Source of the DNA: a virus
Virus record (IMG/VR): IMGVR_UViG_3300009104_000012
Span: 1 to 64,000 of that record
DNA length: 64,000 nt
Strand: one strand, 5' to 3'
Part shown: in pieces, positions 1-64,000 of the stretch
Layout of the letters: each line of letters opens with the position of its first letter
How positions within the stretch are numbered: position 1 is the stretch's first letter
The notes under the pieces: generated by a model
Told to the model about the DNA's origin: nothing
The model's input: only the letters and a program-made list of their open reading frames with translations
Database searches by the model: none
Made by a program: the position numbers and the translations under genes

Positions 1-52
1 GGTTAGGGTTTTGTCTTACTTCATCTGCCATTGTATCTCCAATTCAAATTGT

Positions 53-898
53 TTAAAAATCATTAATGTTAGTCATCATTGATTTCAGTTTATAGTTTAT
101 AAAGTACGGCAATAGTTTGGACCTATTAGGCACTTTATAGCTAGCATACCTATTTATAACCTGATTTTCTATCTCTTTTGGAATTTCAGTAAAGTCAATA
201 AGTTGTTTGTTTCTTTGGTAGTATTGTCTTGTTTCACTACCTAGTGGAATATCGTCTAATTTAGACCATTCTTCCAATCTCTTTTTATTAATAGGTCTTT
301 GTTTTTCTTTAGTTGTGAATATATCACTTGGTGATAGTATATTTGGTATACCATCTGACCTATCTCCTTTAATAATTTGTTGGTGTAAAAACTCTTCAGC
401 GTCCATATCTTCACCTATAAATCTCTTTAATATTGGACTATACTGATATACACCATCAAATTTTTGGAGTTGTATAAAATCTTTATCTCCTGAAATAATA
501 ATATATTTGTCTTCTTTTTGTTGTTTAACTAGTGTGGCAATTATATCATCTGCTTCAGCATTATCTACTGACAAAACCATATATGGTAAATTCTCAGCAA
601 TCTCTTCTTTGATATCCATTATCAATTTAAAAATATTGTCCCAATCTTGTCCTGATTTTTCTCTATTTGCTCTTCGTGTATGTTTGTAATGTGGAAATAC
701 CTTCCTACGCCAAGGAAACTCAGCGTCTGAACATAGTATTTGTTGACCAAACTCTTCTTTAAATTTCAAATTAAAACCTCTAATAGAGTTTAATACCATA
801 TGTCTCACCATTTCTTTATTTGGCTTAACATCATTTTTACCTCTGGTCTGTGCCATAAGGTTTGATATTAATACTTGATTAAGGTCTACTAAAATCAT
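53..898 (-). CDS. rnh: T4-type RNase H (5'-3' exonuclease)
   Basis: MILVDLNQ start, EADDIIA, ISGDKDFIQL and GDRSDGIPNI motifs typical of T4 RNase H. Confidence 0.93.
   Translation of the reverse strand: MILVDLNQVLISNLMAQTRGKNDVKPNKEMVRHMVLNSIRGFNLKFKEEFGQQILCSDAEFPWRRKVFPHYKHTRRANREKSGQDWDNIFKLIMDIKEEIAENLPYMVLSVDNAEADDIIATLVKQQKEDKYIIISGDKDFIQLQKFDGVYQYSPILKRFIGEDMDAEEFLHQQIIKGDRSDGIPNILSPSDIFTTKEKQRPINKKRLEEWSKLDDIPLGSETRQYYQRNKQLIDFTEIPKEIENQVINRYASYKVPNRSKLLPYFINYKLKSMMTNINDF
151..158 (-). promoter_or_regulatory. T4-type late promoter TATAAATA within the 3' end of rnh
   Basis: tatttata on + strand, about 120 nt upstream of the next gene start (ATG near 31). Confidence 0.4.
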
Positions 899-1173
899 TG
901 TTCGTCTCTCATCTTCTCTAATTCTTTATAAGTCTTATTTGGATTTTCTTTAGCAAGTTGGTGTAAATCTTTTTTTTTATTTAAGTGGTCTACAAACACA
1001 GCATTAGCTTTATCATAGTCCAGTTTTTCGTGAGCATATCTTTTTCTGTACCACTCTTTAAATTTTACATCTTTAAAATGCTCTACTATTTGAGCAGCAG
1101 ATACCTGGTCTGACCGAATACAATCAGCAAGGTCTTGGTATTTTTCTTCTTGCTTTTTACTTATCTTCGGCAT
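895..1173 (-). CDS. hypothetical protein
   Basis: 92 aa, overlaps both neighbours; carries a 28-bp copy of sequence found at 4328-4355. Confidence 0.7.
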   Translation of the reverse strand: MPKISKKQEEKYQDLADCIRSDQVSAAQIVEHFKDVKFKEWYRKRYAHEKLDYDKANAVFVDHLNKKKDLHQLAKENPNKTYKELEKMRDEQ

Positions 1174-1426
1174 TTTCTTTTACTCTTCTTTCAGCTTCTT
1201 TAATAATAGCGTGTGTATCAGACACGGTTAATTCAGGCATTTTACCTTCTTCTCTAATCTTATCCATTTCTTTTCTAACATATTCTTGATGTCTAGACTC
1301 TTTCATACCAGCAGCTAATTCTTCCTTCTCTTGTTCAAGTGTTTTTCTCATTTGTTGAGAAGGTGAATATATGTTAGTAAGTTGATTCTCTTCTAATATT
1401 TTTATTGTTTCTTTTTTCTTATTCAC
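1157..1426 (-). CDS. hypothetical protein
   Basis: 89 aa, charged and helical, coupled to neighbours. Confidence 0.65.
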   Translation of the reverse strand: MNKKKETIKILEENQLTNIYSPSQQMRKTLEQEKEELAAGMKESRHQEYVRKEMDKIREEGKMPELTVSDTHAIIKEAERRVKENAEDK

Positions 1427-1701
1427 TTTTTAACTTCAAATATAACCGTTGAATTACCATCATCATCAAAACCACTAGTCTTGAATATAAAATCTTTTCC
1501 ATATTCTTTTCCATCTAATCTGCCTTTTTGATTAGCATAGTTAGCTACTGCTTCAACTACATCATAACCAGCATTTAAACCACCACCTTCGCCATACTCT
1601 TCATTAATTTCTCTTGAATACGACTCTCTATTTGATAGTGTACTGATTTTATGTTCAACTTCTGTACTATCTTTCCATTTATTTTTTACTTCGTATGCCA
1701 T
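1423..1701 (-). CDS. hypothetical protein
   Basis: 92 aa with a GAGGA Shine-Dalgarno (SD) upstream. Confidence 0.75.
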   Translation of the reverse strand: MAYEVKNKWKDSTEVEHKISTLSNRESYSREINEEYGEGGGLNAGYDVVEAVANYANQKGRLDGKEYGKDFIFKTSGFDDDGNSTVIFEVKK

Positions 1702-1718
1702 AATTTCCTCATTGTATC

Positions 1719-1741
1719 TGGAGGCCCATAAAGGGCCTCCA
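1719..1741 (-). terminator. GC-rich hairpin (terminator or RNA-processing stem)
   Basis: TGGAGGCCC-ATAAA-GGGCCTCCA, a perfect 9-bp stem in an intergenic gap; U-tract weak. Confidence 0.6.
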
Positions 1742-1758
1742 AATTGTGTTATTGCCTA

Positions 1759-2106
1759 TTATGCAACATTTGAGTAAGCATAATCTACGCCATATAGTTT
1801 AGTAATACCAGCAGCTATAATAGCTTTTGTTGGTGTACCAATTCTATAAGATGTACCATTAGCACATTTGTTAATATATATCATATTACCTTGCGCTCTT
1901 AGCTTATCAACCATCGCTCTAGGTGATTGTAAATCAAATCTGTTTCTTAAAGTTTTCCAAGAAACTGACTCTCCTCTATTCAAAAGATTTAATACCTTTT
2001 GAGTTTTAGAAAGTCTTTTACGACCTCTAGTAGAAACTGCTTTTTTAGCAACTTTTTTAACTACTAGTTCATCACCTTGAAATAGGTTTTTTATAGTTTT
2101 AAACAT
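1759..2106 (-). CDS. winged-helix DNA-binding protein
   Basis: Basic 115 aa; KTQKVLNLL...SWKTLRNRFDLQSPRAMVDKLRAQG...YRIG pattern resembles a wHTH; SD GAGGAG. Confidence 0.65.
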   Translation of the reverse strand: MFKTIKNLFQGDELVVKKVAKKAVSTRGRKRLSKTQKVLNLLNRGESVSWKTLRNRFDLQSPRAMVDKLRAQGNMIYINKCANGTSYRIGTPTKAIIAAGITKLYGVDYAYSNVA

Positions 2107-2189
2107 ATTTTTCTCCTCTATGTTTAGTTTTCAAATCACTCATCCATTTTACAACCTGACAAGCAAGGCGATTCCGTAAAGGAATTCTG

Positions 2190-2684
2190 TTATGATAAAT
2201 CAAAGTCTGGATCAAAATCTATAAATTCTCCAAATCCGTCCCTTGTATCATCTAATTCTTCTTTAAATTCACCTTTAATTGGTGTTCGTTTTCTTTTATC
2301 ATCTATCACGGTTCCATAATTTACCGTGGCAACTGGTCTTTGATTTTTATATCTTATCTGCACCATCTTATCTGCTAATTTCTGTGCTGGGTGTTCTACT
2401 GCAAAATCTCTATAAATCATACCCCTTAAACAATCAATAACTAATGCTAAGTCTGTTGTAAAAGTATGTACATTTGATTTCATACCCATTTGTACTAATC
2501 GTTTTAATAATTCTATTCCTATATCGTCAATTGAACCTTCAACAAATTCTTTTGTTTGTTCTAATTTAATTCTTCTAGCAGCCTCTGGATCAGGTCCAGT
2601 TTTATCTTTTCTTAATCTCTTATGTAATGGAAATATTACTACGTTGTCTTTAGGCTTGTCTTTATCGTTATCATTTTCCGTCAT
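2190..2684 (-). CDS. conserved phage hypothetical protein
   Basis: ORF track 2190..2711; likely start MTENDN at 2684; DNVVIFP motif. Confidence 0.7.
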   Translation of the reverse strand: MTENDNDKDKPKDNVVIFPLHKRLRKDKTGPDPEAARRIKLEQTKEFVEGSIDDIGIELLKRLVQMGMKSNVHTFTTDLALVIDCLRGMIYRDFAVEHPAQKLADKMVQIRYKNQRPVATVNYGTVIDDKRKRTPIKGEFKEELDDTRDGFGEFIDFDPDFDLS

Positions 2685-2949
2685 TGGTAATCTCACCTTT
2701 GTAATTGACAACGCCTTTATTATTTAAATATTCTATAAGTTGGTTATAACCACCAACTATCTCATCATCAATAACTATTTGTGGCATTGACCTTACTTTT
2801 TTGCCAATGGCTTCTTGTAAGGCGTCAACGCTTTCAAAGTCTTCAAGCTTTCGCTCGGTATACACAAGGCCAAGTCTAGTTAATAGATTCTTCGCCTTGG
2901 TACAATAGACACAATTATTTTTGCTATATACAACAATCTTATTGGTCAT
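2671..2949 (-). CDS. nrdC: glutaredoxin (T4 NrdC-like)
   Basis: YSKNNCVYC active site, SMPQI and VGGY motifs; likely start MTNKIVV at 2949. Confidence 0.9.
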   Translation of the reverse strand: MTNKIVVYSKNNCVYCTKAKNLLTRLGLVYTERKLEDFESVDALQEAIGKKVRSMPQIVIDDEIVGGYNQLIEYLNNKGVVNYKGEITNDGK

Positions 2950-3553
2950 CTGATTTATTAGAGTCTGCCACAAGTTTATCCCAAGCTTCATTAGCTTTTA
3001 GTTTAATATTGTGAGCGTCAACAGCGTCTGCTATATTATAAGCATACAGCTTGTTAAACTCTCCCATTGGTAGAGATAATCCTATCCATACTCTATAATA
3101 ACCATTTTTAGTTAATGTTACGTCTTGAGCAAATATCTCATAACCTCTAACTGGTGTATTTTTAATTATGTTCACTAGAGTTACCTCTACTTCACTAACC
3201 ACCGTTTTCGTATGAGTTTTACCTAATTCGGTAACAAACACTTTAGATTGTTTATTCATTTCACCTTTGATAATGTCAGCAAGTTCTGCTTTCGCTATCA
3301 TCTTACCTTTATCAATAGCAAGTTGAAGGTCTGGACTTACAGCCGTTGCAACTCCAAAAAGACACATTTTTTCATTGTCTTTTTTAGTCCAAGGGCTTAA
3401 ATTACAAGCCTTCTTCTCATCAAAGTCAGCCATATACCATTTTGGTACCGTGTTGACTATTTTAGATGTCTCACTTTTAATCTTATAGTTTCCTCCACTA
3501 CAAGCAGATAAAAGCGTTGTGAATAACAAACCAATTAATAGTTTTTTATACAT
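2939..3553 (-). CDS. lipoprotein, LPP20-like
   Basis: Lipobox LSAC, VPKWY motif, A..KA...AKAELA pattern. Confidence 0.7.
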   Translation of the reverse strand: MYKKLLIGLLFTTLLSACSGGNYKIKSETSKIVNTVPKWYMADFDEKKACNLSPWTKKDNEKMCLFGVATAVSPDLQLAIDKGKMIAKAELADIIKGEMNKQSKVFVTELGKTHTKTVVSEVEVTLVNIIKNTPVRGYEIFAQDVTLTKNGYYRVWIGLSLPMGEFNKLYAYNIADAVDAHNIKLKANEAWDKLVADSNKSDDQ

Positions 3554-3698
3554 TTTTCACACTCCTAATCATATTATACAACAATTCTGCTAGCTTGTCA
3601 ACCAGGTCTTGGTCTTTAATATACTGACCTACGTCAGCAAACGACCAGCCATAAATTATCATACATAGGAGTAAGATTATGATTAAATTTCTAATCAT
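3546..3698 (-). CDS. small membrane or secreted protein (50 aa, not in ORF track)
   Basis: MIRNLIIILLLCMIIYGWSFADVGQY...; exactly fills the gap between its neighbours. Confidence 0.6.
   Translation of the reverse strand: MIRNLIIILLLCMIIYGWSFADVGQYIKDQDLVDKLAELLYNMIRSVKNV
3573..3601 (-). promoter_or_regulatory. sigma70-type early promoter
   Basis: TTGACA-N17-TATAAT, perfect consensus on the minus strand. Confidence 0.8.
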
Positions 3699-4133
3699 TT
3701 ATCGTACCTCCCATTCTCCGTCCTTTGTTAGACATACTTTTCCGAACGATTTAAAAATATGCCCAGGTCTTGAATAAAACCTGCAATATTCTGGTGTTGT
3801 GATGTCTCTATAGTAGAATTGAGCAAACAATTCCCAATAACTTGGGCCTGATACTCCTTCTCTTCCATCACTACACTTTAGAATTTCTTTTTTAATAACG
3901 GTGTCCACACCATTAATATCTTTTTCTATAACCATTTGTACTTCTATAAAACAATAAGCATCCTGCTTATCATAATTAACTACTTTAGGGTAAGTAACCT
4001 TTTCTCCTCCGTGAGCATATTCCCACGTTAATAAAAATGTTATCATTAATAACATTGCAAATAACATTGCTTTAAAAATAAATCTCGGGTCCATTATGGT
4101 TTCTCTATCCATCTTCCATCTGGCATTTGACAA
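3699..4133 (-). CDS. exported Cys-containing protein
   Basis: Hydrophobic N-terminal segment, 4 Cys, C-terminal CR..GKVCL...GEWE resembles the 17-kDa-antigen C-terminal domain. Confidence 0.6.
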   Translation of the reverse strand: MSNARWKMDRETIMDPRFIFKAMLFAMLLMITFLLTWEYAHGGEKVTYPKVVNYDKQDAYCFIEVQMVIEKDINGVDTVIKKEILKCSDGREGVSGPSYWELFAQFYYRDITTPEYCRFYSRPGHIFKSFGKVCLTKDGEWEVR

Positions 4134-4591
4134 GCAGTACCAAATACTACTTCTCTATTCACATTACCAATACCAATCATAGGCCATTGACTTGTTATAT
4201 CAACCGTATGATCATAATCTTTACATTTGATTGCTTCAACCATATATGTTCTTGTTATATGAATTATTCCTGAATTTCCTGTTTTCTGATTGTACCAATT
4301 TGTATAACTTGCTCCATTTGGACTTACATTTAAGTGGTCTACAAACACAGCATTATGAATATCTTTATCTGAATTGTACATTATTTCTGCACCAGCCCAA
4401 GCACCTACTACAGCACAACCAGCAGCCATATAAGCACTTACATTTAATTGTTCTACACATACTGCTGTTGTTGTTGTGGCACCCATAATAGCACCTGTAT
4501 GTGTTCTTTGAGCACAATTAGTTAGTAATAAACTAACTAGTAAAATCCATATTATTTTTCCGAATTTCATCACAAACTTCCTGAGCGTCAA
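4094..4591 (-). CDS. 17-kDa surface-antigen-like lipoprotein (glycine zipper plus RT0821-like domain)
   Basis: Lipobox LTNC, GAIMGA/GAWAGA zipper, WYNQKTGNSG, GTACQMPDGRW. Confidence 0.8.
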   Translation of the reverse strand: MTLRKFVMKFGKIIWILLVSLLLTNCAQRTHTGAIMGATTTTAVCVEQLNVSAYMAAGCAVVGAWAGAEIMYNSDKDIHNAVFVDHLNVSPNGASYTNWYNQKTGNSGIIHITRTYMVEAIKCKDYDHTVDITSQWPMIGIGNVNREVVFGTACQMPDGRWIEKP

Positions 4592-4742
4592 CGCTCTTTA
4601 TCATATAATACTCTTCATTATTATCTATTACATATCGGTTCATCTTTTTTTCCTGCCAGAAAGTATTAGCTCTGGCAGTAATAGGTCTGATTAAATGTGT
4701 GCCGTCATTGGCACTTGTACATACAAAATCACCTTTTATCAT
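4533..4742 (-). CDS. hypothetical protein
   Basis: 69 aa, in operon context. Confidence 0.6.
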   Translation of the reverse strand: MIKGDFVCTSANDGTHLIRPITARANTFWQEKKMNRYVIDNNEEYYMIKSVDAQEVCDEIRKNNMDFTS

Positions 4743-4961
4743 TTAATTATTACCCCAATTAAATAAGTTTTTGATTTTCGCAATTGAATTAGCAACTTGG
4801 TTTTTGCCTTCTTGCCATTTCACTTTTTGAAATTCAACGGTTTCAGCTTTTTCATTAGCAAACCACTTGTTTATTTTATTAATTCTATCTTCTACAGGTC
4901 CTGCACTAGCAGTTCCAGCAAACATAACTAATAAAATTATTGACATTATTACTTTGTTCAT
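4743..4961 (-). CDS. small secreted protein
   Basis: Signal peptide ending ASA; SD AGGAGG. Confidence 0.7.
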   Translation of the reverse strand: MNKVIMSIILLVMFAGTASAGPVEDRINKINKWFANEKAETVEFQKVKWQEGKNQVANSIAKIKNLFNWGNN

Positions 4962-4969
4962 AAGCCTCC

Positions 4970-5230
4970 TTAATGTAATGTTCGATTGATATTATCTGGA
5001 ATATCAAAAGGTTTAATAGAGTCTCTACTATTATAAAATGACTCTACGAAATTATTAAAATCTTCTTCTTTCATTTCAGTTCTTAAAATTCTTAATGCTT
5101 GTCCTAACATTGTTGTTGCAACCATAACTGGTTGTTTTGTCTCAATAGCATTTTTAATAAACACATCAAAGAAATCGTTATATGCTATAACCTGTGGGTC
5201 TTTATTTTTTGTTGTCTTCTTCAATGTCAT
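4970..5230 (-). CDS. hypothetical protein
   Basis: 86 aa, coupled to neighbour. Confidence 0.65.
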   Translation of the reverse strand: MTLKKTTKNKDPQVIAYNDFFDVFIKNAIETKQPVMVATTMLGQALRILRTEMKEEDFNNFVESFYNSRDSIKPFDIPDNINRTLH

Positions 5231-5525
5231 CTTCGTTTTCCTGTTCTCTCATCTTCTCAGCATATGTCTTACCAAATACTGCCATATAAAAAGCGTCTCT
5301 TGGATTTGGTGCTGACCAAGTCTCTAATAATTTCTCAAAATTTATATTAAGATTCTCATAAACTCTTGGTTGTGATTTTTTTGTTTCTATGTGATCTTTA
5401 AAAAATTGTATTCTATTATCGTATGTTTCTTTTTTTCTTTTTTTACCTGTAGTTGTATTAATATCTTTATCGGCTGCTACTTTAAATTCTTGGAATATCA
5501 GCTCTTTATTGTATTGAAATGTCAT
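5202..5525 (-). CDS. hypothetical early protein
   Basis: 107 aa, SD GGGAG, downstream of a perfect sigma70 promoter. Confidence 0.75.
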   Translation of the reverse strand: MTFQYNKELIFQEFKVAADKDINTTTGKKRKKETYDNRIQFFKDHIETKKSQPRVYENLNINFEKLLETWSAPNPRDAFYMAVFGKTYAEKMREQENEDDIEEDNKK

Positions 5526-5556
5526 ATCTCCCTATTGTTTAATTGTTCAACTTACT

Positions 5557-5585
5557 ATTATAATGGAAAACGCTTAAAATGTCAA
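5557..5585 (-). promoter_or_regulatory. sigma70-type early promoter
   Basis: TTGACA-N17-TATAAT. Confidence 0.8.
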
Positions 5586-5707
5586 GCCCGACTAAAAGCC
5601 CTATATTTACTACGTTTTCACGCCAGGAAAGTCTCTCCAAGCACGCTGGAACGCTTTTCCAAGCCGCTTGTGTATGTCTGTATGGCCCTTTTCCTAGCAA
5701 TTCCATA

Positions 5708-6181
5708 CTATTTGCCTATCTTACTTTCGTTCTCCAGTTGTATTGAAACATCTATATCTGACTCTTCTTTTTCTTTAACTTCTTTAAGTTGTTGCAAGTC
5801 ATCTACAGCAGAATCGGTATTACCATTCTGTATATTGTCAATTACATTTTGGATAACGTCTACTTCGTTATTAAAACCATTAATGTTCATAGTGTCCTCC
5901 TTATCTTGTTCTTTATCATAGTTCATTAATAAAATAATGTAGTGTACAGCCTTTAAAAGGTCATTTCTATTAAAACCTTTTTTCTTACCGTATCTCATTA
6001 AATACTTTATAGCATTTCCGTGGCAGAAGTCTCTACCAATATCTAAATCTGTTAAAACATCTTGGATTTGAGCACCAGATTTGGTCGTGTAATGTTGACC
6101 ATATGTTTCTTTTATATATTTTGTAATTTCGTTTAATGTTGTATCTTCGTTATATTTAAATTGTAATGTTGGTTTTCTCAT
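5708..6181 (-). CDS. DUF3310 (SaV-like) protein with acidic C-terminal extension
   Basis: TYGQHY...FCHGNAIKYLMRYGKKKG...DLLKAVHY motifs. Confidence 0.8.
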   Translation of the reverse strand: MRKPTLQFKYNEDTTLNEITKYIKETYGQHYTTKSGAQIQDVLTDLDIGRDFCHGNAIKYLMRYGKKKGFNRNDLLKAVHYIILLMNYDKEQDKEDTMNINGFNNEVDVIQNVIDNIQNGNTDSAVDDLQQLKEVKEKEESDIDVSIQLENESKIGK

Positions 6182-6417
6182 TTGCCTCCTAGGTTTAATA
6201 TCATTTGTCCATTTTTTTCAGTTAAGGAACCGTGTTCTTTTTTTTCGTTTTCTTCTATATACTTTTCAAACTCATCAACTTCGTGTTGATACTTTTTAAG
6301 TAATTCTCTAATTTTACCTCTAGTAATAATCTTTGCTGGGTCATCATCTTTTGATTCAACCGTAAGCATTTTATGTAATAATTCTAATTGTTCTATAAAT
6401 TTTAATATTTCAATCAT
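6178..6417 (-). CDS. hypothetical protein
   Basis: 79 aa, coupled to neighbours. Confidence 0.65.
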   Translation of the reverse strand: MIEILKFIEQLELLHKMLTVESKDDDPAKIITRGKIRELLKKYQHEVDEFEKYIEENEKKEHGSLTEKNGQMILNLGGK

Positions 6418-6569
6418 TAATCCGTATCTCCATCTTTATATAATTCATCTAATATACTTCTTTGTTTCTTTGGTTTAGGTTTACTGCCATAATGATATGC
6501 AATCGCAAACCCTATAATAGTTAATATTATACCAATTGTACCTAATCCTATTCCATAACCTAATGTCAT
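6417..6569 (-). CDS. small membrane protein (50 aa, not in ORF track)
   Basis: MTLGYGIGLGTIGIILTIIGFAIAYHYGSKPKPKK..., one TM then a basic patch; SD GGGAG. Confidence 0.6.
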   Translation of the reverse strand: MTLGYGIGLGTIGIILTIIGFAIAYHYGSKPKPKKQRSILDELYKDGDTD

Positions 6570-6703
6570 TATTCAGTTCTCCCACTTATAATATACCATC
6601 TGAAGCCTTCGTTGTCAAGCATTTGTTTTAATTCCATAACTTTATCTTTGCTTCCATCAAATATAATATAATCGTTATATCTTCTGTATATTACTATTCT
6701 CAT
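6569..6703 (-). CDS. small hypothetical protein (44 aa, not in ORF track)
   Basis: MRIVIYRRYNDYIIFDGSKDKVMELKQML...; stop overlaps the next start (TAATG). Confidence 0.5.
   Translation of the reverse strand: MRIVIYRRYNDYIIFDGSKDKVMELKQMLDNEGFRWYIISGRTE
6590..6618 (-). promoter_or_regulatory. sigma70-type early promoter
   Basis: TTGACA-N17-TATATT. Confidence 0.6.
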
Positions 6704-7115
6704 TTAAAATATTTTTTAAATCGTCTAGTGGTTTTACTTCTTTTTCTTTAGCAACACAATCTCCTTTTTCGTTGATTATGTCATCTTCTAAAGCATAAGT
6801 ATCTATTTCTACAAAGCCATCTTCTTTAGCGTATTCTTCATCTTCATAGCAAACTTTACCAAGATATTCAGTAGTATCTGAATCTGTATAATTAGCGTCT
6901 ACCATATATGTTTCAACACCATTTTTAGCTTCGGTAATATTTTTACCTATTTCTGAATATTCTAAACCACCATCATCACAAAACTTCTTATCAGCTTCAT
7001 CTTTATCTTTAGCCAATACATCTTGTTCTATGCATAATGTATAGTATGTTTTTTTTCTGTATAGGTTTTTACCTAAATCGTCTTTAAATACAGATATGTC
7101 TGTTAATTGACTCAT
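6675..7115 (-). CDS. acidic hypothetical protein
   Basis: 146 aa, SD GGAGG. Confidence 0.7.
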   Translation of the reverse strand: MSQLTDISVFKDDLGKNLYRKKTYYTLCIEQDVLAKDKDEADKKFCDDGGLEYSEIGKNITEAKNGVETYMVDANYTDSDTTEYLGKVCYEDEEYAKEDGFVEIDTYALEDDIINEKGDCVAKEKEVKPLDDLKNILNENSNIQKI

Positions 7116-7351
7116 ATTGTTCCTCCGTTTCTTAAATTTTCTACTTCATTTTCTTTTTCTTTTAATACCATTCCAATCCACTCTTCAGCGTCATCTTCAT
7201 TGTGTATACCTTCAAATCCTAAATCACATTTAGCATTTTTTAATTTATTTAAGGCTGTTTCTTTTGTTATTTCGCCTTCCATTAATTTTCTTTCTACATC
7301 ACCTAGAAAGTTCGTAGCTTCGTCCCAAGCCATATTTTTCACTTTACCCAT
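7112..7351 (-). CDS. hypothetical protein
   Basis: 79 aa with an MGKVKNMAWD start of a type common in small phage early genes. Confidence 0.7.
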   Translation of the reverse strand: MGKVKNMAWDEATNFLGDVERKLMEGEITKETALNKLKNAKCDLGFEGIHNEDDAEEWIGMVLKEKENEVENLRNGGTI

Positions 7352-7353
7352 AA

Positions 7354-7827
7354 TTATTGTAGTCCTTTCATATATTGAGTTTTTTTGTTTAAATTCTTGT
7401 AAGTATATTGATTTGTTAATTCTGGTTCAAAATCATATTTAAAAAATTGTCTACCATTTACTAACTGGCCATAATCATTGAATAATGCATTATCATTACC
7501 AACGGTATCGGTACCAAATTCATCTGAATAAGTTGTATAATATTCATCACCAGTAATAATTTCAACTTTAGTAGTACCAGTAGCATTACTAGCTTTCTCT
7601 ATGTAATTCTTATCACAATAAGCTTTGATTTTATCTTTAAATTTTTGATTGTTTAATTTGTTTAGAAATTTGATTGGAACATTTCTAAAAATAGTATGGT
7701 AAATAAAGAAGAATTGATCGTAATTTTCTTCTGCGTCTTGGTATTCTAAAGCGTAAACCAAGTTAAATGTACCATTTTTTGTCAATTTGTTCATAGTTTT
7801 TTCGTCCATTATGTCTATAGGATACAC
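7354..7827 (-). CDS. hypothetical early protein
   Basis: 157 aa; the real start may be a downstream Met. Confidence 0.7.
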   Translation of the reverse strand: MYPIDIMDEKTMNKLTKNGTFNLVYALEYQDAEENYDQFFFIYHTIFRNVPIKFLNKLNNQKFKDKIKAYCDKNYIEKASNATGTTKVEIITGDEYYTTYSDEFGTDTVGNDNALFNDYGQLVNGRQFFKYDFEPELTNQYTYKNLNKKTQYMKGLQ

Positions 7828-7898
7828 TATCCACCAATGGAGTCAAGCACTTTTTTCAATAAAAAAGTCAATAAAATCAACGATTTCTAAATTATTTT

Positions 7899-7913
7899 GT
7901 TCTGGTTTTGTTC
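7899..7913. promoter_or_regulatory. putative alphaproteobacterial LexA (SOS) box
   Basis: GTTC-TGGTTTT-GTTC matches GTTC-N7-GTTC, intergenic and upstream of TTGACT-type promoters. Confidence 0.5.
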
Positions 7914-7920
7914 TAAAAGT

Positions 7921-8640
7921 CTATTTCCAGTTGTTTTTTACCCATTCCTGTGTCGATTCGTGTGGTTTTGGGTTGCCGTGGAACACAGCAATGGAGGCCC
8001 CCTGGACTTGTTCAAAGGTTTGTTCAGCTTTTGAGAAAACTGGATTAGTTCTATTTCGCCATTTATAAGAGAAAGACCACTCGTCTGGATATGGGTTGGT
8101 TTCTGGTCTCTTCCACATTATATCACTAACTACATTTTGGTCACCTTGCATTCTTTGGTATCTCTTTTTATCATTTAAAAAGTTATCCCATATAATTGGA
8201 CTTGTATCACTATGCCACCTCATTATACTTGAATTAAACTGGTTATCTGGTTGACCAAAATCTCTAATAACACAAAAATCCTTTACATCACCATATGTTA
8301 TAAACCTATCTATATTGTCTAATATCACAACATCTAAATCTAGGTAAAACCAATTGCTTATCATTGGTTTAAAATATGGGTGGAACATCTGCAACTTATT
8401 CCACCAACCTTGTAAATCGTGTTCTGGAAATGATTCGAAAGATATATTACCATCTTTGTTATGAATCATTTTAGGTAATTTAACGTGGTCTGTAAAAACG
8501 ATAAAATTATGGGGTATAGTAAGGTGTCTTCTTACCATATAGTATAAAGTTTGTACATAATCGGTACTAAACTTATCTCCCCAATACACACAACAAACAT
8601 TTAAATTTGTTATGCCATTGTCTAACTTAAATGGTTTCAT
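7921..8640 (-). CDS. glycosyltransferase (GT-A, phage type)
   Basis: CVYWGDKF, GWWNKL, YLDLDVVI DxD motif, NSSIM, GDQ, FHGNPKP. Confidence 0.85.
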   Translation of the reverse strand: MKPFKLDNGITNLNVCCVYWGDKFSTDYVQTLYYMVRRHLTIPHNFIVFTDHVKLPKMIHNKDGNISFESFPEHDLQGWWNKLQMFHPYFKPMISNWFYLDLDVVILDNIDRFITYGDVKDFCVIRDFGQPDNQFNSSIMRWHSDTSPIIWDNFLNDKKRYQRMQGDQNVVSDIMWKRPETNPYPDEWSFSYKWRNRTNPVFSKAEQTFEQVQGASIAVFHGNPKPHESTQEWVKNNWK

Positions 8641-8873
8641 ATCCAGGTATTATGGTCTTTAGGATGGTGTTTTGTATCTATATCAAAGATTAAACTTATT
8701 ATCAATACCGTCATAGCAATACCTATAATCATCCAAAGACCTCTTCCTTCGTCCCAATTGGTTAATAGATACCACAAAACTTCAACGCCATTCATTCCTT
8801 CTAATGGATTTACTGGTGTTGCGTTTTGTGTTAGTTTATCAAAAAACTCATCAAGTGCTTTTAGTTCCGACAT
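8637..8873 (-). CDS. small membrane protein
   Basis: One TM segment (LWMIIGIAMTVLIISLIF). Confidence 0.6.
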   Translation of the reverse strand: MSELKALDEFFDKLTQNATPVNPLEGMNGVEVLWYLLTNWDEGRGLWMIIGIAMTVLIISLIFDIDTKHHPKDHNTWI

Positions 8874-9702
8874 TTTGTTTCCTTAATAATTCATATGCTG
8901 TACCATTTTCAATTTCTGATAGGTTAAATTGATTATCTACTATAAATCTCAACCACTCATAAACCGTCTTTCTTCCTGGTCTAAATGGTTTTTCTATTAA
9001 TTCTATTTTTCTACCTGATACTGGAGAAGCTACATTTCTTATATGTGTAATGCAAGGTGTATAATTCATTATAGCATCCACAGCAGCTAAACTCATATTA
9101 GTTACCAAACAATGAGCACCTGATAAATCATCTTTAATATGTTTACCCCACCATTGATTACCAGGTCTTGGTTTATTTCTAACAACTATTTCTTTATCTG
9201 TATATTGTTTTATTTGTGCTACCGTTTCCTCAATCCATTGTTCTTGCGTCATACCATTTATTTCGTGGCAAACGGTAGTAGAAGATGGACATACTAATAT
9301 ATGATTTCTCTTTTCATCACCAGTATCCCAACCTTTAAAATCTACATCTATTCCTTTGCTACTTATTTGTTTAACTCTTTTACCATCACCAACTGAACCT
9401 CGTATTGTATGTAAACCACCTTTAACTATTCTAAAATAAGTTCTATCATAATCGTGTATAATAGGTTCTGGATATCTTGTAATTTGTTCAGTTAAATAAC
9501 CTACATCAACATACCACCACTCTTCTCCGTTCTCCATACATTTAGCAATTTCTTTTCTATTATTTCCTGCTAAACCCCAAAAGAAATGGACAGGTTTATC
9601 TGTTTCAGGCCAACCCTTTTGAAATGCTGGCCACATCTGGTGACTCAAACATTTATCCCAATTTATTTTATGATAGATATTCATTTTCCCATTCCTGGCC
9701 AT
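8851..9702 (-). CDS. polysaccharide-biosynthesis / glycosyltransferase-like protein
   Basis: WWYVDVGY, ILVCPSS, VRNKP, VTNMSLAAVDA; paralogue of 10366-11148. Confidence 0.65.
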   Translation of the reverse strand: MARNGKMNIYHKINWDKCLSHQMWPAFQKGWPETDKPVHFFWGLAGNNRKEIAKCMENGEEWWYVDVGYLTEQITRYPEPIIHDYDRTYFRIVKGGLHTIRGSVGDGKRVKQISSKGIDVDFKGWDTGDEKRNHILVCPSSTTVCHEINGMTQEQWIEETVAQIKQYTDKEIVVRNKPRPGNQWWGKHIKDDLSGAHCLVTNMSLAAVDAIMNYTPCITHIRNVASPVSGRKIELIEKPFRPGRKTVYEWLRFIVDNQFNLSEIENGTAYELLRKQNVGTKST

Positions 9703-10244
9703 CCTTCAGATAGTCCTAAATCTTCCCATTTCTTTCCACCTTCTTGTATATTAAGTAATGGATATTCTCCATTTACTTTATAATAATCATCAACAAATTC
9801 TTTTTCTATTGTATGGTAATCAACTGACATTGTTTTTTTATTTACATCACCTGAAAATGATGGAATAGCAGTCCTTACGGTTGGTAATTTCATAAACCAT
9901 ATCTCTATATTATTATTCTCTTTTAATTCTTTTTGTAAATAATTCCAAATACTATATGTTCGTTTACTTTGACCAACTCTAAATCCATTTAAATAAGCAT
10001 TGATTGTACTTTCAATACCACCTTTTGTTTGTGAACCACCAAACTTAACTATCTTTTTATTATTAGCAATTAAATATAACTTACCATCAGAATCTTGTCT
10101 TTCATCTTTTGTACAGGCAAATTTCATACTTAATTTATTCAAATCATTAAAATGCATTTCACCTAATTTTTGCCAGTAGGTCAAATCAAGTTCATCTATA
10201 GTTTTTATTTGTTTATGCCCTAATAGTTCTGCTAATTTATTCAC
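9681..10244 (-). CDS. GIY-YIG endonuclease, Hpy188I-like
   Basis: GKLYLI...IVKFGGS, IEKEF and YPLLNIQE follow the motif order of Hpy188I as recalled. Confidence 0.6.
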   Translation of the reverse strand: MNKLAELLGHKQIKTIDELDLTYWQKLGEMHFNDLNKLSMKFACTKDERQDSDGKLYLIANNKKIVKFGGSQTKGGIESTINAYLNGFRVGQSKRTYSIWNYLQKELKENNNIEIWFMKLPTVRTAIPSFSGDVNKKTMSVDYHTIEKEFVDDYYKVNGEYPLLNIQEGGKKWEDLGLSEGWPGMGK

Positions 10245-10369
10245 TTCTTTTTCTTTCTTCCAAAATAATGATCTCCAGGTTCATAGTCCCACCTTTTACC
10301 GTGATGACCTCTTAAATCAGCCCACCACATTCTTATTTTAACTATTACTCTTCTAATTCTATAACTCAT
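10241..10369 (-). CDS. small basic protein (42 aa, not in ORF track)
   Basis: MSYRIRRVIVKIRMWWADLRGHHGKRWDYEPGDHYFGRKKKK; overlaps both neighbours by 4 nt. Confidence 0.6.
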   Translation of the reverse strand: MSYRIRRVIVKIRMWWADLRGHHGKRWDYEPGDHYFGRKKKK

Positions 10370-11148
10370 TTATTTTTTAATCTATTCCAGGCGAATCCAT
10401 TTCTTAATTCTGTTAATGTGTATTGATTTGCTAATAAACTATCTATCCACTCACTTCTGTTTTCAGCATATAAAGGTTTCTCTATTTCAAATAAATCTCT
10501 TTTAGATACAGGTAAAGCACAGGATATTTTGTCGCAAAAGGACGGTACACCTGCCAACACAGCGTCAACAGCAGCAGTAGTTTGAAATGATATTACTGCC
10601 CAAGCACCTTTTATTTCTTCCATAAATGGTACTTTTGATGTCTTTAATCTAAACCTTACTTCTCTATCTGTAGACCTTCTTAAAATATTTTTCACTTCAT
10701 CTTCCCAAGTTGTATCACCTAATCCATAATAATTTTTCATAAATTGAGAAGGTGGTAATACTACAATATATGTTCCAGTTAACTGCCAATCTTTTATTGT
10801 TATTTTTTCTCTAAATTTCTTTATCCTATTATAATCTGATTCGTCTAATTTGTCAATATAATTTAATGATAAAGCATTCTTTGTTAATCTATATATTCTA
10901 TCTTTAAATATAGGGTTTATACCGTGTTTTTGTTCTTTGAAATAATAAGCGTGATCAAAGTAATAAAATTCTTTTGATCTTTTTAAAACTTCTCCAGTAC
11001 CTCTTAATACACCAAACATTGATACTGGTTTTGTAATGTCTACCGATTGAAAATCTGGACCGTCTTTATGTAATGTACCACCTGCACTCCGTACAAATGG
11101 GTCTACGACTTGGTCGGTCATAGGTCTTGTCAATAAACCTTGTATCAT
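10366..11148 (-). CDS. polysaccharide-biosynthesis / glycosyltransferase-like protein
   Basis: FYYFDHAY, VVLPPS, SFQTTAAVDAVLAGVP; paralogue of 8851-9702. Confidence 0.65.
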   Translation of the reverse strand: MIQGLLTRPMTDQVVDPFVRSAGGTLHKDGPDFQSVDITKPVSMFGVLRGTGEVLKRSKEFYYFDHAYYFKEQKHGINPIFKDRIYRLTKNALSLNYIDKLDESDYNRIKKFREKITIKDWQLTGTYIVVLPPSQFMKNYYGLGDTTWEDEVKNILRRSTDREVRFRLKTSKVPFMEEIKGAWAVISFQTTAAVDAVLAGVPSFCDKISCALPVSKRDLFEIEKPLYAENRSEWIDSLLANQYTLTELRNGFAWNRLKNK

Positions 11149-11816
11149 AAATTAACTTTTGATGTTTCATTAAAGTTGTTAAACCAATCTATAGAGTAAT
11201 CACAACCTTTGTATTCCTCAAACCAAGGACCGCCTTCTGTAAAGTGAACATTTTTAACATCTTCTTTATATTCATATTCACTAACTAACCAATTCCATTC
11301 TAATGGTAAATCTCCTATCAAATGGTCTCCTTCTAACCATTTAAATTGATGTAATTGTAATCCTGTTGCACTATTCACATAATCTGGTGTTAGTGCTGTA
11401 CACTTATCACAATTCATTAACATAAAACTTGACCAATTTTTCTTAACATATTTTGTTTGAGTTTGACCTAAAAACTTCTTTTCAGTTCTTGGTATATAAT
11501 CGTGTTTACATACTTGTACAGCATATTTTTCGTCTCTTAATCTCCACAATTCTGCAACATCTGTCATCATTAACTGGTCACAATCCATAAACAAAGCCCA
11601 ACCTTTATAGTTCATAAGGTGAGGTACTATAAATCTACTAAAACTAAATTCAGTTGATTCTATATTACTTCGTTCTCTAGTAAAATTATCCTTTATATTT
11701 GGTAAATATATCGGTGTAATAGATACTGGTCTGGTACTCTTTTTTAATATACTATATGAAAGTACATTAAATGCTACTTTTTCTTTACTATCATATCCAA
11801 TAAAAATGTTAATCAT
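11145..11816 (-). CDS. glycosyltransferase (GT8-like)
   Basis: IFIGYD, STEFSFSRF, FMDCD, KNWSS, WNWLV, HFTEGGPW. Confidence 0.88.
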   Translation of the reverse strand: MINIFIGYDSKEKVAFNVLSYSILKKSTRPVSITPIYLPNIKDNFTRERSNIESTEFSFSRFIVPHLMNYKGWALFMDCDQLMMTDVAELWRLRDEKYAVQVCKHDYIPRTEKKFLGQTQTKYVKKNWSSFMLMNCDKCTALTPDYVNSATGLQLHQFKWLEGDHLIGDLPLEWNWLVSEYEYKEDVKNVHFTEGGPWFEEYKGCDYSIDWFNNFNETSKVNL

Positions 11817-12046
11817 TATACATCTGTTCTAATAATATGTTTTCTTAAAGCTCTAACAAGTCTTTCTATGTTATCTATAATATCAATTAAAGTTTTATCT
11901 TTAATATATCCTTGTGATTCTTTTAACTTATCATATTCTTTTAATGAGATTGACACCATTGGTGAATAATCTCTATTACTTTCATTTTCATATGTCTTAT
12001 CGTGTTCATCTGTTGTATCAAATTCGCTCATTGATTTCTGCTCCAT
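11816..12046 (-). CDS. hypothetical protein
   Basis: 76 aa, coupled to neighbours. Confidence 0.6.
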   Translation of the reverse strand: MEQKSMSEFDTTDEHDKTYENESNRDYSPMVSISLKEYDKLKESQGYIKDKTLIDIIDNIERLVRALRKHIIRTDV

Positions 12047-12762
12047 TCTGGACTATGTGGTTTGTATTTTCTAGGACCTTTTCTATGGTCTAGGTACTGA
12101 TTTATAAATTTGTCTCTTGCCATAATATGGCCCATACCACTATCGCCCAATTTGTGTTCTATATATTCATCTTCATTTGCCAGCATTTTTCTGGACAAAT
12201 CTAAAGTATGACAATCAGTAAAAAATTTCTTTCCTTTTATCTTTATATCATAAACGGTATCGTGTATATACCATTCCTTGTATTGTTTAAAAAACTTATC
12301 TGTACATTTTTTAGTATTATTAAATGCAACAAAACCTGTTTCTGTATATTGTTTTGGTCTATCATAAAAAGATATAAAAACATTTTCTGGTAAACATTGG
12401 TCATACCATTCCATAGGTATTGTCTTAACAAAAACTGAATCACTATCTACATAAAATACCTTATCTGCATATTTTCTAGCTGCTGATTGAGCAAATACTT
12501 TATAACTAAATCGTACAGCGTCTTGAAAAAAGTCTCCTACAACTCTATTCTTATTTCTATCCCTAAACTTTAAACTTTCAGGTTCTTCTTCAAATAAATT
12601 ATGATAATGTAAATTAGAACCTTTTGGGTATTGGTTTATATCATCTTCAACAAAAATATGTAATTCTAATTCTTGTTGAGTTTGGTAATATGATGTTATT
12701 AACTGATTAGCATAATCATCATACAACTTTTTATTATATGTACTAATTAATATCTGTTTCAA
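12028..12762 (-). CDS. glycosyltransferase (GT-A)
   Basis: DAVRFSYKVFA, VDSD DxD motif, YTETGF, YLDHRKG. Confidence 0.75.
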   Translation of the reverse strand: MKQILISTYNKKLYDDYANQLITSYYQTQQELELHIFVEDDINQYPKGSNLHYHNLFEEEPESLKFRDRNKNRVVGDFFQDAVRFSYKVFAQSAARKYADKVFYVDSDSVFVKTIPMEWYDQCLPENVFISFYDRPKQYTETGFVAFNNTKKCTDKFFKQYKEWYIHDTVYDIKIKGKKFFTDCHTLDLSRKMLANEDEYIEHKLGDSGMGHIMARDKFINQYLDHRKGPRKYKPHSPEWSRNQ

Positions 12763-13862
12763 TCTTTACCTTCAATACTTGTTCCTAGATACGGATCATT
12801 TTCTTGATTATATCTTTGTGATTCCTCTGGAAATGTTATCGTAGGCCACATATCAGATTGTCTATCACTACAATATCTATCAATATCTGCGTCTACCATT
12901 TCTTCCATTAAACTTTGTACATTATGTTTATGTTCCCAACCTAATACTTCTTTTGCTTTAGTAGCGTCTCCTTGTAGTATATCTACCTCAGCAGGTCGTA
13001 AATGTTTTTGGTCTGTAGTAATAATTAATTGGTTACCTTTTGTAAAACACTCACCATCTTTCCAATAATGTTCTATTTCTTTATAATCTAAAGCCATATC
13101 TGCAAATTCTTTTACGGTATGGATTTCACCAGTTGCTAATACATAATCATCTGGTTTATCGTGTTGTAGCATTTGCCACATACCTCTACAAAAATCTTCA
13201 GCGTGTCCCCAATCTCTTTTAGCGTCCAAATTTCCTAAAACAATTGGTGTACTATTTTGTATCCAATGTGCTAAACCTTTTGATATTTTTCTGGTTACAA
13301 AATCCTCACCTCTATGTGGACTTTCGTGGTTAAATAATATACCACAACAAGCAAACATACCATACGATTCTCTATAGTTTATTGTAATGTGATGAGCATA
13401 TAATTTTGCAACACCATATGGACTTCTAGGCCAAAACTTCGTTGTTTCTTTTTGTGGTGTTTCAAATACTTTACCATACATTTCACTTGTACTTGCTTGA
13501 TAGAATTTAATTTTAGGATTAACTTGTCTTATACTCTCTAGTATTCTTAAACAACCCATAGCGTCTATTAGAGTAGCAAGTTCTGGTTGTTTAAATGATA
13601 ACCATACAAACGATTGAGCAGCTAAATTATAAACTTCATCTGGTTGAGTTTCTTCTATTGCTCTTCTTATATTCGCTTGGTCTATTACATCAAGTTCAAC
13701 AAACTCAATCTTATCTGTAATACCCATTTCATCTAATCGCCAATGTTTTGGTGATGTACTTCGTCTTTGTCCACCAAATACTTTGTATCCTTTTTCTAAT
13801 AAAAATTTGGCCAAATAAGCGCCATCTTGTCCTGTTATACCTGTTATTAATGCTCGCTTCAT
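12759..13862 (-). CDS. gmd: GDP-mannose 4,6-dehydratase
   Basis: ALITGITGQDGAYLA, YQASTSE, SPYGVAK, LFNHES, KRDWGHA. Confidence 0.96.
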   Translation of the reverse strand: MKRALITGITGQDGAYLAKFLLEKGYKVFGGQRRSTSPKHWRLDEMGITDKIEFVELDVIDQANIRRAIEETQPDEVYNLAAQSFVWLSFKQPELATLIDAMGCLRILESIRQVNPKIKFYQASTSEMYGKVFETPQKETTKFWPRSPYGVAKLYAHHITINYRESYGMFACCGILFNHESPHRGEDFVTRKISKGLAHWIQNSTPIVLGNLDAKRDWGHAEDFCRGMWQMLQHDKPDDYVLATGEIHTVKEFADMALDYKEIEHYWKDGECFTKGNQLIITTDQKHLRPAEVDILQGDATKAKEVLGWEHKHNVQSLMEEMVDADIDRYCSDRQSDMWPTITFPEESQRYNQENDPYLGTSIEGKD

Positions 13863-15016
13863 TTTATCTCCTTCAAAATTGAATACACCATTTCTATGTT
13901 GTCTTTTAAATCTCTTATATCATTTCCTATAAACAATCCATTATCGTGTATATAATTAGCATTTGGATAATCTCCATTTTTATAATATTCCATATAATCT
14001 ATTACAGGATTTTTCATAAAATTACCTGCAACAATAGGTCTGCACTCTATTCCATTTTCTTTAAATGATTTAACTACTTGGTCTCTTTTACCTTTTAAAT
14101 CATCTACCAATACAATTGAGAAACCAAACCAACTGGATTCTCCTACTTCTTTTTGTATTTGTACACCTGGAAAATCTTTAAATTTTTCTTGAAAGTATTT
14201 TGCGTTCTTAATTCTTTGTTTTCTCATTTCAGGCCATTTTTTAAGTTGTACACTTCCAATTGCACCACTCATTTCTAAAGGTCTTACACTATAACCTGGG
14301 GTTACAAAGGTAAAACTATCTTTAAAATTATCACCTGTTTTTTTATAAACTTTATTATCATCTGGTAAATCTCTACACCAACCGTGTGCCCTTAATGACC
14401 TTAAATAGTTAGCGTCATCTTTATTACAACACGCAATCATTCCACCTTCCATTGTTTGTAAATGATGTGAAAAGAAAAAAGAATAACTACCTAATATACC
14501 AAAAGTACCAGCATAATCTCCTGTATCTGTTTTAGCACCTAAACTTTCACAATTATCCTCTAATATCCAAATATCTCGGTTTAAAGCAATATTAAATATT
14601 TCTTTATAATTACAAGAATTGCCTAAAAGATTTACTGCAAAGATAGCGCAAGTATCCTTATTAATAGCTTTTTTAACTTCGTTAGGGTCTATGTTTAAAG
14701 TTTCCCTATCTATATCTACAAAGTTTAATTTAAATCCGTATTGTTGTAATGGAAAAAATGTTGTTGACCAAGAAACAGCAGGTACTATAATATTTCCTTC
14801 ACAACCATATTTGTGTTTCAATAGTGCTAACATTAATAAATTAGCAGTTGACCCACTATTAACCATAACTGCTTCTTTGCAACCAAAAAATTCTGCAAAC
14901 TCTTGCTCAAACTTCTTGACGTGTGGACCCATTGTATATCGACCACTTTTTATAACTGATTGTATCGCCTCTAATTCTCTATTGTCCCAAGTATCACAGG
15001 CTAATGGATATTTCAT
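13859..15016 (-). CDS. colD: GDP-4-keto-6-deoxymannose 3-dehydratase (colitose pathway, PLP-dependent)
   Basis: DegT fold with His in place of the Schiff-base Lys (SFFFSHHLQTMEGG); RAHGW, PGYSVRPLEMSGA and GESSWFGF match ColD. Confidence 0.88.
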   Translation of the reverse strand: MKYPLACDTWDNRELEAIQSVIKSGRYTMGPHVKKFEQEFAEFFGCKEAVMVNSGSTANLLMLALLKHKYGCEGNIIVPAVSWSTTFFPLQQYGFKLNFVDIDRETLNIDPNEVKKAINKDTCAIFAVNLLGNSCNYKEIFNIALNRDIWILEDNCESLGAKTDTGDYAGTFGILGSYSFFFSHHLQTMEGGMIACCNKDDANYLRSLRAHGWCRDLPDDNKVYKKTGDNFKDSFTFVTPGYSVRPLEMSGAIGSVQLKKWPEMRKQRIKNAKYFQEKFKDFPGVQIQKEVGESSWFGFSIVLVDDLKGKRDQVVKSFKENGIECRPIVAGNFMKNPVIDYMEYYKNGDYPNANYIHDNGLFIGNDIRDLKDNIEMVYSILKEIK

Positions 15017-15028
15017 AATCTTTCCTTA

Positions 15029-16882
15029 TTATATGTTCATTTTAAATACTTTATACCAAGCTGCAAATGTAGCTATTGTAAATAACTCCTTTTGAGATTT
15101 TTGACCTGCGTTTGGATGAACAACAGGATCACCTTTTTCATTTACATCTACTTTCCAATTCTTGTTTAACATATATTTATCATCAATTTCGGAAGTAGTA
15201 TATTCAAAAATATTTTGAATATCTTTATTTTTCATAAGACTTCTAAAATATTCTTTTAAAGGTGTACTATCAGGTGCTGGTTGTGTCATCTTTCCAATTA
15301 TACCTTCGTCTGTAGGAAATCTCCAACCAGTTTTATCTCTTTCTAATATTTGTTTTGGTAATCTTTTATAGTATGCTGTCTTTAGTAATGGTTTATTATG
15401 AAAAGCCCAATTTTCTTCTAAAAACTTTTTATTTACTTTAACTCTACCAGGAATAGACCTTACAAAATCTCTAAAAGTTCTATTCATAAATGGAAATCTT
15501 CCTTCCATACTAAATCTCATACCTAACTTATCGTTTCTTATTAAAAAATCTTCTGCTAATGTATTTAAACATTCTATGTACATCAAATCATTTAATTTAT
15601 CACCTTGTAAACCACCTTTAGGTAACCAACTATCAAGATACTCTATTTGGTCTTTATGAGTTGCCCATAATTCCTTATTATTTAATATCCTATGATTAGC
15701 ACATAAACCTTTTAATTTCGTGTGCCAAGGAAATTGTTCAGCTGGTAAATTTACTCCTAATCTATGATGTTTATATCCACATAATAATTCATCACCACCA
15801 TCACCACTTAAAGTCACCGTAATATCATTTTCTGAAATCATTTTATTTGTAGAATAATAAACTGGTAAACTTTTTGCTTGTCTAGGTTCCTCTAATGCTT
15901 CCATTGTATTTTCAAATTCATTAACATAATCTTGTTCAGGAAATCTAATTTCTTGATGGTTACCACCATACAAATCTGAAAGATAAGCTGCTAATTTAGC
16001 GTCTTCATTTAATCTGCTACCTCGGAAATATGTTAGAAAACTTGATGAAAAGGTATTAGGTTTTGTTTTTAAGTGTTGTGTCATTTCATATAATATAGAA
16101 GAGCTATCAATACCACCACTTAAAAATAAACCAATCTTTCTACGACCCATTAAGGTTTGTTTTACTGCTTGATTTAATTTAACTCTCACCATATCCGAAA
16201 CATCACCAGGAGACTTTATTGAATTATCTATTTTAATTGGAATATTATTAATATTTGTGGATACTTTCTTATCTGTAATTACATTTATTTCAACAACTTC
16301 ACCAGGTACTAATTTCTTTATACTTTTAAATAAAGTTAAATAACCTGCATTATAACCTTGTTTGTAATATTGTCTAAATCCTTCTTTATCTACTTTTCTT
16401 GGAAATCCTATTTCTAACAAACTTTTAATTTCGGAAGAAAATGCTAACTTACCTTGAATATAACCATAATAGAGTGGTTTCGTTCCATTACTATCTCTAG
16501 CAATAATCAAATTTTGTGTTTTTTTGTTATAAGCTGCAAAAGCAAACATTCCATCTAATTCATTAATAAAGTCTTTTCCTTTTTGGTCTAAACCAACTAT
16601 TAATGTTTCGGTATCTGTATCTGTTTGAAATTGATGTTTTAATGAATCGTTTAATTCTTTATAATTGTAAATTTCGCCGTTATAGACTAAAACCCAATCC
16701 TTGTAAAACCAAGGTTGTTTTGAATTTTCTACCGTATCTACAATTGATAAAAGATTATGACCTAGTGTAATTTGGTCATTGTGCCATTTACCATTTCCAT
16801 CAGGACCTCTATGATGTGCTTGACACAACATTTCGTCCATTTGTCTTTCTGAAGGCCAAAGTATTCCGTGAATTGCACACAT
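15029..16882 (-). CDS. asnB: asparagine synthase-like glutamine amidotransferase
   Basis: Cys2 Ntn nucleophile (MCAI), HRGPD, YNGEIYN, LSGGIDS, SGDGGDE. Confidence 0.9.
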   Translation of the reverse strand: MCAIHGILWPSERQMDEMLCQAHHRGPDGNGKWHNDQITLGHNLLSIVDTVENSKQPWFYKDWVLVYNGEIYNYKELNDSLKHQFQTDTDTETLIVGLDQKGKDFINELDGMFAFAAYNKKTQNLIIARDSNGTKPLYYGYIQGKLAFSSEIKSLLEIGFPRKVDKEGFRQYYKQGYNAGYLTLFKSIKKLVPGEVVEINVITDKKVSTNINNIPIKIDNSIKSPGDVSDMVRVKLNQAVKQTLMGRRKIGLFLSGGIDSSSILYEMTQHLKTKPNTFSSSFLTYFRGSRLNEDAKLAAYLSDLYGGNHQEIRFPEQDYVNEFENTMEALEEPRQAKSLPVYYSTNKMISENDITVTLSGDGGDELLCGYKHHRLGVNLPAEQFPWHTKLKGLCANHRILNNKELWATHKDQIEYLDSWLPKGGLQGDKLNDLMYIECLNTLAEDFLIRNDKLGMRFSMEGRFPFMNRTFRDFVRSIPGRVKVNKKFLEENWAFHNKPLLKTAYYKRLPKQILERDKTGWRFPTDEGIIGKMTQPAPDSTPLKEYFRSLMKNKDIQNIFEYTTSEIDDKYMLNKNWKVDVNEKGDPVVHPNAGQKSQKELFTIATFAAWYKVFKMNI

Positions 16883-16895
16883 AATCTAAGCGAAC

Positions 16896-16962
16896 CTCCA
16901 GAACAAAAAATTGCTGAGGTAAATCCAGCGCTCAAAATAGCCTGGTTTCTTCCAGTCTGGAG
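16896..16962 (-). promoter_or_regulatory. putative structured RNA leader sequestering the asnB SD
   Basis: Closing stem CTCCAGA/TCTGGAG plus three internal hairpins; GC-rich in an AT-rich background. Confidence 0.5.
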
Positions 16963-17000
16963 AGATCATAATTTTCCATAAGTTTTTTATACGTATATAC

Positions 17001-17879
17001 TTATACATTTGGTTTACCTCTTACATCACGCTTGCAACTTTGACAAGGAGAGTTTGGAAACCAATCTGCTCTATTAATTCTTTGTCGCCACTCGGTATAA
17101 TAATCACTAGTATAATTTAAAAATAAACTTGGTTCTTTTTTTAAATCACCTACAGCCCATTTACTATGTAATTCAGGCGTTAACATATCGCAACAAATGG
17201 TCATTGAACCATCATACTCTATAAACACACCAGAATTCATACTTGTACACTTTTCAGTTCTTACATAGTCTTTATGTATATCTACACTACCAGCACGGTT
17301 GGTTCCATTTTTCCAATAGTTTCTGGCGTGTATTGTACCTTTAACCTGTGGTACTTGATACCTAATCCAATCTTTATCTTTATAATTTTCTTTAACAATT
17401 CTAGGTACACCAATTCTATCTGCTATCGTATTAATACGAACAAACACCTCATTTTCATCATATTCGGTTACACCATTTGCAAGGTAAGCTTGCATAGCAA
17501 TATGATCCATACCTGCCTCTAATAATTCTTGCAAGTAATCTTTATTAAGGTAATCTGAATTGGTATTAAGGGATATTTTGGCGTGTGGTAAATAATACTT
17601 TGCTACTTTAATTTTTGAAAGTATTATTTCTTTTTTAGATAATGGTTCGTGATACCTGGTAAAATCTATACGACCATCAAAATCTATTTCAGATAGTTGA
17701 GAAAATATAGAGTCATACATATCATCTGACATATAAACTATATTTTTATGGTCTCTTCTATCTACATCTGGTCTTGATAAAGGACAAAATGTACAAGTTC
17801 TATTACAATAATTATGTATACCTATTTCAACTGACCTAATATTCTTTTTAAAAAGTCTTTTAGATTCTTCCAAGTTCAT
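17001..17879 (-). CDS. radical SAM protein with SPASM/twitch domain
   Basis: CNRTCTFC motif; C-terminal C...DGSMTICC...CQSC. Confidence 0.88.
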   Translation of the reverse strand: MNLEESKRLFKKNIRSVEIGIHNYCNRTCTFCPLSRPDVDRRDHKNIVYMSDDMYDSIFSQLSEIDFDGRIDFTRYHEPLSKKEIILSKIKVAKYYLPHAKISLNTNSDYLNKDYLQELLEAGMDHIAMQAYLANGVTEYDENEVFVRINTIADRIGVPRIVKENYKDKDWIRYQVPQVKGTIHARNYWKNGTNRAGSVDIHKDYVRTEKCTSMNSGVFIEYDGSMTICCDMLTPELHSKWAVGDLKKEPSLFLNYTSDYYTEWRQRINRADWFPNSPCQSCKRDVRGKPNV

Positions 17880-18136
17880 TTATTTAATAATTTATCTAAC
17901 ACAGCTTCAAATTCTAATGCTGGTAGGGGTTTACTAGAAAGATATTCCTGTACTCCTAAACCTCTTCTAAATTTACCATTAGGTAACTTCTCTAGTGCTT
18001 TTGGAATTTCTTTATGTCTTCCTAATACAAATCTTCTTGTACCAGGACCATAAGGTTTTATCTCACTATGTAATACAAAATAATTTTCTCCTAATTGTTC
18101 TACTTTTGCCAATATTCTATTTAATGTTGCAGCCAT
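17876..18136 (-). CDS. hypothetical protein
   Basis: 86 aa, SD AGGAG. Confidence 0.65.
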   Translation of the reverse strand: MAATLNRILAKVEQLGENYFVLHSEIKPYGPGTRRFVLGRHKEIPKALEKLPNGKFRRGLGVQEYLSSKPLPALEFEAVLDKLLNK

Positions 18137-18144
18137 TTTATCTC

Positions 18145-18813
18145 CTATTTTAATATAACTACATTACAAATTTGTCTATCTACAGGTGCGTTAACTTCTT
18201 TAACTCCGTGCCAACCTCCTGTACTATTTTTAAATAAGCAAGACCTATTACCAGATACACTCTCTACTTTATGGAAATAAAAATCTCCTGGTTCTGGATT
18301 CATTTTATCTATCTTCTTACCTTTATAAAATATAGTTTCACCACCCCAATCTTCTTGCCATTCTTTAGGCATAAAATAAAGTAAATGGGAACCAATCTTA
18401 CCTATACTATCTATATGTGGACTAACGTCTAGTCCTGCCCTAGTTCTATGAAAGTCAAATCTTATTTTAAAATCTTCTATGTTTAAAGTTTTACAAATCC
18501 ATTCTTTATATTCTTTGCCTCTTAATTCTGATATTAAGGTCTGCCAAACAAAAGGTAGGTCATTTACACTAGTTAAATATTGTTTAAAGTATTTACTACC
18601 TTGAGTTTCACCCATACAAAAAAACTTTCGGCAATGTGGTCTTTGTCCGTATTTTCTTTCTTCTGGAAATTCATCTTTAAATAACTCATCACCAGGAAAT
18701 GTTTTTAATAACTCTTCATAATCGTTTTGATTTATAAAGTTATCATAATAATTATGTGGTGTCCAACCATTAGTAATTAATTCTGTTGTAGGTATATTAA
18801 TCATTGTGGCCAA
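18145..18813 (-). CDS. 2OG-Fe(II) oxygenase
   Basis: PHID HxD motif, WGGET, WHGV, and distal R. Confidence 0.85.
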   Translation of the reverse strand: MATMINIPTTELITNGWTPHNYYDNFINQNDYEELLKTFPGDELFKDEFPEERKYGQRPHCRKFFCMGETQGSKYFKQYLTSVNDLPFVWQTLISELRGKEYKEWICKTLNIEDFKIRFDFHRTRAGLDVSPHIDSIGKIGSHLLYFMPKEWQEDWGGETIFYKGKKIDKMNPEPGDFYFHKVESVSGNRSCLFKNSTGGWHGVKEVNAPVDRQICNVVILK

Positions 18814-19199
18814 CTTGTTCGAGCAATATATGTCTTATAAATTATTTCATTCTTCTCTTGTAAACTTTTGACAAAATAACCTTCAATCAAATCATAACCT
18901 TGTTCTTTTGCCCATAAGACTCTTTTATTACCTGTATGTACACACATACCTTTTTTCTTTTCACCGTTCTCATCTTTAGGCCAATTTTCTTTCCAATAAT
19001 ATTCATCTGTAGTTACCACTACAGGCCATTTCATACCGTGCTTAAGAATACTAGACCTGAATAATGGCATTCTTTTTTCTAACCATTTCATACTTGGTAT
19101 TAACATTATATTTTTAACCTCAAATAAATCTAACTGAGCGAAGCTAAGTTTACCTACGGGGTCAAGATGATTTTGTGCTCTTAATATTTTCTTTTCCAT
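18801..19199 (-). CDS. ParB/Srx-like domain protein
   Basis: SILKHGMKWPVVV...VHTGNKRV motif. Confidence 0.6.
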   Translation of the reverse strand: MEKKILRAQNHLDPVGKLSFAQLDLFEVKNIMLIPSMKWLEKRMPLFRSSILKHGMKWPVVVTTDEYYWKENWPKDENGEKKKGMCVHTGNKRVLWAKEQGYDLIEGYFVKSLQEKNEIIYKTYIARTSWPQ

Positions 19200-19728
19200 A
19201 TTGTGCTATGTAATAGGCGTCAACTATATCGGTAACAGGACTTGCTAATGTTTCCTGGTCTAACGCCTTCATTAAATCTATGTTAGTATCTTTTTTAAAT
19301 TGTTCATACATCTTTTCTTTATCTGCATTGCCTTTTCCTGTTGCAAACTTTTTAATATTTGCTGGCGGTATTACTTCTATTTGTCCATACTTTTCTTGTA
19401 ATCTATACTTTAAAATGCCACCATTTTCTGCAATCTGGAATAAAGCACGACCTTTACTGCCAAAGGAATAACCTTCCATAAAAATATGTTTGTCATCTAG
19501 TTGATAGTTTTCTTCCAAACAATACAAGACCGTATCGCTAAGGTTTTTAAATCTTTCCACAGGATCATTATATTCTTTTGTACCATAACCAATTATATTT
19601 CCTAAAAATATACCTTCATATTTCTTTTTAGGTGTGACGTAATAAAACATACAATCTTCATCATCTAATATACACCAACAAGGACAAGTTAAACTATAAT
19701 CAATCCCAATTATCTTCTGTTTCTTCAT
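19162..19728 (-). CDS. RuvC-like Holliday junction resolvase
   Basis: IGIDYS, FMEGYSFG, ATGKGNADK, DIVDAY RNase H-fold acidic motifs. Confidence 0.8.
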   Translation of the reverse strand: MKKQKIIGIDYSLTCPCWCILDDEDCMFYYVTPKKKYEGIFLGNIIGYGTKEYNDPVERFKNLSDTVLYCLEENYQLDDKHIFMEGYSFGSKGRALFQIAENGGILKYRLQEKYGQIEVIPPANIKKFATGKGNADKEKMYEQFKKDTNIDLMKALDQETLASPVTDIVDAYYIAQYGKENIKSTKSS

Positions 19729-19894
19729 TATCAGGTTCCTCTGCTTCGTTATCTATTTCGTAGCCACAAAACGGACAAGACAATGGATCTAAATCCGTCT
19801 CTTCATCATTATATACTAACGTATATTTAGATTGACAATTACTGCAATACTTTTTAGTTTTCGTTAATGAAGATGATTCACCGATACTTCGCAT
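19700..19894 (-). CDS. small zinc-ribbon protein
   Basis: CSNC...CPFCG followed by an acidic tail. Confidence 0.7.
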   Translation of the reverse strand: MRSIGESSSLTKTKKYCSNCQSKYTLVYNDEETDLDPLSCPFCGYEIDNEAEEPDNEETEDNWD

Positions 19895-19896
19895 AA

Positions 19897-20997
19897 TTAT
19901 AACTTGAATTTCTTAAACTGATTTTTCTCTACATCTTGTTTGATACCACCGATAACATAAGATTCTATTTCTGTTTCCTGTGGTGCGTTTTGTTGTGATC
20001 TACTATTCAACCAATGGTCAACCCAAGGTAATGGGTTTGTTTTTTGGTTATATTGGGACTCTAAACCTATAGCTCTCATCCGTCTATTAGCCATATACTC
20101 TACAAATTGGTGTAATAATTTTTCTGATAAACCTATCATACTACCTTGAGAAAATAGATAAGTTGCCCACCTTTTCTCTTCAGCAACTGCTTCATCATAC
20201 ATTTTATAAACTTGTTGTATGTTATCTCTAATAACTTTTAACATTACCTTATCGTTTTCAACCTCTTTATAGTTGTTTATAATTCTTTGTGATACTGCAA
20301 GGTGTTGAGACTCGTCTCTTGCAATAAAGGAAATAATCTTTGCACTACCTTCCATTAATTTTAATTCACCAAAGGCAAACGAACAAGCAAAAGAAACATA
20401 AAATCTTAAACCTTCCAAGATATTTACGGTAACCAATGCTAAATATAATCGTTTCTTTAGTTCATATATATCCACTTTACTCTTGTCTAATTGATATTTG
20501 TAACCTAATTCTATTAAATCATCATAACATTTGGTAACTGAAGCAGCTCTCTTCTCTATCTTCTCATCTGTAATAATGGTATCAAAAATTTCAGATGGAT
20601 TTGGATATAAATTTTTCATTATGTAAGTATAAGACCTACTATGAATTGTTTCCATAAAATCCCAGGTAACAATACAACCTTCTAATTCAGGTATAGATAC
20701 AAAAGGTAAAAATGCCAAACAAGGTCCTCTACCTTGTACACTATCTAACATTGTTTGGTATTTTAAATTAGATGTAAAGATATTCTTTTGATTAGGTAAT
20801 AATTCTCCATAATCATTTCTATCTTTCTGTAAAGATACTTCTTCTGGTCTCCAGAAAAAACCTAATTGTTGTTGTGTAAGTTTATCAAAGATAGGATATT
20901 TAAATGTATCATATCTTTGTACTCCTAAATCCTCACCAAAAAACATTGGTTGTTTAGTCATATCTAAATCTTTTGATTTATTAAAAACGGTTCTCAT
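19897..20997 (-). CDS. nrdB: ribonucleotide reductase class Ia beta subunit
   Basis: FFWRPEE, METIHSRSY, LEGLRFY, RDESQH, APQETEIESY. Confidence 0.96.
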   Translation of the reverse strand: MRTVFNKSKDLDMTKQPMFFGEDLGVQRYDTFKYPIFDKLTQQQLGFFWRPEEVSLQKDRNDYGELLPNQKNIFTSNLKYQTMLDSVQGRGPCLAFLPFVSIPELEGCIVTWDFMETIHSRSYTYIMKNLYPNPSEIFDTIITDEKIEKRAASVTKCYDDLIELGYKYQLDKSKVDIYELKKRLYLALVTVNILEGLRFYVSFACSFAFGELKLMEGSAKIISFIARDESQHLAVSQRIINNYKEVENDKVMLKVIRDNIQQVYKMYDEAVAEEKRWATYLFSQGSMIGLSEKLLHQFVEYMANRRMRAIGLESQYNQKTNPLPWVDHWLNSRSQQNAPQETEIESYVIGGIKQDVEKNQFKKFKL

Positions 20998-21455
20998 ATT
21001 TCCTTTTTTGTTTCTACTCCATAATATTCTTTATAGTTTTCAATCCAATAGTTAACTCTTTCCATAAACCAATCATAACCATTGTACCCAACCATTCGGT
21101 CCATTTCTTTAAAATTTTCCTCATCATAGATAATAAATGTAGGGACACCTCTTATAGGTTTAATATCCCCTCTTCCAACTGAATCTATAAACCATTTAGG
21201 TGGTTTACTAGCGTCAATAATTTTTAATGGTAGTGTCTTACTAGCTTCTGTATCTTTATAAGTTGGATACACCTCAACCATAAATGCCTGACAATAAGGA
21301 CAGGTTTTACTATGAAACATTAATAATTCATAAGCATATAATGGAGTACAAAGTAGGAAGAATACTATACTACAAACACTTATCAGGCGAGTCATAGGCG
21401 ACTTCATCCAAATAATCATTTGAGTCATAATCTTTTTTCTTAAATCTGTTTTCAT
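20994..21455 (-). CDS. exported thioredoxin-like protein (SoxS/SoxW-like)
   Basis: Signal-like segment, CPYC, GVPTFI, RMVGY; true start possibly 21395. Confidence 0.75.
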   Translation of the reverse strand: MKTDLRKKIMTQMIIWMKSPMTRLISVCSIVFFLLCTPLYAYELLMFHSKTCPYCQAFMVEVYPTYKDTEASKTLPLKIIDASKPPKWFIDSVGRGDIKPIRGVPTFIIYDEENFKEMDRMVGYNGYDWFMERVNYWIENYKEYYGVETKKEI

Positions 21456-22101
21456 CTTTTTCTTTCTTATCTTTCAATTCATAGAAAAAATGGTCATCAT
21501 CACCTGCTGTCCATTTTTCTTGTGATTCTACGCTGTATACCTTTGTAGAAACTTTGTAATCTGGAAATCTCATTTCACTTGGCGATAGAGATTTGTCGTA
21601 AAATATAGTTCTATTGTTTGGTTGAGCTGCAAAATGTCCATTTTCCAATCTCAATATGTTAAAAGATTTGTGCTGACTTGGTACTTCTGAATAAGTTATA
21701 TTTCTTTCCAAGTTGGTTGAATTGCAAACATCTATGGTAAACATATACCATCCTTTATACATTTTTTTACTAGGTGATAGATACTTACATCTATTACCTT
21801 CCAATAATTGTTTTTCAATTACTGCAATATCATAACTAAAACAATCCCATAATTCTAATTCAGTTAATGGTATGTCTTCTTTAAAATCTTCCTTCCAAAC
21901 AAACGCTGAAATTGGTAACTTATCGTACAAAGCACCTGTCTCATACAAAAATGTTTCAAAGTATAAAGCATTACCTTGAATACTTTTTGCTGTTGTCCAA
22001 ATACCTGGTTCTAATTCACCGTGTCCTTTTTGATGGTCATACAAATACTCTTTCTTAACAAACACCTCTACGTGTGGTATGTTTGCGACTAGAAATGCCA
22101 T
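21370..22101 (-). CDS. conserved hypothetical protein
   Basis: 243 aa; KLPISAF, ELWDCFSY and FAAQPNNR motifs recalled from marine alphaproteobacterial phages. Confidence 0.75.
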   Translation of the reverse strand: MAFLVANIPHVEVFVKKEYLYDHQKGHGELEPGIWTTAKSIQGNALYFETFLYETGALYDKLPISAFVWKEDFKEDIPLTELELWDCFSYDIAVIEKQLLEGNRCKYLSPSKKMYKGWYMFTIDVCNSTNLERNITYSEVPSQHKSFNILRLENGHFAAQPNNRTIFYDKSLSPSEMRFPDYKVSTKVYSVESQEKWTAGDDDHFFYELKDKKEKDENRFKKKDYDSNDYLDEVAYDSPDKCL

Positions 22102-22110
22102 AAAGTTCCT

Positions 22111-24411
22111 TTATATTACACACGATTCACAATCCTCTGGATCGCCTGTAGGTTGATGTTCTACTTCACTTGTATTGGAATCTGACAACACTTTATCATT
22201 TTGATCTAAATCTTTCTTACTATCATATGTGTTTTGATAATATGAAGTCTTCCATCCATACTTATATGTATTTAATAAGTCTTCTGCCATCTTTGATATT
22301 GGTACCTGACCATCTTTATAATGTTCAGGATTATATGACCAATTACCGCTGATAGCCTGATCAAAATACTTTTGCATTACCGAGACTATGTTTATATATC
22401 CTTCATTTGATTTCATATCCCATAGTAAAGTATAATTATTTTTTAGTCTTCTATAATCTGGTACAACCTGTTTTAAAGGTCCCTTTTTACTTTTCTTTAT
22501 AGAAAGATAATCTCTAGGTGGTTCTATGCCATTGGTGGCATTAGAAACCACACTAGAGGATTCAGACGGCATTTGAGCTGTGAGTGTGCTATGACGGAGG
22601 CCAGTCTCAACAATCTCCTTTCGGAGTTTCTCCCAATTGAAAGATAATTTGCGGCTAACAATTTCATCTACTTCCTTTTTATAGGTGTCAATTGGTAAGA
22701 TACCATCGGAATATTTTGTCTTATTAAAGTATTCACATTTACCTTTTTCTTTTGCTAGAGTTAAACTAGATTGTAAAAGGTAATATTGGAAAGCTTCTGA
22801 TAACTTATCTACTTCTCTCCAACCTTGTTTATCTTCATAAGAATAACCTAATTTTGCCAAATAATGTGCTAACCCTATATAACCAATGCCTAAACTTCTT
22901 CTGGCTTTAGTTGATATTTCAGCAGCTTTTACTGGATATTTTTGAAGGTCTATAACTTCATCAAGAGCCCTTACGGCTAAATCACATATAGGTTCTAACT
23001 CATCTAAACTATTAATCTTACCTACATTAACAGCAGATAAAATACATAGAGCAATCTCACCGTCCTCACCATCTATATGTTGAATTGGTTTGGTTGGTAA
23101 TGTTATCTCTTGACATAAGTTAGACATTGTAATTCTATCCTTAAATGAGGAGTGAGTATTACAATGGTCTATATTCATAATGTATATACGACCTGTTTCA
23201 GCTCTTTCTTTTAGCATTGCCATAAACAATTCTTGAGCTGATATTTTAATTTTACTTATTGATGTTTTTCGTTCAGCAATTTGGTACAAATTATCAAACT
23301 CTTTTGTACCAAATGCCTCAACTAATTCAGGTACGTCGTGTGGAGAAAACAAGGTGATGTCTTCGTCATTTATAAATCGTTCATAGAATAATTTGGATAA
23401 TTGTATGGAATAATCCAATTTTCTTACTCTATTATCTTCCGTACCTTTATTATTTTTTAATACTAATATGTCTTCTATTTCTTGGTGCCAAATAGGGAAG
23501 TGAGTAGTTGCACTCCCGCCTCTAACTCCATTTTGAGTACAACACTTAACCGTTGCTTCAAACTTTTTAAGGAAAGGGATAACTCCTGTATGTTGGACCT
23601 CACCTCCCCTAATTTTCGAGTTGATTCCTCGAATCCGACCTGCATTGATCCCAATTCCAGCACGCTGGGCAATGTAGCGGCCAATAGCCATATCACTAGA
23701 AAAGATACTAGGTAAAGTATCATCAATATCAACCAGTACACAACTAGCATACTGCCTAACAGGAGTCCTAACACCCGCCATAACAGGCGTAGGAATATTG
23801 ATTTTAAATCTGGATATAGCGTCATAATACCTTTTAACATAACTCATCCTCTTATTTTTAGGGTACTTTGCAAAGATAGTAGCTGCTATCATCATATACA
23901 TAAACTGGGGTGTCTCATACACCGTACCAGAGCTTCTATCTTGAACAAGGTACTTATCTATGATTTGCCTTAATCCTGCATAGGTAAAATCATAATCTCT
24001 TTCGTGTGTAATCCAATTTTCCATTCTATCAAAATCTTTTTTCTCATAATTTTTTAGAATAGATTCGTCATAAACTTTTTTCTCAACACAATTAGTTACG
24101 TGTTTATAAAAATGTGGGTGGTCCCATAGTCTGTGGAATATTTGTTTTCTTAATGAATATAAAAGTAATCTAGCAGCAACATATTGATAGTTTGGTGCTT
24201 CAAGGGAAATTAAATCTGAAGCTGACTTGATTAATATTTGTTGAATTTCTTTTGTGGTTATGTTATCATAAAATTGTAAATCACTATTCATTTCAACCTG
24301 TGAGGAAGATACACCACTTATATCTTCACAAGCATACTCAACCATTTCGTGTATCTTATCAATATTAAGAGGTTCTATACCTCTACCATTACGTTTCTTA
24401 ACATTTATCAT
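22111..24411 (-). CDS. nrdA: ribonucleotide reductase class Ia alpha subunit with ATP cone
   Basis: VKKRNG ATP cone, ASCVL, SNLCQEI, C-terminal CESCVI. Confidence 0.97.
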   Translation of the reverse strand: MINVKKRNGRGIEPLNIDKIHEMVEYACEDISGVSSSQVEMNSDLQFYDNITTKEIQQILIKSASDLISLEAPNYQYVAARLLLYSLRKQIFHRLWDHPHFYKHVTNCVEKKVYDESILKNYEKKDFDRMENWITHERDYDFTYAGLRQIIDKYLVQDRSSGTVYETPQFMYMMIAATIFAKYPKNKRMSYVKRYYDAISRFKINIPTPVMAGVRTPVRQYASCVLVDIDDTLPSIFSSDMAIGRYIAQRAGIGINAGRIRGINSKIRGGEVQHTGVIPFLKKFEATVKCCTQNGVRGGSATTHFPIWHQEIEDILVLKNNKGTEDNRVRKLDYSIQLSKLFYERFINDEDITLFSPHDVPELVEAFGTKEFDNLYQIAERKTSISKIKISAQELFMAMLKERAETGRIYIMNIDHCNTHSSFKDRITMSNLCQEITLPTKPIQHIDGEDGEIALCILSAVNVGKINSLDELEPICDLAVRALDEVIDLQKYPVKAAEISTKARRSLGIGYIGLAHYLAKLGYSYEDKQGWREVDKLSEAFQYYLLQSSLTLAKEKGKCEYFNKTKYSDGILPIDTYKKEVDEIVSRKLSFNWEKLRKEIVETGLRHSTLTAQMPSESSSVVSNATNGIEPPRDYLSIKKSKKGPLKQVVPDYRRLKNNYTLLWDMKSNEGYINIVSVMQKYFDQAISGNWSYNPEHYKDGQVPISKMAEDLLNTYKYGWKTSYYQNTYDSKKDLDQNDKVLSDSNTSEVEHQPTGDPEDCESCVI

Positions 24412-24419
24412 TCAACCTC

Positions 24420-25412
24420 CTAGCACCTTTTAAATGTATTTAATCTTGTCAACGCCTCTAATTTGGAAAATGTATTACTATCTATCATCTGTTTGACCTT
24501 CACTTGGTCTAGTCCAGATTGTATCATTTCATTTATATCTTTACACTTCATATCTTCGGGCCATATTACTATATTAAAATCTTTCTCTATTACTTTATAC
24601 ATCTTATCAATAATTTCTTTGTTGCGAGGTTCGTTATCGAATATGTATGTTATATCTTCCGTCTTCACACGCAAAGTCAAATCTGAACCTGCAGCTGCAA
24701 TACAATTATCTATAAACAAACTATCAATTGGTCCTTCTGTTATGTAAATATGTTGTTGATAATTTACTCTTTCAAGACCATATATCTTTTGTTTATTTTC
24801 ATCTAATTTTATTGTAACGTATTTCGGTTGTTCTTTTCCAAATGCACGACCTTGGAAAGCAAAAAGGTTTCCTGATACATCAAAGAAAGGTATGATCAAT
24901 CTTGGATGTTCATATCTTTCATTAAACGTATCAGGTTTAACCTTCTTCACAAGCGAATAAAATTTGCTACAATAATATAATCTTCCATAATGAACGGGAG
25001 GAATCAATCTCGAGCTAATATACTTCCTTGCTGGATGTGATTCAGCAAGTTCATCAATAGATTTTAAACCAGATAATATATTTGTTTCAAACTTTGGTGG
25101 TTTAAAATCAAACAAAGGTTTTGGCGTCGCTGGGGCCGACCCTTTATATCGTTCTAGTAAATATGCTTCATACATTTTAGGGTCAACAAACTTAATAAAG
25201 TTTGCAAGATTTTGACCCATACCACAATTATGGCATTTGAAAAACATATCGTTCTTTACACGATAAAAATATCCTCTTGCTTTAGTCTTACTCTTCTGAC
25301 TATCACCACAATGGGGACATCTGAAATTAAATAAGTATTCTGTTCTTTTTTTAAACTGGTCTAACCGTAGGGCTAGCTGGTTAATAAATTTTAAATCAAT
25401 ATAATTTGACAT
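24420..25412 (-). CDS. 61: DNA primase gp61
   Basis: FRCPHCGDS...FKCHNCG Zn finger, TEGPIDSLF, FDNEPRN. Confidence 0.95.
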   Translation of the reverse strand: MSNYIDLKFINQLALRLDQFKKRTEYLFNFRCPHCGDSQKSKTKARGYFYRVKNDMFFKCHNCGMGQNLANFIKFVDPKMYEAYLLERYKGSAPATPKPLFDFKPPKFETNILSGLKSIDELAESHPARKYISSRLIPPVHYGRLYYCSKFYSLVKKVKPDTFNERYEHPRLIIPFFDVSGNLFAFQGRAFGKEQPKYVTIKLDENKQKIYGLERVNYQQHIYITEGPIDSLFIDNCIAAAGSDLTLRVKTEDITYIFDNEPRNKEIIDKMYKVIEKDFNIVIWPEDMKCKDINEMIQSGLDQVKVKQMIDSNTFSKLEALTRLNTFKRC

Positions 25413-25438
25413 TCACACACTCAATTTGTATAAGGATC

Positions 25439-25467
25439 ATATTACACCATCTAGTGTAAAAAGTCAA
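25439..25467 (-). promoter_or_regulatory. sigma70-type promoter for the primase-nrd operon
   Basis: TTGACT-N17-TAATAT. Confidence 0.6.
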
Positions 25468-25474
25468 GTCTCCT

Positions 25475-25900
25475 TTACTTCATCATTTCAATAATCTCGG
25501 AGAAATTTCCTCCCACAATCCATCCTATAACTATTGCTCCACCTAATATAATCCAACGGTATTTCTCCAACATACCAACTCTACCACCTATATCATTTCT
25601 CAATGCTTTAATTTCGGTAAGTAACCGTCTTTCCACACTATCCATTTCATTTCTTAATTGTGTGGATAATTCTTCAATCTGGTCTTGTCGGTCTTTTAAT
25701 TTTGTAAAGATTATTTCATCTACCTTTTCTTGTTGAGATAATTTCTCTTCGTGTACAGCCAGCATAGACTTTATACTACCTGATACTTCGGTAAGTTTAC
25801 CTATTGCTGTGTCTAATCGTTCTTGGATTGATGTTGCAATAACAACATCTTTTTTAAGATTTTCTACATCTATTTTTAAATCTACTATTGGGTCCGCCAT
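25475..25900 (-). CDS. coiled-coil protein with C-terminal TM (last gene of the curli operon)
   Basis: Heptad-rich, LAVHEE motif, C-terminal WIILGGAIVIGWIV. Confidence 0.75.
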   Translation of the reverse strand: MADPIVDLKIDVENLKKDVVIATSIQERLDTAIGKLTEVSGSIKSMLAVHEEKLSQQEKVDEIIFTKLKDRQDQIEELSTQLRNEMDSVERRLLTEIKALRNDIGGRVGMLEKYRWIILGGAIVIGWIVGGNFSEIIEMMK

Positions 25901-25901
25901 A

Positions 25902-28094
25902 TTAATCCGTTTGTATAATAGTTATATTAGGTTGTGTAGAGGATGTCCCTACATCAATATGTTGAGCCTCTTTGTCTTGTAGTATCTGAATATCAGCCTC
26001 TTTACTAGTTTCTACTTCAATATAAGCTCTATGATTATCATTATATCTATTTATGATTGTGTAATCACCTGAAGTTGAGGCAGTTGCGTCAAAGTCATTA
26101 TTCAATGTTGATACTCTTCCTGTTGAAGTGGTACTTGTTGACACACCACCGCTGGTTGTAGTTAAAGTTTGGGTAATATCTCCTGTAGTATAATTTAAAA
26201 CTTCTCCACTAGCAGTTACCAAAGTTTCTGCAACCGTATTGTCAACCCATTCTGTACCACATTTTTGATTTGCATTGTCCCAATAGTATCCATAGTAATC
26301 ACAATACCATTCATCTAATTCTGCCAACCATAATTCTAATTCCAAATCTGCGTCATAATCATCTTCATAACCATACTCCTCATCTAACGAAGTGCTATCG
26401 TCTCCTGAATCTCCATATGTTCCTGTATAATACCAACTATATGTATTGTCATAAAATAAATTCCAATCTTCATAAGTCCACTCACTTACATACTTATCTT
26501 TTAATCCTTCCATCTTCCAAGGTTTAGGTTGTCCATCACACCACTCATAGTTAGGCCAAGAACCACACCAACCATACCATTTTTTAAATAATTTTTTTGC
26601 TTTCTTTTCCCACGAATCAAAGTCTTTAAATAATGACCAATCATCAGCATACCATTCGTTTAAGTAGTCTAGGTATTTTTGATCACACCAAGATGAATCA
26701 TATCCATTATATTCACAATAGTTTGTTATTGTTAATTCAGGTGGACCACCAGCAGCAATGTATTCTGAATTGTTATAGTAGTCATCTGATAAATCAAAAT
26801 CTTCCCAAGTATATCCTTCAGTTGTTGATGTTGCGTCATCAACTACTTCTTCCGTTTTATCTTCTACAACAGCTGCATTGTAAGAAGTTAATCCATAGTC
26901 TTCTAATAATTTGTTGTATTCAGCTTCATATGCGTCCCAATCTACCTCGTCCCAATTTATAGAGTCCCAATTGATAGTATCCCAAGAACAATCTGAACAA
27001 CCAATAGCGTCAAGGTATGCTTGGTCCATTTCTGAATACATTTTTTTCGCCTCGTCCCAATCCATTTTCTGTTCACCTTCGGCATCCCAAACTGATATTT
27101 GGTTCTCTTCATCAATATAACCCCAATCTTTTAAGTCTTCTTCCCACTCATCATAATAAGATGTATCTATTTCTTCATCTATTATTACTTCTTCTATTGC
27201 AATATCTTGGACTACATTTGTTTCTACTTCTATTGTATCAACTGCTAAATCTGTAGTGGTGCTTTCAGTTTTACCTTCTTCTACCGTTAACTCTTCAGAA
27301 ATAATTGCTTCTTCAATCTTTTGTGCCTCTTCACTATCAATTTCAATGTCTTCAAGTTTTGATTCATCCATTTCTATTTCTTGCCAACCAATGTCTTCAT
27401 TTTCCATTGCTAAAGTAGTATATTTTTTCTCATCTTTAATTTCTTTTTCCATATCATCTATCTTCATCAAATCTTTTTGTTCTACTGGAGATAATACTTT
27501 TGGTGGTTTAGGTGCTAAGTCATTTGAAAGTACGGTTACAGATTCATATACTTGATTAAGTGTTTGAGAACCTGCGTCATTAGATACCGTAACCTCACCT
27601 ATATTTCCTGAAGAATCAGGAAGTAATGTAATTGTAGTTTTACCTGAAGTTTCTACCGTACCTGTAAATGCTGTACCTTGTACCGTAATTGAAGCAGTTG
27701 CTGTAGTAATGTTTACTTCACCACCTAATTTAGATATTGTTCCTGATTCATATGTAAATGACCCTACATTGACATTAATGTTCATTGCAATTTCTATTGG
27801 TACAACCGAAGTATCAAAAGCAAATTCATCTATAGTTAATTCTGTATTAGGTCCCATTGTAAACTTGGTGTTATCAACATAAGATAGAATCATACCACCA
27901 TCTTCTCCTGTCTGGAGAAAATCGTTCATCTGTAAAGCATAACCCATTGAGGTTTTTTGGGTCTCTCCGTCTCTTTCGTTCCAAGTGGAACCCATTTGAC
28001 CTACTACCTCTCCTACATTAACTGCAAGAGCACTAGTACAAAATGCCAGGAAAAAGGCAACTAATAAAAATAGTTTCCTCATTTTAACACCCAC
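25902..28094 (-). CDS. exported FecR-domain protein with long acidic W/Y-rich region
   Basis: Signal peptide; FecR motifs LQTGEDG...DNTKFTMGPNTELTID...TASITVQGTAF; curlin-like IxQ C-terminus. Confidence 0.82.
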   Translation of the reverse strand: MGVKMRKLFLLVAFFLAFCTSALAVNVGEVVGQMGSTWNERDGETQKTSMGYALQMNDFLQTGEDGGMILSYVDNTKFTMGPNTELTIDEFAFDTSVVPIEIAMNINVNVGSFTYESGTISKLGGEVNITTATASITVQGTAFTGTVETSGKTTITLLPDSSGNIGEVTVSNDAGSQTLNQVYESVTVLSNDLAPKPPKVLSPVEQKDLMKIDDMEKEIKDEKKYTTLAMENEDIGWQEIEMDESKLEDIEIDSEEAQKIEEAIISEELTVEEGKTESTTTDLAVDTIEVETNVVQDIAIEEVIIDEEIDTSYYDEWEEDLKDWGYIDEENQISVWDAEGEQKMDWDEAKKMYSEMDQAYLDAIGCSDCSWDTINWDSINWDEVDWDAYEAEYNKLLEDYGLTSYNAAVVEDKTEEVVDDATSTTEGYTWEDFDLSDDYYNNSEYIAAGGPPELTITNYCEYNGYDSSWCDQKYLDYLNEWYADDWSLFKDFDSWEKKAKKLFKKWYGWCGSWPNYEWCDGQPKPWKMEGLKDKYVSEWTYEDWNLFYDNTYSWYYTGTYGDSGDDSTSLDEEYGYEDDYDADLELELWLAELDEWYCDYYGYYWDNANQKCGTEWVDNTVAETLVTASGEVLNYTTGDITQTLTTTSGGVSTSTTSTGRVSTLNNDFDATASTSGDYTIINRYNDNHRAYIEVETSKEADIQILQDKEAQHIDVGTSSTQPNITIIQTD

Positions 28095-29169
28095 TATTAG
28101 TTAATTGAATAGTTGTATCTTCTGTTTGATTATTTCTGTTATAAGAATAAGTACAAGAATCAGAACCGTCTTGGTCTACTAGTAAAGTAAAGTCATAAAT
28201 TGAATCACCTGATACGGTAAGATTTGCTGTATTACTTCCGTTTAATTGTTTTAATTCAACAACTGCTTCACTTGTATAGATATAAACATATGCTGTATTA
28301 CTTCCACCATTTCCATAATATCTAAACACATTACTATTACCACTAGTTACCGTTTTCATATAATTATTATTACCTCTTTGTACCATTCTAACGTGAGAAC
28401 CTGAAACGTCTGGATGAACATCTAAAATATTTGAGTTGCCTATTACGTCGTGTACTTGGTAGTTGCCTGTACCCCAAGAAGCCATATGTACTTGATTTGA
28501 ATTACCAATTATATAAACATCTATCGTTGCGCCTTCACTTCCTGAAGTATCTGCAAATTGTCCGTGTGAAGCAACCTGTGGACCAATTGCCTTATTGGAG
28601 TTTGTATTCATACCTTCTGATAAAGTAGGGTGTGAATAAAATTCTACATCATTTGAATCACCAGACATAAGAACATATAAGAAATGACCATCACCTCTAC
28701 TATACATCCAAAAATCATTTGAGTCTCCAACTATATCTAAATCAACATTGGTAAGTTTAACATCATCACTTGTAACCGTATCTATTTCTACTATGTTTGA
28801 ACCACCTGTAATATCAATATCATAATAATGTCCTTCAGCACCAACATCATCTAAATCTACTCTTAATATATTAGAATTACCTGTAGCTGTATAATCAAAG
28901 GTCATATCCTCACCCATAAATGATTTATGGTTGCTATCGGTTACTAGATTTGAATTACCTATTTGTTTAATGATAAGAGTTAAGTTGTTACCTCTCATAT
29001 TGAAAGTAGATGAGGTACTTATACCAACTTTATTACCAGAGCCATCTTGCTTGATGTAAATTGATCCGTCTGTGTCTTGATTGTCTTGTTTTATCCAAAC
29101 AGAATTACCTGCCCAACAATTAGTTGTTAGGGTTACCAGAGTCACTAGAATCATTATCAGTTTTTTCAT
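28084..29169 (-). CDS. curlin-like repeat protein (CsgA/CsgB-like)
   Basis: Signal peptide; repeated IxQxGxxN / xGxSN motifs (IKQDGSGN, IKQIGNSN, VQRGNNN); C-terminal Cys pair. Confidence 0.78.
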   Translation of the reverse strand: MKKLIMILVTLVTLTTNCWAGNSVWIKQDNQDTDGSIYIKQDGSGNKVGISTSSTFNMRGNNLTLIIKQIGNSNLVTDSNHKSFMGEDMTFDYTATGNSNILRVDLDDVGAEGHYYDIDITGGSNIVEIDTVTSDDVKLTNVDLDIVGDSNDFWMYSRGDGHFLYVLMSGDSNDVEFYSHPTLSEGMNTNSNKAIGPQVASHGQFADTSGSEGATIDVYIIGNSNQVHMASWGTGNYQVHDVIGNSNILDVHPDVSGSHVRMVQRGNNNYMKTVTSGNSNVFRYYGNGGSNTAYVYIYTSEAVVELKQLNGSNTANLTVSGDSIYDFTLLVDQDGSDSCTYSYNRNNQTEDTTIQLTNSGC

Positions 29170-30160
29170 CTTGCTCCTCCTTTTCGTCTGTATCTATTTG
29201 GTTCCATTCTGCTTCGTTAGCTTCTTCTTTTAATTTCTCGTCTGCTATTTCATTTTCTTGTTTAAGTTTCTTTTCTTCAAGGAATTCTTCATAAGTCTTT
29301 TCTTTTTTAGGTCCTGTATCGTGTATATTAAGTTCAATAGCATTCATTTCTACAACTGGTTTATCTTCAACAGCAATCTCTTCTATTGCCAGTTCTTTAT
29401 ATCTCCACAATCCTTTATCAACACCTTCTTTTATTAATTCTACTACACCTTTTTCAATTGCTTTTCTTACTGCAAAGGTAACTGGTTCATTTCTAGCAAC
29501 ACCAGCTTCTACTTCTAATAACATTGTATCAGCGTCAAAGTATTTAAATATATCTGCACCTCTTGATGTAGAAAATATAGTCTTCTCTATTGTAGTTGTT
29601 ATAACTACTTCACCACTTTGTACATTAACCAATCTTAATATAATAGTAACCACATCTTGTCTGTATTGTGCGTGGTTTTGTATACCTAAAATTCTTGCAC
29701 CAACACCACCTGATTTAATATCAGAATCATACCCAACTATACCACCTGTGATATATGCACCAGCAAATAGTAATGCTGGTAAAGGTTCAGCACCTTCTCC
29801 ATCTACTTGTTGTCTTGTAGACCTAATTAATTTTCTTTCTTGTAAGAGACTTGGTAAACTTGCTCTTTCAACAACTCTAAACCATTTGCCATCGCCTGCG
29901 TCTTGTAATGCCTTAATTAATAATTGATAAGACCCTTGCGTTACCGCTGTACTCATTGAAGCAAAGTCTCCACCTGGTTTCTTTTGACCTGTTAAGTCAA
30001 CGAAATCATAAACAGCAATGACTATTGGGTCGCCTTCTAGTTGCTCAACTTTTTCTAAATCTTTATAAGCAACATCAGCTATTCTTACATCAAAGTCTGG
30101 TTTGCCAGCACAACTAACTAATAATAAAGTTAGTAAAAATATTCCTATGTACTTAAACAT
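29120..30160 (-). CDS. csgG: curli secretion pore CsgG
   Basis: Lipobox LVSC, AVYDFVDLTGQKKP, STAVTQG, WFRVVER..L..LLQERKLIR, NEPV. Confidence 0.93.
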   Translation of the reverse strand: MFKYIGIFLLTLLLVSCAGKPDFDVRIADVAYKDLEKVEQLEGDPIVIAVYDFVDLTGQKKPGGDFASMSTAVTQGSYQLLIKALQDAGDGKWFRVVERASLPSLLQERKLIRSTRQQVDGEGAEPLPALLFAGAYITGGIVGYDSDIKSGGVGARILGIQNHAQYRQDVVTIILRLVNVQSGEVVITTTIEKTIFSTSRGADIFKYFDADTMLLEVEAGVARNEPVTFAVRKAIEKGVVELIKEGVDKGLWRYKELAIEEIAVEDKPVVEMNAIELNIHDTGPKKEKTYEEFLEEKKLKQENEIADEKLKEEANEAEWNQIDTDEKEEQDEKTDNDSSDSGNPNN

Positions 30161-30636
30161 TACGAATTGTCTTCCTTCGGCATAGTAAATGTTGTTACCG
30201 TACCATCTGATTCTGTAACCGTTACCGTAACCGTATCATTTGTTCCTGTAGTTGTTGTTGCCCAAGTTACCACTTCACCACCTACTGGTGATGTAAATGT
30301 TCCAGAATCTTGTTGTAATCCATCTGTACCAAATACGTTATCAGTAATTTGTTTAGCAAGAGCTGTGTAAAATCTTGCTTCTAAATTTGCTTTGAATTTT
30401 GCTATAGCTGTTGCTTTAGCTTCTGCTTTTGCTTTTTCAGCGTCAGCTTTTTCAGCAGCTTTAATTGCGTCTTTTCTAGTCTTCTCTATATTCTCTATAG
30501 TTAAATAGTGTGATGATTTACCAACTCCTGAAAATGATGGACTATGGAATTTAAAATCTAATTCACTAGCGTTTACGCTACCATTATATAAAACAAAACC
30601 TACTAAAACTGACAGAAAAATGGCGATTCTGATCAT
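30160..30636 (-). CDS. csgF: curli assembly component CsgF
   Basis: Signal peptide, then ASELDFKFHSPSFSG, the CsgF N-terminal pore-binding motif. Confidence 0.85.
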   Translation of the reverse strand: MIRIAIFLSVLVGFVLYNGSVNASELDFKFHSPSFSGVGKSSHYLTIENIEKTRKDAIKAAEKADAEKAKAEAKATAIAKFKANLEARFYTALAKQITDNVFGTDGLQQDSGTFTSPVGGEVVTWATTTTGTNDTVTVTVTESDGTVTTFTMPKEDNS

Positions 30637-30660
30637 TATATCTCCTCTAATTTACTCCTA

Positions 30661-30668
30661 TATTTATA
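30661..30668 (-). promoter_or_regulatory. T4 late promoter for the csgF operon
   Basis: TATAAATA about 25 nt upstream of the csgF ATG; SD GAGGAG. Confidence 0.75.
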
Positions 30669-30692
30669 AACTTTGACAACTAAATATTGTAA

Positions 30693-32324
30693 ATGATTGC
30701 TATTATTAAAAAAGTAGGCTGGGCTTGGTTAACTATTGCTGTACTTCTATTTTTATATTTAGGAAATCCTACGTTAATGGAGACATCAAGACTTTCCACG
30801 TTTGATTCTTACCAAAAAATAGGTAAGCACTATGATTCCAAAAGCCTAATATTGCTGGATATTTCAGACGCAGCCTTGGAAAAGCAAGGTCAATGGCCTT
30901 GGAAAAGGGACCAATTAGGTCGTGTAGTGGTCAATGCATATAAAAATGGAGCTGCTCTTGTAGTTATGCAAGTAGTCTTCCCACATAAAGATAGATTAGG
31001 TGGTGATGAAATGTTCCTTAAAATGATTACAAAATATCCTGTAATATTAACCGAAACAAATGAAGTTAAAAATCTACAAAGTATTTCCAGAAAATCTTTA
31101 GGTGTAGGTAATGTAGATGTACCTGTAGATATAGACGGTACTATAAGAAAATTACCTGTAAATAATTCCATACCCCAGGTTATATTAAAAGTTATAAACT
31201 TTCCAAAAATAGAACAAGATAATATATGGGTAGATTTTAGATACCATATTCCTAGAATAGATTATACTGATAATGATTGGTCAGGTATGAAAGGTAAAAT
31301 AGTATTCATTGGTACCACATTTAAAGGTTCAACTTTTGTAACCACACCTAATGGATTAAAAAACACTCACGAAATTATGGCAATCAGTACAGAAAATTTA
31401 CTATCAGGAAAATTTATTGATAGACCTGATTGGTTACCTTACGCTGAAGGTGTTTTTATTTTACTTGCTTTATTATTTTTTGTACTAGTTATTCCTAGAT
31501 GTGGTGTAATGTGGTCTTTTCTATGGTATGCTGGATTTATATTTGATATTTTTCTTGGTGCTGGATTTCTATGGTGGAAATACCAATACATAGCTGATTG
31601 GTTTAGTCCTCTATTACTAGGGTCTATACTATGGGCTCACTTAACATATAATAATTATTCAATAGAAAATAAATTAAGACTACAAATTAAAAAACAATTT
31701 GAACATTACTTGGCACCTGCAATGGTACAAAGACTAATGGATAATCCATCACTATTAAAATTAGGTGGTGAAAGAAGAAAATTAACATTTCTATTTTCAG
31801 ACATAAGAGGTTTCACTCCTATATCGGAGAAATTTAAAAATTCTCCTGAAAGACTAACTCGTTATGTTAATAGATTTTTAACTGCAATGACAACCATTAT
31901 ATTACAACACGGTGGTACTATTGATAAGTATATGGGTGATTGTATTATGGCCTTCTGGAACGCACCCCTAGATGTTAAGGAACACAGGAAACTGGCTGTT
32001 CAATGTGCTATAGCAATGAGAAGAAAACTTAAATTAATGAACATAAACAAAGAGTTTATGCCACCTATCAACATTGGTATTGGTATTAATACTGGTGAAT
32101 GTCTTGTTGGAAATATGGGGTCTAAACAAAGATTTGATTATTCAGTTATAGGTGACGCTGTAAATCTAGCAAGTAGATTGGAAGGTGTTAGTAAAAATTA
32201 CAACACCACTATTATAATCGGTGAAGATACTAGGGAGGCTTTAGAAGGTTTTAAATTCTATAAACTTGATGATGTAAAAGTCAAAGGCAAAACTGAAAAG
32301 ATTACCATTTATTCTGTTAGATAA
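30693..32324 (+). CDS. CHASE2-domain class III adenylate cyclase
   Basis: N-terminal TM, GQWPWKR CHASE2 motif, 3 TMs, FSDIRGFT, IDKYMGD, FDYSVIGDAVNLASRLE. Confidence 0.93.
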   Translation: MIAIIKKVGWAWLTIAVLLFLYLGNPTLMETSRLSTFDSYQKIGKHYDSKSLILLDISDAALEKQGQWPWKRDQLGRVVVNAYKNGAALVVMQVVFPHKDRLGGDEMFLKMITKYPVILTETNEVKNLQSISRKSLGVGNVDVPVDIDGTIRKLPVNNSIPQVILKVINFPKIEQDNIWVDFRYHIPRIDYTDNDWSGMKGKIVFIGTTFKGSTFVTTPNGLKNTHEIMAISTENLLSGKFIDRPDWLPYAEGVFILLALLFFVLVIPRCGVMWSFLWYAGFIFDIFLGAGFLWWKYQYIADWFSPLLLGSILWAHLTYNNYSIENKLRLQIKKQFEHYLAPAMVQRLMDNPSLLKLGGERRKLTFLFSDIRGFTPISEKFKNSPERLTRYVNRFLTAMTTIILQHGGTIDKYMGDCIMAFWNAPLDVKEHRKLAVQCAIAMRRKLKLMNINKEFMPPINIGIGINTGECLVGNMGSKQRFDYSVIGDAVNLASRLEGVSKNYNTTIIIGEDTREALEGFKFYKLDDVKVKGKTEKITIYSVR

Positions 32325-32564
32325 TTATCCTTTTATCTTTTTAGTTATCCAAAGTACAGCTGCATACATTATTAAAGCATAAACGGAAACAAATAAAATT
32401 TCTGGAATATATTGAAATACATTGTAGGTTAAATCTAATACTGCTTCAACATCTCCCATTTCAGAAGATCCGTCTTCATCCATATCAATGGTTATAGATT
32501 TGGTAAAATCTCCTTCTACATTACCAACATTTTGTTCTATGTCTAATGTATTGTCTTCGTTCAT
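32325..32564 (-). CDS. small membrane protein
   Basis: Acidic N-terminus with a C-terminal TM. Confidence 0.6.
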   Translation of the reverse strand: MNEDNTLDIEQNVGNVEGDFTKSITIDMDEDGSSEMGDVEAVLDLTYNVFQYIPEILFVSVYALIMYAAVLWITKKIKG

Positions 32565-32728
32565 TTTCTATCTGATAACTTATTAATAAGGTCAAACGCA
32601 ACTTTTACTTTTTCTTTAAGCACGATTATATCTCCGTGCATTTTTGCTAGGACAATTACCAAAGTTATAAACCCTAAAAATAAGGGCCACATCTTCATTA
32701 ACATTGTCATTACTTCTAACGATTCCAT
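32561..32728 (-). CDS. small membrane protein (55 aa, not in ORF track)
   Basis: SD AAGGAG; MESLEVMTMLMKMWPLFLGFITLVIVLAKMHGD...; ATGA overlap with the next gene. Confidence 0.7.
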   Translation of the reverse strand: MESLEVMTMLMKMWPLFLGFITLVIVLAKMHGDIIVLKEKVKVAFDLINKLSDRK

Positions 32729-32741
32729 AATCTCCTTTTGG

Positions 32742-32867
32742 TTATTGTATTATTTTATGATCGGGTCTTTCTTTTTCGCAAGCCGAGCAATCACATTTTT
32801 TACAATCGCAATTTGAGCAAGTCTCTGGACAATGTGCTTCACATTTACAATTTCTACAATCTTCCAT
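32742..32867 (-). CDS. metallothionein-like Cys-rich peptide (41 aa, not in ORF track)
   Basis: SD AAGGAG 5 nt upstream; MEDCRNCKCEAHCPETCSNCDCKKCDCSACEKERPDHKIIQ has 10 Cys and 2 His. Confidence 0.75.
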   Translation of the reverse strand: MEDCRNCKCEAHCPETCSNCDCKKCDCSACEKERPDHKIIQ

Positions 32868-32971
32868 ATTTTCTCCTTAATTTCTTTTCTAAATGCTATA
32901 GCACCGCCAGTAAGTAAAATGAATAGTATTAAATATCCCATTGTTGGTCCGTTATCTATGTATTCAATCAC
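32750..32971 (-). CDS. small membrane protein overlapping the Cys-rich ORF
   Basis: TM in the N-terminal half; the C-terminal half is a frame-shifted shadow of the Cys-rich ORF. Confidence 0.45.
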   Translation of the reverse strand: MIEYIDNGPTMGYLILFILLTGGAIAFRKEIKEKIWKIVEIVNVKHIVQRLAQIAIVKNVIARLAKKKDPIIK

Positions 32972-34164
32972 TTCTTAAACTTGGCAGCTTCTTCTGAACC
33001 TTTTGTAGCACTACCTTTACTATAACTATGTGCTCCCATTCCAGCAAGTTCACCATCTTTTACAATATAATATTTATCTCTTATGTCAGTCTTATCAAAG
33101 AAACATTCCAATATTTCTCTAACACCAGCAGCATATCTATATTGTGCTGATAGAGAAGTTCCACTTGTATGTGGTGTCATACCGTGGTTTGGCATTGTTC
33201 TCCAAACGTGGTCATTTGGTGCTGGTTGTGGAAACCAAACATCACCTGCGTAACCACTTAATTGACCTGACTCTAATGCTCTTGCGATAGCGTCTCTATC
33301 ACAAATCTTTCCTCTAGCAGTATTAACTATATATGCTCCAGGTTTACATTTACCAATTAGTTCATCATTAAATAAATGTTCCGTTTCTGGATGTAAAGGA
33401 CAACTTATATTAATTACATCACATACACTAACTAATGACTCTACTGAATCGTGGAAAGTTAAGTTTAATTCTTTTTCTTTTTCTTCTGGCAATCTATGTC
33501 TATCAAAGTAATGTAAGTGTACATCAAATGGTGCCATCTTTCTTAACATATCATAACCAATACGACCAGCTGCAATTGTTCCTATGTGCATACCTTCTAC
33601 ATCATAAGATCGTTTAACTGCGTCAGCAATATGCCAACCACCTTCGTTAACTATTCTATGTTGATTGTGGTAATCTCTTACTAAAGATAAAATCATCATA
33701 ACTATATGTTCAGCAACTGACCGTGAATTACAATAAGTTACCTCAACTACATCTACTTTATTATCCATCGCAGCTTGTAAATCTACGTGGTCTGAACCAA
33801 TACCTGCTGTGATTGCCATTTTTAAATTTGGTGCTGATTCCATTTTTTCTCTTGTTAAATAATAAGGCCAAAATGGTTGTGATATAACCACATCAGCGTC
33901 AACTAATTCTTTATCTGCTTGACAACCTTCTCCGTCTTTATCAGACGTAACAACTAATGTATGTCCATTGTCTTCTAAAAATTTTCTCAATCCCAATTCA
34001 CCTGATACACAACCTAATAATTCTCCAGGTGTAAAGTCAATTGCTTTGGGTGTTGGTAGTGTCATACCATCTGGATACTTTTCTAATTTAGGTAAGTCTT
34101 TGACAGGATATGATTTTGGCATACCGTCTTTGGGGTCATCATATAATATACATAATATTTTCAT
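32968..34164 (-). CDS. fdh: NAD-dependent formate dehydrogenase
   Basis: LYDDP, LLGCVSGELGLR, SQPFWP, YCNS, AAGRIG, FDRH, NTARG, DVWFPQPAP, MTPHTSG as in Pseudomonas-type FDH. Confidence 0.95.
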   Translation of the reverse strand: MKILCILYDDPKDGMPKSYPVKDLPKLEKYPDGMTLPTPKAIDFTPGELLGCVSGELGLRKFLEDNGHTLVVTSDKDGEGCQADKELVDADVVISQPFWPYYLTREKMESAPNLKMAITAGIGSDHVDLQAAMDNKVDVVEVTYCNSRSVAEHIVMMILSLVRDYHNQHRIVNEGGWHIADAVKRSYDVEGMHIGTIAAGRIGYDMLRKMAPFDVHLHYFDRHRLPEEKEKELNLTFHDSVESLVSVCDVINISCPLHPETEHLFNDELIGKCKPGAYIVNTARGKICDRDAIARALESGQLSGYAGDVWFPQPAPNDHVWRTMPNHGMTPHTSGTSLSAQYRYAAGVREILECFFDKTDIRDKYYIVKDGELAGMGAHSYSKGSATKGSEEAAKFKK

Positions 34165-34547
34165 TATTTTTTCTCTTCTTTCTTTTCTTCCTCATAGTAT
34201 TCTCTATAAGTGTTTAAGATTTGATTTTGTTTCATAATATAAGCACGGATTTGTGCAAAATTCTTTGCTAACTTTTCGTACTCTTCATCTGTAAGTCCAA
34301 ATAAAACTGGATCAATATTATCTTTTTCTAATTTTGCCATTACTTCATCTGCATTTTCAGAAGTGATAATAAGCCAATTTAATTCTTCTAATTTTGGTGC
34401 TGGTGTGTTGTCAAGGTTTAGATGTTGTCTCTCAACCTCGGTTTTGAATATCTGTAGTTTCTTAACGCCTGAACAACTAGTAAGGAACGTAACTAGGATT
34501 AGCGATAGAAGGACACTCTGGATTAATTTGAGATTTCTTCGTAGCAT
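34164..34547 (-). CDS. putative o-spanin (Rz1-like lipoprotein)
   Basis: Lipobox LTSC; overlaps the 3' end of the upstream TM/coiled-coil gene in another frame. Confidence 0.7.
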   Translation of the reverse strand: MLRRNLKLIQSVLLSLILVTFLTSCSGVKKLQIFKTEVERQHLNLDNTPAPKLEELNWLIITSENADEVMAKLEKDNIDPVLFGLTDEEYEKLAKNFAQIRAYIMKQNQILNTYREYYEEEKKEEKK

Positions 34548-34962
34548 TCAATTCTTTCTCCGTCAATGGGCTACCCATTGCAATTTCATTACAACGAATA
34601 GCGTTTTGGGTAGCCCGATTTATTATTTTTTCAATCAGCTTCGGTTTTGCGATAGCGAGGTCACCGACGTCTCTCTTCTTACCTGAAGCATTTGTTTTAT
34701 TAAACTTATCGTCAAGAAGTTTTAAGTCTTTATTCAATTTGCCATTAAGTTCGGTTAACTCTTTGTTGGCATTTAATATGCGTTCAAAGTCTTTCTTTTG
34801 TTGGGCAAGAACCTCTTTTTGAGATTCAACTGCTTCTTCCAGTTTGATTTGATTGGCTTTTAAAATTGCGTTGTCAGAACGTAGTTTCATAACATACATT
34901 CCTGCTCCCGCTATACCAGCAATCATTATGATTGCCATTACCATTTTCAATTGCCCAAACAT
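34477..34962 (-). CDS. putative i-spanin (Rz-like)
   Basis: N-terminal TM, long coiled coil, C-terminal Cys residues. Confidence 0.7.
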   Translation of the reverse strand: MFGQLKMVMAIIMIAGIAGAGMYVMKLRSDNAILKANQIKLEEAVESQKEVLAQQKKDFERILNANKELTELNGKLNKDLKLLDDKFNKTNASGKKRDVGDLAIAKPKLIEKIINRATQNAIRCNEIAMGSPLTEKELNATKKSQINPECPSIANPSYVPY

Positions 34963-34966
34963 TATA

Positions 34967-35125
34967 CTAGTCTTTCTTTAGTATTGCCCAAGCGCCGTAA
35001 GCGATTGCAGCCCAAGCTGCAATGTGAGCAATAGGACTAAAAAATAAAACCACAACACCCATACCGATTAATACTCCACCGTGTAAAGATGTTAGTTCTT
35101 TAATTCTTCCTTTAATAAACTCCAT
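34967..35125 (-). CDS. small two-TM holin-like protein (52 aa, not in ORF track)
   Basis: SD AAGGAG; MEFIKGRIKELTSLHGGVLIGMGVVVLFFSPIAHIAAWAAIAYGAWAILKKD; directly upstream of the spanins. Confidence 0.65.
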   Translation of the reverse strand: MEFIKGRIKELTSLHGGVLIGMGVVVLFFSPIAHIAAWAAIAYGAWAILKKD

Positions 35126-35141
35126 ATTTTTTCTCCTTTTT

Positions 35142-35723
35142 TTATTTTATCTTGGCGTTAACTTTTCTATGTTTATTCCAAGCCATAAATCCACCTAGTC
35201 TCAAAGAGTAGTATGCTAGGTAGTTCATAAGATAGAATCCATTGACTTCTATATTAATATCTCTAAAGATTTCATCTGATCGTTTTTGAGATATAACACC
35301 AAGGGTATCTTTCTTATTTTGTCTTAATAGTGTCTGATACTTATAAGCATAATCGTGTACCAAACCACCCATTAATAACACACCAACTGGTGATAAAAAT
35401 GTATGCAAGAATTTTGGTATACTTGCACCATCAAATTTAAAACCTGCTGGTATAATATATTTATTTCCGTTTAATACATACTCAAAATCTTCTACAATTT
35501 CCCAATGTCTAACACCGAGCAACCATAAAAGAATTCCTTTAAAAAAACCTTTACCTTTTGTTCTTATTGGTATTGGTTTCATTGTTGGCATTTCTGTATA
35601 AGCAAATGTATAACAACTAGCTTTCTTCTTATCAAATAAATTGATAATTAATCCTGCTATAACAACTAATATTAAAATTGTCCACATCCAAAATTTCATT
35701 GCTAAACTTATTAATAATTCCAT
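35142..35723 (-). CDS. DUF1353 protein with N-terminal TM
   Basis: IPAGFKFDGASIP, VHDYAY, SDEIFR, LRLGG. Confidence 0.8.
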   Translation of the reverse strand: MELLISLAMKFWMWTILILVVIAGLIINLFDKKKASCYTFAYTEMPTMKPIPIRTKGKGFFKGILLWLLGVRHWEIVEDFEYVLNGNKYIIPAGFKFDGASIPKFLHTFLSPVGVLLMGGLVHDYAYKYQTLLRQNKKDTLGVISQKRSDEIFRDINIEVNGFYLMNYLAYYSLRLGGFMAWNKHRKVNAKIK

Positions 35724-35724
35724 A

Positions 35725-36198
35725 TTATTTCTTTCCCTTACCTTTTAATTTTGATATTATTTTTTTAGCGGTAAGAAATGGTCTCATTGTTCCTGGTGCT
35801 TGAGCAGAATGGTTAGCATTTAAACCAACACCTCTGCTATCTCTTCCACCTTGACCTTTCGGTGGTTTATCACCTAAACTTTTCATTGGCGATATACTAT
35901 CAAAACTTCCTAGTCTAACACCACCAAGATATATATTCTCTTGCTTACCATAGCTTTTTTCATCTATAATTTTATCGGCATTATCTAGTTTATCCAATAT
36001 CTGTTTCATAACTACATTATTATTGTCATCACTTTCTTGTACTTTTCTTTTCAAAGTACCCATAACAGGATTTTTTTTCTTTTTCTTATCTACTCCTGGT
36101 TCGTGAGTAGGTGGTAATGCAACATTAGCACCTGAACCAACAGCATTTGTTGGGGCGTCCTCCGACCACAATTCTTTAAACTTTTTGTAATCTACCAT
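35725..36198 (-). CDS. hypothetical head-associated protein
   Basis: Likely start MVDYKKFKELWSE, followed by EDAPTNAVG. Confidence 0.65.
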   Translation of the reverse strand: MVDYKKFKELWSEDAPTNAVGSGANVALPPTHEPGVDKKKKKNPVMGTLKRKVQESDDNNNVVMKQILDKLDNADKIIDEKSYGKQENIYLGGVRLGSFDSISPMKSLGDKPPKGQGGRDSRGVGLNANHSAQAPGTMRPFLTAKKIISKLKGKGKK

Positions 36199-36667
36199 AT
36201 TCTTCCTCTGGATATAATTCTCCATTAAGTTCATAAATGTCAATACCAAAAGCAGTACACATAGGTTTTACTCCTTCAATGATAGGTTTTTCTTCTCTCT
36301 CTTCAAGTAAAACCCTTTCATATTCTCCCATTTCTTTTAACCATTTTATAACAGCACTTTCTAAAACCATTTGATGTTTTACATAACTTTTATCTTCTCT
36401 AATTAATAGAGCCATAGCTACACCAAAAGCAGCTAACTTACTTTTTAAACCAACTCTTTGTAATATCCTTTTCAGGTTAAATACAAATCGGTGTAATATA
36501 GTATAAGATTTTCTTTCTTTAGACGTCTTTAATGTCTTTGACTTTCTTAATACTTTACCTCTATTATCTATAATTCCGAAGGCGTAAGCCTCTTGCTTTT
36601 CCCAAGGAGTTACCAATAGTTTAATAACCCTATATGTTATTAATAAATCAATTGCTCTACTAGCCAT
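36176..36667 (-). CDS. conserved T4-like hypothetical protein
   Basis: YRVIKLLVTPW...GIID..G...HRFVFNLKR motif. Confidence 0.75.
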   Translation of the reverse strand: MASRAIDLLITYRVIKLLVTPWEKQEAYAFGIIDNRGKVLRKSKTLKTSKERKSYTILHRFVFNLKRILQRVGLKSKLAAFGVAMALLIREDKSYVKHQMVLESAVIKWLKEMGEYERVLLEEREEKPIIEGVKPMCTAFGIDIYELNGELYPEEEYGRLQKV

Positions 36668-37029
36668 TATACTTCCTTTAATAAATCTATTATATGTTTA
36701 TCTTCTTTAACATCTTCTAATTCGTGTGGATAAAGATAGTTTAAGTATTTAAAAACTGGTTTTAATATCTTCCAATATCGTCTATCAATTTTATACAACA
36801 ACAAAATTACACTAGCTTCTACACCAAACACATTTTGCAATACAATAATATGGTTAAGTATTAACCTAATTTTTATATCGTTTGTAACGTCATACTTACG
36901 AAATAACCTTTTAAGATATTTAAATCTTTTTAAGTCTTCGTAAAACTCTTCCTCTTTTTCAAGAGTAGGGTTATCATAATTGTGTTGTGCAAATAAAAGC
37001 CAATTATCTTTTGTAATATCCTTAAACAT
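36667..37029 (-). CDS. conserved marine T4-like hypothetical protein
   Basis: FAQHNYDNP...EFYEDLKRFKYLKRL...LILNHII. Confidence 0.8.
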   Translation of the reverse strand: MFKDITKDNWLLFAQHNYDNPTLEKEEEFYEDLKRFKYLKRLFRKYDVTNDIKIRLILNHIIVLQNVFGVEASVILLLYKIDRRYWKILKPVFKYLNYLYPHELEDVKEDKHIIDLLKEV

Positions 37030-37049
37030 AATCTAAAATTCAAAAGATA

Positions 37050-37478
37050 TTAAACTAATTTTGCATAAACTTTAGATGAACCGTTTTGTAATGTTTCGTG
37101 CTTAATTTCGATTTTCATACCATCAGCTTTTCTATGACTGATACCATCATCATCTAAATCCGTTCCATCTGTATCTTTACCTTTTCTGCCACCATATTGT
37201 GTCATTTCTGCTGTGATAGATCCACTAGGTCCGTCCAACTTAGCGTCAAAATCTAAACCAATTGTGTTTAGTTTCATTTTAAGTTGTTCAACTGCACCTT
37301 GAGGATTGATATACTCTCCATCACCAATAGAACCGACATAAGCATTCACTTTTTGCAATACAGCTGGGTCTTGTATGTTATGAGCGCCTATATTTCCATC
37401 TTCTGGAGAATTAGACGTGGTAACACCTACACCCATTGTATTAAGGTCTTCTTTAACGTGTTCCTTAAATCTTTTCAT
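37050..37478 (-). CDS. hypothetical protein with capsid-targeting-like N-terminus
   Basis: MKRFKEHVKE start. Confidence 0.7.
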   Translation of the reverse strand: MKRFKEHVKEDLNTMGVGVTTSNSPEDGNIGAHNIQDPAVLQKVNAYVGSIGDGEYINPQGAVEQLKMKLNTIGLDFDAKLDGPSGSITAEMTQYGGRKGKDTDGTDLDDDGISHRKADGMKIEIKHETLQNGSSKVYAKLV

Positions 37479-37489
37479 TTCCTTTTCCT

Positions 37490-37729
37490 TTATTTAACTA
37501 GTGTAGCTGCAGCTACATTAGCTTGTTTGCCTGCCATTTCAGTATCTATGTCCTGTCCTAGCATAGCAATAAATTTATCAGTTTGTTGAATCGCACCGTT
37601 CAAAGCATTTAAATTTGCTTTCATCTGACCTAAATCCGTTTCAACTCCTTTAATCTTTTCGGCATAACCAGTAAATTCTCTTTCGAGTCTTTGCTTTTCT
37701 GCCTTTAATGTTGTTTCATCAATTTTCAT
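37490..37729 (-). CDS. coiled-coil hypothetical protein
   Basis: 79 aa, SD AGGAG. Confidence 0.7.
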   Translation of the reverse strand: MKIDETTLKAEKQRLEREFTGYAEKIKGVETDLGQMKANLNALNGAIQQTDKFIAMLGQDIDTEMAGKQANVAAATLVK

Positions 37730-37747
37730 AATTTCTCCTAATAATTA

Positions 37748-38209
37748 TTATGCGACAGCGTAACCGTGTCCACCAATTATATTCCAGTTGGAATTTTTAA
37801 ATAACAAATGCACCGTTTCACCTGGAGCATTCAAAGTTATGTTAGCACCACCTCTTAAATTTGTAGGTGTTATAACTAATGCTTCTGTTCCTGATGTTGC
37901 TGTGTCTATTATAATTTTAGTTTGTCCATCTGCACCGTCAGCTATAGAACAAGCTCCGCCACCACTAGTTGCGTTAATTTCTGTAATTTGAGAAGTAACG
38001 TCTACTACTAATGCTGAAGAACCATCTGCTGTTAATGCTTGTGATACTTGTTTTAAACCGATCCAAGAAGGTACATTATTGAACACATCAGCTGACGTGA
38101 CCTTTTTATTGATTGGTGTACCAGAAGGATCATCTACTATATGAAACAAATCTACGGCCGCTAAAGCGTCACCGAGATCAGTTAGGGCTGTAATTTTTTT
38201 ATCTGCCAT
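37748..38209 (-). CDS. putative virion structural protein
   Basis: MADKKITALT start, G/T/A-rich beta composition, late promoter upstream. Confidence 0.65.
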   Translation of the reverse strand: MADKKITALTDLGDALAAVDLFHIVDDPSGTPINKKVTSADVFNNVPSWIGLKQVSQALTADGSSALVVDVTSQITEINATSGGGACSIADGADGQTKIIIDTATSGTEALVITPTNLRGGANITLNAPGETVHLLFKNSNWNIIGGHGYAVA

Positions 38210-38285
38210 TTTATCTCCTTATTAACCCCTTAATGGGGAATGCTACTCCGTGCATATACACGGACCACTTTATTAATATATGTAC

Positions 38286-38293
38286 TATTTATA
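38286..38293 (-). promoter_or_regulatory. T4 late promoter
   Basis: TATAAATA, intergenic. Confidence 0.75.
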
Positions 38294-38328
38294 AAAGAAA
38301 AAAGGCGCCAAAGATTATTCGGCGCCTT
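38294..38328 (-). terminator. rho-independent terminator
   Basis: AAGGCGCC/GGCGCCTT stem followed by a T-run on the minus strand. Confidence 0.8.
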
Positions 38329-38353
38329 CTTTAGTGTTGATTTCTATAGACTA

Positions 38354-38641
38354 TTAAGCGTCTGCTGAATTAGTCAATGCGACTAGAGTTTCGTGTGATA
38401 CACGACCTGATCTGCCACCAGAACCAGTTGTTTTCAAGTTCCAACCTGCGTGAGCCATTGCTACCGTTGTTTCTGAATCTTTGTAATTGAAAAGACCCAT
38501 AGTAACCCCAGTAATAAAATTGTCTGCTGTTGTATCGTTGAAAAGGTCAGTACGATTAGCACTAGACCATTCTTTTCTGATTGCTGCTACAGACCATAAT
38601 GGTGCTCCAGCTGCTTCGTCTTTATTTGTATGACTTGACAT
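38354..38641 (-). CDS. small putative virion protein
   Basis: HAGW...GRSGRVSHETLVA motif; has its own late promoter and terminator. Confidence 0.7.
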   Translation of the reverse strand: MSSHTNKDEAAGAPLWSVAAIRKEWSSANRTDLFNDTTADNFITGVTMGLFNYKDSETTVAMAHAGWNLKTTGSGGRSGRVSHETLVALTNSADA

Positions 38642-38695
38642 ATTATTCTCTCCCTTGTTTAATTGTTAAGGTACTCAATTTTTACTATATGTTGG

Positions 38696-38703
38696 TATTT
38701 ATA
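38696..38703 (-). promoter_or_regulatory. T4 late promoter
   Basis: TATAAATA, intergenic. Confidence 0.75.
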
Positions 38704-38801
38704 AGATTAATGATTGAAGGATAAAGATTAAGACACCGATAGCGACAGAACAAGCCAAGATCCCTGCTATGGTATATACGGTGTTCATCTACTCGTATTT
38801 A

Positions 38802-39317
38802 TTAGTACCCTAACCTTTGTAATTGTCTTATAGTATTTGATGTTGATGTATGGAAAATTGCTATACCACCTTTTGATTTCCATTGGTCTACATTTCTTTT
38901 AAAATCATCTATTAATAAGTTAGGTCTACCAGCAGTCTTGGCATATAATTGTTTTTCTATTCTCTTAACTAAATGTAATCTTGAATTAGGTACACTTAAA
39001 TATCTCATAGCCCATTTAGTTTTACCTGCAATGCAACTAGGGTCTGTAGATGGATCTACATATGCTGATAGTATATGTGGTTGAAAAGGAAGTATCTTTT
39101 GCCATAAAGCTTTACCGTCTCTAGTCCAAGGCATAGTGTCCCAAAAATTAGGATAATTTTTGATTGGTTTCCATTTATCTCTTATTGATTTATAGACCGT
39201 TTTAGGTTCTTTCATCCATTTTGCAATGGGCATACCTGTAGCTCGTTGTGCTTGTGTGATAAAATCACATAACACTCCGTCCATATCACAATAGATTGTT
39301 GGTAAATTGTCCTTCAT
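38802..39317 (-). CDS. HAD-family 5'(3')-nucleotidase/phosphatase
   Basis: YCDMDGVLCDF, ILSA, K, LIDDF...W...GG. Confidence 0.85.
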   Translation of the reverse strand: MKDNLPTIYCDMDGVLCDFITQAQRATGMPIAKWMKEPKTVYKSIRDKWKPIKNYPNFWDTMPWTRDGKALWQKILPFQPHILSAYVDPSTDPSCIAGKTKWAMRYLSVPNSRLHLVKRIEKQLYAKTAGRPNLLIDDFKRNVDQWKSKGGIAIFHTSTSNTIRQLQRLGY

Positions 39318-39334
39318 AAAGTCCTTTATGAAGA

Positions 39335-40603
39335 TTATCGGGAATAATTTATCTTCGGCTCTGTATCTACTTTAGCAGGTTTTCTACCAGTCAAAGTTTT
39401 GGTAACATCTTCGCCTACAATAGGTGGTAATGCAACAACAACTGGTCCATCACTATCTTTTTTTGCTTTTTGGAGTACCGTCTTCGCTTTAGCTACATCT
39501 TTCTTTGCAACATATAATTTTCTAAATCTAAATTCTCCATCTATACCTGCGTCTTTTAAATGATGTAATATATTGCCTTCATAACCTTCATTTACTTTTT
39601 CGTTTAGTTCATTAATTTGGTGTTCTAATGATTCCTTTTTCATCTTATCTTTAAGATGTTTATAAGCAACACCAATAGTTAAAGGCACTTCTCCTGTTTC
39701 TTTATTCGGTTGTGGTTTAACTACCTTATTTTTTTCGTTTTCTATTTTAGTTTTAAGAACATTAACTTGTCCTTGTAAAGTTAAGATTTGTTTTTTTAAT
39801 GCTTCGGGGTCCTCTTGTTTACCTGAATCTGAACCGTCCATCTTATCTCTTTTTAATCTAATCTTTGCAATCTTAACACCAGGTTTATTATCTTTTTTAA
39901 TTGCTGGAACATCTGCTGTAGAAGCTTTTTCTTTTTCATCAGCCTCTTTCATAGAAGGATCATAATGTCCAACTTTGACACCAAAACGTTTTTTCTTTGC
40001 TCTTTTCCAAATACTACCTTTTCTTGAAGCTGTATTTGCACCGTCTCTTTCCTCTATGTCTTGACCTTTAGGTTCGTGTTCTGCTTTTTTGAATTTTTTA
40101 TCGCCGTGTTTACCACCAGAAGCTTTTCGAGCACCCCATATTTCGTCTATTGATTCTGGTATTATTTTAATAGCTTTCATTTTAGAAAGGTTACCTGTCT
40201 TATACCAATCAATCCATTTTTGGGCTTCTTTTTCTGTCTTATAACTACCGTGTACAAATTTACCACCATCTGTTTTAGTAACCTGTACGGTAAATTTTTC
40301 AGTTCTTAATTTTTTAAGGTCTGAACCATCAATCTTATTGTTCTTATTTAAATCAATCTTCTTTTGTTTTGGAGTTAATTCTTCTTTGATACCTTTTTTA
40401 ATCTTAGCGGGGTCTGATTTTTTACCTGCTGGTACCTTTTGAATCTTTCCGCCTTTAGCAAGAAAGTCTTTCATCTGTTTGTCAAATGCTTTTTGTTGGT
40501 CTGGTGTTCTAGCTTCTAATTTAGTATAGATTGGTTGGTTTTTAGCTGCTATAGCTGTAGCCATTTCTTCTACACTACCTGCTTTACTTTTTAAATAACT
40601 CAT
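39335..40603 (-). CDS. Lys-rich putative internal head protein
   Basis: Low complexity, many xxE sites, EF-hand-like DLNKNNKIDGSDL. Confidence 0.65.
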   Translation of the reverse strand: MSYLKSKAGSVEEMATAIAAKNQPIYTKLEARTPDQQKAFDKQMKDFLAKGGKIQKVPAGKKSDPAKIKKGIKEELTPKQKKIDLNKNNKIDGSDLKKLRTEKFTVQVTKTDGGKFVHGSYKTEKEAQKWIDWYKTGNLSKMKAIKIIPESIDEIWGARKASGGKHGDKKFKKAEHEPKGQDIEERDGANTASRKGSIWKRAKKKRFGVKVGHYDPSMKEADEKEKASTADVPAIKKDNKPGVKIAKIRLKRDKMDGSDSGKQEDPEALKKQILTLQGQVNVLKTKIENEKNKVVKPQPNKETGEVPLTIGVAYKHLKDKMKKESLEHQINELNEKVNEGYEGNILHHLKDAGIDGEFRFRKLYVAKKDVAKAKTVLQKAKKDSDGPVVVALPPIVGEDVTKTLTGRKPAKVDTEPKINYSR

Positions 40604-42225
40604 TTTTTTGCCTTATCTCCCCGTTTATGCTGTAGCCATAATCTCTCAAATGTTTTACTAGCATTTTCGTTCTTATATTTATCCTTTTTAACTGGTGTAC
40701 CATCTTTGTCTTTGTAATGTGGTTTATGACCTTTATTTTTCATAGACCAAGCAAGAGCATATGGATTATCAATCTTTGGATTATCTTTCATAGCTCTAAC
40801 AGAACCTTCCCAACCTGGAGGAGAAACTTCCTTAATTACTTCTTCTTTTTTCATATTATAATCTGCGTCACCATCATCTATAATTTTATATCTTAAATCT
40901 TTTGCCATTGCCTTAACTTGTTTGTCAGAATCTTGTCCTCTATTACCTGCTGTAATTTTTAAAGTACCAATCTTTGAACCTGTTTTGATAACAAACATTC
41001 TTTGATTGTTTCCTTTAAGAGTAAAAAATCTGTCTCTTCCTCCAGCAGTTTCACCACTAAATGTTCCATATTTTTTAAGTGTATTCATATCTACAGGTGG
41101 ATTAAAATTAATATCTGTACTTTCTGTTAGTTTTTGTTCAACTGGTGATGTATTTCTACCCATTTTATCAATCTTAAAACCTTTAGCTCTTAATTTCTGT
41201 GCCTTGTTTTGAATATCTTGTAATGAAGAACCGTCTTCAAAGCCTGCGTGTTTGCCATACTTATCACTATAAGATAATCTGAAAGGTGCTTTAGCTTCTC
41301 TTAATGTAAATTCTTCTTTAGCAAGTTTTGATAACACATTTATATTTGCCTGACTTATTGCAATCTTTGTAGGTTCATCATAACCTTTAATCATTTTTCT
41401 AATCGCTGGCGTTACGTCACTTGGTTTTTTAGTTGACCATAATTTTTTAATATTGGCAATCTGAACATCATTTAATTTACTTCTTAAATAATCATCACCA
41501 ATATCCTCTTGTACTTGGTCTCTTGTCTCTTCTGTTTCTACACCTGCAATAAAGAAAGCTGAGTGTTCACCATAACTTTCGGTAACTGGCATTTTCTTTT
41601 GTATCATACGTGATAAAGCAAGACCAGATATGAAAGGTATCTTTTTCTTTCTTAATCTGTTCAAAGCACTATCAGGTATTCTATCAAAGATTTTTCTTAA
41701 TTTGTTTGCGTTAGGTAATGAAATAGTTTTACCTTTCATATCAGCATATGATTTTGCCAATGCGTCTAGTTGAGCGTCTGTAAATTCCATTATGTCTTGT
41801 TCAAAGGCTTCAATTAAAGAATTTTCTAATTCAGTTTCTTCATTAGCTCTCTTCAATGCATTAGCAACACTTGGATGTTTTGCTAAACCTTTTGCAATCT
41901 TTTCAATAGCTGCATAAGCACCTGAATAATTACCGCCTTTGTATCTAGGGTCATTTAATATACCAAATGCCATCTTGATTTGTTTATCAGTATATTCTAC
42001 TATAGTTCCTTCACCTAGTATATCTTTAACCGTTGATACTGATAATTTTAATTTCTTTGCTATCTCAGCAGCACTAGCACCATCATCACGCATTGTTGCT
42101 ATGTCTTTCATTCTGCCTTCTTCAACAGCAGCTGCTTCTTTTAGAGCTAGACCTAAATTGCCTAAACCTTTTTCGTTTCTTTTAGCTACTTGCGCTAAAG
42201 CGTCTGACATTCTTAATAAAGCCAT
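40600..42225 (-). CDS. modular putative internal head protein
   Basis: Short repeated modules bounded by (I/L/V)xE sites; EVSPPGWEG...NPYALAW motif. Confidence 0.65.
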   Translation of the reverse strand: MALLRMSDALAQVAKRNEKGLGNLGLALKEAAAVEEGRMKDIATMRDDGASAAEIAKKLKLSVSTVKDILGEGTIVEYTDKQIKMAFGILNDPRYKGGNYSGAYAAIEKIAKGLAKHPSVANALKRANEETELENSLIEAFEQDIMEFTDAQLDALAKSYADMKGKTISLPNANKLRKIFDRIPDSALNRLRKKKIPFISGLALSRMIQKKMPVTESYGEHSAFFIAGVETEETRDQVQEDIGDDYLRSKLNDVQIANIKKLWSTKKPSDVTPAIRKMIKGYDEPTKIAISQANINVLSKLAKEEFTLREAKAPFRLSYSDKYGKHAGFEDGSSLQDIQNKAQKLRAKGFKIDKMGRNTSPVEQKLTESTDINFNPPVDMNTLKKYGTFSGETAGGRDRFFTLKGNNQRMFVIKTGSKIGTLKITAGNRGQDSDKQVKAMAKDLRYKIIDDGDADYNMKKEEVIKEVSPPGWEGSVRAMKDNPKIDNPYALAWSMKNKGHKPHYKDKDGTPVKKDKYKNENASKTFERLWLQHKRGDKAKK

Positions 42226-42623
42226 TAGCCAAATATCCTTCCGATTCTTTGTCTGTATAAGTGTCCACCGTGAGTATCATAATTACGTTTTAAATTAGTC
42301 ATATAAGTTCTGTCTAATACATTACCTCTAGGACCTTTAGCTGGCGCATTAAAACTGGCTGGTTTTAAAACATCTCCAGTATTCTTATCTATAAAACAAT
42401 TGATACTTCGTCTGCTACCTTTTTCCACATTATAAATTTTAATGTATTTCGGGCCTACTGATTTATCTAAATCGTTTTTTTGACGTGCGTATAAGTCTTT
42501 AAAAGTAGGGTGATTTTTATATTTCTCCCTACCTATTTTCATATACTCTTCTGCGCCTTTGATAACTGCAGCTTGATTAACCTGCTCATTAACAAGTTCT
42601 CTAATTTGTTTATATGTTTTCAT
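42225..42623 (-). CDS. conserved phage protein with capsid-targeting-like N-terminus
   Basis: MKTYKQIRELVNE; GPKYIKI...FIDKNTGDVLKPASFNAPAKGPRGN. Confidence 0.75.
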   Translation of the reverse strand: MKTYKQIRELVNEQVNQAAVIKGAEEYMKIGREKYKNHPTFKDLYARQKNDLDKSVGPKYIKIYNVEKGSRRSINCFIDKNTGDVLKPASFNAPAKGPRGNVLDRTYMTNLKRNYDTHGGHLYRQRIGRIFG

Positions 42624-44776
42624 TATTTTACAAATTCTTTGAAGCTCTTAAATCTCTCATCATCTTCAGCTAAATCTTCGTGCATACGCATTGTTGCGTC
42701 CTCCAATTTAACTTTCCATTCTTCGCCGTATCTTTTCTTATATTTATCTATTGTAGACTCTGAAGCAGACCAATCATCAATATCCTCTTTGGTTATTTCT
42801 TTTTTAGCCTCTGGAGCCTGTTCAGCTCTCTTCTTGGTATCTACAGGTTTTTCACTTGGTGTCTCACCTGGTGTAATCTCTTTAGTATGGTTGGCATAAT
42901 CAGCACCAATTTCATACGCTTCATCTTGTTCTTCTGAACCAACCAAATCTTTTTTAAATTGGTCTAAAGATTTTTTATCTTCGTTCATTTCTTTATCCTT
43001 TATCTTGTCTGATACCGCTTCAAAACCATAATCTACATTAAGGTTATATTCTCTCAATATTGCTTCTTTATCAGCAGCTACTGGCATACAATCCCAAATC
43101 CAACATTTGTGTAAGTTTTCATTGGTGTCTTCTATCAGTACATAATTTGTACCTCTTCTCTTGACTATGCCTTGTAAATTTTCTGTTATACTTTTAACGG
43201 TATCGTTTATGTTAAATAATTGTTCTCTTATGTAAAGGTCTCTAACTTGTTTTGCTTCAAACTGACTTCTTAAATTTACCATTGGTTTGACACCTTTTTT
43301 ACCTGTAACGTGTATCATACCACCAGCTGTGTCAGCAGCCAAGTTCATACCTTTTCTGACCGATTTAAATAGTAATTCACCACTTCCAAATCCACGAGGT
43401 AAACCTCTTTTGAAGGTAGCAAAATCGTTTTGAGCAGCAGCACTTCTCATCTTGCTTGCACTCATACCCATTGCCCCCTCAGCGTCTGGATCTCTTTCAC
43501 CAGCTGACACTACGTTAATATTCTTAAAATTATAATATCCGTGTCTGCTTTGTACATCATTATATTTTTTTAAAATGGTATCAAACTCTCTTACTCGGTC
43601 ACTACCAACCACCATTGTTATATCGGCGTAATTTTGTTTGTATAGTTTTGTTGCTATATCCAAAATCATATTGGTAGTATTAATCTCTATGTCTCTAGCA
43701 TATCTAGGAAACATCTTTTTCATATAGCTTAATTTCTCACTAGGACTTAATGGGTTCTTTTTATTATCTTCTGACCTACTAATATAAATTTTATGTGTGT
43801 CAGCTCTAATCCCTTTAACTTTATTAATAAGCTTTTCGTGTCCTATTGTCGGAGGGTTAAATCTACCAAAAGTAAACGCCATATGCTTTTCAGTAATAAC
43901 TTCTTCCTTGATTTTACCTAATGATTTAATCTCATCATCTGTTACCTTACCATCATCTAATATCTCTTTAAGTTTCTTATAAAGTTTTTGATAATGATAT
44001 TTTTCTAGGTATTTGTAAATAACATTTTTAGGAAGTTTGTGTTTCTTACCAAATTTTCTTATTTCTTCTGGTGACATATCATTACCGAAGGCAGCTTGTC
44101 TGTCTTCTAACGATTTATCTCCTATTTTTACTAATATTTTAATACTCTCTTCAATCTCTTCTAACTTTTCATTTATTAATTCTTGCAAGTCTGCAACATC
44201 ACTTGGTTTCAAACCTGTAAGTTCTTGATAGTCAATCAGGTCTCTTTGTAATTCTCCTGTAACCACATCAATTTCTTGTACCTTTTTTTGGAATTCTTTT
44301 TCGTATTGTGTTTTATCAAACTCATCACCTGTTGGTTTTCTTATCCAATCATTTGCTTTAATGTCAAATATACCATCAGCCATATTATCATTTTTCTTTT
44401 TTAATTCTGGATCGGTAATAACATAATAGTTAATTGGATGTTTTGTACCTGGTACCAATTTGCCATTTATATTCTTTAAAGTTTTGGCAATTCTTAATCT
44501 TACTTCGTCTCTCTTTGCCTTTGGTACACCAAATAATACATTGATATCCAAATCAGCGTCATCACGGTATCTCTTTGTAAGAATAGAACCAATTAAACTA
44601 TGCTTAATTACAGGTGCCTCATCATTGAATTTTTTAAGCTGATCATTAATCATATCCAAAACTACCTTTTTAAGTTTTGGATTTGGAGTATCAGCTTTAT
44701 CAAATACACCTTGCGAGTATGTTTTTCTAGGTATATCAATAATTGATTCTTCTAAATGTTTTTTAAATTGTTTCAT
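42623..44776 (-). CDS. fusion of a Pol-beta-type nucleotidyltransferase and an HxGH cytidyltransferase-like domain
   Basis: IGSILT...DADLD (GS...DxD); TFGRFNPPTIGH, MVVGSDR, SAGERDPD, MSASKMR. Confidence 0.8.
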   Translation of the reverse strand: MKQFKKHLEESIIDIPRKTYSQGVFDKADTPNPKLKKVVLDMINDQLKKFNDEAPVIKHSLIGSILTKRYRDDADLDINVLFGVPKAKRDEVRLRIAKTLKNINGKLVPGTKHPINYYVITDPELKKKNDNMADGIFDIKANDWIRKPTGDEFDKTQYEKEFQKKVQEIDVVTGELQRDLIDYQELTGLKPSDVADLQELINEKLEEIEESIKILVKIGDKSLEDRQAAFGNDMSPEEIRKFGKKHKLPKNVIYKYLEKYHYQKLYKKLKEILDDGKVTDDEIKSLGKIKEEVITEKHMAFTFGRFNPPTIGHEKLINKVKGIRADTHKIYISRSEDNKKNPLSPSEKLSYMKKMFPRYARDIEINTTNMILDIATKLYKQNYADITMVVGSDRVREFDTILKKYNDVQSRHGYYNFKNINVVSAGERDPDAEGAMGMSASKMRSAAAQNDFATFKRGLPRGFGSGELLFKSVRKGMNLAADTAGGMIHVTGKKGVKPMVNLRSQFEAKQVRDLYIREQLFNINDTVKSITENLQGIVKRRGTNYVLIEDTNENLHKCWIWDCMPVAADKEAILREYNLNVDYGFEAVSDKIKDKEMNEDKKSLDQFKKDLVGSEEQDEAYEIGADYANHTKEITPGETPSEKPVDTKKRAEQAPEAKKEITKEDIDDWSASESTIDKYKKRYGEEWKVKLEDATMRMHEDLAEDDERFKSFKEFVK

Positions 44777-45453
44777 CTTTTTCTACTTGCCATTTCTCTT
44801 GCTATCCATCTTTTTGCAATATGACTTTGTATAGGTGCTTTCATTTTCTGTCTCACTATTTTGGATGCTTTACTCATTGTTAAAGTTACCAATTCAGATT
44901 CAGATTTATTATTATCTACAATAATAAAATTTGACATACCAAATAATCTTTGAAATTTACCCATATTACTTTGTACCGTTTCCCAAGATTTTACTAAATA
45001 AAATTCTGGTACTTGTCTGCTTCTAGTTTTGTTTCTTTCTTTTGCCACATCTAAACTTGTATTAACAAATATCATATAACAATCATAACCTAATTGTTTT
45101 AATAAAGATACTTGAAGGTGTATAATACTATAATCTCTACCCGTTGCGTCAACTACCATACCTAATCTACCTTGTACATAGGAATCTATTTGTCTTTTTG
45201 TTAATGCTTTAGCTCTACCTCGAATCATATCTCTAAAATATTGTTCACTATCTGGCATAGATAAAGATAAATTAACTTGTTTTAACATTCTTTCAAAATG
45301 TACATCTGAATTTACTAACTTCATTCCTAAACCAGCAGTAACCGAATTGGTTACAAAAGTTTTACCTGAACCAGGTCCACCTGCCAGAAAAAAAGCTTTA
45401 AATATTCCTGGATCGTAAACACCTTCTGTTAATATCTGACTATAACTTTTCAT
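44773..45453 (-). CDS. P-loop kinase (PNK/zeta-like)
   Basis: FLAGGPGSGKT Walker A, VNSD, VVDATG, ERNKTRSR lid. Confidence 0.8.
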   Translation of the reverse strand: MKSYSQILTEGVYDPGIFKAFFLAGGPGSGKTFVTNSVTAGLGMKLVNSDVHFERMLKQVNLSLSMPDSEQYFRDMIRGRAKALTKRQIDSYVQGRLGMVVDATGRDYSIIHLQVSLLKQLGYDCYMIFVNTSLDVAKERNKTRSRQVPEFYLVKSWETVQSNMGKFQRLFGMSNFIIVDNNKSESELVTLTMSKASKIVRQKMKAPIQSHIAKRWIAREMASRKR

Positions 45454-46683
45454 TTACCATCCTTTAGGCAATGTAAAATTTGCCCTACTAAAATCTAATC
45501 TATCTACCAACTTAACAGCACCTGCAACTCTATCAACTGCAACATATCCTTCAGGAGAGGTTACTCTATAACCATCTTTTGTTCTTATAAAATGTCCAAT
45601 ACTGGATATCTGTGCCAATTTTTGTATCAATGTGTTCTTACAATTTGCTAAACTTATATGACTTGCTATTGCAAAATACAATGATGACTTATTCCTATCT
45701 ATAAATTTTAAACCATCTGCTTTTGCTTTAATATATTGTGATTTACCTTTATCAGTTTTTCTTGAGTCTATTTCTTGTTGCAACATATTTTCATAGTAAT
45801 CTCTAAACATTTCTTGCATTTGTTTTACTTTACCCATATCACCTTTTGTATTTTTAATATAATAATTAAAGAAACTTTTTAATCTAAAACCTACTGATAA
45901 AGGTTTACTTGAATTCTTTTCCATTTCATTTAATATTGCTGTGGCTTTATATAAAGAACCTTCTGCCATTCTTATTTGTGCGTCAAATCTATTTAAATCT
46001 CCTTTACTAAATGTTGAGGTACCAGATGTATCTTTATAAGCAGCGTCAGCTAAAAATATAGAAGATGTACTTGACCTGCCTGATATGGTTCCATAACCAG
46101 CAGATAATCTATTCATACTTTTACCACTATAAGATGTATGAAAAACTATTCCTATTTTTGCTCTTCTTATTCGTCTGCCAAGGTCCGAACCAGCTGGTAC
46201 TGCATATGTAATTGTATTAGGTGTAAAAGTTATCATACTTTCACCATTAATTTTGTCTCCTGATAAATCACCTTTAGTAAATAATAAATCACCTTGTAAG
46301 ATACCTTTGATACCTAACTTTGGTAATTCTCTTAAACATACTTGTAATTTATTAACCAGGGGGCCATTATGGTTTCTACGGATATCTCCTGTAGAATAAT
46401 TGATTTTTGGATTTACATTGAAGACTGATTTGGTACCGACAAAGAATTTGCCGTTTTCTGGATTGATTCCACATATTACAGCAGGCGCACCGTCCCACTT
46501 AACAGACATATTAAGTTTTCCACCTGTATTACCTGCTAGCATATCTCTTACTGCTTTTAAGAAATTTACAGCATTATCACCGCCTTTGGAACCTCTATTG
46601 ATTATGTCATCTTCTAGGTGTTCTAGGTGGGTGTTCGTAGTTTTTGTGAAAAACCCTTTGAAACTAAAAAATTCGTTTAACAT
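45454..46683 (-). CDS. DUF6267-like protein with nucleic-acid ligase motifs
   Basis: NTHLEHLED, VKWDGAP (KxDG), LQGDLLF, PEGYV, VKLVDR. Confidence 0.7.
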   Translation of the reverse strand: MLNEFFSFKGFFTKTTNTHLEHLEDDIINRGSKGGDNAVNFLKAVRDMLAGNTGGKLNMSVKWDGAPAVICGINPENGKFFVGTKSVFNVNPKINYSTGDIRRNHNGPLVNKLQVCLRELPKLGIKGILQGDLLFTKGDLSGDKINGESMITFTPNTITYAVPAGSDLGRRIRRAKIGIVFHTSYSGKSMNRLSAGYGTISGRSSTSSIFLADAAYKDTSGTSTFSKGDLNRFDAQIRMAEGSLYKATAILNEMEKNSSKPLSVGFRLKSFFNYYIKNTKGDMGKVKQMQEMFRDYYENMLQQEIDSRKTDKGKSQYIKAKADGLKFIDRNKSSLYFAIASHISLANCKNTLIQKLAQISSIGHFIRTKDGYRVTSPEGYVAVDRVAGAVKLVDRLDFSRANFTLPKGW

Positions 46684-46741
46684 TTTTCCTCATTTTATCC
46701 ATTAATATAATATCACTTATTCCATTAACCACTCATACTAC

Positions 46742-46749
46742 TATTTATA
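46742..46749 (-). promoter_or_regulatory. T4 late promoter
   Basis: TATAAATA upstream of the 46683-35142 late block. Confidence 0.75.
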
Positions 46750-47895
46750 CTAAAATATTTTTATAAAAGGGCCATTCAAATTACTAAATTCTTTTTTTGC
46801 TCCATAGTATAAAGTTTCCAACCATTCTTCAAATTTTCTTTTTCGGTCTATTTTCATATATAAATCAATAGTTCTTAAAGCGTGTAGTTTTGAGTATATT
46901 CTACCTAGTGTATTTCTATCTTTTTCAAAGTTTCTTAAACCTCTTTTTAAGTTTTGTTCAAAACTAGATTTTGCTGTGCCATATGTTAAAGGAGCGTCCC
47001 AATTAACTTTTTGTCCTGCAATAGTTTTATTTTTTATTCTATCATAAAAATTTGCCCAAAAATCTATTTGTTGATTAGTAAATTTACCTGATATTGTTAT
47101 CATATTATCTTTTACTACCGAAGGAGGCATTTCAAGATTTAATTTAGATAGAAAAGGTCTTAAAGCTGCTACGGAAGATTTACCTAATTTTGCACCACCA
47201 CTTTTTGGTGTTATGTCAGTTTGAGGACCAGTTGTTGGTTGAGAGTATCTAAAACTTCTAACTTGTAAAGCATATTCTTTATCGCCTGCAAAAAATCTTA
47301 ATGAAAATTCTCCTGTATCAAATAGAGGTGGTTTCTCCATATCTAAATCACAATACAAACTATTTGCTTTTAATTTAAATTTTAATTCTTTTTTATTACC
47401 TAAATTTGCCTCTTCTACTCTTGCTACTTTATCAGTTTTATTTAAACCTTTTAGTGAAATAGGTATCATTGATTTATTAAGTAATCTTTTTTGCATAAGT
47501 TTATTTAATTTTTCCAACTTTGCGTCATTATCTTCACCACCAGATAACATTTTTTTAATTTCTTTTTCTACTTTTAACTCTTCACCTTTTTTAACCATCA
47601 CAATATCCATAGGATTCCATTTATCTTTAGTAGAAACTCCCATATCCCTAGCCGCTTTTTCTAAAAAAGGCATAATACCATTATCTCTACTATAAAGATA
47701 ACCTTTGTGATTACCCAAATATTGTTTTAATGCTTTTGCTTGTAATTGAAAATAGTAATACCATAACGCTGGCATATTTGGATATGCTTTTTTCTCCACG
47801 AATGCTATCGTTGGTTCTTTACCTTTTTCTATTAATTGCTCGAAGAAAACTCTTGAACCGTTTTCTTGCATTTTTGTATCTTTTGCTGAAGCCAT
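46750..47895 (-). CDS. hypothetical protein, possible PD-(D/E)xK nuclease
   Basis: QE...DKWNPMDI...IPISLK arrangement; C-terminal GPFIKIF. Confidence 0.6.
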   Translation of the reverse strand: MASAKDTKMQENGSRVFFEQLIEKGKEPTIAFVEKKAYPNMPALWYYYFQLQAKALKQYLGNHKGYLYSRDNGIMPFLEKAARDMGVSTKDKWNPMDIVMVKKGEELKVEKEIKKMLSGGEDNDAKLEKLNKLMQKRLLNKSMIPISLKGLNKTDKVARVEEANLGNKKELKFKLKANSLYCDLDMEKPPLFDTGEFSLRFFAGDKEYALQVRSFRYSQPTTGPQTDITPKSGGAKLGKSSVAALRPFLSKLNLEMPPSVVKDNMITISGKFTNQQIDFWANFYDRIKNKTIAGQKVNWDAPLTYGTAKSSFEQNLKRGLRNFEKDRNTLGRIYSKLHALRTIDLYMKIDRKRKFEEWLETLYYGAKKEFSNLNGPFIKIF

Positions 47896-47900
47896 ACTAC

Positions 47901-47931
47901 TATTTATATACTAGTAGTTATCGTTAGTCAA
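47901..47931 (-). promoter_or_regulatory. overlapping late (TATAAATA) and sigma70-like promoter
   Basis: TATAAATA at 47901-47908; TTGACT-N17-TATAAA. Confidence 0.6.
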
Positions 47932-47935
47932 GCCA

Positions 47936-48211
47936 TTATCTTACGGTATTAATACAAAGGAATTTTGGTATGCCACCATTAACTTGCCAGACCTTATTCT
48001 TATTCTGGAATTTGACTAATGCTGAAGCATCCTTTTCAAAGAAATATACGGCGACTACCTGTTTGGTAGGGTATTCAATAACTTTCCATAAAATATCTTT
48101 ATTCTTTTTAAACATACGCTTACGGTAAGTTAATGGTGTATTTCCATTTCTATTACCTGGTCGTCTGTCGCCTCTATGGAACCTTGTTTTATTTTTATAT
48201 CTTTTTCTCAT
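47936..48211 (-). CDS. basic hypothetical protein
   Basis: 91 aa, coupled to gp41. Confidence 0.65.
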   Translation of the reverse strand: MRKRYKNKTRFHRGDRRPGNRNGNTPLTYRKRMFKKNKDILWKVIEYPTKQVVAVYFFEKDASALVKFQNKNKVWQVNGGIPKFLCINTVR

Positions 48212-49587
48212 ACTTTAAATTCAGAAAACTTATCGTACATATCTTCTGGCTTTTCTTTCTCTTCATCCGTTTGGTTAGCGTCCACTATATTCTGAGCTTT
48301 GTTTTCAACATCATACAATCTCATTTTAGACCTATCTACACCAACAATAAATGCCCTATTAATACTCGGGTCATTATATCTATTCTTTAATTGTTTTATT
48401 TTCATTTGAGATAGAGCTTCTAACTCTTCATTTGAAATAAGAGCAAACATAAAGTCTGCTGTTGCTGGTAATCCAAAACTTTCGGATGTATCTTCTAAAC
48501 CAATATCAGTTGACACAAAACCTGCTCTATTGGTTTGTGTTGCACTAAATATCGGCATATTAAATTCTACTGCAAGACCTCTTAACTCTTCAGCAATGGA
48601 TTTAACCATTGTATAAGTGTTTATATTTGCACCTCTAAATCTTGCTGATGTACATATGTTTAAATAATCTATAAACAATACATCTGGTTTAAAACTTTTC
48701 TTTAATGCTAATTCATTTAACAATGCCCTAAAATGTCCTGCGTGTGCAGCTGCTGTAGGGTATTCTTTAATGATTAATTTACCTGCTGTCTTCTCATTTA
48801 ATTTTTTAACTTTATCATCATACAATTGTTTTGGCATAACGTGTAAATCTTCCATAGAAACATCTAATAAGTTAGCGTCTATTCTTTCAGCAATTCTTTC
48901 TTCTGCCATTTCTAAAGTAATGTATAATATATTCTTACCTTGTAATAGATAAGATGAAGCTGTATGACACATATATAAAGACTTACCAACACCTGTACCT
49001 GCTAGACAAATATTTAAAGTCTTTGGTGGTACACCACCTTTGGTAATCTTATTCATATATTCTAAATCAAAATTAAATCTCTTTTCTTTTGTATGGTAGA
49101 AATCAAATCTTGATTGAGAGTCTTCTATATAATCGTGACCAATATGAGTATCAAAAGATACTGCTAATGCGTCTGATAAAATGGAAGGTATAGCTTCGGG
49201 TGTTCTTTTAGGGTCTTTCTTATCTAATATTCTGATACCACTTAATACTGCATTGTGAACAGCACGGTCTTTACAAAACTTTTCAGTTGTATCTAACAAC
49301 CATTCTTGGTCAACATCTTCTTTATTTAAAGTATTAACTAATTCTTTAACAGCTTTATAATCATCTTCTCTTACATCTTTTCTGTTATTAAATTCTATGA
49401 TAATTGTTTCTTTGGTAGGAACATTTTTATATTTTAAAACAAACTTCTCTATTTCTCTAAATAAAATCTTCTCAATGTTGTTTGTAAAATACTCTTCTTT
49501 GATAAAAGGTAATGCCTTACGGACATATGGTTCATTGAAAAACAAATTTCTTAATATGGTTATTTCAATTCGCTCATTCATATACAA
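48208..49587 (-). CDS. 41: replicative DNA helicase gp41
   Basis: LAGTGVGKS, TLEMAEE, IDYLNIC, SESFGLPATAD, QLKNRY. Confidence 0.96.
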   Translation of the reverse strand: MYMNERIEITILRNLFFNEPYVRKALPFIKEEYFTNNIEKILFREIEKFVLKYKNVPTKETIIIEFNNRKDVREDDYKAVKELVNTLNKEDVDQEWLLDTTEKFCKDRAVHNAVLSGIRILDKKDPKRTPEAIPSILSDALAVSFDTHIGHDYIEDSQSRFDFYHTKEKRFNFDLEYMNKITKGGVPPKTLNICLAGTGVGKSLYMCHTASSYLLQGKNILYITLEMAEERIAERIDANLLDVSMEDLHVMPKQLYDDKVKKLNEKTAGKLIIKEYPTAAAHAGHFRALLNELALKKSFKPDVLFIDYLNICTSARFRGANINTYTMVKSIAEELRGLAVEFNMPIFSATQTNRAGFVSTDIGLEDTSESFGLPATADFMFALISNEELEALSQMKIKQLKNRYNDPSINRAFIVGVDRSKMRLYDVENKAQNIVDANQTDEEKEKPEDMYDKFSEFKV

Positions 49588-49897
49588 CCGTTCCCTCTTT
49601 CATTTGTTTATCCATAATTTCTACTAATACGTCTCCAATATAATCTATAAACTCTTGATTGTCAAGCAAATCAAAGTCATTTGGATTCCTCATAATAGTG
49701 TAATCAAATTTTAAAGGCATTTCACCTTTCTTATTTTCTTTACCTGCAAAACCGACCTTGCCATATTTGTATATAACATCTTTAAACTTTTCGCAAGTGA
49801 GCTTAATACAGGTATGGTCCTCTTTATCGTTTTGTGCGTAAACGTATTCGAGTTTATTCGGTACCGTAGGAGAATTTCTTTTTGGTATGTTCATCAA
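49574..49897 (-). CDS. 40: head vertex assembly chaperone gp40-like
   Basis: Position between uvsX and 41; YKYGKV...FDY...YIGDVL. Confidence 0.7.
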
Positions 49898-50873
49898 TCT
49901 TTTTCAATACTTCCTTTGTAAAATATTTTTCAGGATCATTATAGATTTGTTTACCAAATACTTTTGAACCATCTGGCATTTCATATCTTGTTGATACCTT
50001 TTTAAATAAATCTATTTCTTCTGCTAATTCTAATAAACCATAATATTTGTCTAACCCTTTATCATAGGTTAACATAACATCTATCATAGCATTCTCTTTT
50101 GTTATTCTTGATTTATAATTTTTACAATGTATAATATTACCAACTACTTCTGTTCCATCTTTTACTTTTTTCTTGGAAAGGTAGATGATTGATGAAGCAG
50201 CGTATTTCAGACCTGAACCGCCACCCATTTCTTTTTGTGGGAACATTGAGCCAATCACATCATAAGTGTGGTTGGTCATTATCATAGGCACATTTGCTTT
50301 GCCTAATTTAAGTGTTAAAACTCTAAATGTAGATTTGACTATTTGACTTCTAGTCATATCTCTTGTCTCTTTACCTTCTGCTGTGTCGGTCATTTCTTTA
50401 GTTGTAGATAACATACCTAAACTATCTAACACGAACATTAAAGGTTTTCTTTTTGATTCGTCTTGTTCTAAATATTTGTCAACTATTTTGATTGCTTGTG
50501 CTCTGAATTCTTGTACGGTTGCAACTGGAACAACTACAACTCTTTTACTATCTAAACCTCTCTTCTCAATTAACTCTCTTGATACGGCATTTTCTGATTC
50601 GAAATACACCACACCAGCTTCTTTATTAGTATCTAAAAAATTCTTACATATACCTAACGCAAAGAAAGTTTTACCTGTCATAGCTTCTCCTGCGATAGCA
50701 GTTATTCTATTACCTGGTAAACCTCCATAAACACTAGCGGATAGTAAAGCATTGAAAGCGTAGGAACCTGTGTCAATAAAAGTTGAAACATCAGCAGCGG
50801 TTACTCCTTCACTTGCTAATGTAGCATATTCATTTCCAGTTTCTTTGATTATATCTTTTAAAAAATCACTCAT
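49854..50873 (-). CDS. uvsX: UvsX recombinase
   Basis: [31 protein letters not shown]. Confidence 0.95.
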
Positions 50874-50893
50874 TTTTATATTATTATCTCCTC

Positions 50894-50922
50894 ATTATAT
50901 ACCAATTATTTATTATTGTCAA
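50894..50922 (-). promoter_or_regulatory. sigma70-type promoter for uvsX-40-41
   Basis: TTGACA-N17-TATAAT. Confidence 0.8.
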
Positions 50923-51260
50923 GCTTTATCGTGTAACCATTTAGCCTTGACTACTACAGGTTTTCCTTTTTTCATATGTTCAATTTGTTTAGGGCCTGGT
51001 TCTTTTTCCCACTCGAATCTATATGTTGTGTCTTCTGGTACCCAACCTACTTGTGGCTCTTCATAAGCCTCTTCAGGTAATTTAACCCATAACGAATCAA
51101 ATAACTCTTCAGCACTCATCATACCAAATTGATTATATATCTTACCTGTCATTTCTTCTGTTAGATGACGTAACCTTTCTTTATTGTATTCCTTCTTTCG
51201 TTGGAAATCCCAATATGGTCCTAGGTCTTCATAACTTTTCTTTGTAATTGTCATTATCAT
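50919..51260 (-). CDS. hypothetical protein
   Basis: 113 aa, in operon context. Confidence 0.7.
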   Translation of the reverse strand: MIMTITKKSYEDLGPYWDFQRKKEYNKERLRHLTEEMTGKIYNQFGMMSAEELFDSLWVKLPEEAYEEPQVGWVPEDTTYRFEWEKEPGPKQIEHMKKGKPVVVKAKWLHDKA

Positions 51261-51261
51261 A

Positions 51262-52656
51262 TTATTTATTATAGATGTAATGTTCCTTCTTGTCTATCAT
51301 TGTTGTATAATAATGTGGTAAACTTCTTATTAAGTTTCTATACTTCCTAAAACCTATAGATTTACCCCAACCCATATAGTCCCTTATTTGACTTATAGTT
51401 ACCTGTTTATTATCTTTTATAAACTTTAATAACTTTTCTCTACTTCTTGACTCACCCATAATATCTTTTTTAATTACAGATAATCCTTCATCTATCATAT
51501 TCTCAAAACCTTTTACTCTATTCTTCCAACTATGGACTTTTCTACAATGTTTAAGTGCTAGTTTTGCCTGTTCATTTCTCCATTTAGTTGAAGTTATTAA
51601 ATGTTCAAAATGTTCTACTGCTTCATCTACGGTATTAAAACCAGTTTCTAAATCTCCAAACAATTCTTTTGTCTCACTACCAATCTGGTAAACATATGGT
51701 ACACCTTGACCTAATCCGTCCTGTGAAGACATTGCCCAACGGTTACCACCGTGGAAACCTGCAACACATTTATGTAATTCATCCAAATATTCTTGTCTAT
51801 CAGCTGGGCCACCAAATTTAATAAAAGATAAATCATCAAAGTATTTTTTTAATTTTGTTTTAGAAGTTGTAGCGTCTGCCATTGTTAACCATAACCTAAA
51901 ATCTGTTCTTTTAGACCTTAACTTTTTAATAATTTGTAAAAACTTTTCCCAACCTCTATAGTTATGCGTTCTATGATTGAACACTATATAAGGTCCTGAT
52001 ATTTCTTCTACATCTTTTCTAATTTTATCATCTTCAAATCCTAGATAAACTGGTCTCATTATACCTCTTAACTTATCAATTGTTTGTTTACTATAATGTT
52101 GTTCTGCTTCTGCAAGTGTATCATCTATTTGTGTTTGTGTATTAAAACCACACGCCTTCATTAATAACATACCACTAATATTGTTATGATAAAAACTTAC
52201 CAACATATTAGGATTGTTTTCTTTGTTCTCTATCCAATGTGAATAACCAATTACAGGAGAGTCCTGACTATATAAGTTTATCATATTATTCATTACATTG
52301 GTTGTTTGTTCTGGTAAATGTGAAAACACCAAATCTATTTCCATAATTCTATTGTCTAATATAGTTTTCCAAAAATAGAAATCATAATGAGACCTCATAG
52401 AATTTGGAAATGTAGGTGTATTAAAAATGTATTGTTTAACATTTGGAAAATCAAACTCTTTACAATGTGATGGCATTGGCATATGAAAGAATAAATCTTT
52501 TCTCTTCTTGTTTAATTCTTTAATGACATTGGACATTACTAGAACATAACTATCTTTTGATAGTTCTCTTTGTTTAGTAATATTAGGTACAACTAATATT
52601 TGGTAAATATTTTCTTTGCCTAATGGTTGTTTGTTAAAGAATTTATCTAATGTCAT
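51262..52656 (-). CDS. GT-B glycosyltransferase, putative DNA-modifying
   Basis: IVFNHR...YRGW, WAMSSQDGL..GVP; lies at the position T4 uses for beta-glucosyltransferase. Confidence 0.65.
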   Translation of the reverse strand: MTLDKFFNKQPLGKENIYQILVVPNITKQRELSKDSYVLVMSNVIKELNKKRKDLFFHMPMPSHCKEFDFPNVKQYIFNTPTFPNSMRSHYDFYFWKTILDNRIMEIDLVFSHLPEQTTNVMNNMINLYSQDSPVIGYSHWIENKENNPNMLVSFYHNNISGMLLMKACGFNTQTQIDDTLAEAEQHYSKQTIDKLRGIMRPVYLGFEDDKIRKDVEEISGPYIVFNHRTHNYRGWEKFLQIIKKLRSKRTDFRLWLTMADATTSKTKLKKYFDDLSFIKFGGPADRQEYLDELHKCVAGFHGGNRWAMSSQDGLGQGVPYVYQIGSETKELFGDLETGFNTVDEAVEHFEHLITSTKWRNEQAKLALKHCRKVHSWKNRVKGFENMIDEGLSVIKKDIMGESRSREKLLKFIKDNKQVTISQIRDYMGWGKSIGFRKYRNLIRSLPHYYTTMIDKKEHYIYNK

Positions 52657-53485
52657 TAGCTAATCTCCTTGCACCATAAGTTATCATAAAATCTGCACCA
52701 GCTCTTTTAAATACTTCGTATGTTTCTCTTAAACTACCAGGCGCACCAATACCTAACCACTCACCCGATACTTGATAAGCACCACAAGGTTTGCCTGTTG
52801 CTTTCTTTATGCCATAAATTAAATCTATACTTGTCATACCTGGTTTCACCATTAATTCATCTGCACCATCTTGAGCATATTTTATAGACCTTTTAATTGC
52901 ACCTGCTTTATCTGATACATCTAATTGATATGGTCTTTCAATCCCTTTCGGTATCGCCATAGTCTCACGCCAACCTCTATAAAAAGTAGAACGGAATTTT
53001 GTACTATAACTCATCACAGGTATATTACCATCTTTTATTGATTTAATATTCTTAACCGTATTATCTTGACAATCACTTGGTGCTATTGTAGCACCTGAAG
53101 CTGTGTAAATATCTTTTGCTTGTTGTAATAATAATTTATCTGTACGCTCTTGGTCTCCTATAATGCAACAATGTCCGTCCTGTGTATAAGAACATAAACA
53201 AATATCTACATTTAATTTAATAGGTAAAGTTGAAAGACTAGCTGCTACTACACATACTTGGTCAAATTTATGGTCATCAATTCCTTCTCCAGGTCTCCAA
53301 CTATCTGATTTTTCTCCTAGTTTAAATTCTGGAACATAGAATAATAAAAACTCTTTAACACCTAGGTCTATATCTTTCTTAACTCTTTCGTTAATTTCTT
53401 TCCAAGCATTAAAAATTTTATTATCTTCACCTAATCCAGTATCTTTTGTTCTAGGTCCAGCAAATATTGGTTGTATTAATCTCAT
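52643..53485 (-). CDS. hemB: porphobilinogen synthase (ALA dehydratase), Zn-type, compact
   Basis: DICLCSYTQDGHC, APSD, MSYSTKF and MVKPG catalytic Lys, AYQVSGE, RAGAD..ITY. Confidence 0.88.
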   Translation of the reverse strand: MRLIQPIFAGPRTKDTGLGEDNKIFNAWKEINERVKKDIDLGVKEFLLFYVPEFKLGEKSDSWRPGEGIDDHKFDQVCVVAASLSTLPIKLNVDICLCSYTQDGHCCIIGDQERTDKLLLQQAKDIYTASGATIAPSDCQDNTVKNIKSIKDGNIPVMSYSTKFRSTFYRGWRETMAIPKGIERPYQLDVSDKAGAIKRSIKYAQDGADELMVKPGMTSIDLIYGIKKATGKPCGAYQVSGEWLGIGAPGSLRETYEVFKRAGADFMITYGARRLANDIR

Positions 53486-54591
53486 CTTATTATATCAATC
53501 TTGTCCATAGTCTGATTGTTCCATACTTCGTTTTCAGTTCTTAATTTATTATCTGTTTTTAATTTGTCATATCTTTTTGTTGCTTTATTCTTCCACCATT
53601 TTACAATATTTTCTAATTCAAATTTATCATAGTTTTCACCTTTAATTAACTTATCGGTCTTACCTAATAATATATCTTTGACATTTGAGAAACCATAATC
53701 TGACATATAAAATCTTTTTTGTGTTGTAATACCTTCTGCCTTTGCCATAGATTTAACAAAGGTATCATAATCACCACTACCTTTTAATGCTCTCTTAACC
53801 ATACCAATCATTGCTGTGGTAATTTTTAACTTTCTACTAGAGGCACCTTTATGTACAATATCATCACCTATAATATCTTCAATATAACTTTTTAAATTAA
53901 AATAAGTTTCTTCACCTAAAGTTGGTACAAATTTTGACATTGTATCTCCTTTATATCTTAAATATGGTTTCAGTCCATCATACATAGATGTACCTTTTAT
54001 ATTACCATATAAACTTGTAGTTTCAAACAAACAAAATTCTGTATCATATTTCTTATTTAGCATTTCTCTTACTTTATGAGAACAACAAATCAATGCCAAT
54101 AGTTTACCACCAAGATAATTAAAACCAAATGGTTGTACTGGTACTATATTGAAACCCATTATGGCCCTTTTATTAAAGATAGGTAAATCTGGAGTACCAC
54201 CCAAATAATTATTTCTTGGTTTAGAATTGATAATAGGCGAACCTAATTTAATAAATCCTATAATAGTATTTGAAGTATTATCTTTAACAACTAATTTTAA
54301 TTCTTTACCTGGCGCCTGGTCTGGAGAGAAACTAGCAATCATTTCCAACATTGTATTAAAAGTGGAGTGTTGCATTTCAACCACTTGTATATCCATATCT
54401 TCAGGTTTAATATTATAATCATTAAACATATCATCTTCCAATCCAAAACCTGGTAGTGATGGTGGAATATTCTTAACTCTTTCAATCTTTCTCAATCTAA
54501 AATAGTCATCTATACGATTCAAACTATCAAAATAATCTCTAAAGATTTTAGAGCAATGTAATGCTTGTTCAACGTTTAGGGTCTTCATCAT
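53482..54591 (-). CDS. DUF4338 / Mom-like GNAT-fold protein
   Basis: PGKELK...GFIKLGSP, IVPVQPFGFNYLGGKLLAL, ETTSLYG. Confidence 0.7.
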   Translation of the reverse strand: MMKTLNVEQALHCSKIFRDYFDSLNRIDDYFRLRKIERVKNIPPSLPGFGLEDDMFNDYNIKPEDMDIQVVEMQHSTFNTMLEMIASFSPDQAPGKELKLVVKDNTSNTIIGFIKLGSPIINSKPRNNYLGGTPDLPIFNKRAIMGFNIVPVQPFGFNYLGGKLLALICCSHKVREMLNKKYDTEFCLFETTSLYGNIKGTSMYDGLKPYLRYKGDTMSKFVPTLGEETYFNLKSYIEDIIGDDIVHKGASSRKLKITTAMIGMVKRALKGSGDYDTFVKSMAKAEGITTQKRFYMSDYGFSNVKDILLGKTDKLIKGENYDKFELENIVKWWKNKATKRYDKLKTDNKLRTENEVWNNQTMDKIDIIR

Positions 54592-54675
54592 TCCACTTCT
54601 TTAATAACCATATCGGTAATATATAAACTAATACCATAAATAATATAAAAATTAATCCTACTCCTATCATTTCCA

Positions 54676-55218
54676 TCATAATTCATTCCCCCAATTATCC
54701 CAACCATCTACTTGTTGTCGGGCAAATAGTTCTATTCTTGGCAGATCACCTGCCAACTCTATAATTCTTGACCTAACCTCATCTGGTTTTCTACTATGTT
54801 CTCTTCGTTCAGCAACCACTAATCTATCTACATTGGTACCAACTCTATGTGGTTTTCCTTTTGTTGCCAAGATACATATTTCAGGATTGGCTCTTGTCCA
54901 TAATCCTGTACCTTTAAAATAATAATTCTTAATTCTATTCTTGTTAGTTTTTATCCAATAAAATCCTACCGTCTTATATTTAAAACCCCATTTCTCAACA
55001 ATTGGTATTTGTTTATGTAATAATGGGTCTGTACACCACATAAACAATATACAATCTTTATCTGCAATATCTCCAACTGGTAAATCTTCAATCTCTTTCA
55101 TTGTCATTGTTGGATAATGGTGTATAGGATTTGTTTGTGCCTTATCATTATTCCAATTCTGAAAATGCCAAGGAGGATCGGCATAAATTATATTATATTT
55201 TTTCTTACTTAATTCCAA
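54676..55218 (-). CDS. MT-A70 family N6-adenine DNA methyltransferase
   Basis: IYADPPW, HYPTM, LFMW, WGFKYKT, HSRKP, IELFAR, WGNE. Confidence 0.92.
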   Translation of the reverse strand: MELSKKKYNIIYADPPWHFQNWNNDKAQTNPIHHYPTMTMKEIEDLPVGDIADKDCILFMWCTDPLLHKQIPIVEKWGFKYKTVGFYWIKTNKNRIKNYYFKGTGLWTRANPEICILATKGKPHRVGTNVDRLVVAERREHSRKPDEVRSRIIELAGDLPRIELFARQQVDGWDNWGNEL

Positions 55219-57683
55219 AAGTCCTCCAAACTCGCCACTCGTTCATACTTCCAACCAATAGAGTTTAATATAAATCTCAATGGGTCTAAAAATGTTTTTT
55301 CAAATTGAGTTGTATAATCTATATACTCTTGCAACTTAAATTCTCTAGGTAATTTTGTAAGATAACTAATAACACCATACTTAAATGGATTAGGTTCTTT
55401 TAATAATATAAACTTAATCTTATCTCCTTCTTGTATCAATGGATATTTAGCAGTAAGTTTAAGTTGTTTTAAATAATGATTGTATATTAAAGACCCTTTA
55501 ACGTGTATTGGACAACTCTTCTGAAATATATTACTAGCGTCTGAATATTTTTTAAGATTATTACAAGACCTTGGAAAAGCAATCGCTTCTGGTGGTAGTC
55601 CTTCAAATTCATTTTTAAACTTATCAACAAAATTAATTAAATCTGGTTCTTCCTTCTTCATAATAATATCAATTGCTTCTTTAATTCTTTTTCTACAAAT
55701 TGCTGGTGTTGAAGATTTAACTGCCTCAATTCCCATAATTTTCATTTTAGGTTCAGCATATCTAACGCCTTCACTATCATATACATTTAACATATATCTT
55801 TTCTTTGATACCCATATACCTTTATCAGCAATAACTTCTCTTGCCATTTCCATTTTTTGGTCAAAAGCATTTGTATATTCTGCAAGTTCTTTATAACACT
55901 TATCAATATATGGTTCAAATTGTTTTTCACACGCCTTGTTTAAAAATTCAACTACTTGGTCTTTTGATTTATTACCACATATTTTTTCTACTAACTTATC
56001 TAAACACACATAAATTGAATCTGTATCAGACGCAACTATATAATCGTGGTCATCTGTTTTTAATAAATGATTTAAATAATCGTTCATCTTATTCTCAATA
56101 AATTTAATAACATACTGACCTCCAGTAGTTATCGCTGTCGCTTGTCTTACATCATAGTATCTGAAAAATTGGTTACCAATAGCACCATAGGCACTATTCA
56201 ATGCAATCTTTCTTGACCATTGTATATTATGGAATCTACTTACCTTTTTTAATAAAGACTTCTCTTTTGTTTTTTCATATTCTTGTCTTGCTTTAATTTC
56301 TTTTTGTTTAAATTTAACTCGTTCTTTATACATTGTCTCCATCATATTAGCAAGAAAACCTTGACTATCGGTTTTAAACAACGCACCATTTGGAGTTATA
56401 CACGCACCTTCTTTTTTAAGATAACTTAAATCTGATTTTTTATTTAATAAATTACTTACAGAAACTCCATTACCTTTCATACCAATAATTTTTTCAGGTG
56501 AAATATTATATTGCATAATTAAATGTGGATACAAACTATTTAAATCAAATGACACTACCCACTTATGCATACCAACCTGTGGATCTTTTACATATGCACC
56601 AATATATTTTGTATCTTTACTATGTTCTTCTCTAGGTGGTACAGCAATCTTATTTTTTAATAAGTGATTATAAATTAAAGTATCCCAAGTTCTAACTTGA
56701 CTAAACACATCTGAATAATTTACTTTAGCGTCATACGCCATAGTTAAGACTAGTTCAATTAAACCAAGTTTATCTTCTAGTCTATCCACTATTTCAACAT
56801 CTTGAATATTATAATCTATAAAAGATTGTAAATCTTTAGTGTACCATTCTTTAAATGTATCATAAGGGTTATCATCTTTCTTTTCGCCTAGTTCTACTTG
56901 ACCAATCCAATCCAATCTATAACTCTCTTGTCTTGTTGGAATATATTTTGTATATAAATCCAAATAATCTAACATTGCAATACCAACCACATTGTATACC
57001 GTTTGTGGTCTACCTCTTACTTCAACCGTTTCTTGTTCAACTATATTCCAAGGTGATAATTTTCTTATTACTTTTTCATCTGTTAATAATTTAATTCTAT
57101 TGCATAGATATGGTAAATCAAAAAACTTTGTATTCCAACCTGTAATAACATCTGGATAATTTTTCATCCAGAATTTCATAAACTCCATTATTAAAACTTT
57201 TTCATTACTACATTTAATATAGGTTACATCTTTTCTATCTGTTTTAAAATCACCAATACCCCAAGTTATAATCTGTTTGTTAGAGGCATTTTTAACCGTA
57301 ATACATATTAACTCTTCTATAGGATTTTGTACATCTGGAAATCCATCTTCACAGGTTGTTTCTATATCTAATGTAAAAATGGAAATAAATTCTTTAGACC
57401 ATTCAATTGTTTCTGGATATTCAGCTGAAATATATTGATATTGAAATCTATCTAAACCAAATAATGGAGCACCACTATATGATTTTTTAAATTCTCTTGC
57501 TCTTGAAATACTATTAAAGTTTACAGGTTTTAAATTTTGACCTTGTAAAGTTTTCCAATCTCCATTACCTAATACATAAAGAGTTGGATTAAAATCTATC
57601 TTCTCTTGGAAAGACTTGTTTCTTTCAATACCACGGACTAGTAATTTACCTCTATGTTCAATAACTGATTTATAAAAATTCAC
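55209..57683 (-). CDS. 43: family B DNA polymerase gp43
   Basis: DIET exonuclease motif, FDLNSLYP, KIALNSAYG, ASDTDS, KKRY. Confidence 0.97.
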   Translation of the reverse strand: MNFYKSVIEHRGKLLVRGIERNKSFQEKIDFNPTLYVLGNGDWKTLQGQNLKPVNFNSISRAREFKKSYSGAPLFGLDRFQYQYISAEYPETIEWSKEFISIFTLDIETTCEDGFPDVQNPIEELICITVKNASNKQIITWGIGDFKTDRKDVTYIKCSNEKVLIMEFMKFWMKNYPDVITGWNTKFFDLPYLCNRIKLLTDEKVIRKLSPWNIVEQETVEVRGRPQTVYNVVGIAMLDYLDLYTKYIPTRQESYRLDWIGQVELGEKKDDNPYDTFKEWYTKDLQSFIDYNIQDVEIVDRLEDKLGLIELVLTMAYDAKVNYSDVFSQVRTWDTLIYNHLLKNKIAVPPREEHSKDTKYIGAYVKDPQVGMHKWVVSFDLNSLYPHLIMQYNISPEKIIGMKGNGVSVSNLLNKKSDLSYLKKEGACITPNGALFKTDSQGFLANMMETMYKERVKFKQKEIKARQEYEKTKEKSLLKKVSRFHNIQWSRKIALNSAYGAIGNQFFRYYDVRQATAITTGGQYVIKFIENKMNDYLNHLLKTDDHDYIVASDTDSIYVCLDKLVEKICGNKSKDQVVEFLNKACEKQFEPYIDKCYKELAEYTNAFDQKMEMAREVIADKGIWVSKKRYMLNVYDSEGVRYAEPKMKIMGIEAVKSSTPAICRKRIKEAIDIIMKKEEPDLINFVDKFKNEFEGLPPEAIAFPRSCNNLKKYSDASNIFQKSCPIHVKGSLIYNHYLKQLKLTAKYPLIQEGDKIKFILLKEPNPFKYGVISYLTKLPREFKLQEYIDYTTQFEKTFLDPLRFILNSIGWKYERVASLEDFWN

Positions 57684-58485
57684 TTAAATTGCCTTCCGCT
57701 TTATACTTTGATATGTTCTTCCTATTATACACCATTTCTTTCGATAAGTCAAATGGCATTTTCTTTGTTTCTTTGTACGAAGAAGTTCCACTCATCCACG
57801 ACTTCACCCACCAAATCAAATCGGTATGTTTTGGGTATTTTAAGTTCCAAGTAACCGTTGACTTTTTTAAATTTTTTCGGTCTTTCGGTGTCATTGGATA
57901 GATATATCTAAATTGTTTACCCTTCACTCGGTTCAATTTTAATTCTTTAAGTTGTTTTGGGTTTGGTCTATGACCGTATTTTAAACCTTCTTTATTTGGT
58001 AATTGTCCTTGTAAAGTTCTAGGGTGTACTTTCTCTCCTGTTTCGGTAACATAAGTATCTGTTATAGAAAATCCACCATATAAAAAATTAGCTGCCTGAT
58101 ATACATAGCCAGGTTTGCCCACAATACCATCTGCCCAAGTATAAAGATATTTAACATCTGTATTTTGTTTTAACCATTTAATTGATAGTGATAGTAATTG
58201 AGATTCAGAATTTCTAGGCATAGAATCATCCATACACATCTTGCCTATTTCTAGGTAATCTTTTGTATCTAATTTTGGAAATAATTTTTGTATAGTATGT
58301 TTTGGTCTTGTACCCCAACCAAAGGTAATAACTCCAACTAATGTATCATATGAATCTACTGGAAACTTTTTGTTTCTTACAAAGCAACCTAGATAATGCT
58401 TAGTGAGTCTCGGCATAACAGCCGAGTAATGGCGTTTAGCAACGAATTCAGCTGCTGTTATTTTGTGTAAAGGTTTTATTATCAT
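57670..58485 (-). CDS. Mom-like DNA adenine-modification protein
   Basis: RHYS, GVITFG, LEIGKMC...PRNSES, TWADG...GYVYQAANFLYGG. Confidence 0.75.
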   Translation of the reverse strand: MIIKPLHKITAAEFVAKRHYSAVMPRLTKHYLGCFVRNKKFPVDSYDTLVGVITFGWGTRPKHTIQKLFPKLDTKDYLEIGKMCMDDSMPRNSESQLLSLSIKWLKQNTDVKYLYTWADGIVGKPGYVYQAANFLYGGFSITDTYVTETGEKVHPRTLQGQLPNKEGLKYGHRPNPKQLKELKLNRVKGKQFRYIYPMTPKDRKNLKKSTVTWNLKYPKHTDLIWWVKSWMSGTSSYKETKKMPFDLSKEMVYNRKNISKYKAEGNLSEFL

Positions 58486-58805
58486 TATATATCATCTTTG
58501 TCTCTCAATTCTACTATCAATTTGTCGTGTTCTTTGCCTAACATTATTTGGCAACCTAATCTACTTCTTTTAGGGTCATAACCCTTTTCATATTCCAAGA
58601 GTTCTTGTTCTAAACTATTTTCAACAATTGGTAAATTATCCACATACACGTGGCAGGTAGCACAGGCGCAATTACCCCCACAATCGGCAGGTATTTCGGG
58701 AATTGGAACACTACTAAACTTTGTAGCAGCTTCCATAATTGAAAATCCTGGTGGTACTTCAACTCTTATCTTTGAACCGTCTCTTACAAAATATATTTCT
58801 ATCAT
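58485..58805 (-). CDS. fdx: 2Fe-2S ferredoxin (adrenodoxin/ISC type)
   Basis: CGGNCACATCHV...SRLGCQ. Confidence 0.92.
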   Translation of the reverse strand: MIEIYFVRDGSKIRVEVPPGFSIMEAATKFSSVPIPEIPADCGGNCACATCHVYVDNLPIVENSLEQELLEYEKGYDPKRSRLGCQIMLGKEHDKLIVELRDKDDI

Positions 58806-58808
58806 TCA

Positions 58809-59138
58809 TCACTTATCTATTTTAGGTAATTCTGTTTCAGTAATCAATTCTGGTTTTCTTGGTTGTATAATTCCTGTACCTAAATGATAATTGTATGAGT
58901 TTTTTATATCTGTTTTTGGTGATACCTCTGCTATAATATGTTCTCTTTTAATTTTAATAACATCTTCTGTAGCATAAGGTAAATAGGGAGTTAACATTAA
59001 TTGTACAGGTTTTCCTGGTGCTGATTGTGTTGGTATAATCACAAACGCTTTTTTAATTTCTGTTATCTCTCCTGATTGATTTTGTATTTGGCCTATTACA
59101 TCTTCGCCAGTAGATAATCTTAATATTTTTATTTCCAT
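58809..59138 (-). CDS. conserved T4-like hypothetical protein (possible Sm-like fold)
   Basis: IKILRLSTGEDVIG...PYLPY. Confidence 0.7.
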   Translation of the reverse strand: MEIKILRLSTGEDVIGQIQNQSGEITEIKKAFVIIPTQSAPGKPVQLMLTPYLPYATEDVIKIKREHIIAEVSPKTDIKNSYNYHLGTGIIQPRKPELITETELPKIDK

Positions 59139-59147
59139 AATCTCCTC

Positions 59148-59176
59148 ATTATATCATTACTTTAATCTAATGTCAA
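59148..59176 (-). promoter_or_regulatory. sigma70-type promoter upstream of the fdx-mom-43 block
   Basis: TTGACA-N17-TATAAT. Confidence 0.8.
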
Positions 59177-60570
59177 TCCTCGTCCTTCAAACTATACTTT
59201 GTTGTTATTATATACTTACGGTTAGGATTAACCATTACATTAAATCTATTCATTGTTTCTCTATCAAATAATATTTTAGATTTTTCTTCTCTATCATCTA
59301 AAGTAAATTCAACATCTTTATATAATCCACCTGCAAATTCTACATCAAGTTCGATTACATATCTATCTTCTTTATAATCTCTTAAACCACCTACATTAAT
59401 TGTTTCTTTTCTTATTATATCGTTTGTAATTGATTTGCCTTCTAGTGTCCAAGTAATTTTCTTACCACTAACTTTCATTTTCTCAGCGTGTATAACGGAG
59501 TTACCTGAATTACCTGTATCAAATTTTCCAACAATTCGTCCAAATGGGTGTATATGTACCACTTCTTTATACCCACACTCAGCAGGTACTCTTTTCCAAT
59601 TTTCTCTATCTTCAAAGTGTTGTACTATTTCTTTACTTAAATTTCTTCCTGTTGCCTCTTCAATACCTTGCGTACCAGCAGAAGAGTTAACTTCAATAAT
59701 ATATGGTGGTTCTTTTTCTCTATTCTTAGCAGGTATAAAATCTACTGCAACAAATAATCCATCTACTGCTTTTGCAGCCTTTAAACTTTCTTCAACTTCC
59801 ACTTCCGTTAATTCTAATTTTGAAACTCCTGCACCTTGAGATACATTACTTCTAAAATCTCCTGGTATAACTTCTCTTTTCATTGAAGCTAATACTTGAC
59901 CATTTAATACCAAAACTCTAGCGTCCCAATCCGTTTTAACATATTGTTGTAATAAAATATCAGAGTCTTCATCTTGTTTATTAAGTAATTGTACAATCGA
60001 ATCTAATGCTCTTTCTGATTCAATAAACAATACACCAACACCTTTTGAACCTCTTAATGTTTTTAAAATAACAGGAAACTTTTCCTCTAATTGTTCAAAT
60101 GCTTCCATTGAATTTTCTGGATCGGTAACCAATACTGATTTAGGTTGTTTAATACCATAATCAGATAATCTTAAAGAAGTTCTATATTTGTCAGCACATA
60201 TACTTATAGCCTGTCTGCTATTAACAACACAAACCATATGCTTTTCTAATCTTGAAACCAAGTCCATCCAACTATCTCTACGAACAACTGAACCTCGTAC
60301 AATTGCTACCGTATCTTTAGATGAAACTCTAAAACCTTTTTTATCTTCTTTGTTATGGAAATATAACTCTTCATCTTCTTCTTTGGTTACATAACCACCA
60401 GTATTTCTAAAGATGTATGCTTTATGTCCTAACTTAAGCGCCTCTTTCATAAGGTTTTTTGCCGTATGAAAATTTAAATCATCTTCAGGTTCATCTGAAA
60501 TAATGATTAATCTAAAAGGTTTTCTTACTTTAGCTTCTGTTATGTATTCTTTGAATTTTGGTACTTGCAT
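59173..60570 (-). CDS. rimK: RimK-like ATP-grasp ligase fused to a retropepsin-like protease
   Basis: ADKY, PVILKTLRGSKGVGV, DARVLV, FRSNVSQG, IEVNSSAG; C-terminal KFDTGN. Confidence 0.85.
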   Translation of the reverse strand: MQVPKFKEYITEAKVRKPFRLIIISDEPEDDLNFHTAKNLMKEALKLGHKAYIFRNTGGYVTKEEDEELYFHNKEDKKGFRVSSKDTVAIVRGSVVRRDSWMDLVSRLEKHMVCVVNSRQAISICADKYRTSLRLSDYGIKQPKSVLVTDPENSMEAFEQLEEKFPVILKTLRGSKGVGVLFIESERALDSIVQLLNKQDEDSDILLQQYVKTDWDARVLVLNGQVLASMKREVIPGDFRSNVSQGAGVSKLELTEVEVEESLKAAKAVDGLFVAVDFIPAKNREKEPPYIIEVNSSAGTQGIEEATGRNLSKEIVQHFEDRENWKRVPAECGYKEVVHIHPFGRIVGKFDTGNSGNSVIHAEKMKVSGKKITWTLEGKSITNDIIRKETINVGGLRDYKEDRYVIELDVEFAGGLYKDVEFTLDDREEKSKILFDRETMNRFNVMVNPNRKYIITTKYSLKDED

Positions 60571-61010
60571 TACTCATCTTCTTTTTTAACTTCCTCGGTG
60601 ACATTTTTCTTACCGATATTATATTTAGTTGCTAATGTCCACTCTTTTTTTTCTTTAAATGGTAAAACTTTAATTTGACTTAACGGTGCTTTATTCTCCG
60701 CCTTTGTCTTATCATTAATTTCAATCAAACTCCAGTCCTGTAATAGAACAGCAATGGTATTTCTACGCTGTATATCGTTTTCTGTTAGTGTTGATTTTTT
60801 ACCGTCTAAAGCAAATAGTTCTTTGAAATGCGTAATGTAATATTTACCTTGCTTGTGTAATATATGGCAAGATTGAAATAACGTTTTGTCTTTTCTGGAA
60901 GCGACACCGATTCGTGTCAAGGTTTCTCTAACTTTTAAAAAATCGTCAGGTTGTTTTATTGATACTTCCAGCATATCACTAACCGACCACTTTATAATCT
61001 CTTCATTCAT
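60570..61010 (-). CDS. regA: translational repressor RegA
   Basis: DDFLKVRETLTRIGVAS...QSCHILHKQGKYYITHFKELF. Confidence 0.97.
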   Translation of the reverse strand: MNEEIIKWSVSDMLEVSIKQPDDFLKVRETLTRIGVASRKDKTLFQSCHILHKQGKYYITHFKELFALDGKKSTLTENDIQRRNTIAVLLQDWSLIEINDKTKAENKAPLSQIKVLPFKEKKEWTLATKYNIGKKNVTEEVKKEDE

Positions 61011-61402
61011 TTTCTTTTTCTCCCACCTTTTTCAAGGTTCAATTTAATATTTTCAAGTTGGTCATTTGTTAGTATGCTTAAAGCCTCTTTTGCTTTTGAA
61101 TTACTATAATCATAATACTCTTTTACTAATTCAAGGTCTTTGACTTTCTTTTGTGTAAGCCATCTACCACCAAATCGCCTTCTCTCTCTTATACTATTTA
61201 TAAAATAGTCAAATTGCATTTTCTTTGGGAGAAAATGGTAACCGTTCATTTCATTGGAATGCATTATGGTATCATAAAAAGAAGATAGACACCTGTTAAT
61301 AATAAATGATGGATATTTCTTTTCCCAAGTAAGGTCATCTGAATCCATTAACCGTTTCTTGGTTATATTAATTGCATTTAAATAATCTTTTAGTTCGTAC
61401 AT
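61007..61402 (-). CDS. 62: clamp loader small subunit gp62
   Basis: YLNAIN, FIINRCLS, NEMN, VKEYYDYS..KA. Confidence 0.92.
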   Translation of the reverse strand: MYELKDYLNAINITKKRLMDSDDLTWEKKYPSFIINRCLSSFYDTIMHSNEMNGYHFLPKKMQFDYFINSIRERRRFGGRWLTQKKVKDLELVKEYYDYSNSKAKEALSILTNDQLENIKLNLEKGGRKRK

Positions 61403-61968
61403 ATCTTCTTAATAAAAATTAACTTCTTATTCTCACCTGTTGGTTTAACATACAAAGATTTCAACTCTTCTTTACTATGCCATTTCATAGATACTGCTTT
61501 ATGTTTAGGTAGACCTGCAGTTTCGCCAATCATTTTCCAATTATCTGCCTTATAGACAGCACCATTATTACCACCTGCAACAAAGGTAATTAGGTATTTT
61601 AATTCATTCCCATACTTTTCCCGCCAATATGGAATCGCTTGTCTCCTTAATTCTTTTAATACTCTGGTTCCAACATTTTTAATCTTTTTCCTCATACAGA
61701 ACCTCCAATTATTCGCAAAACTATTGAAGTTTTCCTTATATGTTTTGATATCCATACCAACATATTTAAGAATATCCTTTGGTGGTGGATAGACGGAGGA
61801 ACCAATTCCTATCATACCAACTGGTTTATCTTGATAAAACACAACCCAATCCACTCTCCGACCAACGGAGGCTGTTGTTGGTACGTAACTATGATACTTT
61901 GATATAGTCTCTTTAATGTACTCTTTGGATTGATTGTCATTTGCTATTCTTAGCTCGATTGTTTCCAT
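61390..61968 (-). CDS. Mom/DUF4338-like GNAT-fold protein
   Basis: YHSYV...GRRV...GMIG, NNWRF, ITFV...GAVYKADNW..IGETAG. Confidence 0.7.
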   Translation of the reverse strand: METIELRIANDNQSKEYIKETISKYHSYVPTTASVGRRVDWVVFYQDKPVGMIGIGSSVYPPPKDILKYVGMDIKTYKENFNSFANNWRFCMRKKIKNVGTRVLKELRRQAIPYWREKYGNELKYLITFVAGGNNGAVYKADNWKMIGETAGLPKHKAVSMKWHSKEELKSLYVKPTGENKKLIFIKKICTN

Positions 61969-62564
61969 TCTTTATTATGTCCACTTACTCCAAAATGCAT
62001 TGTATTAAAACTAATTACATACCTTTCATCTGTAGTATTTGTTTTTGTGCCGTGTTCTAACCAACTTGGAAATAGATATAAATGTCCTTCTTTTGCTGGT
62101 AGTATTGCTTCCATAGCATTGTATCCTGTAACCTCACTATAGAGTTCACACATCTTATAAGGTTGCAAAGGATTTTTAAAAGTTAAACCTACTGAACCTT
62201 CAGGACATTTTGGATAATAAGCACCACTAATAAGACTTGCTTGGTGTCTATGCATTTTTAAACTTGTATCTTTTTCCATAATACTAAACCAACTATTAAT
62301 CATTTCAAATTCTCTTAACCCTAATAACTTTCCGTATTCTTTTAAACGCTGTTCAAATTCTCTCCTCAATTCGGCGAATTCTGGTTTATCTAATATACTA
62401 TCATATGGATTATATGTACTCTTACCACCACCTTCTAATAAAGGGTGATCTTTCATTGATGGTTTATATGCTTCTAATTTCTCCGTAATATGGTCATTAG
62501 GTGAGCATAAAATCCTAAATTCCATTACTGCTAATGGAAATATATTATGTATTTCTATTGTCAT
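61950..62564 (-). CDS. 2OG-Fe(II) oxygenase (TIGR02466-like)
   Basis: NSW, HRH...ISGAYY, FPSWLEH, RYVISFN. Confidence 0.85.
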   Translation of the reverse strand: MTIEIHNIFPLAVMEFRILCSPNDHITEKLEAYKPSMKDHPLLEGGGKSTYNPYDSILDKPEFAELRREFEQRLKEYGKLLGLREFEMINSWFSIMEKDTSLKMHRHQASLISGAYYPKCPEGSVGLTFKNPLQPYKMCELYSEVTGYNAMEAILPAKEGHLYLFPSWLEHGTKTNTTDERYVISFNTMHFGVSGHNKEWKQSS

Positions 62565-62661
62565 TAATTAAATGCTCCAAAAAAATTAGGATTATTAAAA
62601 GTCATATACACTACAAATATTATATACATTAATAAAAATACATACAACATTAACATATATT

Positions 62662-63606
62662 TCATTTGAATTTACAATTTGCCATTATTTCAGTTAGACA
62701 AGCAACCATATTAATTTCTTGGTCTGCAACAAAAGCTGCCTTGTATTGGTAACCTGCAATAATTAAAACTGCCTGTGGTATTGATTTTGGTTCCAGATAC
62801 TTATAAAGAACATCATATAATCCTGTAAATAATGTTGATGGATCTTTATCTAAATTCTGAACAACCCATTTACGCATATCATTAAATTTTTTATCTTTAA
62901 GCATAGCAATTAATTCTTTATTGTTTGCTTCAGATAAACTGAATAATATACCACTATCTATCTTACCTCTAACAGAATACCGTTGAAGTTCATTAATAGT
63001 TCTTCTAAAATCTGGATAAAATTTTTGTACTAGTTCAGCAAGTACCTTCTTATCATAACCAATCTTCTCTTCTTCTAATAGTTTAATTAATCGAAGCATA
63101 AACGCTGTAGCCGTTTTGACTTTTTGACCATTAGCGATCTTAAAATCAATCACGGTACATCTACTATGGAGTGCTGGTATGATTTTGTTTTTGTAATTGC
63201 AAGTAAATATAAATCTACAATTATTATAAAATGTTTCTATAAAATTTCTTAAAGCAGGCTGAACACTATCAGCATTCATATAATCTGCTTCATCTACAAT
63301 TACAACTTTATGATTAGAGTCTTCCGTTAGGGATACGGTTGACGCAAAATTCTTAATCTTATTTCTTAAAGTATCTATGTGTCTACCTTCATCTGAACCA
63401 TTAATAATAATGTAATCAGCGCCTAGTTCTTCACATAAAGCACGAGCTACGGTAGTCTTACCTGTACCTGCTGTACCTGATAATAAAAGATTTGGGATTT
63501 CTTTTTGTTTTAGAAAATTTAAAAAAGTTTCTTTTAAATCTGCTGTGAGAATACAATCACGTATTGCTCTTGGTCGGTATTTTTCAACCCATAAGTAATC
63601 GGACAT
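62662..63606 (-). CDS. 44: clamp loader large subunit gp44
   Basis: LWVEKYRP, GTAGTGKT, VDEAD, ALHSRC, PDFRR. Confidence 0.96.
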   Translation of the reverse strand: MSDYLWVEKYRPRAIRDCILTADLKETFLNFLKQKEIPNLLLSGTAGTGKTTVARALCEELGADYIIINGSDEGRHIDTLRNKIKNFASTVSLTEDSNHKVVIVDEADYMNADSVQPALRNFIETFYNNCRFIFTCNYKNKIIPALHSRCTVIDFKIANGQKVKTATAFMLRLIKLLEEEKIGYDKKVLAELVQKFYPDFRRTINELQRYSVRGKIDSGILFSLSEANNKELIAMLKDKKFNDMRKWVVQNLDKDPSTLFTGLYDVLYKYLEPKSIPQAVLIIAGYQYKAAFVADQEINMVACLTEIMANCKFK

Positions 63607-63617
63607 TTAGAACCTCC

Positions 63618-64000
63618 TTAAAATTCGGAATCTGGTTCTAATGCTATCCAATATTGTATAGGTCTATTGCGATTAACAAAATGACTTATCTTCTGTTTAG
63701 AAATTGCAACATCATAATCATCAGGAAACATTTTAAAGTTTTCTGCTTTAAAGTAAGCAGTAAATGATTTAGTTGTTTCTCCTAGATTTACAGCATAAGT
63801 GTTTGATGACTTATTCTTTTTATCTGTTGCGACTATACTAATTTTCTTACCATCACCTTTAACTGCAATGTCTGGTAGATTTAATGTAGTATAACCTTTT
63901 CTAACTTTTTCAAAGTCAGCTTTTGTAAGTTTAAATGCTACTTCTTTATCTGGCATATTAATAGTTTTGCTTGGCGCCACTATTACTGATTTGTCAGCAA
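63618..64000 (-). CDS. 45: sliding clamp gp45 (5' part beyond window)
   Basis: Open frame to the window edge; FKAENFK..DDY.V.IS...YWIALE C-terminus. Confidence 0.9.
   Translation of the reverse strand, partial: ADKSVIVAPSKTINMPDKEVAFKLTKADFEKVRKGYTTLNLPDIAVKGDGKKISIVATDKKNKSSNTYAVNLGETTKSFTAYFKAENFKMFPDDYDVAISKQKISHFVNRNRPIQYWIALEPDSEF

Follow-up and report, generated by a model that had tools for sequence, protein, structure and literature searches.

Why would a marine phage keep the genes of a curli-type secretion pore beside a FecR-domain gene and a CHASE2 adenylate cyclase? This question is raised by the window, a stretch of 64,000 nucleotides (positions 1 to 64,000 of IMG/VR record IMGVR_UViG_3300009104_000012) whose source is probably a T4-like marine phage with SAR11 bacteria as hosts. 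In the window, csgF, csgG, a curlin-type gene and a FecR-domain gene form a single block, and the cyclase gene diverges from it. A curli block including FecR and adenylate cyclase genes was described earlier by Wittmers et al. 2022 (PMC9599517), and pelagiphage viral curli were also treated by Zaragoza-Solas et al. 2020 (PMC7029224). The CHASE2 domain of the cyclase is not named in these two papers, and the host is described as having no curli genes (PMC9004378, PMC9599517). We found that the gene block is a rearranged copy of the published pelagimyophage "viral curli" (type VIII secretion) cassette. When set against bacterial loci, the cassette as a whole could plausibly be read as a trans-envelope sensor.

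A rearranged viral curli block

All of the open reading frames listed in an initial annotation of this DNA were located, and the cyclase is indeed the sole long plus-strand gene of the window. The intact genes encode CsgF, CsgG, a CsgA-like curlin solenoid, an exported FecR-fold protein and a class III cyclase. CsgF (158 aa; 30160..30636, minus strand) scored 39.5 bits against its Pfam profile and matched phrog_35372, and its signal peptide is followed by FKFHSPSFSG, a motif of the pore-binding type. Part of csgF (30381-30633) is identical to RNA-library contigs from the same sample. CsgG (346 aa; 29120..30160, minus strand; Pfam CsgG 168 bits) is a lipoprotein with an LVSC lipobox and ends in an acidic/lysine-rich extension of about 90 aa. 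The curlin-like protein (361 aa; 28084..29169, minus strand) has a signal peptide and repeats of the Q-x-G-x-G-N type with invariant G and N columns. It matched nothing above threshold in Pfam, with Curlin_rpt (PF07012) reaching 10.2 bits against a cut-off of 20.7. Its predicted model (pLDDT 74, pTM 0.76) was closest among solved structures to CsgA (8c50_A; Z 24.4, 255 residues aligned, 22% identity), followed by a runner-up at Z 16.7. On the evidence of this model, the protein is a CsgA-type beta-solenoid.

With E. coli curli (CsgBAC-CsgDEFG), the window has in common the CsgG lipoprotein, the conserved motif near the N-terminus of CsgF and a solenoid subunit of the CsgA type, but it has no CsgE, CsgD, CsgC or recognisable CsgB. 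The reported absence of csgE and CRP held for the entire record, where neither PF10627 nor cNMP-binding domains were detected. Pfam profile searches likewise found no CsgE (PF10627) in one complete relative, HTVC008M or Melnitz, and no cNMP-binding domain was found in HTVC008M, Melnitz or one complete 171-kb relative. The pelagiphage cassettes are alike in their set of csgF, csgG, curlin, FecR and cyclase genes, in having no CsgE and in their T4-like marine backbone, and the window proteins are 30-50% identical to those of the isolates HTVC008M (KC465899, 7562-13807) and Melnitz (MZ577097). Unlike in these isolates, the cyclase gene is inverted and has moved to the csgF end, a second curlin gene is missing, CsgG bears its C-terminal extension, and the FecR protein, with its folded Trp/Cys-rich insert, has double the length.

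The edges of the block were also examined in relatives. A coiled-coil/TM gene assigned to the operon by the initial annotation does not belong there; it encodes DUF7201 and travels with the primase instead, which it follows in every arrangement. In HTVC008M about 100 kb separate the DUF7201 gene from the curli cassette. Phage Mosig and some 56 cyanomyophage records also carry DUF7201, and all of them lack both CsgG and the cyclase. A gene for a 55-aa membrane protein (32561..32728, minus strand) stays at the cassette edge in relatives, adjoining the cyclase or sitting upstream of csgF in most loci, and has weak homology (E 0.016) to two small membrane genes of HTVC008M-type cassettes. A lysis-like gene cassette is located at 34164-35723, 2 kb from the curli block.

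Between csgF and the cyclase lies a divergent control region of 56 bp (30637..30692). The head-to-head gap and the TATAAATA late promoter noted previously were both confirmed: the motif stands at 30661-30668 on the minus strand, where it serves csgF, and all 7 copies of TATAAATA in the window are on the coding strand. We further found that the cyclase has a late-type motif of its own, CTAAATA, at 30680-30686 on the plus strand, exactly 6 nt ahead of its ATG. Both motifs hold these positions in most of 20 divergent-type relatives. Since conserved late-type motifs face both ways within the gap, the cyclase and the curli/FecR genes are likely co-expressed.

The late promoter bears on the suggestion of a CsgG/CsgF role in lysis (Buchholz et al. 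2022; PMC9004378), in which the two proteins would form a gated channel in the outer membrane, or a pinholin-like device, that times lysis, with cAMP as the trigger, much like the lysis-inhibition analogy first drawn for this locus. The late promoter and the proximity of the lysis-like cassette agree with such a role. However, relatives offer nothing to connect the cassette with genes for holin, endolysin or spanin, the cassettes of HTVC008M and Melnitz sit between replication and baseplate modules, and an outer-membrane pore of about 1 nm leaves the curlin and FecR genes unexplained. We consider a lysis device very improbable.

The FecR-fold protein and the cyclase

The exported FecR-fold protein (730 aa; 25902..28094, minus strand) was assigned from phrog_37870, alignment, a structural model and a Pfam FecR score of 22 bits, slightly below the cut-off of 24 bits. 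The domain identity was confirmed because the fold matches the periplasmic domain of PupR. Specifically, a FecR/PupR-type beta domain (aa 26-217; 27444..28019, minus strand) directly follows the signal peptide, and its model matched PupR 6ovk_R with Z 15.9 (rmsd 2.5 over 137 residues) and 4m0n with Z 15.4. The first half of the domain (residues 24-121) matched the adhesin retention domain 5ix9 moderately (Z 8.0; rmsd 2.1, 74 of 76 residues aligned). This likeness of the head to a periplasmic signalling domain and, more moderately, of its first half to the retention domain of a pore-anchored adhesin supports the sensor reading. The acidic Trp/Cys-rich middle region (aa 310-570; 26385..27167, minus strand) has 6 Cys and 21 Trp and, rather than forming a loose linker, is predicted to be folded and mostly helical (pLDDT 85-92). 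In the alignment it is restricted to the window-type clade and missing from HTVC008M-type proteins. Common to both phage clades is a C-terminal beta module (aa 600-730; 25905..26297, minus strand) ending in ITIIQTD, in which I726 and Q728 are nearly invariant and the model predicts paired strands (pLDDT 70-84).

Adhesins of the LapA/MpIBP type (bioRxiv 10.1101/198937; 5ix9) are held at their secretion pore by an N-terminal retention module. Similarly, the FecR protein might begin with a folded domain in the periplasm, continue through a flexible stretch and expose the rest at the surface, although the match to 5ix9 is moderate. Unlike LapA-type systems, the window has no type I system, C-terminal RTX signal or recognisable LapG/LapD. 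Whereas the LapA type senses c-di-GMP from inside, the phage version would make cAMP in response.

We also considered and rejected a FecR/PupR anti-sigma regulator, as the protein shares only the domain and has neither a cytoplasmic anti-sigma domain nor a membrane anchor ahead of the FecR domain. No ECF sigma factor or TonB-dependent transducer was present among the open reading frames at ~21.4-36.2 kb or, by Pfam, in ten flanking proteins. These observations matter for the proposal of Wittmers et al. that an ungated pore stays open for the uptake of nutrients or cofactors, iron being suggested by FecR. The lack of CsgE in the record and its complete relatives fits an open pore. Nevertheless, an anti-sigma domain is missing from the FecR protein, the open reading frames around the cassette offer no ECF sigma or TonB-dependent partner, and bacterial FecR cousins bear RTX/cadherin adhesin modules rather than iron-uptake partners. 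An uptake channel is therefore extremely improbable in our estimation.

The cyclase (543 aa; 30693..32324, plus strand) matched Pfam CHASE2 with 93 bits and Guanylate_cyc with 88 bits. Its CHASE2 periplasmic sensor domain (aa 17-262; 30741..31478, plus strand, by Pfam range) lies between hydrophobic segments (aa 1-29 and 246-279) and precedes the catalytic output domain (aa 363-540; 31779..32312, plus strand, by Pfam range and alignment to CyaB). Among solved structures, its best matches were CyaB (3r5g) and Cya (2w01). Alignment to CyaB 3r5g upheld most of the catalytic residues proposed initially, namely the metal-binding D370 and D416, K412, and the N491/R495 pair, but placed the second base-selecting residue at S484 and not at D482 of FDY. 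All six residues (D370, K412, D416, S484, N491 and R495) are shared without exception by 32 viral homologues. The cyclase has the full set of class III catalytic residues, and cAMP synthesis is predicted. The base-selecting pair Lys412/Ser484 is class IIIb-like, which suggests base specificity by analogy only.

Conservation in phages and bacteria

We quantified how often these genes occur together. The cyclase adjoined the cassette in 50 of 50 readable viral loci. In the 30 viral loci whose flanks extended for 6 kb or more, CsgG, CsgF and curlin genes were found in 29 and a FecR gene in all 30. Viral cyclases formed one clade, on which the cassette arrangement switched at least twice with adjacency retained throughout. 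In a search of 50,697 phage records, CsgG and cyclase matches fell on the same isolates only, and the same cassette was found in HTVC008M and Melnitz. The expected co-conservation of curli, FecR and cyclase genes is borne out by the adjacency and FecR counts, and these results support the pore genes, FecR-fold gene and CHASE2 cyclase being one conserved unit in phages. Part of this adjacency of cyclase and cassette may stem from the inheritance of a single acquired block. Across 17 window-type loci, divergence of the FecR domain was correlated with that of CsgG (rho 0.77) and CsgF (0.65) far better than with that of CHASE2 (0.30), a difference that speaks against the sensor reading and can be explained through linkage and recombination.

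A rival idea is that the cyclase manipulates the host independently, raising cAMP to reprogramme metabolism in the style of an auxiliary metabolic gene and neighbouring the curli genes only through one transferred block. The single clade of viral cyclases fits one acquisition, and the low CHASE2 correlation implies a history partly uncoupled from the operon. Yet the periplasmic CHASE2 domain is retained and conserved where a soluble cyclase would suffice for blunt manipulation, adjacency outlived at least two relocations, and no cAMP receptor was found in the phage records searched. In S. meliloti CyaD1, deleting CHASE2 alters cyclase output. We view independent manipulation as distinctly unlikely.

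We then turned to bacterial loci of the same cyclase clade, in which a FecR-domain gene lay within 10 kb in 31 of 80 cases, or 22 of 39 when flanks were full. Genes for a type I ABC transporter and HlyD were near the cyclase in 22 of the 80 loci, mostly abutting it, while CsgG/CsgF occurred in none of the 80 10-kb neighbourhoods of the closest bacterial CHASE2 cyclases. The neighbours are FecR-headed RTX or cadherin proteins together with type I secretion genes (ABC, HlyD, TolC-like). For example, the order is FecR-cadherin, ABC, HlyD and cyclase in Afipia birgiae (L145), and another locus (L089) includes the cyclase, a TolC-like gene, FecR-RTX and ABC/HlyD. These clusters, with cyclases 30-46% identical to that of the window, resemble it in encoding, next to an outer-membrane export route, an exported protein whose N-terminal part is a FecR domain. 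They differ in using type I export without CsgG and in a FecR tail that is RTX or cadherin rather than curlin-like. The claim that FecR proteins pair with CHASE2 cyclases in bacteria was accordingly sustained in 31 of 80 loci.

Clustering of CHASE2 cyclases with FecR-domain outer-membrane proteins has been described, for instance in Campylobacterota (PMC9239204). Since FecR-cyclase pairing and an outer-membrane secretion route coincide in bacterial clusters, the triad of pore, FecR protein and CHASE2 cyclase emerges as a recurring design. In Sinorhizobium meliloti, the CHASE2 cyclases CyaK, CyaD1 and CyaD2 are activated via the outer-membrane protein NsrA, which CyaK signalling requires (PMC7529298), with cAMP as output (PMC7529298, PMC13001267). 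The rhizobial pathway has Clr as reader and plant uL2 as signal, and its outer-membrane partner is a beta-barrel as opposed to the curli pore of the phage (PMC7529298, PMC13001267).

A candidate envelope sensor

Our preferred reading, held tentatively and at somewhat less than even confidence, is that the cassette is an envelope sensor in which a pore or fibre, the FecR-fold protein and the CHASE2 cyclase would convert a periplasmic state into a cyclic nucleotide. Late in infection, the CsgG/CsgF pore, whose genes are identified, would be placed in the host outer membrane and would export the CsgA-like curlin subunit. The FecR-fold protein, in which an acidic linker connects the folded FecR/retention-like head to a tail resembling curlin, would join the pore or fibre with its head in the periplasm. 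The inner-membrane cyclase may then sense the periplasmic state and produce cAMP or a related cyclic nucleotide. A link to superinfection or to amyloid sensing, as first suggested for this locus, would be speculative. Two observations weigh against the sensor reading: this record, HTVC008M, Melnitz and the 171-kb relative contain no cNMP-binding domain, and the predicted folded middle of the FecR protein, with its 6 Cys, is hard to reconcile with export through a pore for unfolded chains. The phage design would copy the bacterial FecR-RTX/cadherin and type I clusters, with the curli pore replacing the type I system.

Zaragoza-Solas et al. (PMC7029224) and Wittmers et al. (PMC9599517) put forward plain fibre production, whereby a curli-like amyloid coats infected cells for aggregation ("sibling capture") or shields them against other phages, and the FecR protein and cyclase are loosely attached regulators. 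That the CsgA-like subunit, CsgG and CsgF are all intact speaks for fibres, as does the second gene present in HTVC008M-type cassettes, which passes Pfam Curlin_rpt at 26.7 bits. However, fibre production gives no account of why the FecR gene and CHASE2 cyclase remained neighbours of the pore genes through rearrangements and in 29 of 30 loci, leaves the pairing of FecR and cyclase with type I secretion genes in bacteria unexplained, and would have to be reconciled with Melnitz cultures showing no clumping (PMC9004378). This explanation strikes us as rather doubtful.

Within the preferred sensor reading, the FecR-fold protein might be a tether threaded through or docked at the pore, its tail in the fibre or CsgF outside and its periplasmic head read by CHASE2, the module having arisen from a bacterial type I adhesin-CHASE2 system via a pore swap. 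If so, the host would gain an outside-in sensor that responds to fibre load, cell contact or the state of secretion and signals through cAMP. We rate this specific version as unlikely. Its surviving intermediate would be the viral record L059, whose cyclase occupies a basal branch among the viral cyclases. L059 carries a type I version of the module, with the 55-aa gene (E 1e-32) beside the cyclase.

Gene content of the cassette

The source record is a 73.9-kb IMG/VR virus of ~40% completeness, of which the window forms a part. GC content is ~32%, and the minus strand carries nearly all genes. Seven genes occupy the stretch at 25475-32728. On the minus strand lie a 141-aa coiled-coil/TM protein (25475-25900; Pfam DUF7201), a 730-aa exported protein (25902-28094; phrog_37870) whose FecR match reached 22 bits against a 24-bit cut-off, a 361-aa exported repeat protein without a Pfam match (28084-29169), CsgG (29120-30160; 168 bits), and CsgF (30160-30636; 39.5 bits). 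A 543-aa cyclase (30693-32324; CHASE2 93 bits, Guanylate_cyc 88 bits) follows on the plus strand, and then a 55-aa membrane protein without a database match on the minus strand (32561-32728).

No near-identical DNA was found among the isolate phages searched. HTVC008M and Melnitz, two isolates, have the same cassette genes in a single direction. The curli operon of pelagimyophages was described by Zaragoza-Solas et al. 2020 (PMC7029224), and a role in lysis was proposed by Buchholz et al. 2022 (PMC9004378). Wittmers et al. 2022 (PMC9599517) reported how the viral type VIII region is spread and that metatranscriptomes show it to be expressed; they explicitly counted FecR and an adenylate cyclase among its parts, as well as a histidine kinase in podophages. 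CHASE2 is not mentioned in any of these three papers. The cassette in the window is a rearranged new member of this published cassette. With the cassette already published, what is of value here is the mechanism, as yet unproven.

The initial annotation counted the coiled-coil/TM gene as part of the curli operon, which did not survive comparison. We rejected the DUF7201 gene as a cassette member because it adjoins primase in both gene arrangements and, in HTVC008M and Melnitz, is found a long way from the cassette. DUF7201 is fused to primase in phrog_451 and occurs in 64 phage records, mostly cyanomyophages but also phage Mosig; the cyanomyophages bearing it and Mosig have neither CsgG nor the cyclase.

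The 361-aa protein has repeats of the Q-x-G-x-G-N type with invariant Gly and Asn columns. Its structural model (pLDDT 74, pTM 0.76) best matched the solved CsgA of Pontibacter korlensis (Z 24.4 over 255 residues, 22% identity), with generic beta-helices at Z 16.7 or below. This CsgA match came from the wider structure search; Foldseek against the PDB returned only weak beta-helix hits. Window-type CsgG has an acidic/lysine-rich C-terminal extension of ~90 aa (aa 256-346; 29120-29390) that is missing from CsgG of the HTVC008M-type phage clade and overlaps the start of the curlin gene by 50 nt.

The cyclase aligned best with P. aeruginosa CyaB and cyanobacterial Cya. The metal-binding aspartates D370 and D416, K412, and the N491/R495 pair were all present, as initially annotated, and are invariant across 32 viral homologues. 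However, the aspartate of the "FDY" motif, previously taken as base-selecting, does not have that role in the CyaB alignment. Instead, Ser484 aligns with the Thr of CyaB at the second base-selecting position, by which the cyclase is class IIIb-like in sequence.

HTVC008M-type cassettes begin with two paralogous ~90-aa membrane/coiled-coil genes just upstream of csgF (e.g., L063:4628-5163 in a viral locus), which may be what Wittmers et al. (PMC9599517) call a histidine kinase. The 55-aa gene had no BLASTP match to these genes, an HMM E-value of 0.016, and an hhalign probability below 2%.

Linkage of the cyclase in viruses and bacteria

Relatives of the cyclase are encoded on more than 600 viral stretches, from which we read the neighborhoods of 80 loci. 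In every readable viral locus the cyclase touched the cassette, either colinear with the curli genes (29 loci) or divergent, that is, inverted at the csgF end as in the window (21 loci). Co-occurrence with the curli/FecR block, which the initial annotation had put forward as a check, thus held in 50 of 50 readable phage loci. Thirty viral loci had 6 kb or more of flank; in these, HMMs detected CsgG, CsgF, and curlin together in 29 and FecR in all. Viral sequences formed one clade of the cyclase tree, with the colinear order basal and the divergent order in two separate clades. Because the branches concerned are well supported, gene order must have changed at least twice. The cyclase on a 2,180-bp contig of a "Rhizobiaceae" MAG (L084) also nested within the viral clade, so this contig probably represents phage DNA that ended up in a bacterial bin.

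For comparison with bacteria we used the 80 closest cyclases (30-46% identity), mostly from Alphaproteobacteria and Omnitrophota. Here, co-occurrence held only in part: a FecR-domain gene lay within 10 kb in 31 of the 80 loci (22 of the 39 with full flanks), whereas CsgG/CsgF lay within that distance in none, and five of the genomes lacked CsgG altogether. The bacterial FecR proteins had cadherin-like, RTX, DUF4114, or TbpB-type tails. An ABC transporter and HlyD pair was found within 10 kb of the cyclase in 22/80 loci, mostly abutting it. In Afipia birgiae (L145), for example, the order was FecR-cadherin protein, ABC transporter, HlyD, cyclase, and a metallo-beta-lactamase-fold gene, and in another alphaproteobacterium (L089) the neighbors of the cyclase were a TolC-like gene, one for a FecR-RTX protein, and ABC/HlyD genes. 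Published work places CHASE2 cyclases of Campylobacterota in clusters with FecR-domain outer-membrane proteins (PMC9239204) and, in Burkholderia, CHASE2 kinases next to LysM-FecR genes. The bacterial clusters combine with type I adhesin secretion the same FecR-CHASE2 pair that phages combine with a curli pore.

A metallo-beta-lactamase-fold gene occurred within 10 kb of the cyclase in 9/80 bacterial loci (including L145:12272-13114), directly 3' of it in L100, L144, L145, and L159. It may encode a cyclic-nucleotide phosphodiesterase; we saw no counterpart in the phage cassette.

One viral record, L059 (IMG/VR, 172 kb, ~47% complete), encodes a 1471-aa FecR-cadherin-RTX protein, a TolC-like gene, HlyD-like pieces, and a CHASE2 cyclase at L059:2125-12011, along with a gene clearly homologous to the 55-aa gene. 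We found no CsgG, gp23, or T4-type primase in this record, and its cyclase, on a long branch, was basal among the viral cyclases. L059 may be an evolutionary intermediate with a type I secretion version of the module, or a misclassified contig.

The FecR-fold protein and a possible envelope sensor

The model of the 730-aa FecR protein comprised a signal helix, a beta domain (aa 26-217), an acidic disordered stretch (aa 222-306), a confidently folded, mostly helical Trp/Cys-rich region (aa 310-570), and a C-terminal beta module (aa 600-730) ending in ITIIQTD. For the beta domain, matches were obtained to PupR, in its periplasmic signaling domain (Z 15.9), and to an anti-sigma factor from Bacteroidetes (Z 15.4). 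The first half of the domain superposed on 5ix9 (Z 8.0, 74/76 residues). This structure is the domain that anchors the MpIBP adhesin in the periplasm, and the LapA retention module was modeled on it (bioRxiv 10.1101/198937). The middle and C-terminal parts, searched only within the whole 730-aa model, gave no clear fold match. Head, acidic linker, and tail are common to HTVC008M-type FecR proteins, which lack the folded middle. We considered whether the protein was FecR fused with the second curlin gene of HTVC008M-type cassettes and rejected this, as the alignment showed an insert within one conserved architecture.

The initial annotation envisaged an envelope-spanning unit. Gene neighborhoods in bacteria and phages alike show a recurring triad of outer-membrane export route, exported FecR-headed protein, and CHASE2 cyclase, in which the export route alone is swapped. 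The triad supports the proposed unit. In the window-type clade, simple threading is made less likely by the Cys-rich middle domain, which is predicted to be folded. Mirror-tree comparison of the FecR domain with CHASE2 gave rho of 0.30-0.36, with no specific co-evolution signal, and FecR-domain divergence tracked CsgG/CsgF rather than CHASE2; some rows of the full set are mis-assigned ORFs, so only 17 window-type rows are clean. Complex prediction of FecR aa 24-210 with CHASE2 aa 29-250 scored 0.00, which speaks neither for nor against contact.

An envelope sensor with cAMP output is a plausible mechanism for the cassette. The FecR head would act on the CHASE2 cyclase, which would produce cAMP and thereby a response. 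The initial annotation noted the lack of a CRP gene, and indeed no cNMP-binding domain was found in the source record, HTVC008M, Melnitz, or one complete relative. Such domains were present in 308 of 401 alphaproteobacterial genomes, a class-level figure in which SAR11 is not singled out (the sample includes one unpublished genome, G230, on which no claim is based). No observation links the cassette with the timing of lysis. By installing a pore, a fiber, and a membrane cyclase, the phage would equip the cell it infects with a new surface and perhaps also a new sense. From the FecR-CHASE2 comparison, an orphan sensor domain and a puzzling phage cassette gain a model that is concrete and testable.

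Control region and transcripts

The 56-bp gap between csgF and the cyclase contains TATAAATA on the csgF strand, and most gaps of 20 divergent-type relatives keep TATTTATA, which is TATAAATA read on the csgF strand. Across the whole window, TATAAATA occurred seven times, always on the coding strand, against ~18 expected on both strands from shuffles; it is avoided except where it probably acts as a late promoter. On the cyclase strand, 13 divergent gaps including the window retained a (C/A/T)TAAATA motif, which in 9 of them (window counted) ended exactly 6 nt before the cyclase ATG. In the window this is CTAAATA (30680-30686; the ATG is at 30693-30695). No ribosome-binding site preceded the ATG in the divergent-type gaps, including the window. 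Motifs on both strands, the 6-nt spacing, and the missing ribosome-binding site together suggest back-to-back late promoters and a putatively leaderless cyclase mRNA. A sigma-70 promoter for the cyclase was rejected by eye, as the gap contains TTGACA but no -10 hexamer at the right spacing.

RNA-library contigs from the same sample were identical to csgF at 30381-30633, at low depth and with DNA carry-over possible. No RNA run was among those listed as containing the stretch, and four metatranscriptome runs yielded no contig on the cyclase, a blank that is not evidence about expression. Related contigs (90-95% alike) from three metatranscriptome runs most heavily covered 32968-34164, a full-length gene for a formate dehydrogenase-like 2-hydroxyacid dehydrogenase with 89-92% identity in related phages. 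Adjacent to it, a lysis-like group (34164-35723) consists of a lipoprotein gene that overlaps one for a membrane protein with a coiled coil, together with a small two-TM gene and another that is DUF1353-like; identical RNA-library contigs from the same sample covered 34639-34997 and 35156-35268.

Follow-up and report, generated by a model that had tools for sequence, protein, structure and literature searches.

Two open reading frames overlap at this locus, and the question is which of them is the gene and what its product might do. The window, that is the whole stretch of DNA analysed here (64,000 nucleotides), is part of a 73.9-kb IMG/VR virus record that is about 40% complete. It is AT-rich, and almost all of its genes lie on the minus strand. 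Its DNA polymerase is of the T4 type and shares 68% identity with the polymerase of Pelagibacter phage Mosig EXVC030M; the window also encodes an RNR, a DnaB-like helicase, a curli CsgF gene and a CHASE2 cyclase. The phage is a pelagimyophage-like, T4-type virus, probably infecting SAR11. Pelagimyophages carry curli operons, and a ‘deep ecotype’ has formate dehydrogenase and heme genes (PMC7029224); that paper mentions no Cys protein of the kind described below. The features of the locus are as follows.

32968-34164, minus strand: NAD-dependent formate dehydrogenase-like (FDH-like) gene, 2-hydroxyacid dehydrogenase family (Pfam PF02826 and PF00389)
32868-32967, minus strand: 100-nt spacer from the FDH stop to the start of the Cys gene, unique to this genome
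32873-32878, minus strand: Shine–Dalgarno (SD) sequence AAGGAG of the Cys gene, read directly
32742-32867, minus strand: gene of a Cys-rich 41-aa mini-protein, stop codon included, with homologues at 46-98% identity
32750-32971, minus strand: 73-aa ORF with a GTG start and an internal ATG at 32941, judged spurious
32561-32728, minus strand: gene of a 55-aa mini-protein, next downstream of the Cys gene, with its own AAGGAG and homologues at 52-59% identity
32325-32564, minus strand: gene of a 79-aa protein, beyond the 55-aa gene

A Cys-rich gene under purifying selection

An earlier note on this DNA had described a hidden Cys-rich ORF without giving its strand, which is minus. Reading the ORFs of the window places the start codon of the 41-aa ORF at an ATG. 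The sequence 5′ of this ATG is TAAGGAGAAAAT, and the SD that had been reported ahead of the ORF is indeed present, with a 5-nt spacer to the start. The composition given for the product is likewise confirmed by the translation: it has 10 Cys residues (at positions 4, 7, 9, 13, 17, 20, 22, 25, 27 and 30), two His residues (at positions 12 and 37), while Phe, Trp and Tyr are absent. Its net charge, counted by hand, is near zero. Cys thus makes up 24% of the product (10/41), whereas the mean Cys fraction across the 409 small ORFs of the window (25-80 aa) is 2.7%. The other small ORFs of this set with at least 15% Cys are all alternative-frame products without an ATG start, and none of the 409 besides the Cys gene is both ATG-started and near 24% Cys. 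The ORF is thus no chance product: it stands out among the small ORFs of the window, and about 47 further viral loci keep its frame.

The conservation of the frame can be followed in detail. A pattern scan with the family alignment returned 51 viral loci; an intact small homologue with its frame open is found in 46 of these (about 47), and the remaining five are a chance match within a large protein. The identical 41-aa protein is called on 52 contigs, with further relatives at 76-98% identity, and the length differences among family members are whole codons throughout. In the related loci the gene is preceded by purine-rich, SD-like stretches or by a stop/start overlap with the upstream gene. 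We measured selection on 14 short-form loci over 31 codons. The pN/pS ratio is 0.26 in the Cys frame, compared with 1.09 in the +1 frame (that of the 73-aa ORF) and 0.90 in the +2 frame, and the variable columns are distributed 12/13/28 over the three codon positions of the Cys frame. One antisense frame is also low (pN/pS of 0.30), as would be expected, given that its third codon positions fall on those of the sense gene. Three DNA runs of marine plankton and one doubtful ‘RNA?’ run gave, over 32708-33081, only contigs identical to the window, and so offer no variation within the population by which the frames could be compared; the doubtful ‘RNA?’ contig, of uncertain nature, spans 32809-32948.

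The 73-aa ORF, for its part, shares 118 of its 222 nt with the Cys gene, in the +1 frame. In this frame the TGT/TGC codons of the Cys gene become GTx (Val) and ATT (Ile), which is the origin that had been proposed for the Ile/Val-rich tail of the ORF. The +1 frame is open in 13.7% of codon shuffles of the Cys ORF, compared with 2.1% of equal-length windows in long genes. The first 34 codons of the 73-aa ORF fall inside the 100-nt spacer, which is absent from related genomes: in the related FDH loci 2-4 nt separate the FDH stop from the start of the Cys gene, and a search of 131 loci gave no significant match to the spacer. An ATG lies within the spacer; the reading frame after it encodes a hydrophobic stretch of 18 residues and reaches the Cys gene without meeting a stop. 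We found no relatives of the 73-aa ORF in the viral contig collection or in the 131 fetched loci.

We may wonder at this stage whether the 73-aa ORF could also, or instead, be translated, as a small membrane protein with its C-terminal part encoded over the Cys gene. Such dual coding would suit a frame that is open over 73 codons and hydrophobic at residues 11-28, in a block where small transmembrane-type genes are frequent. However, the ORF has no relatives, its frame shows a pN/pS of 1.09 and is kept open by composition, its start is a GTG or else an internal ATG with a weak SD, and the related FDH loci lack any spacer in which it could begin. We consider dual coding very improbable, and judge the 73-aa ORF to be a spurious compositional by-product, with a hydrophobic start in the spacer and a run-on in the +1 frame of the Cys gene. 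Since the Cys frame is conserved and under purifying selection, and the 73-aa frame is neither, comparison of the homologous loci gives good support to the minus-strand 41-codon frame as a genuine, conserved protein-coding gene. The proposal of a real gene hidden in an alternative frame therefore stands, and the check suggested with it, namely conservation of the Cys frame against the 73-aa frame, favours the former. This gene escapes gene finders and the 60-aa threshold on ORF length, and annotation would give the longer ORF that overlaps it instead. Getting the call right is of consequence for annotating pelagimyophages, which rank among the most abundant phages of the ocean.

A family seen only in phages, in varied surroundings

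On the minus strand the order is FDH-like gene, 100-nt spacer, Cys gene, 55-aa gene and 79-aa gene, and the block is convergent with the cyclase gene. The FDH-like gene, the upstream neighbour of the Cys gene, is found in at least 80 viral loci at 78-93% identity. Its 3′ neighbour varies across the relatives (L002-L081), being the Cys gene, the 55-aa gene, a GMP-reductase-like gene (L002/L074) or others. This variation marks the position just 3′ of the FDH stop as a hot spot of recombination. Read by eye, the 55-aa mini-protein has an N-terminal hydrophobic stretch, likely transmembrane, and then a charged tail; it has no match in Pfam or in the isolate phages of GenBank. Its homologues directly follow the Cys gene (with a TAATG overlap), or the FDH-like gene where the Cys gene is absent. 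We considered a fixed functional pairing of the Cys gene with this membrane protein and rejected it: each is found without the other, and no fused form occurs among the representatives.

The late-promoter motif TATAAATA occurs seven times in the window, compared with 18 expected from shuffles, and all seven copies are on the minus (coding) strand. This count and strand bias would fit use of the motif as T4-type late promoters and its avoidance elsewhere. The copy nearest to the Cys gene on its upstream side is at 38286-38293, and late co-transcription of the gene is possible. Elsewhere in the window, within the phage replication block, a 369-aa ORF (53482-54591, minus strand) matches the DruA domain of Druantia (PF14236, E 1.4e-11).

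An exhaustive profile search of 1.84 billion representatives returned only 11 clusters at 50% identity. The matches are all of at most 70 aa, with no fused forms, barring one of 499 aa (P0016), which we set aside as an unrelated repeat protein matched through one short Cys motif. No member was found in cellular genomes by one pattern scan of the GTDB genome contigs (185,579 prokaryote species), and none in the GenBank phage isolates by tblastn. The gene is present as a single copy in five of the five viral records tested, two of which are complete genomes (171 and 177 kb). Judging from these searches, the family is apparently phage-restricted.

Within phages the gene sits in at least six different, unrelated gene neighbourhoods.

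Context 1: after the FDH-like gene and before the 55-aa membrane protein
Context 2: after a spanin-like pair
Context 3: between nrdA and nrdB (L083, L120-L124)
Context 4: after a ferredoxin-like gene and an L7/L12 gene (L088)
Context 5: before a P-loop kinase-like gene
Context 6: beside tail genes

No neighbour is constant, so context points to no function. The Cys gene of the window is not near its nrdAB genes (19897-24411), and no metal transporter or regulator adjoins the family gene in any of the contexts examined. In the fourth context, a marine viral contig (L088:2311-2996), a ferredoxin-like gene, identified by eye from CxxCxxC-type motifs, and a full ribosomal protein L7/L12 (PF00542, PF16320, E 8e-25) lie just upstream of the Cys gene.

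An invariant ligand set in two architectures

We aligned 33 sequences of the family and compared them with 10 further cluster representatives. The positions C4, N6, C7, H12, C13, P14, E15, C22, C25, C27, S28 and C30 are invariant in the alignment, and A11, K24 and D26 are at least 90% conserved. The seven Cys and one His of this set are also invariant in the 10 further representatives, and most family members end in ...I-V-Q. The family signature is CxNC-x4-HCPE ... CxxCxCxxC, in proteins of 34-61 aa (up to 70 aa as called). The HCPE signature is unmatched in the Pfam, NCBIfam and PDB families searched.

This common core comes in two architectures. Loop forms, called at 46-70 aa, account for about half of the family; in them a 9-24-residue, partly aromatic insert separates HCPE from the final CxxCxCxxC block; this insert is hairpin-like and lies between the two invariant CxxC knuckles, C4xxC7 and C22xxC25. 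The loop forms have 7-9 Cys (seven, with one His, in most), amounting to 11-15% of the residues (13% in one gene call), and at least one aromatic residue. In the Cys-dense forms, which include that of the window, the insert is replaced by [TV]-C-x-x-C; they are of 34-46 aa, with 9-10 Cys and at most one aromatic residue. The window's own copy has T-C-x-x-C in place of the loop, between the second and third ligand pairs. A Cys or His occupies position 9 in all 22 Cys-dense forms compared with three of the 20 loop forms (Fisher p = 4e-9, uncorrected for phylogeny), and C17 is missing in all 20 loop forms.

In the alignment, this interchange of Cys and His at position 9, tied to two added Cys residues, is the pattern expected of a metal ligand. 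The eight invariant candidate ligands would be enough for two tetrahedral Zn sites, and by inference the 11 of the short form might make either a small cluster or a third site with one shared thiolate. Three loci carry a second Cys/His mini-gene (44-48 aa) right downstream of the first, with an overlapping stop/start (L094:3138-3269, L109:3165-3308 and L111:3165-3308). Its N-terminus is M-K-C-K-[NS]-C-H-H-D-C-H-C-N-E-E, and it aligns with the family profile at an hhalign probability of 90%; it may be a divergent tandem paralogue of the Cys gene.

Neither the Cys protein nor its family matches any curated family in Pfam, PHROGs or NCBIfam, and the window protein matches no Pfam family at E up to 1. 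Among the matches of the 33 members at E up to 5 there is no metallothionein Pfam model (PF00131, PF02069, PF02067 or others). The sub-threshold Pfam matches come from the loop forms only and are all to zinc-ribbon or treble-clef families (E 0.018-3.6). A sequence profile search of the PDB gave nothing significant (best E 0.53). AlphaFold2, run with the 33-sequence alignment, gave models of low confidence (pLDDT of 58 for the short form and 50 for the loop form), and we therefore make no claim about the fold. We found nothing relevant in the literature on phage or viral metallothioneins and on small phage zinc proteins.

A zinc finger or a metallothionein?

The earlier note had called the protein metallothionein-like, and this claim holds in part. 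That the protein binds metal is very likely, because seven Cys and one His are invariant and because Cys and His interchange at position 9; on the other hand, no metallothionein family is matched, and the core is a set of eight ligands, as in a two-zinc finger. The storage or buffering role put forward in the note, and any link to the other Zn enzymes of the window, are conjectural. Somewhat on the favourable side of even, we think that the protein would be a structural multi-zinc mini-domain that acts by binding a partner, the reality of the gene and its product's binding of metal being all but certain within this reading. Its family, apparently restricted to phages, is undescribed. The ligand pairs C4/C7, H12/C13, C22/C25 and C27/C30 would most likely hold two structural Zn(II) ions, in the style of a zinc ribbon or a double knuckle. 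In the short form, where TCxxC replaces the loop and position 9 is Cys or His, the 11 ligands could bind zinc at a third site or as a small Zn3 cluster. The metal would be structural and not stored. The folded mini-domain, with its conserved non-ligand residues and its ...I-V-Q tail, would bind a host or phage macromolecule, by analogy with other phage zinc-finger mini-proteins. We infer the identity of the metal as zinc, the stoichiometry and the partner-binding mode from the ligand pattern and from this analogy. Nucleic-acid binding is not obvious, since the net charge is near zero.

The composition of the window copy nevertheless invites another reading, in which the short form is truly metallothionein-like: it would hold a metal-thiolate cluster (about three Zn, Cd or Cu(I) ions) and would sequester, buffer or deliver metal as the product of an auxiliary metabolic gene. 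With 10 Cys in 41 residues, CxC and CxxC runs and no aromatic residues, the copy meets a loose compositional definition of a metallothionein. The number of its potential ligands, 11, exceeds what two independent sites require and is one less than three would need, a count that suggests bridging thiolates. A feature match to a metallothionein cluster (PF02067) in the ESM-Atlas scores 0.83, below the 0.9 level, and is a lead only; the varied genomic context would suit a stand-alone accessory function. Yet no Pfam metallothionein model is matched even at E up to 5, no metal-regulator context is seen, the gene lying within ordinary phage operons, and the non-Cys residues and C-terminal tail are strongly conserved. 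Cys density is not conserved either: high Cys with few aromatics, the operational metallothionein trait, is present in the Cys-dense forms and absent from the loop forms (mostly seven Cys in 46-61 residues), which make up half of the family, with 7-9 Cys, aromatics and a long insert. We regard this metallothionein-like reading as unlikely. A finger is favoured over a metal sponge because what is conserved is a fixed eight-ligand scaffold together with specific non-ligand residues and the C-terminal tail, and because members do not have a high density of Cys in common, half of them being quite unlike metallothionein. A bolder proposal, which we hold with a little more doubt still, is a virus-specific metallothionein in SAR11-type myophages, in which the hairpin of a two-zinc finger would have been replaced by an extra Cys knuckle, producing a three-metal thiolate cluster that captures or redistributes scarce zinc, or detoxifies Cu or Cd.

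The two invariant CxxC knuckles could in principle hold iron instead. The protein would then be a rubredoxin- or desulforedoxin-like redox mini-protein with Fe(Cys)4 at these knuckles, passing electrons to phage enzymes such as ribonucleotide reductase. In E. coli the YfaE ferredoxin supplies NrdB with electrons, and in several phages the family gene lies between nrdA and nrdB; the L088 copy, moreover, follows the ferredoxin-like gene recognized by eye. But nrd genes are the neighbours in just one of the six or more contexts, the window gene is away from nrdAB, there is no rubredoxin match in Pfam, the aromatic core typical of rubredoxins is missing from the short forms, and 8-11 ligands exceed the need of one Fe site, so that we find an iron protein improbable. 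As for a precursor peptide of a Cys-rich, ribosomally synthesized natural product (of the SCIFF, ranthipeptide or sactipeptide type), the size and Cys density of the family presumably resemble those of SCIFF-type precursors. None of the contexts examined has a radical-SAM or other maturase next to the gene, however, NCBIfam gives no match to SCIFF or related models, and both the loop variants and the invariance of His, Pro and Glu are in keeping with a folded domain; this origin is hardly credible.

What the gene means depends on which of these readings is right. Should the protein turn out to buffer metal in zinc-poor seawater, its gene would represent a new kind of auxiliary gene in viruses, and a virus-specific metallothionein would add a new class of auxiliary metabolic genes, with a metallothionein evolved from a zinc finger. 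The partner-binding finger that we favour would join the small phage proteins of host takeover or regulation, undescribed but of an ordinary kind. The loop forms and the forms with an extra Cys knuckle make a compact natural experiment on the way in which a zinc finger may gain a metal site and drift towards a metallothionein-like composition. The kind is already known, since small Cys-rich zinc-binding ORFs are common in phages; the Cys family, its ligand signature and its two architectures are undescribed.

Like metallothioneins (the vertebrate MT beta-domain and the bacterial SmtA/BmtA, PF02069), the window copy is small, with 24% Cys and no aromatic residues. Its run C20-x-C-x2-C-x-C-x2-C30 has what we take to be the spacing of the CKCKECKCTSC segment of mammalian MT-2, which is part of the MT beta-domain, and the zinc-finger-like fold of SmtA can hold a Cys9His2 cluster. 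Unlike in metallothioneins, only seven Cys and one His are kept family-wide, the loop forms have 11-15% Cys together with aromatics, the non-ligand positions and C-terminal tail are conserved, and no member matches the sequence of any MT Pfam model. The loop forms have two CxxC knuckles around a short hairpin-like loop, as do zinc ribbons and CxxC-knuckle mini-proteins (Zn_ribbon_3 PF13248, ZPR1-type PF03367 and the archaeal DUF7562), the only kinds of Pfam family to appear, all below their curated thresholds. The family differs from zinc ribbons in its second invariant ligand set (H12-C13 and C27-x2-C30), which is interleaved with the ribbon ligands.

The Cys-dense forms also reproduce exactly the spacing of the retroviral-type CCHC knuckle (PF00098, CX2CX4HX4C), as C4-x2-C7-x4-H12-x4-C17, and NCp7 chains are among the weakest PDB profile matches, at a non-significant E of at least 2.9. 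We rejected this knuckle as the conserved unit of the family: there is no Pfam match, and C17 is absent from every loop form (20/20). Finally, Com of phage Mu and Ogr/Delta of P2/P4 are stand-alone phage proteins of about 60-70 aa with a structural Cys4 zinc, which bind RNA or RNA polymerase. They have no sequence similarity to the family, and they are basic with a single Zn site, whereas the family is near neutral with 8-11 ligands. As small stand-alone phage proteins, Com and Ogr/Delta are nonetheless the functional analogy that we favour for the family.

Follow-up and report, generated by a model that had tools for sequence, protein, structure and literature searches.

Candidate DNA-modification cassettes in the replication module of a T4-like marine phage

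Mom of phage Mu is a tRNA-dependent DNA adenine glycyl-transferase, which transfers glycine from Gly-tRNA(Gly) to give N6-carbamoylmethyl-adenine (PMC13219725); a sequence-only reading of the locus described here had drawn on a view that this account supersedes, namely that the Mu enzyme binds iron and acetyl-CoA. In Mu Mom, the R111K substitution drastically lowered activity and R151A eliminated it (PMC13219725). The DUF4338 domain has been described as a GNAT domain (PMC10853773), and a DUF4338 homologue in cyanophage S-SCSM2R is annotated 'mom' (PMC12801897). In T4, beta-gt is located between gp43 and uvsX, and gp44 adjoins gp62. We know of no DUF4338 protein with an established substrate, and to our knowledge no function has been assigned to DruA of the type I Druantia system itself.

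The window analysed here, a stretch of 64,000 nucleotides, is part of a 73.9-kb pelagimyophage-like record that is about 40% complete, and the genes described here make up the replication module of a T4-like phage from the marine pelagimyophage group. Every gene in 51262-62564 lies on the minus strand, and the features of the module, followed through to gp45, are as follows.

51262-52656, minus strand: GT-B (GT4-like) glycosyltransferase, 464 aa (Pfam Glyco_trans_1_2 below cut-off)
52643-53485, minus strand: compact HemB (porphobilinogen synthase/ALAD), 280 aa (PF00490, E 9e-47)
53482-54591, minus strand: long DUF4338/DruA-type GNAT, 369 aa (PF14236, E 1.4e-11; phrog_19197, E 4e-139)
54676-55218, minus strand: MT-A70 family N6-adenine methyltransferase, 180 aa (PF05063, E 2e-31; phrog_359)
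55209-57683, minus strand: gp43 family-B DNA polymerase (PF00136 and PF03104)
57670-58485, minus strand: Mom-family GNAT, 271 aa (PF25680, E 9.5e-52)
58485-58805, minus strand: 2Fe-2S ferredoxin, Fer2 (PF00111, E 3.9e-9)
58809-59138, minus strand: 109-aa protein, function unassigned (phrog_527, E 1.3e-15)
59173-60570, minus strand: RimK-type ATP-grasp ligase with a PF05618 protease-like domain (PF08443, E 2.9e-37; PF05618, E 4e-6)
60570-61010, minus strand: RegA translational repressor (PF01818, E 2e-45)
61007-61402, minus strand: clamp-loader subunit gp62 (PF16790, E 4e-11)
61390-61968, minus strand: short DUF4338/Mom-like GNAT, 192 aa (phrog_1384 'Mom-like', E 9e-6)
61950-62564, minus strand: 2OG-Fe(II) oxygenase, 2OG-FeII_Oxy_5 (PF13759, E 3.4e-18; phrog_81, E 8e-39)
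62662-63606, minus strand: clamp loader gp44 (AAA and Gp44_lid domains)
63618 onward (entry ends 63980), minus strand: sliding clamp gp45, C-terminal part (gp45-slide_C)

Overlaps of 1-19 nt join the genes in three sets (glycosyltransferase/HemB/DUF4338, MT-A70/gp43/Mom/Fer2 and RimK/regA/gp62/192-aa/2OG), and two genes separate gp44 from gp62. The joins gp43-Mom-Fer2, RimK through 2OG and HemB-DUF4338 are spanned at 99% or more by independent contigs from four marine plankton runs and at least two studies, which rules out an assembly artefact for the arrangement. Gene content at these slots differs among close relatives. The sequence-only reading had listed three Mom/DUF4338-like GNATs, an MT-A70 methylase, a GT-B enzyme at the T4 beta-gt position, a 2OG-Fe oxygenase and a ferredoxin, together with overlaps around gp43 and a split gp44-gp62 pair. 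This inventory stands, one of the GNATs being a true Mom (57670) and two being of DUF4338/DruA type (53482 and 61390), and it is enlarged by the HemB and RimK-protease genes, which had been overlooked.

The 271-aa protein is a bona fide member of the Mom family. It matches the Mu Mom structure (8bv8) with E 2.7e-16, and in the alignment it retains core residues conserved across the family, including Mu H58, Y59, E108, N121, E123, S124, D149 and Y159. Lysine stands at Mu R111 and isoleucine at Mu R151, a pattern common across the family; both substitutions count against Mu-like activity. The protein is extended at its C-terminus by about 50 aa ending in NLSEFL, and the tail motif L-[SDNE]-x-F-[LF] is conserved across the marine Mom clade. 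By sequence, this tail appears to resemble the clamp-binding gp43 tails of the window phage (ending SLEDFWN) and T4 (SLDFLFG), a gp43-like feature of the clade that is new here. The motif, which was defined after inspection of both the gp43 and Mom sequences, is limited within the last nine residues to these two among the 157 ORFs of the record. Mom occupies the gp43-Fer2 slot only in the window and one close relative (locus L003); in locus L007 the Mom gene is overlapped by a short DUF4338 homologue, and Mom and DUF4338 genes substitute for each other in the same slots. Locus L007 also holds tRNA-Gly(ACC), and in the present record a covarying tRNA-Gly(ACC)-like gene lies upstream of gp45, just outside the window. 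Because this gene fits the dominant glycine codon of the phage (GGT, 65%) and occurs in most pelagimyophage loci without Mom, a translational role alone suffices to account for it.

The 192-aa protein, encoded between gp44 and gp62, has no Pfam match of its own at E <= 0.01, and the majority of its 1130 relatives carry PF14236. Compared with Mom by hhalign, the 192-aa protein reaches a probability of 84.6% across the GNAT core, with equivalents of Mom R111, S/T124 and Y159 kept and Ala at D149. PF14236 is present in 369-aa and 444-aa proteins of the record, and a fourth DUF4338 gene lies just outside the window, upstream of gp45. The GNAT families are well populated, with 1130, 1818 and more than 330 relatives, and conserved, many of their residues being invariant.

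The AF2 model of the 369-aa DUF4338 protein (pLDDT 77.5) finds its best structural match in Mu Mom (8bv8; Z 9.7, 178 residues aligned), a nearest neighbour that is new for this family. No other GNAT scores above Z 8.6 or has as many residues aligned, and FemA scores 8.4. The link to Mom is suggested by a single model at about 1 Z unit over generic GNATs, and comparing the profile of the long DUF4338 family with that of Mom gave no significant match. As read from the alignment, the family retains a Q-x-x-G-like segment past strand 4, like acyl-CoA-using GNATs; in the related loci its gene is located in T4-like replication modules in every case.

The glycosyltransferase occupies the slot held by beta-gt in T4. 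Foldseek matches its AF2 model (pLDDT 76.5) to the GT4 GT-B enzymes MshA, BshA and PimA (E about 1e-12, TM 0.6-0.75), and its neighbours in the Atlas are GT1/GT4. At its C-terminus it bears an additional domain of about 90 aa with a winged-helix-like order of helices and strands, and a family search of this domain gave no match. A DUF4338 gene lies directly upstream in 51 of the 63 glycosyltransferase homologues with enough upstream DNA to assess, and the figure in the other direction is 15 of 57. The pair is found in at least four different genomic slots, persists to about 32% glycosyltransferase identity, and is restricted to the replication module in all slots seen, the T4 beta-gt slot included, outside the hypervariable LPS/tail-fibre island. 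This widespread linkage is without earlier report.

The remaining genes have histories of their own. MT-A70 carries its DPPW motif at residues 14-17, and in 23 related loci its gene is the one immediately upstream of the DUF4338 gene. In the compact HemB, the Zn Cys triad and both Schiff-base lysines align with E. coli HemB (1b4e), compared with which the N-terminal arm is missing. HemB is found in 39 viral loci, elsewhere in the gp5..gp25/gp6 baseplate island near 2OG oxygenases; in loci L009-L011 it is absent from this position and the DUF4338 gene abuts the glycosyltransferase gene. In the window, HemB is an auxiliary metabolic gene recently inserted between the two. The ferredoxin is a conserved pelagimyophage gene adjoining gp43, present in the same place without Mom in Mosig and many other loci; it adjoins gp43 without Mom in 11 DUF4338 loci and likewise in a second locus set. 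The 109-aa phrog_527 protein is kept between RimK and Fer2, and in cyanophage-type loci is sometimes encoded upstream of the DUF4338 gene. In relatives, the RimK-protease gene is kept beside regA. The 2OG oxygenase is of the generic marine-phage PF13759/phrog_81 type rather than a TET/JBP enzyme, and Mosig has it in the same slot with the 192-aa gene absent. Ferredoxin, RimK and MT-A70 keep their positions in related loci where Mom is absent, and across about 300 related viral contigs the parts occur as separable cassettes.

The explanation favoured here, with a probability of about 0.5, is that independent mobile cassettes have gathered in the inter-gene slots and that the majority of them probably serve to modify the DNA of the phage itself once it has been replicated. 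It builds on observed gene identities, folds, conserved residues, conserved gene pairing and separate occurrence of the parts; DNA as the substrate, the donors, clamp binding and any products are predicted. It keeps, from the earlier proposal of DNA modification, the unusual number of candidate DNA-modifying enzymes and gives up the single multi-step pathway. The fourth DUF4338 gene and the tRNA-Gly(ACC)-like gene of the record are in keeping with it, as is the co-occurrence of Mom, a short DUF4338 gene and tRNA-Gly(ACC) in L007. MT-A70 would make N6-methyladenine. The Mom-family enzyme, apparently coupled translationally to the DNA polymerase, probably rides the gp45 clamp via its gp43-like C-terminal tail and probably transfers an aminoacyl group from a charged tRNA to adenine N6, in the manner of Mu Mom with Gly-tRNA(Gly). 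Since both enzymes would act on adenine N6, they would work in parallel rather than in series. Together with the GT4-type glycosyltransferase, the long DUF4338 GNAT would constitute a conserved two-gene unit: the GNAT likely adds the first group to a base, and the glycosyltransferase, which is optional, then attaches a sugar to that group. The short DUF4338 protein may be a further Mom-like paralogue, its target unassigned, and HemB, ferredoxin, RimK-protease and 2OG oxygenase are probably unrelated auxiliary genes in shared slots.

A tentative alternative, clearly less probable, is that the DUF4338 proteins and the glycosyltransferase act on proteins, charged tRNAs or envelope sugars, with DNA the substrate only of MT-A70 and perhaps Mom. 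GNATs with tRNA or protein substrates, such as FemA, are among the structural neighbours of the DUF4338 model, TacT is a GNAT toxin that acts on charged tRNAs, and the Q-x-x-G-like segment of the long family recalls enzymes that use acyl-CoA. LPS-type sugar genes are many in pelagimyophages, and the window also encodes a GDP-mannose dehydratase and a DegT aminotransferase. Restriction-modification systems are rare in SAR11 hosts, and pelagimyophage glycosyltransferases have been interpreted as host-surface modifiers (PMC7029224); both points weigh against DNA modification, and the second favours envelope sugars. The confinement of the DUF4338-glycosyltransferase pair to the replication module argues the other way, however, as do the best and longest match of the DUF4338 model, which is to the DNA-modifying Mom, and the exchange of Mom and DUF4338 genes in the same slots. 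It is unlikely that the locus is a pile-up of unrelated morons in known insertion hot spots, with Mom-like paralogues that may be decaying or without activity: all four GNAT families have many members and are conserved, intact frames turn up again in independent marine runs at 99% or more, and the DUF4338-glycosyltransferase linkage outlasts extensive divergence, although slot content varies among close relatives and the recent HemB insertion interrupts a conserved pair. Least probable is the serial pathway of the sequence-only reading, in which methylase, oxygenase, ferredoxin, three GNATs and glycosyltransferase act one after another on a single base and so produce a new hypermodified nucleotide; the genes lie close together, many of them overlapping, and nucleic acid is in principle a possible substrate for all, but overlaps are usual across the compact module, core genes too, relatives have the parts independently of one another, Fer2 and the 2OG enzyme (PF13759, not TET/JBP) hold their positions in phages lacking Mom or the 192-aa gene, the current Mom mechanism requires neither iron nor a redox partner (PMC13219725), and MT-A70 and Mom would contend for one N6 atom.

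The locus bears partial resemblance to several known systems. Like Mu Mom, the 271-aa protein belongs to Pfam family PF25680 and has a GNAT core with a helical insertion, and the long DUF4338 model likewise superposes best on Mom. It differs in being only about 30% identical, in having the pattern at R111 and R151 that is commoner in the wider family, and in its extra conserved C-terminal extension with the gp43-like tail; the phage that carries its gene is lytic and T4-like, the gene is coupled to that of the DNA polymerase and has no Com/Dam-type control, and three DUF4338 paralogues share its genome. Hydroxymethylcytosine glucosylation in T4, by gene 42 and the alpha- and beta-glucosyltransferases, also involves a GT-B enzyme encoded between gp43 and uvsX, and the window glycosyltransferase adjoins a putative primary-modification gene, consistent with a scheme of 'modify, then add sugar' in which the sugar is optional. 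A dCMP hydroxymethylase, already noted as missing from the window, is lacking in the whole 73.9-kb record (about 40% complete), where no thymidylate-synthase/dCMP-hydroxymethylase domain was found. The partner is instead a Mom-like GNAT, so that the pathway would begin with acylation or aminoacylation of a base after replication rather than with a modified dNTP pool, and the glycosyltransferase, unlike T4 beta-gt, resembles retaining GT4 enzymes (MshA, BshA, PimA) and has the extra C-terminal domain.

With DruA of type I Druantia, the locus shares PF14236/DUF4338, a domain carried by the 369-aa and 444-aa proteins and by relatives of the 192-aa protein; the window genes are phage-encoded, stand alone or paired with a glycosyltransferase, have no DruB-E neighbours, and match the Pfam model only in the GNAT core. 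The replication-module backbone, including Fer2, RimK, MT-A70 and DUF4338 genes, is common to the window, the Pelagibacter phages Mosig EXVC030M and HTVC008M, Methylophilales phage Melnitz and marine cyanomyophages (Kyanoviridae). In these slots Mosig lacks both Mom and the 192-aa gene, the Mom matches do not include HTVC008M by name, and Melnitz has a marine-type Mom (55% identity). The window lineage is set apart from these phages by the presence of Mom, a short DUF4338 protein, a glycosyltransferase and HemB in a single module.

The genes at 51262-62564, all on the minus strand of this pelagimyophage-like T4-like virus, are most likely concerned with parallel post-replicative modification of phage DNA, a reading given a probability of about 0.5 overall, higher for the Mom-family protein and lower for the DUF4338 protein and its glycosyltransferase (GT) partner. 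In this scheme, MT-A70 would introduce m6A into phage DNA, a clamp-tethered Mom would add a Mom-type aminoacyl modification to adenine, and the DUF4338-GT unit would carry out a two-step modification of the same DNA. The gene identities and folds are secure. Domain, family and structure-model matches confirm every gene that the sequence-only reading had named in this range, which also holds HemB and RimK-protease genes overlooked there. The T4-type replication genes and their companions are transcribed in the order gp45, gp44, 2OG-FeII_Oxy_5, 192-aa ORF, gp62, RegA and RimK, followed by the 109-aa ORF, Fer2, Mom, gp43, MT-A70 and DruA/DUF4338, and finally by ALAD/HemB, the 464-aa ORF, a 113-aa ORF, UvsX, a 107-aa ORF and gp41.

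Companion genes of the replication module, in order of transcription
61950-62564, minus strand: 2OG-FeII_Oxy_5 oxygenase
61390-61968, minus strand: 192-aa ORF (probable short DUF4338/Mom-like protein)
59173-60570, minus strand: RimK ATP-grasp protein with a fused PF05618 protease-like domain
58809-59138, minus strand: 109-aa ORF (phrog_527)
58485-58805, minus strand: Fer2 ferredoxin
57670-58485, minus strand: Mom (PF25680)
54676-55218, minus strand: MT-A70 methylase
53482-54591, minus strand: DruA/DUF4338 protein, 369 aa (PF14236)
52643-53485, minus strand: ALAD/HemB
51262-52656, minus strand: 464-aa ORF (GT-B glycosyltransferase)

The tight packing described earlier is borne out, most neighbouring genes being joined by overlaps of 1-19 nt. 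The T4 map, with beta-gt between gp43 and uvsX and with genes 44 and 62 adjacent, agrees with the slots that had been assigned to the GT and to the two genes splitting the 44-62 pair. The reported absence of a dCMP hydroxymethylase extends to the whole 73.9-kb record (incomplete, ~40%), in which no thymidylate-synthase-fold gene was found.

The source record comprises 73,883 bp, with an IMG/VR completeness estimate of ~40%. The window has a G+C content of ~31%, and its minus strand holds nearly all genes. The sole long plus-strand gene (30693-32324) encodes a fusion of a CHASE2 sensor with an adenylate/guanylate cyclase domain and lies at a local GC-skew break, adjoining a CsgG-like gene (29120-30160). 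Among isolates, Pelagibacter phage Mosig EXVC030M (Kyanoviridae) comes closest, with 74.6% nucleotide identity across 36% of the region. At least two studies contributed the 20 marine plankton metagenome runs in which the stretch is found almost entire; in four of those runs, short contigs span the gp43/Mom/Fer2, RimK-to-2OG and HemB/DUF4338 junctions at 99% or better. The gene arrangement is accordingly real. No RNA datasets are listed among the public runs carrying the stretch. Gene neighbourhoods were compared across ~300 IMG/VR loci, retrieved with DUF4338, 192-aa, HemB, GT and tRNA-like queries and with proteins placed by tblastn.

The 271-aa Mom protein matches PF25680 at 176 bits (cut-off 27.1; E 9.5e-52) and, by sequence, the solved Mu Mom structure 8bv8 at E 2.7e-16. 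The earlier description of Mom as binding iron and acetyl-CoA is outdated, since Mu Mom moves glycine from Gly-tRNA(Gly) onto the N6 of adenine in dsDNA, a transfer followed by on-base rearrangement (Silva et al. 2026, PMC13219725). Residues H58, Y59, R111, S124, D149, R151 and Y159 of Mu Mom are essential or important, and a helical (HTH-like) insertion in the GNAT fold is needed for its activity (PMC13219725). In alignment, the window protein retains Mu H58, Y59, E108, N121, E123, S124, D149 and Y159, as well as the helical insertion (Mu 175-209 region aligned; H183, T186, G194, R196 and K211 conserved), and differs in having K for R111 and I for R151. Among 82 diverse family representatives drawn from a full-library search, 50 have R and 29 have K at position 111; at position 151, R occurs in just nine, against 50 with I, M or L. 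The Mu residues at these two positions are thus not family-defining, and the K111/I151 pattern is ordinary within the family.

The window protein belongs to a marine Mom clade with 1818 relatives. A conserved C-terminal extension, ~50 aa long, is present in this clade and terminates in L-[SDNE]-x-F-[LF] (NLSEFL in the window). This tail resembles those of gp43, which read SLEDFWN in this phage and SLDFLFG in T4, where the gp43 tail binds the gp45 clamp. Of the record's 157 ORFs, gp43 and Mom alone have the motif within their final nine residues, the motif having been defined after inspection of both sequences. The likeness suggests a tether between the window Mom and the sliding clamp, which would favour DNA as the substrate of Mom. 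Only the window and its closest relative, L003, have Mom between Fer2 and gp43 among the ~300 loci compared. In L007, a T4-like marine contig, a Mom gene (PF25680, E 6e-49) overlaps a short DUF4338 gene (L007:8176-9506), and this pair occupies the slot held here by a 444-aa DUF4338 gene. Marine Mom homologues have been mined before, with GOV2.0 ocean viromes among the sources (PMC13219725).

The 369-aa protein matches PF14236 at 44.5 bits (cut-off 27), and DUF4338 has been assigned to the GNAT domains by the Aravind group (PMC10853773). All Foldseek matches shown for its AlphaFold model (pLDDT 77.5) are GNAT-type acyltransferases; upon re-alignment with VIA-align, Mu Mom is best (Z 9.7, rmsd 4.0, 178 residues), and other GNATs reach Z of at most 8.6 over ~145 residues (FemA, 8.4). 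In profile-profile comparison, the long DUF4338 family shows no significant match to either Mom or the 192-aa family, so its kinship with Mom is drawn at fold level alone, via Pfam and the structure model. The cyanophage S-SCSM2R homologue has already been annotated as 'methylcarbamoylase mom' (PMC12801897). At the C-terminus (window 53482-53500), 16 of 17 aligned members read IDIIR and the remaining one IQIIR, a signature that might serve for docking.

The 192-aa protein has no Pfam match at E ≤ 0.01 and matches the PHROG 'Mom-like' family at 9e-6. Its family counts 1130 metagenomic members, most with PF14236, which is also carried by most relatives at 60-82% identity and reaches 30.8 bits in the L007 homologue. 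In hhalign, the 192-aa family aligns with the Mom profile across the GNAT core at 84.6% probability. A fourth DUF4338/DruA gene, encoding 444 aa (PF14236, E 8.5e-18), lies beyond the window on the minus strand at record 70080-71414 (6581-7915 of L128, DNA of the same record that reaches past the window end), and its Mosig counterpart is annotated DUF4338. The genes around it encode a peptide deformylase, ribosomal protein S21, an sHSP, a peroxiredoxin-type Redoxin and two further 2OG oxygenases. The Druantia type I partners DruB-DruE are not among the DUF4338 neighbours, which are T4-like replication genes, MT-A70, HemB and the GT instead; no literature linking DruA with GNAT was found.

The 464-aa protein scores 19.2 bits against the Pfam glycosyltransferase profile, under the cut-off of 25, and an hmmsearch of its family against PDB sequences gave no match. 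Its AlphaFold model (pLDDT 76.5) retrieves with Foldseek the GT4 GT-B enzymes MshA, BshA and PimA (E ~1e-12, TM 0.6-0.75), which are retaining enzymes. A conserved C-terminal domain of ~90 aa carries GWGRG and YRR motifs (window 51265-51543). The helix-strand-helix-helix-strand-strand order modelled for it resembles that of a winged helix, and it has no Pfam or Atlas match apart from a sub-threshold TP6A_N match in one homologue.

Across the IMG/VR loci compared, the long DUF4338 gene always lies within the T4-like replication module, in several slots, with MT-A70 (23 loci), gp41 (16) or gp44 (15) as its upstream neighbour. Homologues of the 109-aa ORF also precede it in cyanophage-type gp44/gp62 slots, at 26-31% identity. 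GT homologues (n=344) extend down to ~32% identity; of the 63 loci long enough to assess, 51 have a DUF4338 gene directly upstream of the GT, mostly abutting it. The reverse holds less often, a GT lying downstream of DUF4338 in just 15 of 57 DUF4338 loci. This asymmetry is consistent with DUF4338 as the primary enzyme and the GT as an optional second-step enzyme. The pair occurs in the gp43/uvsX slot, the gp44/gp62 slot and others, and travels between slots as a unit. Searches of the literature for Mom-like proteins together with a glycosyltransferase found none. Elsewhere in the window, a sugar-nucleotide/amide cluster (12759-17879) encodes a GDP-mannose 4,6-dehydratase, a DegT/DnrJ aminotransferase, an asparagine synthase and a radical SAM/SPASM protein, and might supply an unusual sugar donor.

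The DUF4338 and GT proteins might act on proteins, tRNA or envelope sugars rather than on DNA. This alternative is tentative and somewhat unlikely; it draws on how plentiful LPS-type sugar genes are in pelagimyophages and how rarely SAR11 carries restriction systems (PMC7029224).

The HemB gene interrupts the pair in the window. Its product (PF00490) is compact at 280 aa, with a profile match that begins at position 53 of 317. Alignment with E. coli HemB shows counterparts of the two catalytic Schiff-base lysines, K195 and K247, and of the Cys-x-Cys-x7-Cys zinc site; the N-terminal arm for octamer assembly is missing. HemB is absent from the closest relatives (L009-L011), where DUF4338 abuts the GT, and its position in 38 other loci is between gp5 and gp25/gp6, next to 2OG oxygenases and DUF454; the usual home of the phage family (~39 viral loci) is a baseplate-proximal island. 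Membership of HemB in the DUF4338-GT unit is rejected on these grounds, and it is an auxiliary metabolic gene inserted by chance into the pair. Pelagimyophages carry alaS, hemO and pcyX (PMC11480375), and a phage HemB would extend the viral Shemin-pathway genes (alaS) known from them; the partners alaS, hemO and a bilin-reductase gene were not found in the 74-kb fragment, an incomplete record.

The remaining genes behave as separable cassettes. MT-A70 matches PF05063 at 109.7 bits over profile positions 1-172 of 172, with DPPW at residues 14-17. Together with Fer2, the 109-aa ORF and RimK, it holds its position in Mosig and in many loci that lack Mom. The 2OG enzyme is of a generic marine-phage type (PF13759/phrog_81) and occupies the gp44/gp62 slot of Mosig without the 192-aa gene. 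Fer2 was considered as a redox partner of Mom and rejected, since the two are not consistently adjacent and the mechanism now established for Mom requires no redox step. That the cluster is a simple pile-up of accessory genes is doubtful; the chance insertion of HemB is of that kind, and the DUF4338-GT pair moves as a unit. The serial hypermodification pathway of the sequence-only reading is highly improbable, as the independent placement of its parts across ~300 relatives' loci indicates separable cassettes rather than one operon-encoded pathway.

A tRNA-Gly(ACC)-like gene of 74 nt lies 877 nt past the window end (L128:1378-1451, minus; record 64877-64950). ARAGORN and Rfam detect no tRNA at this site, and its minimum-energy fold is a cloverleaf (z -2.56). 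The element has G1-C72, C2-G71 and G3-C70 pairs, a U73 discriminator, C35 and C36, the anticodon ACC and an encoded CCA; its elbow is non-canonical, with no GG in the D-loop and with GGCAGTA in the T-loop instead of TPsiC. Mosig and 27 viral loci carry it immediately upstream of gp45, in nine variants with compensatory changes in three anticodon-stem pairs and one acceptor pair. L007 combines its overlapping Mom and short DUF4338 genes with an ARAGORN-called, canonical-looking tRNA-Gly(ACC) (L007:178-249), homologous to the element in its acceptor and D arm. By analogy with Mu Mom, which uses Gly-tRNA(Gly), the occurrence of a tRNA-Gly near related enzymes is suggestive of a functional link. 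This link is weakened because the element is lineage-wide, being present also in loci without Mom, and because GGT makes up 65% of phage glycine codons; a translational role suffices to explain it.

A more elaborate proposal joins these elements: pelagimyophages and cyanomyophages would make an undescribed two-step base hypermodification, in which the DUF4338 GNAT adds an amino-acyl or acyl group and the GT4 enzyme a sugar, alongside a clamp-tethered Mom fed by a dedicated phage tRNA-Gly(ACC) that is kept away from the ribosome by its rewired elbow. Taken as a whole, this proposal is unlikely.

DUF4338 genes were already annotated in cyanophages. The searchable literature yielded no report of a conserved pairing of DUF4338 with GT4, of the marine Mom clade's gp43-like tail, of Mom and DUF4338 replacing one another in the same slots, or of four paralogues in one genome. 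Among cultured phages, Melnitz carries a marine-type Mom, Mosig and HTVC008M carry DUF4338 genes alone, and several from Synechococcus, S-SSM7, S-SM2 and S-CAM9 among them, carry the long DUF4338 gene. Should these enzymes act on DNA, unknown bases would be present in a large share of the viral DNA in the ocean, with consequences for sequencing, restriction-based methods and phage-defence biology, and new DNA-tagging enzymes would become available.

Set against known systems, the GT has only its genomic slot in common with T4 beta-gt, which is absent among the fold matches shown, these being GT4 enzymes. For the Druantia defence system, a result on DUF4338 would be the first functional handle on DruA. 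Until 2026, Mom was to our knowledge the sole known DNA-aminoacylating enzyme, studied in one temperate coliphage; here a single lytic phage of SAR11, the sea's most abundant bacterium, holds four paralogues of its superfamily, of which one is paired with a glycosyltransferase in hundreds of marine viral contigs and another is apparently linked to the replisome.
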